Below are positions 1-32,000 of a DNA stretch of 32,000 nt, one piece after another. The DNA is from Dehalococcoidia bacterium. Lineage in GTDB: Bacteria > Chloroflexota > Dehalococcoidia > GIF9 > AB-539-J10. The translations under genes and the position numbers were made by a program. Location: the NCBI GenBank assembly GCA_016933195.1, contig JAFGBN010000002.1, positions 11,155 to 43,154 of the forward strand, in the 5' to 3' direction. Position 1 is the stretch's first letter; every line of letters starts with the position of its first letter. The notes beneath the pieces were generated by a model, which did not search any database, was not told where the DNA came from, and saw only the letters and a list, made by a program, of their open reading frames with translations.

Positions 1-750
1 GTAATCCGGCGTGGGATAGGGGACTGAAGTCGAATCTCTGGGATCATATCCTGCGATAGCATTCATTACTAAGGCGCAGTCAGTGACATCCTTAGTTAAC
101 GGTCCGATTTGGTCCAGAGAACTGGCAAAGGCAACCAAGCCAAAGCGACTCACCCGGCCATAAGTTGGCTTAAGGCCTACCACGTTACAAAACCCTGCTG
201 GTTGCCGGATGCTTCCCCCGGTGTCGGAGCCAAGGGCACAAATAGCTTCGTCAGTAGCTACAGCAACTGCTGAGCCACCACTGCTACCTCCAGGGACGCG
301 GCTCAGATCCCAGGGATTATAAGTAGGGAAGAAGGCAGAATGCTCTGTGGAAGAGCCCATAGCGAACTCATCCATGTTCGTTTTCCCTATTATTACTGCT
401 TTTTGCGCCTTTAATTTCTCTATCACCTTGGCATCGTAGGGAGGAATGAAGTTCTCCAGCATCTTTGAACCACAAGTAGTTCGAAGTCCTTTAGTACAAA
501 TAACATCCTTAATTAAAGTGGGTATGCCTGTCAAAGGCGCAATATTGCCACTGGCTATGCGATTATCCGCCTCCTTTGCTTCCTTTAAAGCTATATCCTC
601 GGTGATGGTGACACAAGCATGGACTTTCTTTTCCGTCTGAGCAATACGCTTCAATGCGGATTCCGTCAGTTCTACTGAGGAGACTTTCCTTTGCTTGAGG
701 AGTTCATGTGCCTCATGAATAGTTAACTGGTGTAATTTGTTTATCTGCAC
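1..750 (-). CDS. gatA: Glu-tRNA(Gln)/Asp-tRNA(Asn) amidotransferase subunit A, N-terminal 250 codons; the gene continues past the window edge
   Basis: Hand translation of the minus strand from GTG at 748-750 gives [49 protein letters not shown]...[44 protein letters not shown]...[12 protein letters not shown]. This carries the amidase signature ([15 protein letters not shown]). The frame stays open to base 1. It is missing from the ORF track because it is edge-truncated and starts with GTG. It lies 2 nt downstream of the plsY stop. Confidence 0.9.
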
Positions 751-752
751 TC

Positions 753-1391
753 TTAAAACCTTTCTTTGATGCTGTGACGCTTAATAATCTTGTGCCAGTC
801 ACCGGTAGTTTTCACATGCATCTCTTTAAACCTGGGGAGATAGTTTATGCCCACAAATATTGGTAGCCCTAAGGAAAAAAATATCAAAGGTTCACACCGG
901 TAGATTAGCCAAGCAACAAAAGGGAAGATAGCGAAAGCTATGCCATAACAAAAGGTGAGATTGTGAGTGATAATCAAAGCTATTAAGGCAATGGCAGTAA
1001 AAAAGGGAATTGCTTTGGGCATTAGAAAGAGGAGAATACCCAAAGTAGTAGCGCCTCCTTTACCTCCACGAAATTTAAGGAAAACGGGAAAGGCATGGCC
1101 TAGTACAGCTGCTAGAGCAGTGATACCGGTAATAGGATCAAATGGTGAAAGTGAAGGCATGCCTAGTAGCCATCGTACTAGCAGGATAGCCCCTATACCC
1201 TTGCCTACATCAATTAGGAGTACTAAAATTGCTTCTACTAGCCCCACTTCATAATAGACATTCAAGGTTCCCATGTTTCTACTTCCCACAGTACGAATAT
1301 CTATTCCCTTTCTGAGGCGACCAGCAACATAGGCTGCCGGGATGGAGCCAAGTAGATAACCACAAATTAGGGCAATGAAAATATTAACCAT
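753..1391 (-). CDS. plsY: Glycerol-3-phosphate acyltransferase PlsY (acyl-phosphate dependent)
   Basis: The 212-aa product is very hydrophobic. Its N-terminus, [15 protein letters not shown]...[15 protein letters not shown], and the FKGGKG-like motif ([10 protein letters not shown]) are typical of PlsY. Confidence 0.85.
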
Positions 1392-1404
1392 TTGACAAGC
1401 ACAT

Positions 1405-1692
1405 CTATTCTAGTATTGCTTGTACCTTGAAGCAATTATCTTCTTCATCAGGCGCGTTAGTCAGAACCTCGGTTTGAGGGTATGACTTAGCTACTTTGTC
1501 TTCACGGTAAACGTTTTTCAAGGGGATGGTTTGAGTTGCTGGTGGCACATTCACTGTATCCACTTCCTTAAGTATCTCAAAGTTTCCCAGGATATCGGAT
1601 AGCTGGACGCCAAAACTTTCAATTTCAGCTTCGCTTAAGCCCAAACGAGCTAGCCAAGCTATGTGCTTCACTTGCTTATGACTCAATTTCAT
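1405..1692 (-). CDS. gatC: Glu/Asp-tRNA amidotransferase subunit C
   Basis: MKLSHKQVKHIAWLARLGLSEAEIESFGVQLSDILGNFEILKEVDTVNVPP... is a canonical GatC sequence of about 95 aa. The ORF track extends it to 1746, but ATG at 1690-1692 gives the usual length. Alternative in-frame ATGs lie at 1701 and 1704. Confidence 0.85.
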   Translation of the reverse strand: MKLSHKQVKHIAWLARLGLSEAEIESFGVQLSDILGNFEILKEVDTVNVPPATQTIPLKNVYREDKVAKSYPQTEVLTNAPDEEDNCFKVQAILE

Positions 1693-2011
1693 CTCACCCA
1701 TCATTATAACATCGAAATTAGTGCCACAACAGGGCCTGCTTAACAAAGCTGAGTAACGGATCTGAGTTATGCCAGGAAACAGTGATTAACCTCCCAAATC
1801 AGGCTCAGGCCACAAATGCAGAACATTGGAATATGATTTGTTAGGCTGTGAGAATTAGACAAATCCCAACAAACTTACTACAATATCAAGGATATTCACT
1901 TCGGCTTATGGTAATGGGGAGGAGACTGTTAAACGAGGTGATGACCATGAGTATCCAAAGATAGAGCAAAAGTTCCAAATAATCAAAAATCGAGATAGGA
2001 GGTAGGAAACA

Positions 2012-3520
2012 GTGAGAACTTCAGCAGAATACCGTGCAGATATGAAGAAGATGAAGCCCAATCTTTATATAGGGGGCGAGAAAGTAGGCAGGGATGATCC
2101 TAGGATTCAGCCGGGCGTAAATGTTATGAGCGTTACTTTTGACCTGGCGCAGGAGCCGGACTGGGAGGGCTTAATAACCGCAACATCTTCCCTAACGCAT
2201 AAAGAGATTAATAGATTTAACCATCTCCCTCAAAATCCATATGACTTGATGCAGAAGCAGAAGATGATTCGTTTAGCTACTCAAAGAGTTGGCGGTTGCA
2301 TACAAAGATGCATGGGGCACGATGCCATAAATGCTCTTTCCATTTGCACTAAAGAGACAGATGATAAGTATGGAACAGAATATCATCGCAGGTTTATGGA
2401 TTTTCTGAGGAATTATCAAGAGAAGGATTTAACTTCTGCTTGTGCGCAGACAGATATGAAGGGAGATAGAACCAAAAGGCCTTCTGAGCAGCCAGACCCC
2501 GATGCATATGTTCATATAGTGGATGTAAGGGATGATGGGATTGTAGTGCGGGGGGCAAAAATCTCCATAACAATTCCGGCGTATGCCGATGAGATAATAG
2601 TGGTTCCAACACGTGCTTTGAAAGAAGAAGATAAGGATTATGCCGTAGCATTTGCGATTCCGGCGGATTGGGACCGCGTGAGGTTGATTACTCGCCCAGT
2701 TTGGGTGAGAGACAGGGAAGTGATTAAGGCACCTTTCACTGAATACGGCGTCTCAGATTCGGTCATAGTTTTTGATGATACATTTATCCCTAAGGAAAGA
2801 GTATTCATGTGTAAGGAATGGGACTTTGCTAGAAGGCTTGCCTTACTTTTTGCTGATTCACACAGGCATAGTTATTCCGGGTGCAAACCTGCGATATCCG
2901 ATATATTATGTGGCGTGACAGCTCTAGTTGCAGATGCGAACAATATTTCAAGAGTTGATCATGTAAGGCAAAAATTATCCGAATTTGCTGGTGGCGGAGA
3001 ACTGGCATATGCCGCTGGAGTAGCAAGTGCCATCTATGGAGAGAAGACGTCATCAGGCACCTTCTTTCCCAATGCCATATATGCCAACGTGGGAAGAAGA
3101 CTCATGGGGGAAAACATCTATCACGAATTCAACATATTGACTGAGATAGCTGGTGGACTATCAGTGACCTTGCCTTTTGAAGGTGACTTCTATGGCGAAG
3201 AAACCAAAAAAGACCTGGAGAAGTATATCGTGAGAAATCCTAAAATTTCTCCAGAAGATTCACATCGTATCTGGAGATTAGTGGAGAATGTGGGTGCTTC
3301 ACCTATGGGTGATTGGTACAAAATCGCTGGGGTTCATGGTGGTGGTTCTCCAATCATGGAGACAATCACGCTGAACATCGAGTATGATTATGAATCAAAG
3401 AAAAATATAGCAAAATATCTGGCTGGTATTGATAAGGAATTAGATCAGTCAAAAGACTTAGGAATAAAGCCCACCTTCGGAGGTAGCTTGCTGGAGGCAG
3501 ATACTCCATTGGAGAAATGA
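2012..3520 (+). CDS. abfD: 4-hydroxybutyryl-CoA dehydratase / vinylacetyl-CoA isomerase family protein (HpaB-fold flavoenzyme)
   Basis: 502 aa, GTG start, AGGAGG 9 nt upstream. It has a C-x3-C pair (GGCIQRC, C96/C100) and H-x6-C (HRHSYSGC, H284/C291). These match the spacing of the [4Fe-4S] ligands Cys99/Cys103/His292/Cys299 of the Clostridium aminobutyricum enzyme. Confidence 0.7.
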   Translation: MRTSAEYRADMKKMKPNLYIGGEKVGRDDPRIQPGVNVMSVTFDLAQEPDWEGLITATSSLTHKEINRFNHLPQNPYDLMQKQKMIRLATQRVGGCIQRCMGHDAINALSICTKETDDKYGTEYHRRFMDFLRNYQEKDLTSACAQTDMKGDRTKRPSEQPDPDAYVHIVDVRDDGIVVRGAKISITIPAYADEIIVVPTRALKEEDKDYAVAFAIPADWDRVRLITRPVWVRDREVIKAPFTEYGVSDSVIVFDDTFIPKERVFMCKEWDFARRLALLFADSHRHSYSGCKPAISDILCGVTALVADANNISRVDHVRQKLSEFAGGGELAYAAGVASAIYGEKTSSGTFFPNAIYANVGRRLMGENIYHEFNILTEIAGGLSVTLPFEGDFYGEETKKDLEKYIVRNPKISPEDSHRIWRLVENVGASPMGDWYKIAGVHGGGSPIMETITLNIEYDYESKKNIAKYLAGIDKELDQSKDLGIKPTFGGSLLEADTPLEK

Positions 3521-3599
3521 GACACTTGGAATCTCAAGAAGCGGTTAAATATCTTGTTGGAGCATTGCTGCAACAAACTTACTGAGAAGGGAGAGTTTT

Positions 3600-4433
3600 G
3601 TGAGTGAACGAAGGGAGCCATTCTTAGACAAGTTCCGCCTTTCGGGAAAGGTAGCCTTAGTTACTGGAGCAAGCCGAGGTATTGGTCGGGCCACTGCCTT
3701 GAGCCTAGCGGTGGCAGGCGCTGATGTAGTGCTTGCTAGTCGCAAGCTGCCAGATTTGGAAGCTGTGGCTCAGGAGATAACTAGTATGGGAAGGAGGTCC
3801 TTGGCTGTAACAACTAATCTCCGTAATCTCCCAGAAATCGATAACCTAGTTAAAAAAGCAGTGGATGAATTTCACCATATTGACATTCTGGTGAATAATG
3901 CCGGAGGGAATCCAGTATTCGGTTCGGTATTCAATATCAGTGAAAAAGCCTGGGATGTAACCATGGGATTGAATTTGAAGGGATATTTTTTCTTAAGTCA
4001 GGCAGTGGGCAAGGTGATGCGAGACAAGAATGCCGGGAGCATTATCAATATTGCCTCGGAAGCTGGAATTAGGCCAAGCCTCGGGTTAGGCGTTTATTCC
4101 ATGAGTAAAGCAGGCGTTATTATGCTTACGCAAGTGCTTGCTCAGGAATGGGGACAATATAATATCAGGGTAAATACAATTGCCCCTGGACTTGTGAAAA
4201 CCCGTTTTTCCGAAGCCTTATGGGGTAATCCTACGATTCGCAGAGGGTTTGAGGACAGTACAGCCTTGGGACGTATAGCTGAGCCTGAGGAAATTGCTAA
4301 TGCGGTTTTGTTTCTAGCATCGGAAGTTTCAGGCTATATGACAGGGCAGACAATTGTCTTAGACGGTGGTCATTTTGCCTCTGTTAGAACTTTATTATCG
4401 ACGATTACCTCAAAAGAAGATTCTTCTGCTTAA
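3600..4433 (+). CDS. Classical short-chain dehydrogenase/reductase (SDR)
   Basis: 277 aa with TGASRGIGRA (the TGxxxGxG cofactor motif), NNAG, and YSMSKAG (the catalytic YxxxK). GTG start with AAGGGAGAG upstream. Confidence 0.85.
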   Translation: MSERREPFLDKFRLSGKVALVTGASRGIGRATALSLAVAGADVVLASRKLPDLEAVAQEITSMGRRSLAVTTNLRNLPEIDNLVKKAVDEFHHIDILVNNAGGNPVFGSVFNISEKAWDVTMGLNLKGYFFLSQAVGKVMRDKNAGSIINIASEAGIRPSLGLGVYSMSKAGVIMLTQVLAQEWGQYNIRVNTIAPGLVKTRFSEALWGNPTIRRGFEDSTALGRIAEPEEIANAVLFLASEVSGYMTGQTIVLDGGHFASVRTLLSTITSKEDSSA

Positions 4434-5061
4434 ATGAACATCGCTTTGTGGTTCTTCTGTGCCTGGGCTCTCTTCAATCCCATTGTGTGAATAGAAAGCA
4501 CTACCGCAAAGCGCTGTAAGCCTTCAAGGCGAAGGTTGTTAAAACTTTCGTATCTGCCCTACTTATACTTTGCAGATTGCCCAAGACAAAATGCAGTCAA
4601 CAGCTAACGATAATCCTGAGAGATTACTTAATATCAGATTATTACATGCTGGGTCAGGCGAAGTAATCTCCACCGACGGATATTTAGCCAAGCGAGCATG
4701 AGACATACCCACATGAGATAGAGATACATGCGGCAGGAGCTCCTTCTAATCGGGTTAGCTTGAACAAGCTTAGTACCTTGACAATAGGAAAGGTAATGCC
4801 TGAGATAGTTAGCCCCCACTATTTAGAACTATATCCAATACTATCTGTCCGAAGTTTCTATCTGCTAGGTCTCAACAACGTCGATAGTCTGACTGGTCTT
4901 GATTTGCATATTAACCCGGAGTAAAATGCAGTGTGAATGCCTTCCCCTAGTCCACTACAATTCAAGGAAAATGGCGCTTTAGAACAAACTAGAGCGGGCA
5001 TAGAGCAAGTTAAAGGAAACCAAGAACTCACCCGGTGTGCTTTAGCTGAGGAGGTTTATAA

Positions 5062-6021
5062 ATGAATTCCAAATTTAACAACAGTTTTGAGTTACGAGAG
5101 GCTGACAGAGTAGAGATTACAACGCTCATGGATAATTATACCGATCGCCTCCTCCCAAGTACCGGAGTGGCTAAAAGAGCACCTTTGGCTGTAGGTGGGC
5201 AACTAATTCCCCAAACGCCATTGGCAGAGCATGGCCTATCTTTACTCATAAGAGTATTTAGGGGCTCGGAGGAACACACTGTACTCTTTGATGCTGGATG
5301 GTCAGACATAGGTGTTCCTTTCAATATGAAGCTGTTTGGAGTAGATGTGAATCAAATAGAAGCTATTGTGCTCAGTCATGGCCATATGGACCATTTTGGA
5401 GCTCTTATAGAGGTCTTAAAGGTTAAGAAGAATATACCCTTAATACTTCATCCAGATGCGTTTACGGCTCCTCGAGGTCGTAAGGCGCCAGATGGGAGGA
5501 TGGTCAAATTTCCTACTTTAGATGAACAGTCTCTCATAGAAGCAGGCGCAAATTTGGTAAAGACTAAATCTCCGTATTTGTTGACTGAGGGCTTATTAGC
5601 TTCTACCGGAGAAATTGAGAGAGTTACTGATTTTGAGAAGGGGATGCCTAGCGCTTGCCTAGAGCGGAATGGGAAAATTGAACATGACCCAATTTTAGAT
5701 GATCAAGGAGCCGTTATTCATGTTAAGGGAAAGGGGTTAGTTGTGATTTCAGGCTGTTGCCATGCCGGTGTTATCAACACAATCTATCATGCGCAAAGTA
5801 TTACCAAGATTGACAAGGTCTATGCTGTTTTGGGCGGCTTCCACTTAAGCGGACCGGTATTTGAGCCCATAATTGGTAGAACAATAAAGGAACTTAAAAA
5901 GATTGCTCCAAAAGTCATCGTGCCAATGCATTGTACGGGATGGAAAGCTATTAACGAGATTGCTAAGGAGATGCCTCATCAGTTTCTGCTTAACAGTGTA
6001 GGAACGAAGTTCCTTCTTTGA
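5062..6021 (+). CDS. MBL-fold metallo-hydrolase (COG1237-like)
   Basis: 319 aa with the HGHMDHFG metal motif (HxHxDH), an AEHGLS motif upstream of it, and a strong SD (GAGGAGG). Confidence 0.7.
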   Translation: MNSKFNNSFELREADRVEITTLMDNYTDRLLPSTGVAKRAPLAVGGQLIPQTPLAEHGLSLLIRVFRGSEEHTVLFDAGWSDIGVPFNMKLFGVDVNQIEAIVLSHGHMDHFGALIEVLKVKKNIPLILHPDAFTAPRGRKAPDGRMVKFPTLDEQSLIEAGANLVKTKSPYLLTEGLLASTGEIERVTDFEKGMPSACLERNGKIEHDPILDDQGAVIHVKGKGLVVISGCCHAGVINTIYHAQSITKIDKVYAVLGGFHLSGPVFEPIIGRTIKELKKIAPKVIVPMHCTGWKAINEIAKEMPHQFLLNSVGTKFLL

Positions 6022-6169
6022 GATAGAAACTGCCACGCTCTAAGGATGAACGTTACGAGTAGAATTTCCGTTCCCGTAATGAGGTTTACCATTATTCGGT
6101 AAATATGTTCCAGCGTGCATCCATCAAGTTTACAGGCTTTGCCCATATCATCTGCATAATAAAAACCAG

Positions 6170-6440
6170 AAATACAATTGAAGGTAGGCCTTGCTGAGAC
6201 GGAAGGCCTTGATTTGCTGTGGAGCGTGTACCAAGCCATGAAATGCTCAATTTTTCTCAAAATGCTTGGTAGAGTTGCTGAATGACCTTAGTGCTGGGGG
6301 TTCGTTGCTGCTGCTCGCTAATATATGTATCAGTCATGCTCCCATCAGGTTTGCCATTTCTTGGCTTAAGGGTGGTTAACCATATCTGTTGCTGACTCAT
6401 TGATGTGGCTCCAGTCTGTTGATTCCGGTCGATACAAAGG
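6170..6440 (-). pseudogene. Possible decayed C-terminal fragment of a DDE (rve/integrase-core) transposase
   Basis: Two abutting minus-strand ORFs (6257..6493 and 5979..6260) are separated by a single in-frame TGA. Read through the stop, they give ...QQQIWLTTLKPRNGKPDGSMTDTYISEQ...KVIQQLYQAF*EKIEHFMAWYTLHSKSRPSVSARPTF. This loosely follows the IS481/IS3-type pattern gI.h..trP..PqtNGkvER...l..f..wYN..RPH.aL.g.tP. There is no N-terminal part and there are no inverted repeats. The match is weak and made by eye only. Confidence 0.3.
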
Positions 6441-6504
6441 TGTAGAATACGCCGATTCCCCCTGAATTCAGGGTGACAATTCAAGAAATTCAAGAGGCGA
6501 TATC

Positions 6505-8115
6505 ATGAATGAAGAAGAGAGAGCTTCTTTTGCCACATTAACTCCACTACAGTTTCTAAAACGCAGCGCTTATGTGTTTCCCGAAAGAGAAGCCGTGGTT
6601 TACGGGGATAAGCGATACACTTATCGGCAGTTTTATGAGCGCGTAATGCGAATGGCAAATGGGCTAAAGGACTTGGGTGTCGGCAGAGGGGACAAGGTAG
6701 CCTTTATTTCGCCGAACCTGCCCCCGCTGCTTGAAGCACATTTTGGGATCCCCTGGCTTGGGGCGAGTCTCGTGGCTATAAACACTAGGCTATCACCAAG
6801 CGAGGTCTGCTATATAATAAATCATTCTGAGTCCAAGGTGCTCTTCTTAGACACTGAGTTTGCCTCTGCTATAGAGGCGATAAAGGGGGAATTAGACCAA
6901 GTAAAGGCTTTTATAAACATTGTGGATGTCGAAAAGGAGAAGAGGATTAAGGGGCTGGAATACGAGGCCTTTCTCTCTGAAAGCTCTCCTTCTGATATGG
7001 AAATAGCAGTAGAAGACGAGAATGAAGTTGTAGCTATAGATTATACAAGTGGTACGACAGGGTTACCCAAAGGAGTTATGTATCAACATAGGGGAGCATT
7101 TCTCAATGCTCTTGGTGAGGCACTGGAGGGAGGATTGGATTCTGACTCAGCATACCTTTGGACGCTTCCTATGTTCCACTGCAATGGTTGGTGTTTCACT
7201 TGGGGAGTTACCTCTGTAGGAGGGAAACACGTTTGTCTAAGGAAGATAGACGCTGCAAGGATTGTTGAGCTAATACAGAGTGAGCGCGTAACGCATATGT
7301 GCGGGGCTCCTACAGTCTATCTTACACTCTGTCAGTATATGAAGGACAACAATATGAAGTTTCCAGGGAAGGTAAAGTGCTTTATTGCTGGTGCTCCACC
7401 TTCACCTACGATTATAGATGTCATAGAATCGCTGGGTGGTGATATCATCCATATATATGGATTAACAGAGACCTACGGGCCTCATAGTATCTGCGAGTGG
7501 CATTCTGAGTGGAATTCATTATCCTGGGAGGAAAGGGTACATCTGAAGGCCAGGCAGGGAGTTGCATATATTACCGCCTTCGAGATGAAGGTAGTGGATG
7601 ATAACATGGATGAAGTCCTGCACGATGGTCAAACGCTTGGAGAAATAGTGATGCGAGGAAACAACGTGATGATGGGCTATTATAAAGATAAGGACATGAC
7701 TGACGAGGCTTTCAGGGGGGGGTGGTTCCACAGCGGTGATTTGGCAGTAGTATATCCAGATGGATATGTGGAGATAAAGGATAGGAAGAAAGATGTAATC
7801 ATAAGTGGTGGGGAGAATATATCTACCGTGGAGATAGAGAATGTAATATATCAACATCCTGATGTTCTGGAAGTTGCAGTTATTGCTGTGCCTGACGAGG
7901 TGTGGGGGGAGGTGCCCAAGGCCATTGTGAATCTTAAACCGGGGAAAAATCTTGCCAAAGATGAAATTATTGACTTTTGCAGGGAGAGGCTAACCAGATT
8001 TAAAGTGCCGAAAAAGCTGGAATTTGGTGAACTTCCTAAAACATCTACTGGAAAGATTATGAAACACGTATTGCGGGACAGAGAATGGGCAGAGTATGAG
8101 AGAAGGGTGCACTGA
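6505..8115 (+). CDS. AMP-forming acyl-CoA synthetase (ANL superfamily, medium/short-chain type)
   Basis: 536 aa with YTSGTTGLPKGV (the AMP-binding P-loop), IYGLTETYG, GWFHSGD, DRKKDVIISGGENIS, and a C-terminal TSTGKI. Confidence 0.85.
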   Translation: MNEEERASFATLTPLQFLKRSAYVFPEREAVVYGDKRYTYRQFYERVMRMANGLKDLGVGRGDKVAFISPNLPPLLEAHFGIPWLGASLVAINTRLSPSEVCYIINHSESKVLFLDTEFASAIEAIKGELDQVKAFINIVDVEKEKRIKGLEYEAFLSESSPSDMEIAVEDENEVVAIDYTSGTTGLPKGVMYQHRGAFLNALGEALEGGLDSDSAYLWTLPMFHCNGWCFTWGVTSVGGKHVCLRKIDAARIVELIQSERVTHMCGAPTVYLTLCQYMKDNNMKFPGKVKCFIAGAPPSPTIIDVIESLGGDIIHIYGLTETYGPHSICEWHSEWNSLSWEERVHLKARQGVAYITAFEMKVVDDNMDEVLHDGQTLGEIVMRGNNVMMGYYKDKDMTDEAFRGGWFHSGDLAVVYPDGYVEIKDRKKDVIISGGENISTVEIENVIYQHPDVLEVAVIAVPDEVWGEVPKAIVNLKPGKNLAKDEIIDFCRERLTRFKVPKKLEFGELPKTSTGKIMKHVLRDREWAEYERRVH

Positions 8116-8526
8116 TACCTGCGAGAGATTGAAAAATGGCATTAGCCAAGCCTGGCTGCCAGCTAATATGGAGAGAGCGTAATCTACCCTTTCCCTTCGT
8201 AGAAGGTCAACTGAAACTACAGTGATCTTTTCCTGAACATCTGTTTTGTTCCTGGCTTCCAGAACCTTTTCTTTGATATCCTTTTGAAGGTCTTACAAGG
8301 ATGCGAATATGACCTCTTAGACCTGGAAGTGGTATCTCACGTGTAAACAGGTAAGCATTTATAGACCATTCTCGCGCATCCGCTCTACTCAAGGTGTCGA
8401 TTTCTCTATGGGAATATCCTTAGCTGGTGCTCCTGCCTAGCTTTTTGCCATCTCCATTCACCAGCCAGTTTTCAAACAATCCCTTAAAAATCTGGTAGTG
8501 TTCCCATGGTACAAAACCAACTATTG

Positions 8527-8556
8527 TTGACACTTGACATTAACGAGAAATATAAT
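8527..8556 (+). promoter_or_regulatory. Near-consensus sigma70-type promoter for the Wood-Ljungdahl cluster
   Basis: TTGACA at 8527-8532, an 18-nt spacer, and TATAAT at 8551-8556. The cooC ATG is at 8571, so the predicted leader is only about 7-8 nt. No SD is visible in GTGGCCTCTGTAAT. Confidence 0.55.
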
Positions 8557-8570
8557 GTGGCCTCTGTAAT

Positions 8571-9335
8571 ATGAAGATTGCCGTTAGCGGAAAAGGAGGG
8601 ACGGGCAAGACCATGTTAGTGTCCTTCCTTTCTATTATATTCGCTAAAGCTGGCTATTCTGTTATTGCCATAGATGCTGACCCAAATGTCAACCTAGCAG
8701 ATACCTTTGGCTTCCCCAATTCCGAGAAGATAATACCTATATCCAAAATGGATGACCTTATTGAGGAGAGGACAGGGGCAAGGCCTGGTCAAATGGCACC
8801 CTATTTCAAGTTAAATCCCAAAGTTGACGATTTGCCAGATAAGTGCTCTCTAAAATATGGCGGAATCAGGATAATGGTCATGGGGCCGATTAAGGCAGCT
8901 GGCAGCGGCTGTTATTGCCCCGAAGGCGCTTTGCTCGAAGCCTTGGTTGCACATTTGCTACTTAAGGTAGATGAAATAGTTATTTTAGATATGGAGGCTG
9001 GGATAGAGCATTTGACGCGGGGAACTGCGAAGGGAGTGGATAAGCTAATTATAGTAGTAGAACCAACTAGGAAGAGCGTTCTAACAGGCTATAGAGTAAG
9101 AGATTTGGCTCTAGAGGTAGGTTTGCAGAGTATCGGAGTGGTGGGCAATAAGATTCGGAATGGGAAAGAAAAGGATTTCCTTATCTCCAACATGGCAGGC
9201 TTTGAATTCCTGGGGTTTATTCCTTATGACGAAGACATAGCAGAAGCTGAGATTAGTGGTTTACCTCTCATTGAGGCCAGCGAAAAAGTTATGAGCGAAG
9301 TAAAAAACATTGCTGCTCGACTTGGTGATCGATGA
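8571..9335 (+). CDS. cooC: CooC/AcsF-type Ni-insertion ATPase (CODH/ACS maturation), canonical form
   Basis: 254 aa. It has the deviant Walker A MKIAVSGKGGTGKT and the CxC metal motif GSGCYCPEG. Its C-terminus is MinD/ParA-like (GNKIRN...LGFIPYDEDIAEAE). Confidence 0.8.
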   Translation: MKIAVSGKGGTGKTMLVSFLSIIFAKAGYSVIAIDADPNVNLADTFGFPNSEKIIPISKMDDLIEERTGARPGQMAPYFKLNPKVDDLPDKCSLKYGGIRIMVMGPIKAAGSGCYCPEGALLEALVAHLLLKVDEIVILDMEAGIEHLTRGTAKGVDKLIIVVEPTRKSVLTGYRVRDLALEVGLQSIGVVGNKIRNGKEKDFLISNMAGFEFLGFIPYDEDIAEAEISGLPLIEASEKVMSEVKNIAARLGDR

Positions 9336-9386
9336 GACAGAAATTATTGGTGAGCCAAGAATTTTAAAAAAAGAGAGGAGGGTATT

Positions 9387-11150
9387 ATGGCCTACGATGC
9401 AACAAAAATGAAAGACTGGCAGATTTCAGAAGCAGCTGAGGAAAAGATGCCAACCCCCGACGAGTGGCGGGAAAGATTAAACTTGCAAAAGGACGAGATT
9501 ATTCCTTTCGGGAGGCTATGCAGGCTTGATTTCATGAAGATAATTGAGCGTCTCAAGGATAGGCCGGATGGCAAATACATTGAGGTGACTGCCATAACCC
9601 CCACCCCATTAGGGGAAGGAAAAACGACGACTCTGATGGGCATCCTGGAAGGCATGGGCAAGCGAGGTCTGAATGTGGGCGGTGCAATTCGCCAGCCCTC
9701 GGGTGGCCCAACTATGAATATTAAGGGAACCGCTGCGGGCGGTGGCAATGCGCTGCTCATTCCTATGACGGAATTCTCCATGGGCCTTACCGGCGACATC
9801 AACGACATCAGCAATGCTCACAACCTGGCTATGGTGGCGCTTACTGCCAGAATGCAGCATGAGCGAAACTATAATGACGAGGAGTTGGTCAAACGCAGCA
9901 GGATGCGTCGTCTGGACATCGACCCGACCAGAGTAGAGATGGGTTGGGTCATGGATTTCTGCGCCCAAAGCCTCAGGAACATTGTTATAGGCCTCGGCGG
10001 TCGCATGGATGGCTTTGCAATGCAGTCCAAATTTGGTATCACTGTGAGTTCTGAAATCATGGCAATGCTGTCTATTGTGAACGACTTGGCGGACTTGCGT
10101 GAAAGGATGGACGAGATTACCGTAGCTTTTGATAAGAAAGGCAATCCCGTTACCACAGGCGACTTAGGAGTGGGGGGCGCCATGACCGCCTGGATGCGCA
10201 ACACTATCAATCCCACCTTGATGTGCACAGCGGAGTATCAGCCGTGCATGGTGCATGCTGGTCCCTTTGCTAACATTGCCGTGGGCCAGTCCTCCATCAT
10301 CGCTGACCGCATCGGGCTGAAGATGTATGATTATCATGTCACTGAGAGCGGCTTTGCCGCAGACATCGGGTTCGAGAAGTTCTGGAACGTCAAGTGTCGC
10401 TACAGTGGTCTCAAGCCACACGTGTCAGTACTCACCACCACTATCAGAGCACTAAAGATGCATGGTGGTGGGCCTAAGGTGGTGGCTGGTTTGCCCCTGC
10501 CTGAGTCCTACACTAAGGAGAACTTGGGGCTCTTGGAGAAAGGTATTCCTAATATGTTGCACCACATTAACACCATCAGGACATCGGGCATCAATCCTGT
10601 GGTGTGCATCAATAGCTTCCATACGGATACCAAGGAAGAAATCGCTATGGTGCGAAAGGCAGCTGAGGGGGCTGGAGCAGGCTGTGCCGTGTCCAGTCAC
10701 TGGGCTGATGGCGGCGATGGCGCTCTGGAGTTGGCTGATGCAGTTAAGGAAGCCTGCGAAGCTAAGACCGATTTCAATTTCCTTTACCCCTTGAAAATGA
10801 AACTGCGGGAACGAGTGGATAAGATTGCTAAGGTGGTATATGGAGCTGATGGAGTGTCGTGGACCCCTGATGCTGAAGCCAAAGCTAAGTCGCTTGAGGC
10901 TGATTCCAAATACGATGAGTACGCTACCATGATGGTGAAGACGCACCTGAGCCTGACCCACGATCCGTCCATTAAAGGCACTCCAAAGGGATGGATGCTA
11001 CCCATTCGCGATGTGTTGATTTATTCCGGGGCGAAGTTCCTCTGTCCCTGCGCTGGCACCATCAGCCTCATGCCAGGAACCAGCTCTGATCCTGCCTTTA
11101 GAAAGGTGGATGTCGATACAAAGACGGGCAAAGTGCAGGGGCTTTTCTAA
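9387..11150 (+). CDS. fhs: Formate--tetrahydrofolate ligase
   Basis: 587 aa with [13 protein letters not shown] (the nucleotide-binding loop), [10 protein letters not shown], and [11 protein letters not shown]. The similarity to Fhs runs the full length. Confidence 0.95.
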
Positions 11151-11195
11151 AAGGCAGTAGACCTAACTTAGAAAGGATAGACTTCGGCGTCCAAA

Positions 11196-11222
11196 TAACC
11201 TCTCCCTTTAAGGGAGAGGTTA
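11196..11222 (+). promoter_or_regulatory. Perfect hairpin in the fhs/Fe-S gene spacer that sequesters the downstream SD
   Basis: TAACCTCTCCC-TTTAA-GGGAGAGGTTA forms an 11-12 bp stem. The 3' arm GGGAGAGG (11212-11219) is the only SD-like element for the GTG at 11226. No T-run follows, so it is not a classic intrinsic terminator. Confidence 0.5.
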
Positions 11223-11225
11223 AAG

Positions 11226-11891
11226 GTGAGGATACTGGAAGAAACAAAGACTGTCTCTCTAACCATTGACGGAAAAGAAATAAAAGCTGCTAAAACTGAG
11301 AAGATACTATGGGCAGCTTTAGATAATGACGTCTATATTCCGAACCTTTGTGCTATTCGAGAAAAGAATGAGCCTTTTGCTTCCTGCCGCCTCTGCTTTG
11401 TGGAAGTGAAAGGCAGGGAAATGCCTGTTACTGCTTGTACTGAGCCAGTGGCAGAGGGCATGGTAGTTAATACTAAAGGGGAAAAGGCCTTAAGGCTAGC
11501 CCGTATTGCTTTCGAGTTGCTCTTAGCTAGTTTGCCTGTAGACTGTGCTCACTGTTCCAAAAGCGGTTCTTGTGAGCTTCAGAAGATTGCCAAGCACTTA
11601 CGTGCAAAGCTCAGCACAAAGAGATTCAGGAAAACTCTGCGTGGCTTACCAATAGATTCCAGCAGCCCTCTATTTATCTATGATCCTAATAAGTGTGTAC
11701 TCTGTGGCAGATGTGTTTGGGTATGCCAGAAAAAACTGAGCATAGCAGCGATTGGTTTTGCCTACCGTGGCTTCCGGCGGATGGTCACCACCTTTGGAGA
11801 TGAGCCCATTGGCCAATCCAGGTGTCAAGGCTGCGGGGAATGTGTTGATGTTTGCCCTGTTGGTGCATTGGTGTTTAAACGGGAGAATTGA
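11226..11891 (+). CDS. NuoG/HydA N-terminal-like Fe-S protein ([2Fe-2S] plus 2x[4Fe-4S], no catalytic domain)
   Basis: 221 aa. It contains a plant-type 2Fe-2S pattern (C-x11-C-x2-C-x13-C, NLCAIREKNEPFASCRLCFVEV...TAC). It also has a degenerate N5-like motif, LPVDCAHCSKSGSCELQ, in which the usual His (HPxDC) is Leu. Two ferredoxin motifs follow: CVLCGRCVWVC and CQGCGECVDVCP. Confidence 0.75.
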   Translation: MRILEETKTVSLTIDGKEIKAAKTEKILWAALDNDVYIPNLCAIREKNEPFASCRLCFVEVKGREMPVTACTEPVAEGMVVNTKGEKALRLARIAFELLLASLPVDCAHCSKSGSCELQKIAKHLRAKLSTKRFRKTLRGLPIDSSSPLFIYDPNKCVLCGRCVWVCQKKLSIAAIGFAYRGFRRMVTTFGDEPIGQSRCQGCGECVDVCPVGALVFKREN

Positions 11892-11949
11892 CATACACGC
11901 TGCCTTATAGTAAATTATTGAGCTTGGGTTCAAGAAGGAGAGATAAAGC

Positions 11950-12834
11950 ATGGTTATAATAGGTGAGAACATACATGTTATAGCGAAAGAAGTAAATGAT
12001 GCCATAAGAGCTCGAAATCCCAAACCAATCCAGGATTTAGCTAGAGCCCAGGATAAGGCGAGGACTGACTATATAGATGTAAATGTTGGTTACTTAAGGA
12101 AAGACACTGAAGAAACCATGAAGTGGATAATCAACACAATTCAAGAGGTTACTGATTTGCCTCTGTCTATAGACACTATGAACCCTGTGGCCATGGAGGT
12201 GGGTCTCAGGCTTTGTAAGAAGAGACCTTTGCTTAATTCCGCTTCAGGGAAGACTGACTCTAAAGAGCAGATGCTCCCATTAGCAAAGAAATATAATTGT
12301 GATGTAGTGATTTCGGTGATTAACGATAAGGGTATGCCTGCTGAGGGCGATTCAAAATTGGACAGCATCATGGATACAGTGGCTTACGCTAACGATCTGG
12401 GAATTCCCAATGAGAATATTTGGGCTGACCCCATAGCTCTCCCAGTAAGCACTGCTGGTGAGGGGCAGAAGAATGCCTTGGCAACTTATGAATTTATAGA
12501 GATGCTTCCTGAAGCTTTGCCTGGGCTTAAATCAACGTTAGGGCTTTCCAATATTTCTAACGGAGCACCTATTGAACTTAGACCTCTACTTAACCACGTT
12601 TACTTGATAATGTTGGCTAGGAAAGGGCTTTACTCGTCAATTCACGATGCCCTGGATGTGGATATTATGAGCGTATCGAAGGGCGGGAAAGAAAATCTAG
12701 TTGACCTCGTCTACAGAACATGGGATGGAGAGGACATAGACCTTTCTTCCCTATCCCAAGAGCAAATAAATTACGTTAAGACGACCAGGGTTCTCGCAGG
12801 TGAAGTGCTCTATTCCGATGCTTGGCTTGAATAA
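11950..12834 (+). CDS. acsE: Methyl-tetrahydrofolate:corrinoid Fe-S protein methyltransferase (pterin-binding, DHPS-like barrel)
   Basis: 294 aa. The sequence MVIIGENIH...DYIDVNVG...PLSIDT...LNSAS...ISNGAP is typical of pterin-binding methyltransferases (AcsE/MtrH-like). It lies immediately upstream of cdhD. Confidence 0.75.
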   Translation: MVIIGENIHVIAKEVNDAIRARNPKPIQDLARAQDKARTDYIDVNVGYLRKDTEETMKWIINTIQEVTDLPLSIDTMNPVAMEVGLRLCKKRPLLNSASGKTDSKEQMLPLAKKYNCDVVISVINDKGMPAEGDSKLDSIMDTVAYANDLGIPNENIWADPIALPVSTAGEGQKNALATYEFIEMLPEALPGLKSTLGLSNISNGAPIELRPLLNHVYLIMLARKGLYSSIHDALDVDIMSVSKGGKENLVDLVYRTWDGEDIDLSSLSQEQINYVKTTRVLAGEVLYSDAWLE

Positions 12835-12846
12835 GGAGGTTCAATA

Positions 12847-13746
12847 ATGGAGTATAAAGCACCAGTGGAAGCATACACTGGAGTAGTTAGGGAGGAAACT
12901 ATTGGGACGGGGGAGAAAGCTATAAAGCTGGGAGGGGAGAACATTCTCCCCTTCCATTTTTTTGATGAGGGTTCAGCCCCCCATGCGCCAACCTTCGCCT
13001 TGGAGATGTTGGATATGGAGCCTACAGATTGGCCGGAACACTTAGTTGAACCCTTCAAGGATGTGATATCCGATCCAGTGAAATGGGCTAAGAGGTGTGA
13101 AGGATTTGGTGCGGATGCGGTCAGCATTTTCCTTCTGAGCACTGATCCTGCAGGAGAGAATCGCTCTGCGGAGGGAGCGGCAACACTGGTAAAAGAAGTG
13201 GCTGAGTCAATAAGTATCCCTGTGCTTGTCTACGGCTCCGGGGATGATAAGAAGGATGCTGAGGTTCTCCCCAAGGTTGCTGAGGTGTGCGACGGAATGA
13301 ATCTCCTTATAGGCCCGGTGCTTAAGGAAAACTACGAAGTTGTGGGGAGGGCAATTCTAGATCACGGGCATAAAGCCTGGGCCGAGAGTCCTTTAGATAT
13401 CAATTTGCTTAAGGAGTTAAATGTAAAGCTGTGTCATTTCCTGCCTCCCGAGAGGATTGTAATTGATCCAGAATCCACAGCGCTGGGCTATGGCTTTGAA
13501 TATAGCTTCACTCTAATGGAAAGGGTGAAACAGCTTGGAGTAATTATTAAGGATAGCATGACACAGATGCCCATGATCGCTAATTTGGGAAAGGAAGTTT
13601 GGAAGACAAAGCAAGCCAAAGAGAGCGAAAAGCAAGGCTTGCTGTTTGAGGGAATGACGGCTTTAGGACTCCTTTTAGCCGGAGCAAATATCCTTGTCTT
13701 GAGGCATCCCGAGAGTTTAAAGTTAGTAAAAGAAACAATCAGTTAA
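12847..13746 (+). CDS. cdhD: Corrinoid Fe-S protein small subunit (ACDS delta / AcsD)
   Basis: 299 aa with ...IKLGGENILPFHFFDEG...PTFALEMLDMEPTDWPEHL... and a TIM-barrel-like remainder. It has a strong SD (TAAGGAGG). Confidence 0.8.
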   Translation: MEYKAPVEAYTGVVREETIGTGEKAIKLGGENILPFHFFDEGSAPHAPTFALEMLDMEPTDWPEHLVEPFKDVISDPVKWAKRCEGFGADAVSIFLLSTDPAGENRSAEGAATLVKEVAESISIPVLVYGSGDDKKDAEVLPKVAEVCDGMNLLIGPVLKENYEVVGRAILDHGHKAWAESPLDINLLKELNVKLCHFLPPERIVIDPESTALGYGFEYSFTLMERVKQLGVIIKDSMTQMPMIANLGKEVWKTKQAKESEKQGLLFEGMTALGLLLAGANILVLRHPESLKLVKETIS

Positions 13747-13773
13747 AGATATTTTTTAAGAAAGAGGTGAAAA

Positions 13774-16089
13774 ATGGCAGAGGTAAAAGAAAAGACGCTT
13801 TCCAAAAAATTGGAGGAAGTCCATGAGCGCATAAAAGCGGAGATTCCTTGGGAGCCAGTAGGGCCCACCCCAATGCCAGAAATTCCCGATCTGAGAAGCT
13901 GGGACATGAGGCTTCTTAAAACCTACGCGCCATTTTATTCTCCATTCTGTGATTTATGTTGCTTCTGCACCTATGGGAAGTGTGACCTCACCGAGGGTAG
14001 AAGGGGAGCCTGTGGCATTGACATAGCCACGCAACAGGCAAGGTTTATACTTTTGGCTTGTTTGATAGGATGTTCCGCTCACGCCGCTCACGGCGGGCAC
14101 ATTCTGGAGTTTCTTATAGAGAAGCATGGCGCAGATAAGAAGATAGATATGGGCCCATTCATTGAGATTGAAGCGCCAAATATAAGGACAGTTACTGGTT
14201 TGAAACCAGAGACCCTGGGAGACCTCCAAATAGCTCTAGAGTATGTATTCAAGGAGATTGCCCACCTTCTTGATTCTTGCCACACGGGACAAGAGGGAAG
14301 CGCTCTGGATTATGAATCTAAAGCCTTGCATGCTAGCATGCTGGACCATGTAGGTATGGAGATAGCTGATATTGCCCAAATTGTGGGATTTGGCTTCCCT
14401 ACTTCTGTTGCTGATACACCTCTGGTGGAGATGGGATGGGGGGCGATAGATAAAAGCAAGCCAGTAATCTTACTATCAGGGCATAATCCAGCTACCTCGA
14501 CGGTGGTAATTGACTATCTCAGGGAACACAACCTTGAAGACCAGGTAGAGGTCTGCGGCCTATGCTGCACTGCACTAGAAACTACAAGGTATTCAGACAA
14601 AGCTAAAATAGTTGGTCCTCTTTCCCGTGCACTTTTCTTCATGAGGGCGGGCATTGCCGATGTTATCATGACAGACGAGCAATGCATAAGAACAGACACG
14701 CCTCAGGAAGCAGCCAAGGTGGGTTCAGCAGTTATCGCCTGTCTTGACAAGGCTATGTATGGACTTGAGGATGCCACTGAGATGGATTCGGATAAGATAG
14801 TAAGACGAATGGTGGATAATAAAGAACAGTTTGCCATCTTGGACTCCTCAAAGGCAGCCGAGGTAGCGGTCAAAGTCGCCATGGAACTTGCCCCCCAGAG
14901 AAAGAAGGAATGGCTAACGGAGGAAGAAGCCATAGAACTGGCTAAGAAGTGTACTAATTGTGGCATGTGTGAGAGAGTATGTCCCAATCTTTTCTCCATC
15001 GGCGAAGGGATAACCAAGTTGGCCAAGGAAGGCAATTTCGACTTGATAAGGAAGCAATTCCTGCAGTGCATTGGCTGTGGAAAATGCGAGCAAGAGTGCC
15101 CCAACAAAGTTCCCATCTTCAAGATAATGCAGACAGCGACGAGCATGGAGACCTGGAAATGCAGGGCTGGGCGCGGTCCTGTTATGGATACCGAGATAAG
15201 GAATGTCGGTGCACCTCTTACCTTGGGTACAATCCCCGGAGTTATTGCCCTCGTCGGTTGCTCCAACTACCCCGATATTGAAGATATTGCCGACATGGTA
15301 GAGGAGTTTGCCAAGAGAAAGTATATTGTAGTCCTCACAGGCTGTGCCGCTATGGTTGCCGGAATGAAGAAAGACGCCGATGGCTTAACCGTGTATGAAA
15401 AGTTTCCTGCCGATTTTGATGCTGGAGGGGTAGTGAATATTGGCTCATGTGTTTCCAATGCTCATATCAGTGGAGCGGCGATAAAGATAGCCAATATCTT
15501 TGCTGCTCTTCCTTTAAGAGGGAACTATGAGGTCATGGCTGATTACGTGCTTAACCGAGTGGGCGCCTGTGGTGTAGCCTGGGGTGCAATGTCCCAGAAG
15601 GCAGCTTCCATCGGCACCGGGTTCAATAGGTTGGGTGTGCCCGTGGTTTTAGGTCCTCACTCCTCCAAGTATAGAAGGCTGTTTCTCTCTAGGAAGGAAG
15701 AGGATGATTGGAAGGCTATGGATGCCAGGAAGAAGGAGATTGTGGATACTGTGGAGCCTGCCCCCGAGCACTTGGCTTATGTATGTGAGACAAAAGAAAA
15801 AGCCATGCCAATGATAGCCAAGCTGTGTATAAGAAGAAACGATACCCCTCAGGGAAGGGCGATAAAACTTAACCACTATATTTCCCTGTACAAGAAGTAT
15901 ATTGGAGCGGGTTTGCCCGAAGATATTCAGCTCTTTGTCCGAAGGGATGCTGATATTCCTTTGGTCTATAAAAAGGAAGTGCGGGCATATCTACAGGAAA
16001 TCGGCTGGCAACCCAGGGAGCCAATTGGACTTCCTACCTTGATTGGGACTTATCCTAGCAAGATTCCTGTGGATGCAGTAATACATTAG
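13774..16089 (+). CDS. cdhA: ACDS alpha subunit: archaeal-type Ni-CODH
   Basis: 771 aa. The N-terminus is Cys-rich (FCDLCCFCTYGKCDLTEGRRGACG). An internal 2x[4Fe-4S] ferredoxin insertion is present (CTNCGMCERVCP, CIGCGKCEQECP). The C-cluster region reads GCSNYP/GSCVSNAH. The length and the insertion are characteristic of CdhA rather than bacterial AcsA/CooS. Confidence 0.9.
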   Translation: MAEVKEKTLSKKLEEVHERIKAEIPWEPVGPTPMPEIPDLRSWDMRLLKTYAPFYSPFCDLCCFCTYGKCDLTEGRRGACGIDIATQQARFILLACLIGCSAHAAHGGHILEFLIEKHGADKKIDMGPFIEIEAPNIRTVTGLKPETLGDLQIALEYVFKEIAHLLDSCHTGQEGSALDYESKALHASMLDHVGMEIADIAQIVGFGFPTSVADTPLVEMGWGAIDKSKPVILLSGHNPATSTVVIDYLREHNLEDQVEVCGLCCTALETTRYSDKAKIVGPLSRALFFMRAGIADVIMTDEQCIRTDTPQEAAKVGSAVIACLDKAMYGLEDATEMDSDKIVRRMVDNKEQFAILDSSKAAEVAVKVAMELAPQRKKEWLTEEEAIELAKKCTNCGMCERVCPNLFSIGEGITKLAKEGNFDLIRKQFLQCIGCGKCEQECPNKVPIFKIMQTATSMETWKCRAGRGPVMDTEIRNVGAPLTLGTIPGVIALVGCSNYPDIEDIADMVEEFAKRKYIVVLTGCAAMVAGMKKDADGLTVYEKFPADFDAGGVVNIGSCVSNAHISGAAIKIANIFAALPLRGNYEVMADYVLNRVGACGVAWGAMSQKAASIGTGFNRLGVPVVLGPHSSKYRRLFLSRKEEDDWKAMDARKKEIVDTVEPAPEHLAYVCETKEKAMPMIAKLCIRRNDTPQGRAIKLNHYISLYKKYIGAGLPEDIQLFVRRDADIPLVYKKEVRAYLQEIGWQPREPIGLPTLIGTYPSKIPVDAVIH

Positions 16090-16123
16090 TGAAGAAGATG
16101 AATAGGCTAAAAGGAGGGAAAAA

Positions 16124-16675
16124 ATGAGCGCAGTAATACCACGACATAGGGTAAATGTCTTAACCGGAATCAAATCAGCCAAGCTAATCGAAGACCCGAC
16201 GGAGTACTCTAATTTGATTCGAAAGGCAAAAAGACCGCTTCTCGTAGTTGGGCCTCTCTTGCTTGAATCGACGCCCGACGGCAAGTTGCTCCTCGAGTAT
16301 GCCTTAGACATTGCCAAGCCTAGCAATATCCCCATATGTGCCACAGCGCAAACTAAAGGGAAGGTGGGAGAGCTAGGAGTCAAGCCAGATTCTGTTTATG
16401 ATGTCGTGGAGATAACGAATGCTCTTAAAGACCCCGACTGGAATGGAGTTAGAAGAGAAGGTAATCATGACCTGGTGATCCTTTTTGGCATAAGGAGCGA
16501 CCTTGGGAACCAAAGCCTTTCCACACTCAAGCACTTCGCCCCTCACCTGAAAACTATGACATTGTGTAAGCATTACTTCCCTCATGCCAATTACTCCCTT
16601 ACCAATTTCAAAAAAGATGCTAAGTGGTTGGAGTTTCTGGAAAGCTTAATAGAGAACTTGAAGAAAGGAGGATAG
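16124..16675 (+). CDS. cdhB: ACDS epsilon subunit
   Basis: 183 aa, directly downstream of cdhA, with the size and position of CdhB. The sequence reads ...RPLLVVGP...ICATAQTKG.... Confidence 0.75.
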   Translation: MSAVIPRHRVNVLTGIKSAKLIEDPTEYSNLIRKAKRPLLVVGPLLLESTPDGKLLLEYALDIAKPSNIPICATAQTKGKVGELGVKPDSVYDVVEITNALKDPDWNGVRREGNHDLVILFGIRSDLGNQSLSTLKHFAPHLKTMTLCKHYFPHANYSLTNFKKDAKWLEFLESLIENLKKGG

Positions 16676-16680
16676 AAAAA

Positions 16681-17928
16681 GTGGAAGGCGAATTTCACGC
16701 AGATATTGGACCCCAATATGAAGGTGAGGTGATAAGGAAGGAAGATCTTTACCTGGAGTTTGGTGGCCCTAAGGTAGCATATAAATTTGAGCTGGCGACG
16801 GTGAAGAGCCTCGATGAAGTAGAGAATGAGAAAATAGAGATTATCGGTCCCGATATAAATGAATTGGAAGCTTACGATGAAGAAAAGAAGGGTGGGAGTT
16901 ACCCTATAGCTATTCTGGTTGATGTTGCTGGAGGGGAACTGGACAAGGATGCCGAGGCGATCATTGAGAGAAGGATTCACATGTTTACTAACATGGTTGA
17001 GGGTTGGTATCACATGAATCAGAGGCAAGATTGCTGGTTGAGGATAAACAAGGATTGTTATAAGAAAGGCTTCACTTCCTTAAAGGAATTGGGGGAAATT
17101 TATAGCTTGCTATATACTTCAGAGATGTCAATAATTGAGAAAATCCAAATCACTATTATCACTGATGAGGGAAAAATAAAGGAACTTCTGCCGCACGCTC
17201 TGGAGGTTTATGCTGCCAGGGATGAAAGGGCAAGGACTCTAAGGGATGAAGACGTGGATACATTTTATGGCTGCGTCCTTTGTCAGAGTTTCGCTCCTAC
17301 CCATGTCTCCATTATAAGCCCGGATAGGATTGCCAATTGTGGAGCCATAAACTGGTTTGATGGCAGAGCTGCAGCCAAGATCGACCCTGAAGGACCTATA
17401 TTTGCTATACCAAAAGGGGAGCTTATAGACCCCATAAAGGGTGAATACACGGGAGCGAATAAAGTTGAATTTGAGAAGTCCCTGGGGACTTACGACAGGG
17501 TTTATCTCTATAGCGCCTTCGATCATCCCCATACTTCATGCGGCTGTTTCGAGGCTATAGTTTTCTATATTCCTGAGGTAGATGGATTTGGACTCGTGCA
17601 CAGGGATTTCAAGGGTGAGACTGTAATTGGAGAGACCTTTTCTCATATGGCTGGTGAAACATCTGGTGGAAAGCAAATAGAAGGCCGCCTGGGAACTGGA
17701 CTAGAGCAATTAAGGTCTCCCAAGTTCATTCAGGCGGATGGGGGACGGAGAAGAATGGTGTGGATGCCCAAAGACATAAAAGAGAGATATAAAGAAGCCT
17801 TTGAAGCAGATGGGGTATATGACAAAATTCCCACAGAAGAAGACGTAAAAAATACCGATGAGCTTCTGGAATTTCTTGATAAGGTAGGACACCCCTGGAT
17901 AATGGGGGAAGTGGAGCTTCCTGGGTGA
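16681..17928 (+). CDS. cdhC: ACDS beta subunit: acetyl-CoA synthase (A-cluster), short archaeal form
   Basis: The A-cluster Cys-Gly-Cys is present (HTSCGCFEA), as are the [4Fe-4S] cysteines (CVLCQSFAPTHVSIISPDRIANCGA). I prefer GTG at 16681, which has AGGAGG 8 nt upstream and lies 5 nt after the cdhB stop, over the ORF-track start at 16624 inside cdhB. The 415-aa product lacks the N-terminal domain of bacterial AcsB. Confidence 0.9.
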   Translation: MEGEFHADIGPQYEGEVIRKEDLYLEFGGPKVAYKFELATVKSLDEVENEKIEIIGPDINELEAYDEEKKGGSYPIAILVDVAGGELDKDAEAIIERRIHMFTNMVEGWYHMNQRQDCWLRINKDCYKKGFTSLKELGEIYSLLYTSEMSIIEKIQITIITDEGKIKELLPHALEVYAARDERARTLRDEDVDTFYGCVLCQSFAPTHVSIISPDRIANCGAINWFDGRAAAKIDPEGPIFAIPKGELIDPIKGEYTGANKVEFEKSLGTYDRVYLYSAFDHPHTSCGCFEAIVFYIPEVDGFGLVHRDFKGETVIGETFSHMAGETSGGKQIEGRLGTGLEQLRSPKFIQADGGRRRMVWMPKDIKERYKEAFEADGVYDKIPTEEDVKNTDELLEFLDKVGHPWIMGEVELPG

Positions 17929-18036
17929 GACTGTCGCGAGCAAGGCGAAGCAATCCAACCCAGAAGTGAAGATAAAAAGTAAAGATAACCCTCGTTAACT
18001 CAACGCTTTTACCTGGCGAGGGGGAGGTAGGTTATT

Positions 18037-19401
18037 ATGCCGATTGCAGGATCCCAAATTATGAAGATGCTTCCTGGCAGGAAGCCATGTAGGGAGTGTG
18101 GCTTCCCTACCTGTTTTGCCTTCGCTATGAAGCTAGCTTCAGGCGGGACAACCGTAGATAAGTGCCCTTATCTGGATGAGGAGGCGAAAGCTAAACTAAC
18201 AGATCTTCTGGCACCGCCTATAAAGCTTGTCACCATAGGCTCAGGGGAGAATAAGATTCAAATCGGGAATGAAGAGGTAATATATAGACACGAGAAGACC
18301 TACCACCATGCACCAGGAATTGGTCTACTTATCTCCGATAAGGAGGCTGACGACAAAATTGATGAGAAGATAAGGAAGATAAAAGAGCTGCAGTTCTCCT
18401 GGATAGGAGTAACACTTAAGGCAGACCTGTTAGCTCTCTACTTTGAATCAGGTGATAGGAATAGATTTCTAGCTTTGGTCAAAAAAGTTTACCAATCAAC
18501 CGATGTGCCCATGATTTTGATTTCAGAAGATATGGATGCCTTATTTTCTGCCAGGGATCTATGTGCTGACAGAAACCCCCTTCTCTACCCTGTGACCAAA
18601 GAAAACATAGAGGAAACAATCCCAAAGATTAAAGAGAAGCCTAGTCCGATAGGAGTTCGGGGGGATAATCTAGAGTCGTTGGCATCTTTAACTCTTAGAT
18701 TAAAGGATGCCGGCATTGAAGATGTGGTCTTAGCCCCAGGCTCCAAGAGTCTAATGGAAGCGGTGAGAGACCAGACCTTCATCAGGAGGGCGGCCATAAA
18801 GCAAGGATTCAGACCTCTTGGCTATCCTACCATTGCTTTCCCCTGCTTCATAGCTAAAGATGGGCTAAAAGAGGCTATGGCTGGCTCAGCCTTTATAAAC
18901 AAGTTCACTAGCATAATCATATTCTCCGATTTCGACCAATATTCCTTACTTCCCACTTTAATTCAAAGGCTCAATATTTATACTGATCCTCGCTTTCCCA
19001 TGGGGGTGGACGAGAAATACTATGAGGTATTGGAGCCTGATGAATATTCCCCTGTTCTTGTCACCTCAAACTGGGCCTTGACTTATTTCCTGGTGTCCTC
19101 GGCTGTCGAGGCTACTAAAATTCCTGGCTATGTTTGCGTAAAGGATTCGGAAGGGCTTGGTGTCCTTACAGCTTGGGCAGCGGGCAAGTTTGACGGCGAA
19201 TCTGTGGGGGAATTTATTAAGAAAAGTGGAATCGCAGACCGCGTAAAACACAGAAAGCTAATTATCCCAGGCAAGGTGGCCAGAATTAAAGGTGCGCTGG
19301 AAGACGCCTTGAATCTTGAATGGGAGATTATAGTTGGTCCCAAAGAAATAACTGCGTTGGGAAAATTCCTTCCAGACGTTGCTAAAAACCTAAGGGAATA
19401 A
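18037..19401 (+). CDS. cdhE: Corrinoid Fe-S protein large subunit (ACDS gamma / AcsC)
   Basis: 454 aa. The N-terminal [4Fe-4S] motif is CRECGFPTCFAFAMKLASGGTTVDKCPY (Cx2Cx4Cx16C). The C-terminus has a Rossmann-like corrinoid-binding domain. Confidence 0.85.
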   Translation: MPIAGSQIMKMLPGRKPCRECGFPTCFAFAMKLASGGTTVDKCPYLDEEAKAKLTDLLAPPIKLVTIGSGENKIQIGNEEVIYRHEKTYHHAPGIGLLISDKEADDKIDEKIRKIKELQFSWIGVTLKADLLALYFESGDRNRFLALVKKVYQSTDVPMILISEDMDALFSARDLCADRNPLLYPVTKENIEETIPKIKEKPSPIGVRGDNLESLASLTLRLKDAGIEDVVLAPGSKSLMEAVRDQTFIRRAAIKQGFRPLGYPTIAFPCFIAKDGLKEAMAGSAFINKFTSIIIFSDFDQYSLLPTLIQRLNIYTDPRFPMGVDEKYYEVLEPDEYSPVLVTSNWALTYFLVSSAVEATKIPGYVCVKDSEGLGVLTAWAAGKFDGESVGEFIKKSGIADRVKHRKLIIPGKVARIKGALEDALNLEWEIIVGPKEITALGKFLPDVAKNLRE

Positions 19402-19404
19402 AAG

Positions 19405-19917
19405 TTGATAGGCACAAAGGAGTCAGAGCAATTAGCTAAGACCTTATCATCATACAGTAAAGAAAGGAAAAGCTTAGTTCCTTTATTGCAGGAAGTTCAG
19501 GCGAAACTGGGGTATCTTGCCACGGAAGCGATGCGAGAGATTGCTAGTTTCTTGGCCATCCCGGAAATTGAAGTCTATGGAGTCGCTACCTTCTATAACC
19601 AATTTCGGTTCGTTCCCTTGGGAAAGCACCATGTCAGAGTTTGCATGGGCACTGCGTGTCATTTTGCAGGAGGGAAGCTTATTCTGGAAGCTTTAGAAAG
19701 GGAACTTAGCATCAAGGTAGGAGAAACTAGGGGGGATGGGGAATTCAGCTTAGAACGAGTCGCTTGTGTTGGTTGCTGCATGCTAGCTCCGGTAATGATA
19801 ATAGGAGATGAGATTCATCCTAAAATGACGCCTTTCAAAGTGGAGGAAGACTTAATACCTTACAAGCAAGAATCTCAAAAAGAGAGCTCAGGCGAAGAGC
19901 AAGCTGGGGAGCATTAG
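19405..19917 (+). CDS. NuoE/HydC-like thioredoxin-fold [2Fe-2S] protein
   Basis: 170 aa with VATFYNQF...VRVCMGTACH...ACVGCCMLAP, which supplies the four 2Fe-2S cysteines. TTG start 3 nt after the cdhE stop. Confidence 0.8.
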   Translation: MIGTKESEQLAKTLSSYSKERKSLVPLLQEVQAKLGYLATEAMREIASFLAIPEIEVYGVATFYNQFRFVPLGKHHVRVCMGTACHFAGGKLILEALERELSIKVGETRGDGEFSLERVACVGCCMLAPVMIIGDEIHPKMTPFKVEEDLIPYKQESQKESSGEEQAGEH

Positions 19918-19930
19918 GAAAGCATAGTGA

Positions 19931-21850
19931 ATGACGTTTCAGGAAATCCAGAACCAAGCAAAATCCGAATGGGAAACTCTGCAAAATAACACTTATATCC
20001 TCATTGGCACAGCCACTTGTGGTAAAGCAGCTGGTGCCTTAGCTACTCTTGAAGCTTTGGGAAAAGAGCTGTCACGGCAGAGTGCCGATGCTAAAATTAT
20101 TCAGGTTGGCTGCATGGGGCTGTGTTATGCCGAGCCCTTAGTTACTATATCAAAACCCGATTCTTTCCGTGTGGTGTACCATAACGTAACCCCGGAGCTT
20201 GTCCCTCGTCTTATAGAAGGCTATATTATGGGCGATGATCCTTGCCTTGAACTTGCCTTGGGCACTTTGGAAGGGGGTGGGGATGAAGCTCCCTATATCC
20301 CGGAACTACCCAGATTTGAACGTGAACTTCGTCTTGTATTGCGCCGTTGTGGCTACATCGACCCGGCGAATGTAAACCATTACATCGCTAATGGTGGATA
20401 TAGCAGCTTGGGAAGGGCGCTGAAGATGCAACCTGAGGAGATAATTGAAAAGGTAAAAAATTCAGGATTGCGCGGGAGAGGTGGAGCTGGATTTCCCACT
20501 GGACAGAAGTGGGAGTTTTGCCACAAGGCTGAAGGAGAGCCGAAATACGTGGTATGTAATGCTGATGAGGGGGATCCGGGTGCATTTATGGACCGAGTTG
20601 TTTTGGAAAGTGACCCTCAGCAAGTTATAGAGGGGATGATTATTGGTGGTTATGCTGTGAATGCCAGACAAGGATATATTTATGTCCGTGCTGAATATCC
20701 TTTAGCCATCGAATGCCTGGAGATTGCCTTAAAGCAAGCAGAGGGACTAGGTCTTTTAGGGGATAATATCTTGAGCAGCGGTTTTAATTTTCATATAGGG
20801 CTAGCCATGGGGGCTGGTGCTTTCGTCTCCGGTGAGGAGACGGCACTAATGGAGGCTGTGGAAGGAGAGATGAGTACACCCAAGCCAAGACCGCCTTATC
20901 CTGCTGAAGCTGGATTGTGGGGCAAACCCACCCTGCTAAATAATGTGAAAACTTTTGCCAATATCCCATTGATAATCGAGCGGGGCGCAGATTGGTTTTC
21001 CTCCACGGGGACTGAGGGAAGCAAAGGGACAGCGGTGTTTACTCTGGCAGGCAAGGTTAACAACGCTGGACTTGCCGAAGTGCCTATGGGCACAACACTG
21101 CGTGAGCTCCTTTATGACATTGCTGGCGGGATTCCTAAAGATAAGTCATTTAAAGCGGTACAGATAGGGGGCCCCTCGGGAGGCTGTCTCCCCGAGAGTT
21201 TACTTGACACGCCTCTTGACTATGACTCTCTCAGGGAGGCTGGTTCGATGTTGGGCTCAGGAGGCATGATTGTCATGGATGAGGATAGCTGCATGGTTGA
21301 TGCTGCTCGCTTCTTCCTCGATTTTACCACAAAGGAATCTTGTGGCAAGTGTACTCCATGTCGGCTAGGAACATTGCAGATGCTTCATATCCTGGAAGAT
21401 ATTACAACGGGTAAGGCTGAAGCCAAAGACCTCGATCTCCTGATTGAGCTAGCCGAAGGTGTAAAAGCAGGGTCGCTTTGCGCCTTGGGGGGAACAGCCC
21501 CAAATCCTGTTCTCACTACCATGAGGTACTTCCGCGATGAATATGAAGCTCACATCTTGCAAAAGCGCTGCCCAGCGAAGGTCTGCCCTGAACTCACCGC
21601 CTATTATATCCTTCCTGATAAGTGTGAGAGAAGCTGTGAGCATTGCTTGCTCACTTGCCCTACCGAGGCTGTTAAAGGCGAAAAAGGAGAGATAAAGTTT
21701 ATCGATCAAGAGAAATGTGTTAATTGCGGCACTTGCATGGATGTTTGTCCTCCCGAGTATGATGCAGTGATAAAGCTATCACCTATTACCCAACTTCCTC
21801 CAGAAGACCTAGCAGCTAAGGAACGATGTATAGCGCAACAGGTGACATGA
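19931..21850 (+). CDS. NuoF/HydB-like NAD(P)H-binding flavoprotein with extra Fe-S domains
   Basis: 639 aa. It has an N-terminal Trx-like 2Fe-2S domain (TATCGKAAG...VGCMGLCYAEP). The FMN/NADH site reads GLRGRGGAGFPTGQKW and the N3 cluster reads ESCGKCTPCR. A C-terminal 2x[4Fe-4S] domain is present (CERSCEHCLLTCP, CVNCGTCMDVCP). Confidence 0.85.
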   Translation: MTFQEIQNQAKSEWETLQNNTYILIGTATCGKAAGALATLEALGKELSRQSADAKIIQVGCMGLCYAEPLVTISKPDSFRVVYHNVTPELVPRLIEGYIMGDDPCLELALGTLEGGGDEAPYIPELPRFERELRLVLRRCGYIDPANVNHYIANGGYSSLGRALKMQPEEIIEKVKNSGLRGRGGAGFPTGQKWEFCHKAEGEPKYVVCNADEGDPGAFMDRVVLESDPQQVIEGMIIGGYAVNARQGYIYVRAEYPLAIECLEIALKQAEGLGLLGDNILSSGFNFHIGLAMGAGAFVSGEETALMEAVEGEMSTPKPRPPYPAEAGLWGKPTLLNNVKTFANIPLIIERGADWFSSTGTEGSKGTAVFTLAGKVNNAGLAEVPMGTTLRELLYDIAGGIPKDKSFKAVQIGGPSGGCLPESLLDTPLDYDSLREAGSMLGSGGMIVMDEDSCMVDAARFFLDFTTKESCGKCTPCRLGTLQMLHILEDITTGKAEAKDLDLLIELAEGVKAGSLCALGGTAPNPVLTTMRYFRDEYEAHILQKRCPAKVCPELTAYYILPDKCERSCEHCLLTCPTEAVKGEKGEIKFIDQEKCVNCGTCMDVCPPEYDAVIKLSPITQLPPEDLAAKERCIAQQVT

Positions 21851-22611
21851 TGGCCAGGAAAGTTGTTTCCACTGGAAGAGGAGGAGCAGGGAAATCAAGC
21901 TTTGTTGCTTTGATTAGCAAATACCTGAAAGCTCCGACATTACTTATTGACCTTGATCCCGACCTCAGTCTTGCTGATATGCTTGGGTTTGATTTTCATA
22001 AGGAAGGGAAAAGAACTGTCTGCGAAGCGCTTTACGACGTCATCGAAAAAAGAAAAAGCAATATAAGCCCTACGATTACAACACACGATCTGATGGAATC
22101 CTTGCTATGGAGTGATTGTTTATACGAAGGAAGAAAAATGGACCTCATTACTCTGGGAACAAAGCTCACCGAAGGCTGCCTTTGCGCGCCAGACGAGATA
22201 CTCAGGAAAACAATTCCCAAGCTAGCTAAGAATTATGCCAGCATGGTAGTAGATTCTCCAGCAGGAGTGGAACATTTGAATCGGAATATAGTATCGGACA
22301 TAAATGACCTTTTCGTTGTATGCGACCCATCCGACAAATCCTTGAAGCATATATCGAGAGTCAAAGAGATTATTAAGCAAGTGGGAATTAGGTACAGTCA
22401 CTTTTACCTGGTGGCAAACTACGAGTGTAATGAAGAGGCAGAGAAGTACTTACAGGGTAAGGGAGAAGTCTATCTGGGCAAAATAGACTACGATGCTTAT
22501 TTAGAACAATACAACTTGGAGGGCAAGTCTCTTTTGGGGTTGCCTGAGGATTCGCCTGCTTCTTTGTCTATAAAGAGGATTTTGGCAAAGGCAGGCTATC
22601 AGATTAGGTAG
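21847..22611 (+). CDS. Atypical CooC-like P-loop ATPase (Arg in place of the signature Lys)
   Basis: MMARKVVSTGRGGAGKSSF carries Walker A GRGGAGKS instead of GKGGxGK[ST]. The CxC motif GCLCAPDE is retained. The start ATG overlaps the nuoF-like stop (ATGA). It is a paralogue of 23056..23838. Confidence 0.7.
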   Translation: MMARKVVSTGRGGAGKSSFVALISKYLKAPTLLIDLDPDLSLADMLGFDFHKEGKRTVCEALYDVIEKRKSNISPTITTHDLMESLLWSDCLYEGRKMDLITLGTKLTEGCLCAPDEILRKTIPKLAKNYASMVVDSPAGVEHLNRNIVSDINDLFVVCDPSDKSLKHISRVKEIIKQVGIRYSHFYLVANYECNEEAEKYLQGKGEVYLGKIDYDAYLEQYNLEGKSLLGLPEDSPASLSIKRILAKAGYQIR

Positions 22612-22880
22612 AGTGGAGAACAAGCAAGAATGAAGGAAGATACTGTGGCCAAAACCAACGATAACGGTATGGCATGAGAAGTGCTATCACCCAGAGAGAT
22701 GTGACAGAGAGAAATTTGTGCTGCTGTTCTTGAATATCTTAGTGGACTTTGGAAGTAAGAAAAGCGATAATATTTACCTTACCCTATTCCAGGGTTTTGC
22801 CAGTATTGAGGTACATGCGTTGAGCCATGCCCCATGGAGGCAATTAGGATGTTCTAAACAATGCACATGAAGGCAGAAAG

Positions 22881-23051
22881 ATGAGAGACAAGCGACTGTA
22901 TTGGTGCCCTTTTTGTCAGCGCAATGTTTCATTATGGAGGACAAAAGATAACAAATTAATGTGTCCCCGATGTGGTAGGGAGGTAGTTTACATAACAAGC
23001 GATGGTAGTATCGGGGCAATCAAAGGAAAAGAGCTAAGTAAGGGGAAATAG
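22881..23051 (+). CDS. Small zinc-ribbon protein (56 aa), absent from the ORF track
   Basis: Hand translation gives MRDKRLYWCPFCQRNVSLWRTKDNKLMCPRCGREVVYITSDGSIGAIKGKELSKGK*. Two CxxC knuckles lie 15 residues apart. The stop TAG at 23049-23051 is 4 nt before the next start (23056). It is on the same strand as the whole operon. The SD is weak. Confidence 0.5.
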   Translation: MRDKRLYWCPFCQRNVSLWRTKDNKLMCPRCGREVVYITSDGSIGAIKGKELSKGK

Positions 23052-23055
23052 CAAT

Positions 23056-23838
23056 ATGGGGAAAGTACTTGTTTCTACAGGAAGAGGCGGAGCAGGCAAA
23101 TCGACTTTTGTGGCTTTGGCCAGTAGATATTTGAATCCCCCAAAGCTGCTGATAGACCTCGATCCCGATGAGAGCCTAGCTGACATGGTCGGAGTGGATT
23201 TGAAGGGAAAAGGGAAAAAGACCATTTCGGGTGCTCTTTACGACGCTATAGAGGAGAACAAAGGAGTTGGTCTCACAGGCTATAATCTCCTATCCGATGT
23301 ACTGCAATCCGTCTTGTACAAGGGAAGAGAATTTGATCTTATCGCCTTGGGAACAAAGTTTACTGTGGGTTGTTACTGTGCCCCAGATGCAGTACTCAAA
23401 GACTTCATCCCCAGTCTGGTTGAAGATTATGAAGAGCTAATAGTAGACTCACCTGCGGGGTTGGAGCATTTCAATCGCAAGGTGGTGATGAACATAGATG
23501 ACATATTTGTAATGCTAGACCCCTCCGAGAAATCCGCAAAACATATAGAAAGGGTCAGGGATATTATCAGGGAAGTGAAGGTTAGCTACAATCATCTCTA
23601 CCTGATAGGGAACTACAGATTTAGCGAGGAAACGGAAAAGTATTTGCGAGGCACAGGGGAGGCTTATTTAGGGAAAATAGACTATGATTCTAATGTAAGG
23701 CAATATAATTTGGAGGGGAAATCTCTTCTTGGCTTGCCCCAGGATTCTCCTGCTGCCCTCTGTGTAAGAAGGATTTTGAAGAAGGCAGGCTACAAAATCA
23801 AGGATGGAGATTTAACATCAAGCCGAGCGAGAAAGTAG
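23056..23838 (+). CDS. Atypical CooC-like P-loop ATPase, second tandem paralogue
   Basis: MGKVLVSTGRGGAGKSTF shows the same K-to-R Walker A, with the CxC motif GCYCAPDA. It is collinear with 21847..22611 over its full length (for example LGKIDYD...YNLEGKSLLGLP.DSPA). Confidence 0.7.
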   Translation: MGKVLVSTGRGGAGKSTFVALASRYLNPPKLLIDLDPDESLADMVGVDLKGKGKKTISGALYDAIEENKGVGLTGYNLLSDVLQSVLYKGREFDLIALGTKFTVGCYCAPDAVLKDFIPSLVEDYEELIVDSPAGLEHFNRKVVMNIDDIFVMLDPSEKSAKHIERVRDIIREVKVSYNHLYLIGNYRFSEETEKYLRGTGEAYLGKIDYDSNVRQYNLEGKSLLGLPQDSPAALCVRRILKKAGYKIKDGDLTSSRARK

Positions 23839-23878
23839 CCGAGGATTTACCTTTGGAAAAGTTTAGGAGGTAGAGTTA

Positions 23879-24610
23879 ATGAATGCACAAACACAAAAAC
23901 CTTTTGAGGAGATCTTAGGATATCTCGAGGGTAAAAAGAAGATAGTTCTTATGGGCTGTGGAGGATGCGCTACAGTTTTTCATACAGGGGGTATAAAAGA
24001 AGTAGATGAAATGGCAGAGAAGCTAACGAAGGGGGGGAAGGAGATCATAGGCAAAATTGGACTGCCCTTCGCAGTCTTTACTTGCTATCTTCCTATGTCT
24101 TCGATGCTCTTGAGAGAACACAAGAAGGAGATAGAAGAGTGCGATGCCATGTTAATGCAGAGTTGTGGCGATGGCTTACAAGCAGTTCGGGGGTATTTGG
24201 AGGAGGAAATGGGGATCGTAAAGCCTATCTACCCATCAAACGATGCCCTCGGATTTTCTAGCGGTGGCCCTGCTGTGTTTAAGGAGGAATGCCAGGCGTG
24301 CGGGGAATGCGAGATTGGAAAGACTTTTGGTATTTGTCCCTTTGTGCAGTGCCCTAAGGGCTTGCTCAATGGGCCGTGTGGTGGTACGACTGAAGATGGC
24401 AAGTGCGAAGTAGACCCTACGCGCGACTGTGCCTGGGCTGTGATTTATAAAAGAGCAGAGGAACTTAATCAGGTTGATAAGCTTCTGGGGATAGTGGAGC
24501 CGCACCACTGGAGCAAAGCGGTAAGGCCACGTAAGTTAGAGGTTGAACCTATCGATCTTATGGAGGAACTGAAAGGAACAAAGAAAGTTATAGAAGGATT
24601 GGGAGTGTGA
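23879..24610 (+). CDS. metV: MetV-type protein (MTHFR C-terminal-domain, Cys-rich Fe-S/zinc-ribbon subunit), copy 1
   Basis: 243 aa with CQACGECEIGKTFGICPFVQCPKGLLNGPCGG..GKCEVDP..CAW, the hallmark CPK.L.NGPCGG motif of the MTHFR_C/MetV family. The N-terminus QKPFEEILGYL is shared with copy 2. Confidence 0.75.
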   Translation: MNAQTQKPFEEILGYLEGKKKIVLMGCGGCATVFHTGGIKEVDEMAEKLTKGGKEIIGKIGLPFAVFTCYLPMSSMLLREHKKEIEECDAMLMQSCGDGLQAVRGYLEEEMGIVKPIYPSNDALGFSSGGPAVFKEECQACGECEIGKTFGICPFVQCPKGLLNGPCGGTTEDGKCEVDPTRDCAWAVIYKRAEELNQVDKLLGIVEPHHWSKAVRPRKLEVEPIDLMEELKGTKKVIEGLGV

Positions 24611-24647
24611 TGTAGCTCCCTTTTGCCAGAACGCCAATTAGGCAGTA

Positions 24648-24739
24648 AAATCGGGAAAGGACGCAAAAGTGGAGGCATGAGCAAACTGAGTGAAGCATTA
24701 CAATCCCACAAGTTTGTGGTCACGGGTGAAGTCGGCCCG
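24648..24739 (+). repeat. Left copy of a 92-nt direct repeat (metF 5'UTR plus first 21 codons)
   Basis: Hand alignment to 28537-28628 gives 83/92 identical bases and no gaps. Five mismatches are in the 29-nt leader and four in the 63-nt coding part (three synonymous, one His/Gln). Confidence 0.9.
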
Positions 24740-24757
24740 CATCAAGGATCTTATTAA
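24677..24757 (+). pseudogene. metF: Truncated metF: the first 21 codons fused out of frame to foreign sequence
   Basis: MSKLSEALQSHKFVVTGEVGP matches the start of intact MetF at 28566 (MSKLSEALQSQKFVVTGEVGP). It then reads HQGSY* and terminates at 24755-24757. Confidence 0.85.
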
Positions 24758-25021
24758 GGAATTAAGAACAAGGGTTGGGAAAATTAGCCTTGTAGTTAAC
24801 AGGGTGAACGGTAAGCTTCCCTCAGAAATAGGAAAGGCGATTGATGATTTTGGGCTTTCACTCATCACTACAATCCCTGAAGACCCCTATGTTGCTGATT
24901 TGGAGATAAAAAGGAACACCGCTTGTGGCTCTCCCTCAGGATTCTTCCCTTCAGCAAAGGATGAAGGAGATAGCAAGCAAGATAAGTTGCTTAAGGAAGG
25001 AGTGCAATGAACAAAAATGTT
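24738..25021 (+). pseudogene. 3' remnant (about 94 codons) of a fourth cooC-like ATPase gene, also frameshifted
   Basis: RIKDLIKELRTRVGKISLVVNRVNGKLPSEIGKAIDDFGLSLITTIPEDPYVADLEIK aligns with the C-terminal third of the three CooC-like proteins. After the A5 run at 24908-24912 the homologous sequence continues in the +1 frame (GTPLVALPQDSSLQQRMKEIASKI..., compare LEGKSLLGLPQDSPA in the paralogues) and ends at 25021. There is no Walker A or CxC region. The ORF-track entry 24690..25010 is a read-through chimera. Confidence 0.8.
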
Positions 25022-25882
25022 GACGAATACCCCGTAATCTGGCTCCAAGGTGCCGGTTGTACCGGCTGCTCTGTATCAGTTTTAAACTCCGTTAGCCCGA
25101 CGATAAAGAATGTTCTTATTGATGAAGTTATTCCTGGAAAGCATGTGAATCTCAGGTTTCACCCCACGATAATGGCTGGGGCAGGCGAGCTGGCGATAGA
25201 AGTACTCAGGGATACACAGGAGCATCGAAAAGGAGAGTATATCCTTATCGTTGAAGGTGCAGTTCCCACGGCCGAAGATGGAGTTTATGCAGTTGTGGGG
25301 GAGGAAGATGGGAAGCCGGTAACCCTTCTTTCCAGGGTTCTTTCTTTAGGCGCTAATGCAATGGCTGTTATCGCCCTAGGAACTTGTGCTGCCTTTGGTG
25401 GGATTCCTTCTGGATCTCCCAATCCCACCGGATGTCGAGGGGTTATGGATACCTTTGAAACTCATAATATCTCAACCCCAGTGATAAACATTCCGGGCTG
25501 TCCTCCTCATCCTGACTGGTTCGTAGGGACCGTAGCCAGCATTCTTATTGGAGGGCTTCCTGAGCCTGAGGAACTTGATGAATTTGGTAGGCCGAAGCTT
25601 TTCTTTGGCTCACTGATTCACGAGAATTGCCCGCGCCGCGCCTATTACGACGAAAGGAAATTTGCTAAAAAGCTTGGGGAGCCCGGCTGTCTTTATGATC
25701 TAGGATGCAAAGGGTCTGTCACTTATGCTGATTGTCCACTTCGCCTCTGGAATGGAGGGGTGAATTGGTGCATCGGCAACAATTCTCCCTGCATCGGCTG
25801 CTGCGAGCCCGGTTTCCCAGATGTTGTATCCCCCTTCTATGCCAAGATGGAGGAATATCTCCCTCAAGGCGGGGAAAAATAA
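25007..25882 (+). CDS. [NiFe]-hydrogenase small subunit, no Tat signal peptide (cytoplasmic)
   Basis: 291 aa. It begins MNKNVDEYPVIWLQGAGCTGCSVS, so the proximal-cluster CxxC lies about 17 aa from Met1 and there is no RRxFxK leader. Further motifs are GTCAAFGG, PGCPPHPD, HENCPRR, CLYDLGCKGSVTYADCP and WCIGNNSPCIGCCEPGFPD (medial and distal clusters). Confidence 0.9.
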   Translation: MNKNVDEYPVIWLQGAGCTGCSVSVLNSVSPTIKNVLIDEVIPGKHVNLRFHPTIMAGAGELAIEVLRDTQEHRKGEYILIVEGAVPTAEDGVYAVVGEEDGKPVTLLSRVLSLGANAMAVIALGTCAAFGGIPSGSPNPTGCRGVMDTFETHNISTPVINIPGCPPHPDWFVGTVASILIGGLPEPEELDEFGRPKLFFGSLIHENCPRRAYYDERKFAKKLGEPGCLYDLGCKGSVTYADCPLRLWNGGVNWCIGNNSPCIGCCEPGFPDVVSPFYAKMEEYLPQGGEK

Positions 25883-25897
25883 GTAAGGAGGAGCAAG

Positions 25898-27454
25898 TTG
25901 GGTCAAATAATTATAGATCCGCTCACTCGAATTGAAGGTCACCTAAAAATTGAGGCCATGGTGGAGTATGGGGTGGTCAAAGAGGCAAGGTCCACAGGGA
26001 CTTTGTTCCGCGGTTTTGAAATTATCCTTCGGGGGCGGGATCCACGTGATGCACAGCGAATAACTCAAAGAATTTGTGGGGTTTGCCCCACAAGTCACTC
26101 CACTGCAGCTGCTCTAAACTTGGATAGTGCCTTTGGAATCGCTGCTAAGATCCCTGGAAATGGGCGAATCCTCCGCAATCTTATTCTTGGAGCAGCCCAT
26201 ATTGCGGATCATATCTTACATTTTTATCACCTTTCTGCTTTGGATTATGTGGATATCGCCGCCCTGGGAAAATATGAGGGAAAAGATCCAACTTTAAATT
26301 CAGTTAAAGATTTCATCACAAGAGGAGAACTTGGCCCCTTTATTACGAGGTACAACGACGATTTTCGCCTTTCCCAGGAAGCTAACGTGGAACTGGCAGC
26401 GCGTTACCTAAAGGCTTTCGAGATGCGCCGTAAGGCGCAGGAAGCGGCAGCGATATTCGGCGGGAAGCTTCCCCACAATATAGGCATTGTTCCCGGAGGG
26501 GTGACGGCTATTGCCACAGTGGATAAGATCGCCTCCTTCCTTTGGAGGTTAAATGAGCTTCGGGATTTTATTGATAATGTTTACCTCCCCGATGTAATTA
26601 AAGTGGCAAAGGCGTATCCTGACTATCTTGAAATTGGTGCAGGATGTAAGAGAACTCTCAGCTACGGAGTGTATGAGCTCGAGACTACGGAGGCTGACCT
26701 AGTAAGGAGGAAAAGGCTTTTCAAAAATGGGCTTGTTTCTGAGAGTTTAGAACTTGAGCCTTTAGACATCTCAAAGATTCGTGAGGAGGTTAGAAACTCT
26801 TGGTATGCTGAGGAGTGCGCTGGAAAGCCAACCGAGGGAAAAACTATCCCCACTCCACACAAGGAAGGTGCCTACTCTTGGATAAAATCACCTCGAAGTG
26901 ATGGCCGGGTCTGTGAAGTTGGATCTCTAGCTCGAGTTCTTGCCACATATGTTGGGGGCGATCCGAGAATGCGAGAACTTGTAGACGGAGCTTTGAAGGT
27001 AATCGGCGTCTCAGCGAAAGCGCTTTTCTCAACTTTGGGCCGGCATCTTGCTCGGGCTTTGGGAGCAAAGTTTATCGCTGATTCTATGCCTGCCTGGCTT
27101 TTAGAGCTTAAGCCAGGAGAGCCAGCATATATTGACTATGAGGTGCCTGAAGAGTCGGAAGGAATGGGCATTACTGAGGCAGCGCGTGGTGCCTTGGGGC
27201 ACTGGATAAAGATAAAGGATAGGAAAATAGCTCTATACCAATGCGTTGTTCCCACAACTTGGAATGCCTCGCCGCGTGATGACCATGAGCAGCCAGGACC
27301 TATTGAGCAGGCTTTAGCTGGGATTAAGATAAAGGATGAAAAGAACCCGGTAGAGATAGGGCGGATTGTACGTTCCTTCGATCCCTGCCTTGCTTGTGCA
27401 GTGCACCTCCTCTCACCAAAGGGAACGGAAATTGGTAGAGTTCAAGTTTGCTAA
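25898..27454 (+). CDS. [NiFe]-hydrogenase large subunit
   Basis: 518 aa, TTG start after TAAGGAGGA. It has RIEGHLKIE, the L1 motif QRICGVCPTSH and the L2 motif DPCLACAVH. The L2 motif is followed by a 15-aa tail (LLSPKGTEIGRVQVC) of the kind removed by the maturation endopeptidase. Confidence 0.92.
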   Translation: MGQIIIDPLTRIEGHLKIEAMVEYGVVKEARSTGTLFRGFEIILRGRDPRDAQRITQRICGVCPTSHSTAAALNLDSAFGIAAKIPGNGRILRNLILGAAHIADHILHFYHLSALDYVDIAALGKYEGKDPTLNSVKDFITRGELGPFITRYNDDFRLSQEANVELAARYLKAFEMRRKAQEAAAIFGGKLPHNIGIVPGGVTAIATVDKIASFLWRLNELRDFIDNVYLPDVIKVAKAYPDYLEIGAGCKRTLSYGVYELETTEADLVRRKRLFKNGLVSESLELEPLDISKIREEVRNSWYAEECAGKPTEGKTIPTPHKEGAYSWIKSPRSDGRVCEVGSLARVLATYVGGDPRMRELVDGALKVIGVSAKALFSTLGRHLARALGAKFIADSMPAWLLELKPGEPAYIDYEVPEESEGMGITEAARGALGHWIKIKDRKIALYQCVVPTTWNASPRDDHEQPGPIEQALAGIKIKDEKNPVEIGRIVRSFDPCLACAVHLLSPKGTEIGRVQVC

Positions 27455-27455
27455 C

Positions 27456-27920
27456 ATGGCTGAGGTTGGCATTGTTGGCGTCGGGAACCTACTCCTCAAA
27501 GATGAGGGAATAGGGGTTCATGTGATTCAGGCCCTTGAAAAGCTAGAAATTGAAGGTGTGAAGCTTATCGACGCCGGAACCTCTCCAGATTTCCCTTTCT
27601 TCGTTCAAGGGCTGAAGAAGCTTGTGGTCATTGATGCTGCCCAGATGGGGGGGCAGCCGGGGGTGGTTTACAAGTTCACTCTCTCTGAGCTTGAACTTGA
27701 ATCTAAAGAAACGTTCTCCCTTCATGAGATAGGGCTTATTGAAAACCTTAAGCTTGCCCAGGCTCTAGGAGGCCCAAGAGAGGTAACGATTATAGGCGTT
27801 GAACCCGCTGAAGTAAACTGGGGGCTTGAGCTCTCACCAATCCTTAGAGAAAAGTTTCCCCAGATTTTAAATCTTGTGTTGGAGGAAGGAAATGCTTTGC
27901 TCAGAACAGAAACCGTTTGA
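27456..27920 (+). CDS. Hydrogenase maturation endopeptidase (HyaD/HybD/HoxM family)
   Basis: MAEVGIVGVGNLLLKDEGIGVHVIQAL... carries the GxGNxxxxDxGxG motif. I place the start at ATG 27456, 1 nt after the large-subunit stop. The ORF-track start at 27366 lies inside the large-subunit gene. Confidence 0.8.
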   Translation: MAEVGIVGVGNLLLKDEGIGVHVIQALEKLEIEGVKLIDAGTSPDFPFFVQGLKKLVVIDAAQMGGQPGVVYKFTLSELELESKETFSLHEIGLIENLKLAQALGGPREVTIIGVEPAEVNWGLELSPILREKFPQILNLVLEEGNALLRTETV

Positions 27921-28536
27921 GGAGATCTTGGGTTATCTTAATGGAGAAAATTCCACCTTTATTGTTGGCTGTAAAGGTTGCGCCGAGGGATGTGAGAGTG
28001 GGGGTGAGCCTCAGGTTAAAGAAATAAAGGATAAATTGGAGAAAGAAGGCAAGAGGGTTAAGGGCTTTACTGTTATTGACATAGTTTGTGATGCCCATCT
28101 CTCCCGTCTAAAACTTGCCGCTCACAAGAAAGCCGTTGATGAAGCCGATTCCATTCTTGTTATGACTTGTGGGGCGGGAATTCAGACTATAGCTGAGCTC
28201 GCTGACAAGATGGTACACCCTGGTTGCAATACCATTTCCTCAGGTGGGGGTCATGCTGAGTGGAAGGAAGCGGAAAGATGTCTCGAGTGCGGCGATTGTA
28301 TACTGGAGTTTACTGGTGGCATCTGTCCCATAGCGAGATGTTCCAAGCATTTGCTTAACGGTCCCTGTGGTGGCTCGCAAGGTGGTAAGTGTGAGGTCGA
28401 TCCAAGCATTCCTTGTGCCTGGCAATTGACTATCGAGAGGCTGACTAAGCTGGGACAACTCGATAAGCTAGGGAAGATCGTGCCTCCAAAAAATTGGAAC
28501 GTAAGTCTTGTTGCAGGGCGACCAGTTAAACGGTAG
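27892..28536 (+). CDS. metV: MetV-type protein, copy 2
   Basis: MLCSEQKPFEEILGYLNG...CLECGDCILEFTGGICPIARCSKHLLNGPCGGSQGGKCEVDPSIPCAW. The start ATG at 27892 follows GGAGGAAGGAA and aligns with the copy-1 N-terminus. It overlaps the protease gene by 29 nt. Confidence 0.75.
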   Translation: MLCSEQKPFEEILGYLNGENSTFIVGCKGCAEGCESGGEPQVKEIKDKLEKEGKRVKGFTVIDIVCDAHLSRLKLAAHKKAVDEADSILVMTCGAGIQTIAELADKMVHPGCNTISSGGGHAEWKEAERCLECGDCILEFTGGICPIARCSKHLLNGPCGGSQGGKCEVDPSIPCAWQLTIERLTKLGQLDKLGKIVPPKNWNVSLVAGRPVKR

Positions 28537-28628
28537 AATTCGGGAAAGAAAGCAAAAGGGGAGACATGAGCAAACTTAGCGAAGCATTACAATCCCAAAA
28601 GTTTGTGGTCACGGGTGAAGTCGGCCCA
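28537..28628 (+). repeat. Right copy of the 92-nt direct repeat (authentic metF leader plus first 21 codons)
   Basis: See 24648-24739. The two copies are 3889 bp apart in the same orientation. Confidence 0.9.
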
Positions 28629-29435
28629 CCTAAAGGCGTGGCCATTCAGGAAATGATAGAGTCATGTGAACTGTACAAAGGGAGAGTTGTAGCAGTCAAT
28701 GTAACTGATCAACAAAGTGCTGTAATGAGATTAGGTTCACTGGCAGTTTGTCACCTTCTGATAGATATGGAAATCGAACCTATTTTTCAAGTAACCTGCC
28801 GTGACCGTAATCGCATTGGCATACAATCAGATTTGCTCAGTGCCTATGTGCTCGGGATTGAGAATATCCTTTGCCTCACCGGCGACTATGTTACTTTAGG
28901 TGACCATCCCCAAGCCAAACCCGTTTTTGACCTTGACTCAGTTTCCTTGCTCCAGGCTGCGGTTCAATTGCAGCAAGGTAGAGACTTGGCAGGAAAGGAG
29001 ATCCAGGGCTTCCCTAAGTTTTTCTTGGGTGCTACAGTTAATCCTGGCGCTAATCCTTTAGAGCCGCAGATTATCAAGATGGAGAAAAAGGTCAAAGCTG
29101 GGGCTCAGTTTTTCCAGACCCAGGCCGTTTATGAGCCCAAGAAATTTGAGGAATTTATGCAAGCGGTGAAACATCTCGGTGTGCCTGTGCTAGCGGGAAT
29201 CATTCTCCTGAAGTCGGCTGGTATGGCTCGTTTTATGAACAAAAATGTTGCTGGAGTCCACGTGCCTGATAATCTCATTGAGGAAATGGAGAAGGCAGAA
29301 AAAAGAGTAGACAAAAGCATTGAAATCGCTGCTCGACTGATTAACGAGCTCAGGGGGCTTTGTCAGGGGGTGCACATCATGCCTATCGGCTGGGAGAAAA
29401 GAGTCCCAGCAGTCTTAGATGTGGCTGAGTTATAG
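28566..29435 (+). CDS. metF: Methylenetetrahydrofolate reductase, acetogen-type small MetF, copy 1
   Basis: 289 aa with ...AVNVTDQQSAVMRLGS...QVTCRDRNRIGIQSDLL...ENILCLTGDY...FFQTQAVYE..., a typical MetF TIM barrel. It follows metV directly. Confidence 0.85.
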   Translation: MSKLSEALQSQKFVVTGEVGPPKGVAIQEMIESCELYKGRVVAVNVTDQQSAVMRLGSLAVCHLLIDMEIEPIFQVTCRDRNRIGIQSDLLSAYVLGIENILCLTGDYVTLGDHPQAKPVFDLDSVSLLQAAVQLQQGRDLAGKEIQGFPKFFLGATVNPGANPLEPQIIKMEKKVKAGAQFFQTQAVYEPKKFEEFMQAVKHLGVPVLAGIILLKSAGMARFMNKNVAGVHVPDNLIEEMEKAEKRVDKSIEIAARLINELRGLCQGVHIMPIGWEKRVPAVLDVAEL

Positions 29436-29489
29436 GTGTTATAATAATAAGCAAAATGTGAGGAGGAGCGATAAGTTATTAATACTGAC

Positions 29490-30617
29490 TTGCCTAATAA
29501 AGAAATAATATTACAGGTTCTGAGAGCCTCCAGCATATTTGAAGAGGTCAACGATGAGGCATTATCCAAGATAGCTACTTTTTCCCATGAAGTAAGCTTC
29601 CAGCCCGGGGAAATCATCTTTGCTGAAGGCGATGTTGCCGAGAAGTTGTATATTCTAGTGGAGGGAGAGGTAGGCATCGAGGCTAGGCTATCGACTCGGC
29701 CTGGCTCAGTGAGGCGGGGTACTATTGAAAGTGTCGCCCCCGGTGGAGTCTTCGGTTGGTCAGCCATCCTCGAAACTCACCTTACTATGGGTGCTCGAGC
29801 TATCTCTGCAGCTAAGGCGATTGCTGTTGATGGCCATGCCTTGCATTCTCTCCTTGCGCAAGACACGGAACTGTGCTCACCAGTGATGAGGAAATTGGTA
29901 GATATTGTTTCTCTTCGACTTGCCAACACCAGAATTACGCTGGCACATATTCTCTCAGTTTGCTCCCACGATTTGAAAGCACCTTTAGCTGCTGTGCAGA
30001 GCTATCTTCAGGTCATTCTTGGTGGTTTTGTTGGCGAGCTAAATGAAAAGCAAAGGGAGATGCTCTCCCGAAGCTGCGTCAGAATTGCTGAGTTCATTGA
30101 GATGATTGATAATATTCTGGATATTTCCCGCTTTGAAGTTGGTGCGGTGGAGATGGAGAACTTATCCTTGCCCGAGGTGGTTCGTGATAGCATCGAGATG
30201 CTTCGTCCTCTAGCTGAGGAGAAGAAACTGAATTTTACGCTGGATTTAGCTCAAGATGTGCCCAAAGTTAAAGGCTCAGCGACACGTATCAAGCAGGTAG
30301 TCGCTAACTTAGTAGGGAATGCCATTAAATTCACTCCGTCTCAAGGTGAGATTTCTATTAAGTTAAAGGAGGATGATGGTTACCTCAGGGTAGAAGTGGC
30401 TGATACTGGCGTGGGTATATCTCCTGAGGAGTTGCCCAAGATATTTGATGATTTCTATCGTGGGGTAGCCGGAGGCACCGAAGCTAAAGGAACTGGCTTG
30501 GGGCTTTCCATTAGCAAGAAAATTATCGAGACTCACGGTGGGAGAATTTGGGCAGAAAGCCCTTGCCCTGAGACGGGGAGAGGCAGCAAGTTTGTTTTTG
30601 CCTTGCTCAAGAGCTAG
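29490..30617 (+). CDS. Soluble sensor histidine kinase with an N-terminal cNMP-binding-like (CAP effector) domain
   Basis: 375 aa. The N-terminus resembles a CAP effector domain (FEEVNDEAL...FQPGEIIFAEGDVAEKLYILVEGEV...GGVFGWSAIL). It has the H-box SHDLKAPL, the N-box GNAIKFTP, G1 DTGVGI and G2 GTGLGLS. There are no hydrophobic segments. The start is uncertain: TTG at 29490 is the first plausible start after the in-frame stop at 29472. Confidence 0.8.
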   Translation: MPNKEIILQVLRASSIFEEVNDEALSKIATFSHEVSFQPGEIIFAEGDVAEKLYILVEGEVGIEARLSTRPGSVRRGTIESVAPGGVFGWSAILETHLTMGARAISAAKAIAVDGHALHSLLAQDTELCSPVMRKLVDIVSLRLANTRITLAHILSVCSHDLKAPLAAVQSYLQVILGGFVGELNEKQREMLSRSCVRIAEFIEMIDNILDISRFEVGAVEMENLSLPEVVRDSIEMLRPLAEEKKLNFTLDLAQDVPKVKGSATRIKQVVANLVGNAIKFTPSQGEISIKLKEDDGYLRVEVADTGVGISPEELPKIFDDFYRGVAGGTEAKGTGLGLSISKKIIETHGGRIWAESPCPETGRGSKFVFALLKS

Positions 30618-30644
30618 GCTTAGAATTGAAAGGAATCGAGGACA

Positions 30645-31562
30645 ATGAAAGCAGGAACTAATCTGGAAAAAGTTCTGGAAAGTGGCGCTTTTGCCGTCAC
30701 CGCTGAAGCGGCTCCAGCTAAGGGAGCTGTTAGTAGTGCCATCGAGAGGAAAGGCGAGATGCTCAAGCCTTATTGTGATGCCGTAAATGTCACCGACAAC
30801 CAGTCGGCAGTGGTACGGATGTCGAGCTGGAGCAGTTGCGTTCTCTTGAAACAATTTGGGATTGACCCTGTAATGCAGGTCGTTGTCAGGGACAGGAATC
30901 GGCTGGCTATACAAAGCGATGTCTTAGGAGCGCTAGCTCTGGGAATCCAAAACATCTTATGCTTGTCGGGAGACCATCAATCACTTGGCAACCATCCCGA
31001 GGCTAAAGGGGTCTACGATGTCGATTCCATCCAATTAGTTCAAATGTTAAAGACCATGCGAGATGAAAAGAAGTTCCAATGCGGTGAGGAGATATCAGGC
31101 GAGGTGCCTATCTTTATCGGTGCTGTGGCCAATCCCTTTGCTGCTCCATTTGAGTACCGAGTCTTACGATTAGCCAAGAAGGTGGAAGCTGGGGCTGATT
31201 TCATCCAAACTCAGGCCATTTTCGATATAACCCAGTTTGCTAAATGGATGGAGGCGGTACGGAACCGAGGCTTGGATAAGCAGGTTCGTATCCTTGCCGG
31301 GGTTATTCCTACTAGATCAGTGGGAATGGCTCGCTACATGAGAGACTATGTCTCTGGCGTTTATGTCCCAGATGAAGTTATCACTCGCCTTGAAGGTGCC
31401 AAAAGCACCAAAGAGGAAGGAATCAAGATATGTCTTGAGACAATTGAGCAACTGAAAGACATCCAAGGGGTTCATGGCATTCACATTATGGCTGTTGCCT
31501 GGGAGGAAATTGTTCCTCGCATTGTGGAGGAAGCCGGGCTTCTTCCCAGACCAGCAGTGTAA
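30645..31562 (+). CDS. metF: Methylenetetrahydrofolate reductase, copy 2 (divergent paralogue)
   Basis: 305 aa with AVNVTDNQSAVVRMSS...QVVVRDRNRLAIQSDVL...NILCLSGDH...FIQTQAIFD.... It is collinear with copy 1 but clearly diverged, and no metV lies directly upstream. Confidence 0.85.
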   Translation: MKAGTNLEKVLESGAFAVTAEAAPAKGAVSSAIERKGEMLKPYCDAVNVTDNQSAVVRMSSWSSCVLLKQFGIDPVMQVVVRDRNRLAIQSDVLGALALGIQNILCLSGDHQSLGNHPEAKGVYDVDSIQLVQMLKTMRDEKKFQCGEEISGEVPIFIGAVANPFAAPFEYRVLRLAKKVEAGADFIQTQAIFDITQFAKWMEAVRNRGLDKQVRILAGVIPTRSVGMARYMRDYVSGVYVPDEVITRLEGAKSTKEEGIKICLETIEQLKDIQGVHGIHIMAVAWEEIVPRIVEEAGLLPRPAV

Positions 31563-31585
31563 ATCTGAAGCTAGAAGGAGGCATA

Positions 31586-31993
31586 ATGGCGGAACAGAAG
31601 ACAAAAATCTTAATTGTAGATGATGACCCAGACATTCTAATTGCTATTGGAGCTGTCCTGGAGGCGCGAAACTATCAAGTCGTCACCGCCCGGGATGGGG
31701 AGGAGGGTTTGGCTAAACTCAAGGAAGAAGGAGCCGATTTGATGATTTTAGACCTCTTAATGCCTCGGAAGGATGGCTTTGCCGTTTGCAAGGAATTGAA
31801 AGACCCTCGGTGGTCGAAATATGGCAATATCCCGATATTGATCCTAACTTCGGTAAGGGAAGAGGTCAGCCGAAGGCGCTATCAACTGGAGACTGGCTTA
31901 AGTCTCGATGTTGATGACTATGTTGAAAAGCCCATTGACCCATTTGTGCTGGTTAAGCGAGTGGAAAACCTTCTAAAAAGGGGGAAATCGTAG
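31586..31993 (+). CDS. Single-domain (CheY-like) response regulator
   Basis: 135 aa with ILIVDDDPDI, the phospho-acceptor context DLMILDLLMPRKDG, LILTSV and DDYVEKP. There is no output domain. Confidence 0.85.
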   Translation: MAEQKTKILIVDDDPDILIAIGAVLEARNYQVVTARDGEEGLAKLKEEGADLMILDLLMPRKDGFAVCKELKDPRWSKYGNIPILILTSVREEVSRRRYQLETGLSLDVDDYVEKPIDPFVLVKRVENLLKRGKS

Positions 31994-32000
31994 GTTAGAG

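Follow-up and report, generated by a model that had tools for sequence, protein, structure and literature searches.

Gene content of the locus

The window, by which we mean the whole 32,000-nucleotide stretch of DNA analyzed here, carries a run of 11 genes, all on the plus strand, in the order cooC, fhs, hoxU-like, acsE, delta, cdhA, cdhB, cdhC, gamma, nuoE-like and nuoF-like. Profile matches placed the genes described in an earlier sequence-only reading at the positions it had given; the curated models return E-values between 0 and 1e-39, so that chance matches are out of the question. The features of the locus and its surroundings are as follows.

truncated by the window start: gatA (flank)
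753-1391, minus strand: plsY (flank)
1405-1746, minus strand: gatC (flank)
8527-8556, plus strand: putative sigma-70 promoter upstream of cooC1, TTGACA-18 nt-TATAAT, 12/12 consensus positions
8571-9335, plus strand: cooC1, CooC/AcsF-type Ni-insertion P-loop ATPase (Pfam CbiA/ParA)
9387-11150, plus strand: fhs, formate-tetrahydrofolate ligase of the bacterial methyl branch (PF01268, 699 bits, full length)
11226-11891, plus strand: HoxU/NuoG-N-terminal/BfuA-like Fe-S protein, 221 aa (Pfam Fer2_4, NADH-G_4Fe-4S_3, Fer4)
11950-12834, plus strand: acsE-like methyl-THF:corrinoid/Fe-S protein methyltransferase (Pfam Pterin_bind)
12847-13746, plus strand: delta subunit, bacterial AcsD type, small CoFeSP subunit, 299 aa (NF003376, 341 bits, cutoff 280)
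13774-16089, plus strand: cdhA, archaeal-type CODH alpha subunit, 771 aa (TIGR00314, 1083 bits, cutoff 781)
16124-16675, plus strand: cdhB, epsilon subunit, 183 aa (TIGR00315, 134.5 bits, cutoff 101)
16681-17928, plus strand: cdhC, two-domain (A2-A3) acetyl-CoA synthase with A-cluster (TIGR00316, 571 bits, cutoff 356)
18037-19401, plus strand: gamma subunit, bacterial AcsC type, large CoFeSP subunit (NF003195, 536 bits)
19405-19917, plus strand: NuoE/HoxE/HydC (BfuC)-like [2Fe-2S] protein (PF01257, 166 bits; NF005722, 159 bits, cutoff 141)
19931-21850, plus strand: NuoF/HydB (BfuB)-like FMN/NADH flavoprotein (Pfam Complex1_51K, NADH_4Fe-4S, SLBB)
21826-22611, plus strand: cooC2, second CooC/AcsF-type ATPase (Pfam AAA_31/CbiA; P-loop, CLC motif)
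23056-23838, plus strand: cooC3, third CooC/AcsF-type ATPase (Pfam AAA_31/CbiA; P-loop, CYC motif)
23879-24610, plus strand: metV1, MTHFR-associated Fe-S/zinc-ribbon subunit (PF12225, 101.7 bits)
27874-28536, plus strand: metV2 (PF12225, 112 bits)
28566-29435, plus strand: metF1, methylene-THF reductase (PF02219, 135 bits)
30645-31562, plus strand: metF2, second methylene-THF reductase (PF02219, 135.6 bits)

The run is preceded by an intergenic gap of 455 bp (8116-8570) and, at its end, by the sigma-70 consensus, the sole perfect site of this kind within 7900-24000 and, as predicted from the consensus match, likely the operon promoter. CooC1 has the P-loop GKGGTGKT and a CxC motif (CYC, residue 114), as in the CooC of M. 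lacustris, with which it shares 32% identity. The start of cooC2 overlaps the stop of the nuoF-like gene, a gap of 444 bp lies 3' of it, and cooC2 is probably the final gene of the transcription unit. On the downstream side the cluster is adjoined by a [NiFe] hydrogenase cassette together with cooC2, cooC3 and metV. The tetrahydrofolate genes that had been read as part of the operon (fhs, acsE-like and metF/metV) are indeed co-directional, but metV and metF lie beyond the range 8571-21850 assigned to it; neither folD nor a formate dehydrogenase gene is in the window. The presence of plsY, gatC and gatA agrees with the bacterial flank described earlier.

Archaeal-type and bacterial-type subunits

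By sequence, CdhA, CdhB and CdhC classify as archaeal-type, all three scoring above the NCBIfam archaeal equivalog cutoffs. CdhA carries the internal 2x[4Fe-4S] dicluster insert that the sequence-only reading had recognized, at residues 390-446, and its Cys and His motifs are kept in the alignment; its best PDB match is 8riu_A (888 bits), followed by Methanosarcina CdhA (720-739 bits), while bacterial AcsA, the CODH subunit of CODH/ACS, reaches only about 69-77 bits and stand-alone CODHs score less. The identification of the 183-aa protein as the epsilon subunit holds as well, since its PDB matches are archaeal epsilon subunits only. For cdhC, which ends at 17928, the start options are ATG 16681 (415 aa) and GTG 16624 (434 aa). 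Its product scores 447 bits against archaeal 9c0s_E and 391 bits against bacterial AcsB, and because the latter alignment is confined to AcsB residues 322-723, the N-terminal A1 domain is absent, as had been claimed. The A-cluster motif is C198-x2-C201-x8-S210-x9-C220 plus C287-G-C289, in which Ser210 stands in place of one canonical cubane Cys ligand, a replacement found across a large subclade. Because of this serine, the A-cluster may behave differently from that of characterized enzymes.

The delta and gamma subunits classify as bacterial AcsD and AcsC type by pairwise comparison with three bacterial references and a single archaeal one (M. lacustris), together with published trees. Delta shares 44% identity with Carboxydothermus AcsD (263 bits; PDB 2h9a_B, 273 bits) versus 33% with residues 125-413 of M. 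lacustris CdhD (147 bits), and gamma, with an N-terminal [4Fe-4S] and a corrinoid domain, shares 40% with bacterial AcsC (352 bits; PDB 2h9a_A, 369 bits) versus 34% with M. lacustris CdhE (226 bits). The AcsE-like protein remains under the cutoff of NF005719 (214.6 bits, cutoff 259), and its best solved structures are the MeTr of Carboxydothermus and Moorella (157 bits, E 5e-45). These scores bear on the earlier description of an archaeal five-subunit CdhABCDE, and on the explanation that a complete archaeal ACDS was transferred whole into a bacterium and merely lies beside folate genes. Such a transfer would fit the archaeal type of CdhA, CdhB and CdhC, the Pfam name 'CdhD' (PF03599) for both gamma and delta, and the NCBIfam label of these two as 'acetyl-CoA decarbonylase/synthase complex subunit'. 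We nevertheless consider it highly improbable, as the 299-aa delta is without the N-terminal region of archaeal CdhD (TIGR00381 positions 63-369 only, 189 bits versus cutoff 253), both subunits score higher with AcsD/AcsC and are bacterial in published trees (PMC6305446), AcsE is encoded separately, and the gene order departs from cdhABC-cooC-DE. The difference from the Methanosarcina order had already been pointed out in the sequence-only reading and was verified on the M. lacustris locus, where it is cdhA-B-C-cooC-D-E. The five-subunit description thus gives way to a six-subunit hybrid.

The idea that the contig is a chimera, misassembled from bacterial DNA and a piece of an archaeal cdh locus, has in its favor a slight rise in GC, which is 0.44 over 1-8 kb and 0.46-0.50 over 9-12 kb. 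The junctions are reproduced in two independent assemblies, one (L002) collinear with window positions 4023-24482 at about 92-94% nucleotide identity and one (L030, a 229-kb contig) in which plsY-gatC directly adjoins cooC-fhs. Tetranucleotide composition, which the earlier reading had proposed to compare, gives a correlation of 0.89 for 1-8.5 kb against 8.5-22 kb, compared to 0.93 inside the operon region and 0.65-0.76 to Syntrophales loci, and GC skew is positive along the whole window. In addition, the bacterial-type fhs, acsE, acsC/D and nuoEF are interleaved with cdhABC, and more than 50 bacterial MAGs share the operon, some on contigs of up to 823 kb. The collinear independent assemblies and the uniform tetranucleotide composition therefore exclude a chimera, to which we assign a negligible probability. 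By CdhA, the nearest genomes are Dehalococcoidia MAGs (98-80% identity), in keeping with the lineage suggested earlier, followed by Syntrophales/Thermodesulfobacteriota at about 76-78%, and the order acsE-acsD-cdhA-cdhB-cdhC-acsC-nuoE-nuoF is kept in most loci long enough to show it.

The flavoprotein module and the proposed pathway

The hoxU-like gene and nuoEF, on which the sequence-only reading was silent, bracket the CODH/ACS genes inside 8571-21850. The HoxU-like protein has [2Fe-2S] plus [4Fe-4S] clusters and no catalytic domain, and matches NCBIfam HoxU (168 bits) and the N-terminus of FeFe_hydrog_A6 (195 bits), both under cutoff. The NuoF-like protein combines N-terminal [2Fe-2S]-type cysteines (Cys30/61/65/105) with a C-terminal 2x[4Fe-4S] (Fer4 dicluster, residues 559-607).

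This arrangement raises the possibility that the hybrid CODH/ACS is not dependent on ferredoxin alone and forms an arm of a flavin-based electron-bifurcating complex of the Bfu (HydABC-like) type. The HoxU-like, NuoE-like and NuoF-like proteins would then connect CdhA/CdhB to NAD(H), whether or not ferredoxin also takes part. Consistent with such a role, the nuoE-like gene lies at most 3 kb 3' of acsC in 52/52 related loci, the nuoF-like gene is present in 48/52, its product has HydB/BfuB architecture, and an additional nuoE-nuoF-hoxU set lies between cdhA and cdhB in one related locus (L003) and apparently in another (L070). The same 'sandwich' argument was used by Schut et al. for Codh-Bfu of Firmicutes (PMC9304861), and the closest solved CdhA, 8RIU, is a CODH with an extra F420-reducing flavoprotein subunit (PMC11493965). 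On the other hand, earlier authors suggested only 'NADH regeneration' for nuoEF (PMC3971608, PMC6305446). The argument is one of gene neighborhood throughout, the hoxU-like gene is found 5' of acsE in just 23/53 loci, and the true partner of the module could be MetFV, the neighboring [NiFe] hydrogenase or a formate dehydrogenase encoded elsewhere. In Acetobacterium, MetFV is served by RnfC2. We regard the bifurcating arm as a tentative and, on balance, unlikely reading.

The window very probably represents a Dehalococcoidia (Chloroflexota) locus with the known six-subunit hybrid CODH/ACS operon (CdhABC + AcsCDE) inside a Wood-Ljungdahl gene cluster, as the genes present, their families and domain architecture, the ligand motifs, the taxonomy and the synteny directly indicate. 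From these we infer how the complex would assemble, with flux toward acetyl-CoA synthesis or cleavage. A CdhA2B2 of archaeal origin would interconvert CO2 and CO at the C-cluster, with electrons passing through the extra E/F [4Fe-4S] clusters of CdhA. The two-domain CdhC, likewise of archaeal origin and without A1, would dock transiently on CdhA, receive CO at its Ni-Ni-[4Fe-4S] A-cluster and obtain the methyl group via the bacterial-type corrinoid Fe-S protein (AcsC/AcsD), which the separate AcsE would load from methyl-tetrahydrofolate. The same gene cluster encodes Fhs and MetFV, which would supply or consume the folate-bound C1 unit; the three CooC-type ATPases would insert nickel. The electron partner would probably be the co-encoded NuoE/NuoF/HoxU-like flavoprotein module, or ferredoxin.

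Comparison with known systems

The hybrid operon is real but ordinary for Dehalococcoidia and, as the sequence-only reading had supposed, already described. The CdhABC + AcsCDE combination is known from Chloroflexi RBG_13_51_36 (L013; PMC6305446), with the operon order acsED-cdhABC-acsC given in PMC7325909, and also from NPL-UPA2 Unc8, Ca. Desulforudis audaxviator and Hakuba Actinobacteria (PMC6305446, PMC7325909); both papers cite Adam et al. 2018, and PMC7325909 explicitly describes the hybrid enzymes as being without biochemical data. CdhA/CdhC in Chloroflexota and Thermodesulfobacteriota are covered by PMC13240472 and PMC13370988. In the literature searched, the association with NuoE/NuoF (HydB-type) and the Cys to Ser change in CdhC are less well covered. 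Published six-subunit hybrids have the same subunit set as the window in the same order, acsE-acsD-cdhA-cdhB-cdhC-acsC. Identity to RBG_13_51_36 is 89% for CdhA, 85% for CdhB, 86% for CdhC, 75% for AcsC, 77% for AcsD and 69% for AcsE, and nuoEF adjoins the cluster in both. While RBG_13_51_36 and its close relatives start at acsE beside gatA, the window has cooC-fhs-hoxU joined upstream, and it differs downstream in having cooC2, cooC3, metV and the hydrogenase cassette.

With the archaeal ACDS (Methanosarcina; PDB 3CF4, 9C0Q-T; PMC13370988) the window shares the E/F-cluster insert of CdhA, the epsilon subunit and a CdhC without A1, at identities to M. lacustris of 46% (CdhA), 32% (CdhB) and 47% (CdhC). 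In contrast, it is without the N-terminal coiled-coil/disordered region of CdhD and the C-terminal extension of CdhC (415 versus 469 aa in M. lacustris), and has bacterial-type gamma/delta, a separate AcsE, another gene order and folate rather than methanopterin enzymes. Because of these differences, a supercomplex of about 2 MDa like that of ACDS would not be expected for the window enzyme, judging from PMC13370988. With the bacterial AcsABCDE (Moorella, Carboxydothermus, Clostridium autoethanogenum) it has in common AcsE, the CooC/AcsF maturases, the tetrahydrofolate methyl branch and a CoFeSP of AcsC/AcsD type (39-44% identity to most references, 36% to C. autoethanogenum AcsD). However, its CODH is CdhA plus CdhB instead of CooS-type AcsA (at most 77 bits), and its ACS is without A1, the domain by which AcsB is held on AcsA and which contributes to the CO tunnel.

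The best structure match of CdhA, the F420-reducing CODH of Ca. Ethanoperedens thermophilum, has an alpha2-epsilon2 core and, where alpha and epsilon meet, a flavoprotein subunit dedicated to electron output; the enzyme reduces F420, not ferredoxin (PMC11493965). Its partner is an FrhB-like F420 reductase (zeta), whereas the candidate partner in the window is the NuoE/NuoF/HoxU-like NAD(H) module. In Codh-Bfu, as proposed by Schut et al. (2022, PMC9304861), the CODH genes likewise lie between a BfuA-like gene and BfuC/BfuB-like genes, with a BfuB that carries a C-terminal ferredoxin domain as does the NuoF-like protein. The Codh-Bfu described there are from Firmicutes only and combine BfuABC with a CooS-type CODH without ACS, while in Chloroflexota and Syntrophales the module brackets a complete CdhABC/AcsCDE set.

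Gene content and genomic setting of the operon

All genes that the sequence-only reading had named for the CODH/ACS cluster were recovered on the plus strand where it had placed them, as judged from an ORF listing combined with profile searches. Intergenic gaps between 8571 and 22611 did not exceed 108 bp, and the transcription unit is therefore likely to span this interval, which extends a little beyond the range proposed in that reading. A sigma-70 consensus matching at 12/12 positions (TTGACA, 18-nt spacer, TATAAT) was located at 8527-8556 and ends 14 nt 5' of the cooC1 start codon, which implies a very short leader for this gene. Searches of the whole window with Rfam at gathering thresholds and with a tRNA scan returned no matches.

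Genes of the likely transcription unit and of the block upstream of it (window coordinates)
within 1733-8524, plus strand: HpaB-family protein, SDR, metallo-beta-lactamase-fold protein and AMP-forming ligase, upstream of cooC1
8571-9335, plus strand: cooC1, CooC-type maturase with P-loop and CxC motif
9387-11150, plus strand: fhs
11226-11891, plus strand: Fe-S protein of 221 aa resembling HoxU and the NuoG N-terminus
11950-12834, plus strand: acsE-like gene
12847-13746, plus strand: delta subunit
13774-16089, plus strand: cdhA
16124-16675, plus strand: cdhB
16681-17928, plus strand: cdhC, counted from an ATG (alternative start: GTG at 16624, upstream)
18037-19401, plus strand: gamma subunit
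19405-19917, plus strand: nuoE-like gene
19931-21850, plus strand: nuoF-like gene
21826-22611, plus strand: cooC2, with P-loop and CxC motif

Downstream of cooC2, a 444-bp gap is followed by cooC3, metV1, a 106-aa ORF and the small and large subunits of a [NiFe] hydrogenase, and the cluster continues with hycI, metV2, metF1, a histidine kinase gene, metF2 and a response regulator gene. Each of the three CooC-type maturases (cooC1-3) carries the P-loop and CxC motif. At its downstream end the two metF genes alternate with those for a cNMP-binding histidine kinase (29490-30617) and a response regulator (31586-31993), both of which may regulate the pathway.

The upstream flank is formed by gatA, plsY and gatC on the minus strand, with gatA running off the start of the window (1-1746). 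Their minus-strand order is gatC-plsY-gatA, placing plsY between the two gat genes; in the related locus L008 an Amidase-family gene, likely gatA, is situated on the opposite strand directly upstream of acsE. Relative to L030, a Dehalococcoidales locus, two insertions were apparent. One comprises the block at 1733-8524 between gatC and cooC1, which is shared, at least from 4023 onward, by the related locus L002. Its HpaB-family protein, which scored low against HpaB equivalog models, is possibly of the 4-hydroxybutyryl-CoA dehydratase type. The second insertion (24738-28547) contains a cooC remnant, a group-1-like [NiFe] hydrogenase, hycI and metV2. The 106-aa ORF (24690-25010) matched no family, though by eye it looks like the C-terminal portion of a CooC-type ATPase. 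L030 does not contain the hydrogenase cassette, and the ORF is probably a remnant left at the cassette border. The hydrogenase itself (25007-27454) is group-1/NiFeSe-like, its large subunit scoring 687 bits to NF033181 (cutoff 600). Since its small subunit aligned only from model position 37-47, it apparently has no Tat signal, which would place it in the cytoplasm. The position of these genes between metV1 and hycI-metV2-metF1 hints at an H2-linked methylene-THF reductase.

Subunit types and predicted assembly

CdhA, CdhB and CdhC all passed the NCBI archaeal equivalog models (TIGR00314 with 1083 bits, TIGR00315 with 134.5 bits at a cutoff of 101, and TIGR00316 with 571 bits, respectively). 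Against solved structures CdhA scored 720-888 bits to archaeal alpha subunits but no more than about 77 bits to bacterial AcsA/CooS, and with 74 bits it stayed far below the cutoff of 478 of the bacterial model TIGR01702, setting it apart from CooS-type AcsA. It contains the inserted 2x[4Fe-4S] domain of the E/F clusters, with the Fer4 dicluster at residues 390-446. In alignments its motifs CTNCGMCERVCP and CIGCGKCEQECP line up with the archaeal structures, and the Cys and His motifs of the B, C, D, E and F clusters are kept. CdhB matched PF02552, and its PDB matches were exclusively archaeal epsilon subunits. The 415-aa CdhC scored 447 bits to Methanosarcina CdhC versus 391 bits to bacterial AcsB and reached 501 bits with NF040764, short of the cutoff of 800 for three-domain AcsB. 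Its alignment covered only residues 322-723 of AcsB and, of the 705 positions in NF040764, only 289-699, so the A1 (prismane/Rossmann) domain is absent and the architecture is the two-domain one of archaeal ACDS.

The corrinoid Fe-S protein subunits presented the opposite affiliation. The best structure matches of gamma (2h9a_A, 369 bits) and delta (2h9a_B, 273 bits) were bacterial CoFeSP chains, and no archaeal gamma or delta chain was found among the PDB matches of either. Both were also compared directly with the cdh locus of Methanosarcina lacustris (order cdhA-B-C-cooC-D-E), which served as the archaeal reference. Delta exhibited 44% identity (263 bits) to Carboxydothermus AcsD versus 33% (147 bits) to M. 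lacustris CdhD, and gamma 40% identity (352 bits) to bacterial AcsC versus 34% (226 bits) to M. lacustris CdhE. The AcsE-like protein matched methyl-THF:CoFeSP methyltransferase structures (2yci_X, 157 bits), yet remained under the NCBIfam cutoffs. Its gene adjoins the CODH/ACS genes, an arrangement that differs from archaeal CdhD/CdhE, which pass methyl groups to and from the pterin with no separate AcsE; allowing for the AcsE scores, the set found is the bacterial one of an AcsC/AcsD corrinoid Fe-S protein together with AcsE.

The sequence-only reading had described an archaeal-type five-subunit CdhABCDE enzyme. Its assignment of CdhA, CdhB and CdhC stands, while the subunit count needs correcting because gamma, delta and AcsE are of bacterial type. 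Judged by these affiliations, the enzyme is best described as a six-subunit hybrid, CdhABC plus AcsCDE, encoded as acsE-acsD-cdhA-cdhB-cdhC-acsC at 11950-19401 in a bacterial genome and flanked by the bacterial genes plsY, gatC and gatA.

Formation of the archaeal supercomplex requires the coiled-coil region at the CdhD N-terminus as well as disordered termini, and the disordered C-terminal extension of CdhC is one of the parts that tether it (PMC13370988). Unlike in archaeal ACDS, delta (299 aa) is missing the N-terminal region, aligning to residues 125-413 of the 437-aa M. lacustris CdhD, and CdhC is devoid of the C-terminal extension (415 aa versus 469 aa in M. lacustris), stopping about 10 residues past the region aligned to residues 2-395 of that protein. 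From these two truncations we infer that the enzyme would not form the ~2-MDa ACDS assembly. More likely, CdhC would dock transiently on CdhA2B2, with AcsE and an unattached CoFeSP of the bacterial style alongside. Following established knowledge of CODH/ACS, the CdhA C-cluster would interconvert CO2 and CO, and the Ni-Ni-[4Fe-4S] A-cluster of CdhC would receive the CO. The methyl group of methyl-THF, the predicted pterin, would be passed via AcsE to the AcsCD corrinoid and from there to the A-cluster, and acetyl-CoA would be formed by condensation with CoA, with Fhs and MetFV as parts of the presumed folate branch; flux may run towards either acetyl-CoA synthesis or its cleavage.

Relatives and contig integrity

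One CdhA scan of species-representative genomes yielded 80 related loci. The best relatives were MAGs of Dehalococcoidia/'Dehalococcoidales', with 98% CdhA identity for L001 and L002 and 89% for L013 (Chloroflexi bacterium RBG_13_51_36), followed by Syntrophales/Thermodesulfobacteriota MAGs at about 76-78%. The latter share essentially the same operon, fhs-hoxU-acsE-acsD-cdhA-B-C-acsC-nuoE-nuoF-cooC-cooC (loci L033, L042, L045-L049, L051-L054, L056-L058, L064 and L074). The order acsE-acsD-cdhA-cdhB-cdhC-acsC recurred in those Dehalococcoidia and Syntrophales loci whose length allowed it to be seen.

In a neighbor-joining tree of CdhC the main Syntrophales group fell inside Chloroflexota, archaeal CdhC was placed outside the bacterial clade, and AcsB occupied a long branch. 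This topology fits an older archaeal donation with subsequent inter-phylum transfer among bacteria, as proposed in the literature, and the nesting of most Syntrophales-side CdhC within Chloroflexota points to a recent transfer of the whole cluster between Chloroflexota and Syntrophales.

A chimeric assembly, a possibility raised by the sequence-only reading, was rejected, as was an archaeal contig, on the grounds of collinearity with two other loci and of tetranucleotide profiles. The independent assembly L002 matches window positions 4023-24482 collinearly at about 92-94% nucleotide identity, and in L030, on a 229-kb contig, plsY-gatC is joined directly to cooC-fhs. The tetranucleotide correlation was 0.89 across the 8.5-kb boundary and 0.93 within the operon region, compared with 0.65-0.76 to Syntrophales loci. 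A chimera is thus excluded for practical purposes. GC skew was positive throughout the window.

Candidate electron module, A-cluster and relation to known systems

In the window, the HoxU-like gene (11226-11891) and the nuoE/nuoF-like genes (19405-21850) flank the CODH/ACS genes on both sides. Among related loci with enough flanking sequence, a nuoE-like gene was present no more than 3 kb downstream of acsC in all 52, and a nuoF-like gene likewise in 48/52, while a hoxU-like gene preceded acsE in 23/53. The related locus L003 has a second nuoE-nuoF-hoxU set between cdhA and cdhB (L003 12356-15378, from ORFs and Pfam domains), and an extra set at the same place in L070 was recognized by sequence similarity only. 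In architecture the NuoF-like protein is of the HydB/BfuB kind: Cys residues in a [2Fe-2S]-type pattern at the N-terminus, an FMN domain, and a 2x[4Fe-4S] domain at the C-terminus. By domain comparison the content in BfuB-, BfuC- (NuoE-like) and BfuA-type N-terminal cluster domains fits a candidate member of the HydABC-like electron-bifurcating Bfu family. On this gene linkage, the hybrid CODH may be coupled to an electron module of the Bfu type.

Two precedents bear on this arrangement. Codh-Bfu was proposed by Schut et al. (PMC9304861) from such a sandwich for CooS in Firmicutes only, whereas here a similar sandwich surrounds hybrid CODH/ACS genes. The solved structure closest to CdhA, 8RIU, is the CODH of Ca. 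Ethanoperedens thermophilum, in which an alpha2-epsilon2 core with a dedicated flavoprotein reduces F420 and not ferredoxin (PMC11493965). Previous authors remarked only that nuoEF is nearby and 'may regenerate NADH' (PMC3971608, PMC6305446). With the conserved nuoE/nuoF linkage, the L003 insertion, the HydB/BfuB architecture and both precedents, it is a reasonable hypothesis, albeit less likely than not, that the hybrid CODH/ACS is coupled to NAD(H) and possibly bifurcates electrons. If NuoE/NuoF(/HoxU) were enzyme subunits, abundant subsurface bacteria would possess an NAD(H)-coupled CODH/ACS, which would bear on how they operate the pathway, forwards or backwards, close to thermodynamic equilibrium.

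The Ni-binding C287-G-C289 motif of CdhC is intact, while the cubane motif reads C198-x2-C201-x8-S210-x9-C220, with Ser at a position that is Cys in aligned archaeal CdhC and bacterial AcsB. The C-x2-C-x8-C-x9-C spacing is directly visible in the alignments, and we take Cys509/Cys518/Cys528 to be cubane Cys residues in Moorella numbering. Column extraction from tblastn alignments found Ser at position 210 in 56/69 related sequences. A 69-row alignment of related sequences, with the window and two PDB references among its rows, contained 55 Ser rows. Cys was present at 209 in 16 of these, of which 13 belong to the main Syntrophales group and 3 to Chloroflexota. The remaining 39 had Cys at neither 209 nor 210, and 34 of them had Cys126, a residue that occurred in no sequence bearing the canonical Cys. 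The Ser state was derived in the neighbor-joining tree. Across a large subclade of Dehalococcoidia and Syntrophales, replacement of one canonical cubane Cys by Ser210, accompanied by Cys126 in most sequences with no Cys at either 209 or 210, may retune the cluster.

Only two leads, the Bfu-like module and the Ser variant of the A-cluster, merit further work; no discussion of either the Bfu-type wiring or the loss of the A-cluster Cys in hybrid CODH/ACS was found in the literature searched. It is conceivable, though we lean against it, that the hybrid constitutes a distinct functional variant, in which a hard-wired Bfu-type flavoprotein module would couple CO2/CO or acetyl-CoA redox to NAD(H), possibly by bifurcation, and not to free ferredoxin alone, in combination with a Ser210-retuned A-cluster.

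The system itself is already known, and the earlier judgment that it was probably not new proved correct, the hybrid having been published for the same lineage with the same gene order. The combination of archaeal CdhABC and bacterial AcsCDE was described as 'six-subunit', with single-protein trees, for NPL-UPA2, Ca. Desulforudis audaxviator and Chloroflexi RBG_13_51_36 (PMC6305446). That paper cites Adam et al. 2018 for one transfer from Euryarchaeota to Bacteria, after which the genes spread between bacterial groups. Archaeal-type CdhA has been reported in Chloroflexota and Desulfobacterota (PMC13240472), and bacterial CdhC in Chloroflexota, Thermodesulfobacteriota and Myxococcota (PMC13370988, a July 2026 preprint). 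Sewell et al. 2017 used 'archaeal-type' for the ATPase only and not for CODH, and biochemical characterization of any hybrid enzyme is still lacking according to PMC7325909. The finding is mainly one of context: the contig belongs to Dehalococcoidia, and the cluster is a Wood-Ljungdahl island around a published hybrid CODH/ACS, its gene order being that given in PMC7325909 and PMC6305446.

Follow-up and report, generated by a model that had tools for sequence, protein, structure and literature searches.

The window considered here, i.e., the whole 32,000-nt stretch that was analyzed, comes from a Dehalococcoidia metagenome-assembled genome (MAG) (assembly GCA_016933195.1, contig JAFGBN010000002.1, positions 11,155 to 43,154). 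It codes for a [NiFe] hydrogenase embedded among genes for the two subunits of a methylene-tetrahydrofolate (THF) reductase, MetV and MetF, with CODH/ACS genes encoded just upstream of this block. The features are as follows (window coordinates):

19405-21850, + strand, nuoE-nuoF-like pair (PF01257; PF01512 with PF10589 and a 2x[4Fe-4S] domain)
23879-24610, + strand, metV1, second MetV paralog, 44% identical to MetV2 (PF12225)
24648-24757, + strand, duplicated metF 5' end, left half of a junction (ribosome-binding region and ~21 codons, premature TAA)
24690-25010, + strand, "scar" ORF of 106 codons
24741-25010, + strand, cooC-type 3' remnant, right half of the junction (no P-loop half, no start codon of its own)
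25007-25882, + strand, hydS, [NiFe]-hydrogenase small subunit (PF01058 and PF14720)
25898-27454, + strand, hydL, [NiFe]-hydrogenase large subunit (PF00374, 511 bits; NF033181, 687 bits, cutoff 600)
27456-27920, + strand, hydrogenase maturation endopeptidase of the HycI/HybD family (PF01750; TIGR00072, 122 bits)
27892-28536, + strand, metV2, of the hydrogenase-linked MetV clade (PF12225)
28566-29435, + strand, metF1, catalytic subunit of methylene-THF reductase (PRK08645, 253 bits; TIGR00676)
29490-30617, + strand, histidine kinase with an N-terminal cNMP-binding domain, between metF1 and metF2 (PF00027, PF00512, PF02518)
30645-31562, + strand, metF2, second MetF paralog (MTHFR models)

The array metV1-scar-hydS-hydL-endopeptidase-metV2-metF thus runs on a single strand in the order reported in the earlier note, and the tight spacing described there was reproduced: 15 nt separate hydS from hydL, the hydL stop lies 1 nt from the protease start, the protease gene and metV2 overlap by 29 nt, and metF1 follows metV2 after 29 nt. 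Since two independent assemblies (L001 and L084) have an identical gene order, scar included, the layout is not an assembly artifact. The claim that no known hydrogenase partner is encoded beside these genes also stood, as no ORF for cytochrome b, HdrABC, or MvhD was found within the window. Among the related loci described below, no cytochrome b, HdrA, MvhD, or other known dedicated partner is conserved beside the hydrogenase, and the neighbors of the block are Wood-Ljungdahl (WL), hyp, and regulatory genes.

Sequence comparisons revealed that the best relatives of both hydrogenase subunits with solved structures are the periplasmic [NiFeSe] Hys enzymes of Desulfovibrio vulgaris and Desulfomicrobium baculatum (E values of 6e-134 for HydL and 1e-88 for HydS). 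HydL is group 1a-like and shares with them the active-site motifs RICGVCPTSH and DPCLACAVH, the latter followed by LLSPKGTEIGRVQVC, as well as a C-terminal extension, here of 15 residues, that is predicted to be cleaved by the endopeptidase; unlike Hys, it has Cys in place of selenocysteine, and its clade sits on a long branch separate from DvH Hys. HydS retains the aligned Cys/His-rich motifs of the D. baculatum small subunit (1CC1_S) and is predicted to carry ligands for three Fe-S clusters; its NWC motif we take to supply the additional Cys found at the medial cluster in [NiFeSe] enzymes, which would make this cluster a [4Fe-4S] one. The NiFeSe small-subunit model matches HydS only from model position 37, indicating that the signal region is missing. 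The alignment to mature 1CC1_S begins at residue 4 of both proteins, and no longer ORF is possible, as no start codon lies between the annotated one and the preceding in-frame stop. HydS therefore lacks a Tat leader, as the earlier note had observed, on which basis we predict that HydSL is cytoplasmic, in contrast to Hys. It further differs from Hys in having no cytochrome c or b partner and in sharing one putative operon with metVF.

To assess conservation, we collected 80 species-level genomes via HydL matches at 59 to 99% identity. A metV gene, counted if within 1.3 kb, lies directly 3' of hydL or its protease gene in 70 of the 71 loci whose sequence extends 1.3 kb or more beyond hydL, with a median hydL-metV gap of 31 nt where no protease gene intervenes; metF is also present after this metV in 63 of the 65 loci scored for it. 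The conserved hydSL-metV-metF synteny that the earlier note had suggested looking for is thus strongly borne out, and searches starting from MetV2 homologs recovered the same block on metagenome contigs. Going by genome labels, the block is found in about 70 genomes of uncultivated anaerobes from at least five phyla, namely, Chloroflexota, Desulfobacterota, Nitrospirota, Actinomycetota, and Bacillota (host groups Dehalococcoidia, Desulfobacterales/Syntrophaceae, Thermodesulfovibrionales/Nitrospira, Actinomycetota/Gaiellales, and Moorellales/Firmicutes). In some of these genomes, metVF sits between hydSL and its maturation genes, the order being hydSL-metVF-protease in L003, L071, L077, and L080 and hydSL-metVF-hycI-hypABFCDE in L085/L086. 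Every metVF-linked HydS is devoid of a Tat leader, and the single unlinked relative (L079) has a HydS with the Tat motif TRRGFLK and no metVF. In the HydL tree, this relative forms a basal branch next to L070, which is linked to metVF but whose contig does not include hydS.

Phylogenetically, MetV2 groups with the hydrogenase-adjacent MetVs, apart from the MetV1 type and most nonadjacent MetVs, and the linked MetVs are separate from the other MetVs of the same genomes. One trio of nonadjacent MetVs falls inside the hydrogenase-adjacent clade. Besides 12 conserved cysteines, MetV2 has Cys112, a residue largely confined to its clade; a structure model of MetV2 yielded no fold match clarifying docking. 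Pairwise-distance correlations are 0.90 for HydS-HydL, 0.82 for HydS-MetV, 0.75 for MetV-MetF, and 0.59 for HydS-MetF, such that MetV tracks both HydS and MetF, as a bridge would. The MetF next to the linked MetV is of the MetF1 type in 36 of 58 loci and of the MetF2 type in 22, and metV1 orthologs (79 to 83% identical) occur between metV2 and metF in L011, L021, L025, L026, L033, and L052. The window has two MetVs and two MetFs, and in relatives the linked MetV is found with either type of MetF, so that more than one subunit composition is conceivable.

On the basis of gene order and sequence, we propose, with a probability of roughly 0.6, that HydS, HydL, MetV2, and MetF form a soluble, cytoplasmic, four-subunit H2:methylene-THF oxidoreductase, in which the hydrogenase would serve as the electron-input module of a MetVF reductase. 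That these proteins associate, that electrons flow in this direction, and that the reaction takes place are all inferences from these data. H2 would be cleaved at the [NiFe] site in HydL, and the electrons would travel through the three HydS Fe-S clusters to the Cys-rich MetV2, which would dock at the distal cluster of HydS in place of the cytochrome c of the periplasmic relatives. From there they would reach the flavin of MetF and reduce methylene-THF to methyl-THF, which would feed the CODH/ACS encoded just upstream. The earlier reading of MetV as the Fe-S adaptor between the hydrogenase and MetF is supported. The couple is favorable (H2 at -414 mV versus methylene-THF at -200 mV; PMC9586279), and a likely rationale is that H2 at the very low levels in sediments is still reducing enough for methylene-THF (E0' of about -200 mV), though no longer for NAD+ or ferredoxin. 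By our own arithmetic, however, nonbifurcating transfer from H2 to methylene-THF dissipates about 41 kJ/mol, an awkward loss for an energy-limited acetogen that counts against the four-subunit reading. If that reading is true, H2 would directly drive the last reduction from CO2 to the methyl group, and HydSL would be a fifth input module for MetVF reductases.

Such an arrangement would be in keeping with the modularity of MetVF, types II to IV of which differ only in the input module (PMC8760232). Type II enzymes (Clostridium ljungdahlii, Eubacterium callanderi, and Thermoanaerobacter kivui) likewise have MetF and a Cys-rich MetV side by side, neither with an NAD(P)H site, but they have no dedicated input module and their physiological donor is disputed (PMC8760232), whereas here a hydrogenase lies directly upstream and MetV belongs to its own clade. 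Type III (Acetobacterium woodii) combines the MetVF core with one genetically linked input subunit set, as here, but it takes electrons from NADH via the flavoprotein RnfC2 (PMC8760232) rather than, as we propose, from H2 via the [NiFe] enzyme HydSL. In type IV (Moorella thermoacetica and Sporomusa ovata, and reported in Chloroflexi too, such as the marine DscP3), the core is joined to a module from hydrogenase/heterodisulfide reductase systems, HdrABC-MvhD, and is thought to bifurcate from NADH; HdrABC and MvhD are missing here, and the hydrogenase catalytic subunits are missing from type IV. The methanogen MvhAGD-HdrABC system offers a parallel in which a cytoplasmic [NiFe] hydrogenase (group 3c) directly feeds, via the small Fe-S adaptor MvhD, the reductase of a terminal exergonic C1 step. 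Its hydrogenase group, adaptor (MetV here), and acceptor enzyme are nevertheless different, HdrA is absent here, and the similarity of HydL to MvhA is confined to the N-terminal ~115 residues. The earlier statement that no described direct pairing of MetFV with a [NiFe] hydrogenase was known needs to be softened, since a group 1a HysAB adjoining MetVF was noted in "Ca. Bipolaricaulia" from Great Salt Lake MAGs and suggested as its electron supplier (FEMS Microbiol Ecol 2024, PMC11287216). That passing mention, to which we liken our locus by description only, is a single sentence about two OTUs that does not address Tat loss, distribution, the MetV clade, or how the operon is built.

Tight synteny can also stem from coregulation of two enzymes sharing a diffusible carrier. 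Under this explanation, which we consider unlikely, no complex exists; the hydrogenase reduces ferredoxin or flavodoxin, an ordinary type II MetVF uses it, and the linkage reflects coregulation in a WL superoperon. Purified type II MetVF does accept reduced ferredoxin in vitro (PMC8760232), and the block usually lies among WL genes (acs, fhs, folD, and DUF3786) that are colocated without forming one complex. The adjacency is nonetheless specifically that of hydL (or the protease gene) followed by metV at ~31 nt and holds where no other WL gene is nearby. The interposition of metVF between hydSL and its own protease/hyp genes and the separate clade of linked MetVs also speak against a shared carrier, and nonbifurcating reduction of ferredoxin by H2 would be uphill at environmental H2. 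Slightly less probable still is a larger bifurcating or confurcating enzyme, a bacterial analog of Mvh-Hdr, in which HydSL-MetVF, alone or with the NuoE/NuoF/short-NuoG-like set as a further partner, would use H2 oxidation together with exergonic methylene-THF reduction to reduce ferredoxin or NAD+. This could be the case given that NuoF is extended by an N-terminal [2Fe-2S] and a C-terminal 2x[4Fe-4S] domain, as bifurcating HydB/Bfu subunits typically are, that a 221-aa protein resembling the NuoG N terminus is encoded at 11226-11891, and that the trio is also found 5' of hydSL-metVF in a Desulfobacterota-like contig, placing the set near the block in two phyla; bifurcation would also remove the energetic waste discussed for MetVF (PMC8760232). 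Yet conservation lends no support to the participation of NuoEF that the earlier note had entertained: nuoEF always directly follows acsC, as it does here and in L081, L083, and L085, is adjacent only in loci with acs genes upstream (~12 of 80), and is missing near most hydSL-metVF loci. Purified MetVF enzymes have shown no bifurcation (PMC8760232), no HdrA-like bifurcating flavoprotein is present, and HydL resembles the large subunit of the bifurcating NiFe-HydABCSL (7t2r_D) weakly and only at the N terminus.

We regard it as improbable that the complex works mainly in reverse, releasing electrons from methyl-THF oxidation as H2 during syntrophic acetate or methyl group oxidation. Several hosts carry the labels Syntrophaceae, Desulfobacterales, or Dehalococcoidia, and some members of these groups run the WL pathway oxidatively, and [NiFe] hydrogenases are in principle reversible. 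Against this, the group 1a relatives are uptake biased, and methyl-THF oxidation at -200 mV would need H2 far below ~0.01 Pa or a large substrate/product ratio (our Nernst estimate is about -266 mV at 1 Pa H2); syntrophic acetate oxidizers are believed to depend on reverse electron transport here. The presence of the cNMP-domain histidine kinase might further suggest an H2-sensing regulatory hydrogenase signaling via this kinase and response regulators to the WL genes, given that kinase homologs and response regulators flank or interrupt the metV-metF unit here and in ~16 related loci and that regulatory hydrogenases are likewise cytoplasmic and without a Tat leader. We consider this very improbable, as the kinase is not nearby in most loci, the invariant neighbor is MetV rather than the kinase, and the hydrogenase is most closely related to catalytic enzymes of group 1a. 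HydL also keeps the C-terminal extension and dedicated endopeptidase that group 2b regulatory enzymes lack.

The scar upstream of hydS is not a degenerate gene but the junction of a metF 5' remnant and a cooC 3' remnant. A direct repeat of 100 nt (24648-24747 versus 28537-28636, 89% identical) carries the metF ribosome-binding region and first ~21 codons. This metF remnant, from the ATG at 24677 to the TAA at 24757, is joined, in a different reading frame, to the final ~90 codons of a cooC-type gene; these share 54% identity with residues 161-237 of an intact CooC of 255 aa, encoded directly upstream of hydS in L081. Intact related cooC genes also occur in L011, L020, L023, L031-L033, L035, L037, L041, and L063. 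The order in the relatives is cooC-hydS-hydL-protease-metV2-(metV1)-metF, and the window is a rearranged derivative in which metV1 was displaced upstream of the hydrogenase; the earlier description of the hydrogenase as nested inside the metV/metF unit accordingly holds for this lineage but not for its relatives.

The window carries one long Wood-Ljungdahl cluster, with all of its genes on the same strand, in which the genes for the small and large subunits of a [NiFe]-hydrogenase (hydS and hydL) precede those of a MetVF-type methylene-THF reductase (metV2 and metF1). The order of the cluster and the coordinates of the hydrogenase-reductase block are as follows.

Gene order of the Wood-Ljungdahl cluster in the window (all features on the same strand)
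Cluster start, in order: cooC, fhs, gene for a 221-aa NuoG-N-terminal-like ferredoxin, acsE, acsD
Next: archaeal-type cdhA and cdhB, then acsB, acsC, nuoE, nuoF, two more cooC genes
Next: metV1, then the "scar" that separates it from hydS
25007-25882: hydS, followed by a 15-nt gap
25898-27454: hydL
27456 (start): endopeptidase (protease) gene, beginning 1 nt past the hydL stop
27892 (start): metV2, overlapping the protease gene by 29 nt
29 nt after metV2 (start): metF1
Cluster end: cNMP-domain histidine kinase gene, metF2, response regulator gene

The order and spacings in an earlier note made from the sequence alone proved correct in every detail. The layout of the block is reproduced by two independent assemblies (loci L001 and L084), and an independent gene caller gives the same 29-nt protease/metV2 overlap in a related contig (L081). 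Scanning for promoters and terminators revealed no convincing plus-strand terminator in the short gaps between hydS and metF1, a result that is weak either way, with no more sites than in shuffled sequence; an Rfam search found no RNA families in the window.

We scanned one genome per GTDB species with HydL, took the best 80 loci of at least 581 relatives, and searched these by tblastn and blastp for counterparts of the window proteins. Among these best 80 of at least 581 loci, metV lies within 1.3 kb after hydL in 70 of the 71 with at least 1.3 kb of downstream sequence, and metF is also present in 63 of the 65 with at least 2.6 kb; the hydSL-metV-metF synteny that the earlier note had set as a check is thus conserved. 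In the same best 80 of at least 581, the protease gene stands between hydL and metV in 43 loci, follows metF in 4, and is absent nearby in 30, and the median hydL-metV distance is 31 nt where no protease gene intervenes. The hosts of these 80 loci are labeled mostly as Dehalococcoidia/Chloroflexota, with others labeled as Desulfobacteraceae, Desulfobacterales, Syntrophaceae, Thermodesulfovibrionales/Nitrospira, Actinomycetota/Gaiellales, Moorellales, and an uncultured lineage of Firmicutes, these being MAG labels of which some may be wrong. The HydL of the window is itself 100% identical to an NCBI protein labeled as from Dehalococcoidia. No named isolate occurs among the 240 listed HydL relatives or in the best 80 of at least 581 genomes. 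A reverse search from MetV2 homologues recovered metagenome contigs with the order cooC-hydS-hydL-protease-metV-metF-DUF3786. A Desulfobacterota-like contig has the order hydS-hydL-metV-metF-hycI-hypA-hypB-hypF-hypC-hypD-hypE, in which the reductase genes lie between the structural and maturation genes of the hydrogenase.

The L1 and L2 motifs of HydL (RICGVCPTSH and DPCLACAVH) conform to the patterns RxCGxCxxxH and DPCxxCxxH, and the protein scores 687 bits against NF033181 (cut-off 600). Its best PDB matches are Hys large subunits, and both HydL and HydS (E values of 6e-134 and 1e-88) are closest to the [NiFeSe] enzymes of the periplasm of Desulfovibrio vulgaris and Desulfomicrobium baculatum, which are of HydDB group 1a. 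The Cys/His-rich motifs of HydS align in sequence with those of 1CC1_S, NWC included, and are presumably the ligands of proximal, medial, and distal Fe-S clusters; the NWC motif holds the extra Cys that would give a [4Fe-4S] medial cluster. HydL further has a C-terminal extension of 15 residues, consistent with the endopeptidase gene alongside. The motifs and the predicted three-cluster small subunit are shared with the group 1a Hys enzymes, but the Tat leader, the selenocysteine, and the cytochrome partner are not. The Ni ligand is a Cys codon rather than Sec (DPCLACAVH), HydL falls below the HysA-specific cut-off (530 versus 780), and no cytochrome c3 or cytochrome b gene was found in the window or among the recurrent neighbors of the best 80 of at least 581 loci. 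Likeness to group 3 enzymes (Mvh, Frh, Hox, and the bifurcating HydABCSL) is confined to about 115 N-terminal residues of HydL; in the case of the group 3c Mvh/Hdr system, it resembles MvhA over residues 3-117 only (E value of 2.5e-27), and the window has no FlpD/MvhD or HdrA ORF, which argues against membership in the Mvh/Hdr type.

That HydS lacks a Tat leader, as asserted earlier, is confirmed by an upstream stop codon that bounds the ORF, whose start lies 17 residues before the CTGC motif. The match of HydS to the NiFeSe small-subunit model begins only at model position 37, and its alignment with the mature small subunit of D. baculatum starts at residue 4 in both proteins. The N-termini of the metVF-linked HydS proteins contain no twin-arginine motif; the only one (TRRGFLK) occurs in L079, the single locus without metVF. 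In a neighbor-joining tree rooted with DvH Hys, L079 is basal and stands beside L070; the boundary between linked and unlinked forms is not sharp because L070 is metVF linked and its HydS is missing from the contig. Given that the nearest kin belong to group 1a and that the export signal is missing, we therefore regard HydSL as a group 1a-like enzyme that has lost this signal. Among the hydrogenases that are annotated as periplasmic members of "group 1a," there would thus be a large cytoplasmic clade, which automatic classification would misplace in both location and role, affecting metagenome-based metabolic reconstructions. All 72 related HydS proteins have a six-residue insertion, EVIPGK, at residues 40-46 relative to the D. 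baculatum small subunit. We considered it as a marker of the clade and dropped it since the Tat-bearing L079 has it too; it appears to mark a wider lineage rather than the cytoplasmic clade. In L026 (6214-8954), the metVF-linked hydSL is immediately preceded by another hydrogenase set, which is very different (about 26% identity) and has a protease of its own.

On the reductase side, metV2 and metF1 are adjacent, as in other MetVF pairs; the Cys-rich MetV2 matches PF12225 with 112 bits, and metF1 matches MTHFR models. A PDB sequence search with MetV2 returned no match. The hydrogenase-adjacent MetV proteins form one clade, to which neither the MetV1 type nor most second MetV proteins of the same loci belong; a small nonadjacent group (L048, L059, and L064) lies at its base, beside L070. 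Twelve Cys residues are conserved in all MetV types, of which the N-terminal domain contributes four and the PF12225 domain eight, and 85% of the members of the linked clade have an extra Cys at residue 112. Pairwise distances correlate at 0.90 for HydS-HydL, 0.82 for HydS-MetV, 0.75 for MetV-MetF, and 0.59 for HydS-MetF, and the MetF beside the linked MetV is of the MetF1 type in 36 loci and of the MetF2 type in 22. MetV follows both of its neighbors, while the MetF type is exchangeable. The correlations are consistent with a bridging role of MetV, although similar values could arise from co-inheritance alone.

In acetogen bioenergetics, the electron donor that serves MetVF-type reductases in the cell has long been at issue. 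These reductases are modular, and four methylene-THF reductase types are recognized, namely, MetF alone, MetVF, RnfC2-MetVF, and HdrABC-MvhD-MetVF, none of which is hydrogenase linked (PMC8760232); in work on marine Chloroflexi, only the HdrABC-MvhD-MetVF type is described. In the window, RnfC2, HdrABC, and MvhD are absent and the hydrogenase holds the position of the input module. The simplest reading of the conserved block is that hydSL would be a fifth such module: HydSL would oxidize H2 in the cytoplasm, and electrons would pass from the distal cluster of HydS to MetV and on to the flavin of MetF, so that H2 would enter the methyl branch directly. Comparative genomics supports the H2-linked interpretation of the earlier note and, with it, a MetVF reductase with a putative new input module and a predicted cytoplasmic branch of the group 1a hydrogenases, which is widespread and has been noted only in passing. 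The earlier statement that no MetFV associated with a [NiFe]-hydrogenase has been described holds for characterization, full-text literature searches having turned up no biochemical or systematic description of hydSL-metVF, but not for the adjacency itself: a single passing remark in a 2024 MAG study records that two OTUs of "Ca. Bipolaricaulia" have a group 1a HysAB adjoining MetVF, as a possible source of electrons for the reduction of MTHF (PMC11287216).

With E0' values of -414 mV for H2 and -200 mV for methylene-THF (PMC9586279), the reaction would yield about -41 kJ/mol by simple arithmetic, and a Nernst estimate places the H2 couple near -266 mV at about 1 Pa H2. At such a pressure, H2 should remain able to reduce methylene-THF, though hardly NAD+ or ferredoxin, a difference that would account for the prevalence of the block in sediment lineages. 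Its hosts are abundant, uncultivated subsurface and sediment lineages, foremost the Dehalococcoidia, for which H2 use and operation of the Wood-Ljungdahl pathway have been deduced from genomes only.

Other roles can be conceived, all of which we rank below direct transfer through MetV. Operation of the system in reverse has to be set against the potentials of the two couples, and a diffusible carrier connecting the enzymes in the absence of a complex against the single clade of adjacent MetV proteins. If the hydrogenase served in H2 sensing, its natural counterparts would be the regulatory hydrogenases of group 2b, whose large subunits have no C-terminal extension and no endopeptidase and which are coupled to kinases; HydL differs in its extension and adjacent protease gene, and most of the loci have no kinase.

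A bifurcating supercomplex likewise ranks lower. HydSL-MetVF would then be an H2-driven electron-bifurcating methylene-THF reductase, perhaps joined by the second MetV or by the NuoEF-like proteins, in which the exergonic reduction of methylene-THF would pull the H2-dependent reduction of ferredoxin. If true, this would be a bacterial counterpart of Mvh-Hdr without Hdr and would resolve the problem of energetic "waste" by MetVF in a large uncultivated Wood-Ljungdahl group. The window does encode NuoE, NuoF, and the 221-aa NuoG-N-terminal-like protein. However, HydL is only weakly similar to 7t2r_D of the Bfu-type NiFe-HydABCSL, the nuoE-nuoF pair always follows acsC, and it lies beside hydSL only where acs genes adjoin (about a dozen of the best 80 of at least 581 loci, plus contigs L081, L083, and L085). 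The NuoEF-like module suggested earlier as a partner of the hydrogenase thus travels with the acs genes, and its partnership is not borne out by conservation. We consider a bifurcating enzyme improbable, even if recurrence of the set in two phyla, together with the short NuoG-like protein, would be compatible with a larger complex. This set of NuoE, a long NuoF, and a short NuoG-N-terminal-like protein constitutes a Bfu-like diaphorase module within the CODH/ACS cluster, directly after acsC (window 11226-11891 and 19405-21850; L085 3109-6356), and is found in Dehalococcoidia and in a Desulfobacterota-like contig.

The segment that separates metV1 from hydS bears on how the block in the window arose. 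A 100-nt direct repeat (24648-24747 versus 28537-28636, 89% identical) holds the ribosome-binding region and about the first 21 codons of metF; the duplicated metF frame runs from an ATG at 24677 to a TAA at 24757. In the scar (24648-25010), this piece runs out of frame into the 3' third of a cooC-type gene, a segment that shares 54% identity with residues 161-237 of an intact CooC (255 aa) encoded directly upstream of hydS in close relatives. The metV1 orthologues of relatives follow metV2, in the order hydSL-protease-metV2-metV1-metF (L011, L021, L025, L026, L033, and L052). By its sequence, the scar is evidently a recombination junction, and the repeat, the cooC remnant, and the place of metV1 in relatives together indicate that the window is a rearranged derivative, the scar recording the event by which metV1 came to lie upstream of the hydrogenase. 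Exactly this junction would arise if the block had been duplicated in tandem and had then undergone deletions, a course that explains it better than a cassette dropped into a metV-metF pair. The picture of a hydrogenase cassette inserted into a metV/metF unit has to be abandoned, both metV genes being downstream of the hydrogenase in relatives.

Several further features recur around these loci. A DUF3786 protein (about 218 aa) is encoded directly after metF in 16 related loci, including L011, L021, L023, L032, L033, L081 (9643-10299), and L083; in L085, its gene precedes hydS, and in the window it is absent, with the kinase in its place. Encoded between metF1 and metF2, that cNMP-binding histidine kinase precedes one or two receiver-only response regulators (window 29490-31993), an arrangement also seen in L084 (10663-11540); in L027, L046, and L062, the kinase gene separates metV from metF. 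A two-component system flanking metF has been reported before in marine Chloroflexi. Formate-related genes occur downstream of metF in L021, L032, L033, L052, and L063 and in L011, L023, L028, L037, L040, and L041, either as a second nuoE-nuoF pair with a formate-dehydrogenase-like gene of about 900 aa or as a fusion of about 1350 aa combining NuoG-like, GltD-like, and molybdopterin FdhA parts; in the first five, the distance from metF is about 3-9 kb. Such an arrangement points to a formate step encoded within the same supercluster.

The CODH/ACS of the window (13774-17928) is of the archaeal type, with a 771-aa CdhA and a CdhB epsilon subunit (PF02552), and occurs together with a bacterial AcsE methyltransferase. 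In addition to the cooC remnant, three intact cooC paralogues are present in the cluster (8571, 21826, and 23056). Upstream of the cluster, the region 2012-8115 encodes an HpaB/4-hydroxybutyryl-CoA-dehydratase-family protein, a short-chain dehydrogenase, a metallo-beta-lactamase-fold protein, and an AMP-forming acyl-CoA synthetase, which together may constitute an acyl-CoA metabolism module.

Follow-up and report, generated by a model that had tools for sequence, protein, structure and literature searches.

Gene Order at the Locus

The window, i.e., the whole 32,000-nt stretch of DNA that was analyzed, comes from an uncultured member of the Dehalococcoidia, described as marine and as subsurface, and carries a Wood-Ljungdahl gene cluster. 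The cluster reads cooC, fhs, acsE, the cdh/acs genes, nuoE- and nuoF-like genes, two cooC-like genes and metV1 (23879..24610, + strand; 243 aa, matching PF12225 with an E value of 1.7e-29), which is followed by a scar made of the remains of two genes. Beyond the scar, and on the same strand, lie hydS (25007-25882), hydL (25898-27454), a maturation protease gene (27456-27920), metV2 (27892-28536) and an intact metF of 289 aa (metF289, 28566-29435), which has MTHFR family matches and is the functional copy, followed in turn by a histidine kinase gene, a second metF of 305 aa (metF305) and a response regulator gene. All of the sequences compared in this work are metagenome assemblies.

The Truncated metF and Its Direct Repeat

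The scar begins with a metF leader and codons 1-21 (24634..24747, + strand, with an ungapped core at 24648-24739), which align with the leader and codons 1-21 of metF289 in the same orientation (28522..28636, + strand, core at 28537-28628). The initial annotation had described this pair, and its account holds upon alignment: the two cores are identical at 83 of 92 positions, ungapped, direct and spaced 3889 bp apart, their coding part is identical at 58 of 62 positions, with three of the four differences being synonymous, and the right copy is the authentic start of an intact gene, while the metV genes upstream of the two copies are indeed highly diverged, metV1 and metV2 sharing only ~42% amino-acid identity. 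When one gap is allowed, the homology lengthens to 24634-24747 and 28522-28636, with 86% identity over 115 nt; the longest perfect run between the repeats is 49 nt, a conserved stretch located at 24690-24738. Matches this good are expected ~1e-30 times by chance in 32 kb. The 14 nt that precede the core of the left repeat resemble the 3' end of a metV2-type gene.

The stub ORF itself (24677..24757, + strand) starts with ATG and comprises 21 metF codons, five out-of-context codons (HQGSY) and a TAA stop (MSKLSEALQSHKFVVTGEVGPHQGSY*). It matches metF289 in tblastn with 21/24 identities (E 2e-10) and is devoid of the TIM-barrel catalytic domain of MTHFR (PF02219), with only 21 codons preceding the junction. 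The junction zone (24734..24747, + strand) shows patchy microhomology of the form GCCC.C...AAGG, and the breakpoint can be placed no finer than within this zone; the comparison of these 14 nt was made with the intact cooC-like genes of relatives, none of which is the true donor, and consists of the GCCC run and scattered matches.

No RNA element was found in the repeated leader with Rfam, no terminator was found inside the scar, and the counts of promoter sites in the scar region are not above those of shuffled controls. The best promoter-like match, 5' of the left metF leader at 24623-24651, has the hexamers TTGCCA-17-TAAAAT, and a similar pair is seen 5' of metF305 at 30598-30626 (TTGCCT-17-TAGAAT). 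That the leader of the stub might drive the hydrogenase block is a lead only.

The cooC-Like Remnant

Past the junction, the sequence continues as the 3' end of a cooC-like gene (24740..24994, + strand), which corresponds to residues 171-255 of an intact 255-aa CooC-type ATPase and is collinear with six intact orthologues. The abrupt switch that the initial annotation had placed at about 24738-24748 is thereby upheld, the remnant retaining the last 85 codons. It matches TIGR01969 at positions 151-240 (E 9e-7), and the best solved-structure match of the intact orthologue is CooC (PDB 3KJE; E 3e-24, residues 5-233), the nickel-insertion ATPase for CO dehydrogenase. Like CooC, the intact orthologues have a GKGGTGKT motif (residues 9-16) and a CYC motif (approximately residues 110-112); unlike CooC, they adjoin a hydrogenase and not a CO dehydrogenase, and the copy in the window keeps only the last third of the gene, twice frameshifted. 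Starting at residue 171, past the P-loop, the remnant lacks the deviant Walker A motif (GKGGxGK[ST]), and it also lacks the CxC metal-binding motif of CooC, which lies upstream of the breakpoint. Its profile match and its collinearity with the 255-aa orthologues, which in turn match the CooC structure, show its descent from the CooC/MinD-type family of P-loop ATPases. The cooC paralogues present elsewhere in the window (at 8571, 21826, and 23056) were considered as its source and ruled out, as they show no significant similarity to it.

The reading frame of the remnant is broken by two +1 frameshifts. The first, at an A5 run where the orthologues have one base fewer (24908..24912, + strand), had been recognized in the initial annotation, and is real; the second, an extra base near 24986 (24984..24988, + strand; AAGATAAGTTGCTTAA versus AGGGTAA-TCGCTTAA), had been overlooked. 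Both frameshifts are present in two populations, and six of the six orthologues are unshifted. With two single-base corrections the remnant reads through as IKDLIKELRTRVGKISLVVNRVNGKLPSEIGKAIDDFGLSLITTIPEDPYVADLEIKGTPLVALPQDSSLQQRMKEIASKIIA, ending in ...KEIASKIIA, which places the ancestral stop at TAA 24992-24994, 12 nt before the ATG of hydS. The earlier proposal that the ancestral frame ended at 25021, overlapping hydS, was in error because only the first frameshift had been seen. The orthologous cooC-like genes end 20-30 nt before hydS, and relative to them the spacer before hydS has suffered a deletion of 9-17 nt. The remnant is 69% identical between the window and the loci with the intact gene (type D, see below) versus 90% among the latter, and for hydS the corresponding values are 83% versus 93%. 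The segment 24677-24994 is a non-functional metF::cooC-like pseudogene fusion.

A 106-aa ORF with a GTG start spans the junction (24690..25010, + strand); it is a by-product of the scar and not a gene. It is annotated by gene callers, its sole database copy being entered as 'MAG: hypothetical protein JW732_00215 [Dehalococcoidia bacterium]', and its stop overlaps the start of hydS, so that one could imagine a genuine gene, or a C-terminal CooC domain decoded by frameshifting and translationally coupled to hydS via the ATGA at 25007-25010. The probability of this is nearly negligible, since a search for homologues in 5.8 billion proteins returned the ORF itself as its only match (P0121), and no Pfam match was found above the cut-off. 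The absence of the P-loop and of the CxC motif, the faster divergence of the remnant than of hydS, the spacing of 20-30 nt between orthologues and hydS, and the presence of two frameshifts of the same sign where all six orthologues are unshifted speak against a gene as well as against programmed frameshifting.

Occurrence of the Scar in Other Assemblies

The scar is present in three assemblies from two populations, i.e., the window, L003, and L008, with a further locus (L025) covering the right side only. L003, an independent Logan assembly built from SRR13394437, extends across both repeats without any difference from the window, whereas L008, a 37-kb JGI contig, comes from a different population with flanks diverged by ~7% and has the same junction and both frameshifts. 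Two MAG contigs from ENA (L001 and L009) break exactly within the repeats, as short-read assemblies do; these are 100% identical to L008 and were not counted as an additional population.

The initial annotation had raised the question of misassembly, and the data being metagenomic throughout, with contigs that break precisely in the repeats, a chimeric or collapsed join in a metagenome bin has to be considered. The recurrence of the junction and of both frameshifts in L003, across both repeats, and in L008, in another population with 7% diverged flanks, makes such an artefact extremely improbable. It has to be noted that strain-chimeric joins could in principle arise in metagenome assemblies at 24690-24738 or in metV2; the block between the two differs by 14 lineage-specific SNPs between the window and L008.

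Gene Orders in Related Genomes

Relatives were recovered via the contexts of metV1, metV2, and hydS homologues, with the metV1 homologues being 83-93% identical, and they display six gene orders. Type A (L010-L012; metV1 83% identical) represents the "empty" state, with nuoF, two cooC-like genes, metV1, metF289, a kinase gene, and metF305. Type B (L006, and in part L004, L005, and L007; metV1 93% identical) has metV1, a full left metF of 283 aa, a FlpD/MvhD-polyferredoxin gene, a metV, and metF289. Type C comprises the window and L008, as well as the right side of L025, and carries the scar and the hydrogenase block; metV1 forms the left flank common to types A, B, and C. Type D (L002, L014, L015, L019, L020, L021, and L023, full or partial) has nuoF, an intact cooC-like gene, hydS, hydL, the protease gene, a metV, and metF305. 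In type E (L026-L033, at least 24 contigs; metV1 89% identical) a distantly related hydrogenase block lies upstream of metV1-metF289, with metF305-like and kinase fragments beside it, and in type F (L034) the order is hydL, protease gene, a metV2-type gene, a metV1-type gene, metF, and DUF3786.

Both ancestors of the fusion are found intact among these relatives. The view of the initial annotation that a cooC-like gene had preceded the hydrogenase ancestrally is borne out by at least six related loci in which an intact 255-aa cooC-like gene lies directly upstream of hydS, e.g., in L002, a Dehalococcoidales MAG, directly between nuoF and hydS, with five further loci being alike. Its view that the left repeat had once headed a full metF is likewise supported: in L006 and L040, a full-length left metF follows the orthologous metV1. 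In L040, which is nearest to L008 as judged by metV1, the left copy of metF (1082-1430) extends beyond codon 21, but with a frameshift near codons 18-21 and with the loss of conserved residues, and is thus a decaying paralogue. Since this copy continues past codon 21 and yet is frameshifted and degenerate, the left metF was once a whole gene and was dispensable.

The 92-nt repeats are the 5' ends of old tandem metF paralogues and were not made by an insertion. Their age is apparent from L040, where the left copy is only 84-87% identical to right-type copies. The two full metF copies of L006 (1306-2225 versus 4005-4926) are 97.3% identical and nearer to each other than to the metF of the window, presumably owing to gene conversion between tandem paralogues. 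A character of the left copy, AGT versus AGC at Ser4, holds in the window, L008, and L006, but fails in L040; for this reason, the orthology of the left metF copies rests mainly on synteny with metV1 and on the homologous spacer. Within this spacer between metV1 and the left metF (24623-24647; L006 ~1306-1330; L010 ~10750-10795), a stretch reading ARPPIKR*, versus AGRPVKR* at the end of metV2, looks like the relic of a metV2-type 3' end with its stop codon, and it is present in type A relatives, too. It would represent an older scar, left from a time when metF289 was preceded by a metV2-type gene.

In type E loci, the hydS of the block upstream of metV1-metF289 is 69% identical, and beside the block are pieces of a metF305-like gene and of a histidine kinase (residues 139-170; L026 647-742; L027 134-484 and 835-930; L028 237-473). 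These pieces form a second set of recombination scars in this neighborhood, independent of the first.

Block Boundaries and the Mosaic metV2

The gene orders define an imported block of ~3.6 kb (24739..28300, + strand), which comprises the cooC remnant, hydS, hydL, the protease gene, and the 5' two-thirds of metV2, is absent from types A and B, and is 81-86% identical to type D loci. On the left, homology of the window to both L006 and the type A relatives stops at 24738. On the right, homology to L006 resumes at 28288, inside metV2, and not at the right repeat; in a per-site alignment the window follows type D to ~28300 and follows L006 from ~28313. The right-hand crossover zone (28288..28312, + strand) thus lies at the start of the conserved C-terminal domain of MetV, with the block ending at approximately 28290-28312, some 240 nt before the right repeat, so that the edges of the block and the repeats do not coincide. 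The hydrogenase module had been suggested in the initial annotation to be gained or lost as a unit; this is supported insofar as the module is transferable, but the unit that varies and was recently exchanged has its left limit at metF codon 21 and its right limit midway along metV2 (~24739-28300), and does not reach from repeat to repeat.

The 5' part of metV2 is 81-84% identical to type D, 62-64% to types E and F, and 47% to L006, versus 72-75%, 78-80%, and 97.7%, respectively, for its 3' part, while pairs of type D loci show uniform identity along metV. The contrast between the two parts (222-396 sites) is significant at a Fisher p of 0.01-0.05 per pair and is accompanied by a conflict in topology, which identifies metV2 as a mosaic whose crossover lies where the conserved domain begins. 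In L006, the metV gene (3377-4027) looks mosaic, too, its shared 3' end being fused to a 5' part that is only 43-47% identical to any other metV examined. This suggests that crossovers have taken place in the conserved metV domain on more than one occasion.

Recent Spread of the Block

A pronounced discontinuity in divergence coincides with the block. Between the window and L008, the block (24689-28300) has 14 differences in 3612 positions (0.39%), versus 805 in 10970 (7.3%) in the flanks, a contrast with a Fisher p of 1e-81. At third codon positions, hydS, hydL, the protease gene, and the 5' part of metV2 are 99-100% identical, as compared with 83-89% for nuoF, metV1, metF289, the kinase gene, and metF305. 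A third lineage (L025) is 98.3-98.6% identical in the block versus 92-95% in metF289. Since selection cannot hold synonymous sites identical, the common ancestor of the block must be much more recent than that of its flanks, and because the illegitimate joint and the two frameshifts are common to both lineages, the block had a single origin, after which it was transferred by recombination in the arms that the lineages share. The hydrogenase genes thus behave as a transferable unit that has been passed between diverged relatives almost unchanged.

Unequal homologous recombination between direct repeats is known to result in deletion. The 92-nt repeats, at 90% identity and 3889 bp apart, would by this route rebuild an in-frame metF and give an intact metV1-metF, as had been pointed out in the initial annotation, and that arrangement does exist in the more distant L010-L012. 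Unlike in a typical deletion of this kind, the product is not seen in close relatives and the longest perfect run is only 49 nt: among relatives of at least 90% identity no popped-out or pre-insertion allele was found, and the empty arrangement is seen only in those with 83% metV1 identity. The repeats could still mediate loss of the hydrogenase block.

The same features could be read as integration of a circle carrying the block and one 92-nt repeat by a single, reversible Campbell-type crossover at the metF leader, which would account for direct repeats flanking the block, for the existence of the empty site metV1-metF289 in L010-L012, and for an excision that restores metF in frame. We regard such an event as very improbable, since the exchanged block of low divergence ends in metV2, ~240 nt before the right repeat, the right repeats of the window and L008 differ from their first bases, and neither left repeat matches the right repeat of the other lineage as would be expected from a shared circle. 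The full-length left metF in relatives, moreover, identifies the left repeat as the remnant of a whole gene and not as a target duplication, and the repeat copies have diverged by ~10%.

A Model for the Origin of the Scar

The arrangement is probably explained by a model in which a donor fragment replaced the body of the redundant left metF together with its neighbors, with the resulting block spreading later by means of its flanking homology. In this model, the resident locus would have started as metV1, a full left metF, other genes, a resident metV, and metF289, and the donor would have been a type D-like lineage with a cytoplasmic [NiFe] hydrogenase operon (cooC-like gene, hydS, hydL, protease gene, metV, and metF). 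The span from codon 22 of the left metF to approximately codon 135 of the resident metV would have been replaced, with an illegitimate left joint connecting metF codon 21 to codon ~171 of the cooC-like gene at patchy microhomology and a right joint within the region coding for the conserved C-terminal domain of MetV, an exchange that would take the form of homology-facilitated illegitimate recombination (HFIR). The truncated cooC-like piece would then have decayed, acquiring two +1 frameshifts and the spacer deletion, and the finished block, scar included, would have moved between the ~7% diverged lineages through ordinary homologous recombination within the flanks that they share. The anatomy of the scar, its status as a pseudogene, the intact ancestors of its two halves, the limits of the block, the mosaic of metV2, and the break in divergence are seen directly in the comparisons; the order of these events, their number (one step or two), and the route by which DNA was transferred are what we infer from the gene orders and alignments. 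The true donor lineage is unsampled, with even the nearest type D loci reaching only 81-86% identity to the block, and the right-hand anchor is ~75% identical overall between donor-type and resident-type sequences, which is low for a RecA-driven exchange, although conserved runs exist.

It has also been considered, following the initial annotation, that a single deletion from metF into the cooC-like gene made the junction. In such a two-step route, a full hydrogenase operon would first have come to lie downstream of a full left metF, with one illegitimate deletion then removing the sequence from metF codon 22 to codon 170 of the cooC-like gene. This variant is viable, as both intact parents exist in relatives, the deletion yields exactly the junction observed, and the joint shows patchy microhomology; we nevertheless consider it unlikely, though clearly possible. 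The undeleted ancestor that the initial annotation had expected in syntenic loci (metV-metF...cooC-hydSL) was not found, with no locus among ~40, in six arrangement types, combining metV1 with intact copies of both metF and the cooC-like gene, and an arrangement of intact cooC-like gene, hydSL, protease gene, metV, and metF289 was not found in the contexts of metV1 and metV2 homologues, either. In addition, a deletion alone leaves the right edge of the block inside metV2 and the mosaic of metV2 unexplained, such that a prior recombination in metV is still required. The accompanying claim that the deletion had joined two formerly separate loci is not supported by the relatives, in which one and the same position is filled by either content, depending on the lineage. 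As for the junction itself, one-step replacement and a longer insertion followed by a later deletion cannot be told apart.

Relation to Known Systems and Implications

The scar itself is an ordinary pseudogene junction, produced by a known kind of event, and it is its metabolic setting that is of interest. The switching of capsule or O-antigen loci represents the replacement of cassettes between conserved flanks, and resembles the present case in that alternative blocks occupy one site between shared arms, with the block being far less diverged than the flanks. It differs in that the stub of a gene's 5' end and the conserved metV domain serve here as the arms, within an operon of central metabolism, and that the cargo is a hydrogenase instead of a surface-structure locus. 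HFIR has been described in Acinetobacter, S. pneumoniae, and P. stutzeri (PMC6382021). In those systems, one end of the foreign DNA is anchored in homologous sequence, the other is joined at a microhomology of a few bases (3-10 bp) without extended homology, and the resident DNA between the two is replaced. In the present case, the right boundary, in metV2, falls within homologous or homeologous sequence, with 5' and 3' parts that have different nearest relatives, and the left joint shows the GCCC run and scattered matches in its 14-nt zone. Unlike the described cases, the present one is deduced from sequence comparison, and the anchor is the homeologous domain of a paralogue with ~75% identity.

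The marine Chloroflexi DscP3 have an hdrABC-mvhD-metVF cluster with two sets of metV/metF and two-component genes flanking metF_1 (PMC5736913). The backbone of the window, with metV1, metF289, histidine kinase, metF305, and response regulator, followed by the hdr-like genes that are seen in L008 and L010, matches this layout and the type A relatives, but the window differs by the presence of a [NiFe] hydrogenase block inside the metVF region. That single-cell work on related Chloroflexi yielded no evidence that H2 serves as an electron donor (PMC5736913), and what donates electrons to MetVF-type reductases is still under debate (PMC8760232).

The hydS product of the window, the small subunit of the [NiFe] hydrogenase, has no Tat signal, its match to the NiFeSe small-subunit model begins at profile position 37, and the relatives in L002, L015, L021, and L023 all begin with M..KV.EYPVIWLQG. 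The hydrogenase is thus apparently cytoplasmic, and it adjoins metV-metF in four gene orders (types C, D, E, and F), a recurrence of neighbors that hints at a functional link to methylene-THF reduction. A more far-reaching and rather doubtful proposal is that the hydrogenase-protease-metV block is a recombination-mobile metabolic module that, placed beside metF, gives the MetVF methylene-THF reductase of marine Dehalococcoidia a direct input of H2, with the C-terminal domain of metV and the 5' ends of metF being recurrent "handles" for swapping. If that were true, electron-input modules would be swapped at one site, i.e., hydrogenase versus FlpD/MvhD-polyferredoxin, the scar would be the trace left by a swap of this kind, and a recent selective spread would account for the block being nearly identical in diverged lineages. 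Populations that carry the hydrogenase block, those that carry the FlpD block, and those that lack both form a natural comparison for studying whether H2 feeds methylene-THF reduction. The scar would furthermore provide a dated and traceable marker of the splicing of a hydrogenase module into a Wood-Ljungdahl/MetVF cluster, once, and of its spread among ~7% diverged lineages, as well as a clean example of operon remodeling by one illegitimate and one homeologous joint.

Additional Features of the Flanking Regions

The stretch of the window most diverged from L008 (77-82% identity) is located at 22612-23055, between the two cooC-like genes. It includes a 56-aa Zn-ribbon-like ORF with a CxxC...CxxC pattern and without a family match (22881-23051), and type A relatives have a similar-sized ORF at this place (54 aa in L010). 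On the other side of the block, a kinase with a cNMP-binding domain and response regulators (29490-30617 and 31586-31993; L008 14138-17166) are interleaved with both metF genes. Downstream of these metF, kinase, and regulator genes follow ferredoxin-like, CCG-domain (HdrB-like), and very large HdrA/GltD-like genes, a layout that fits the published DscP3 cluster.
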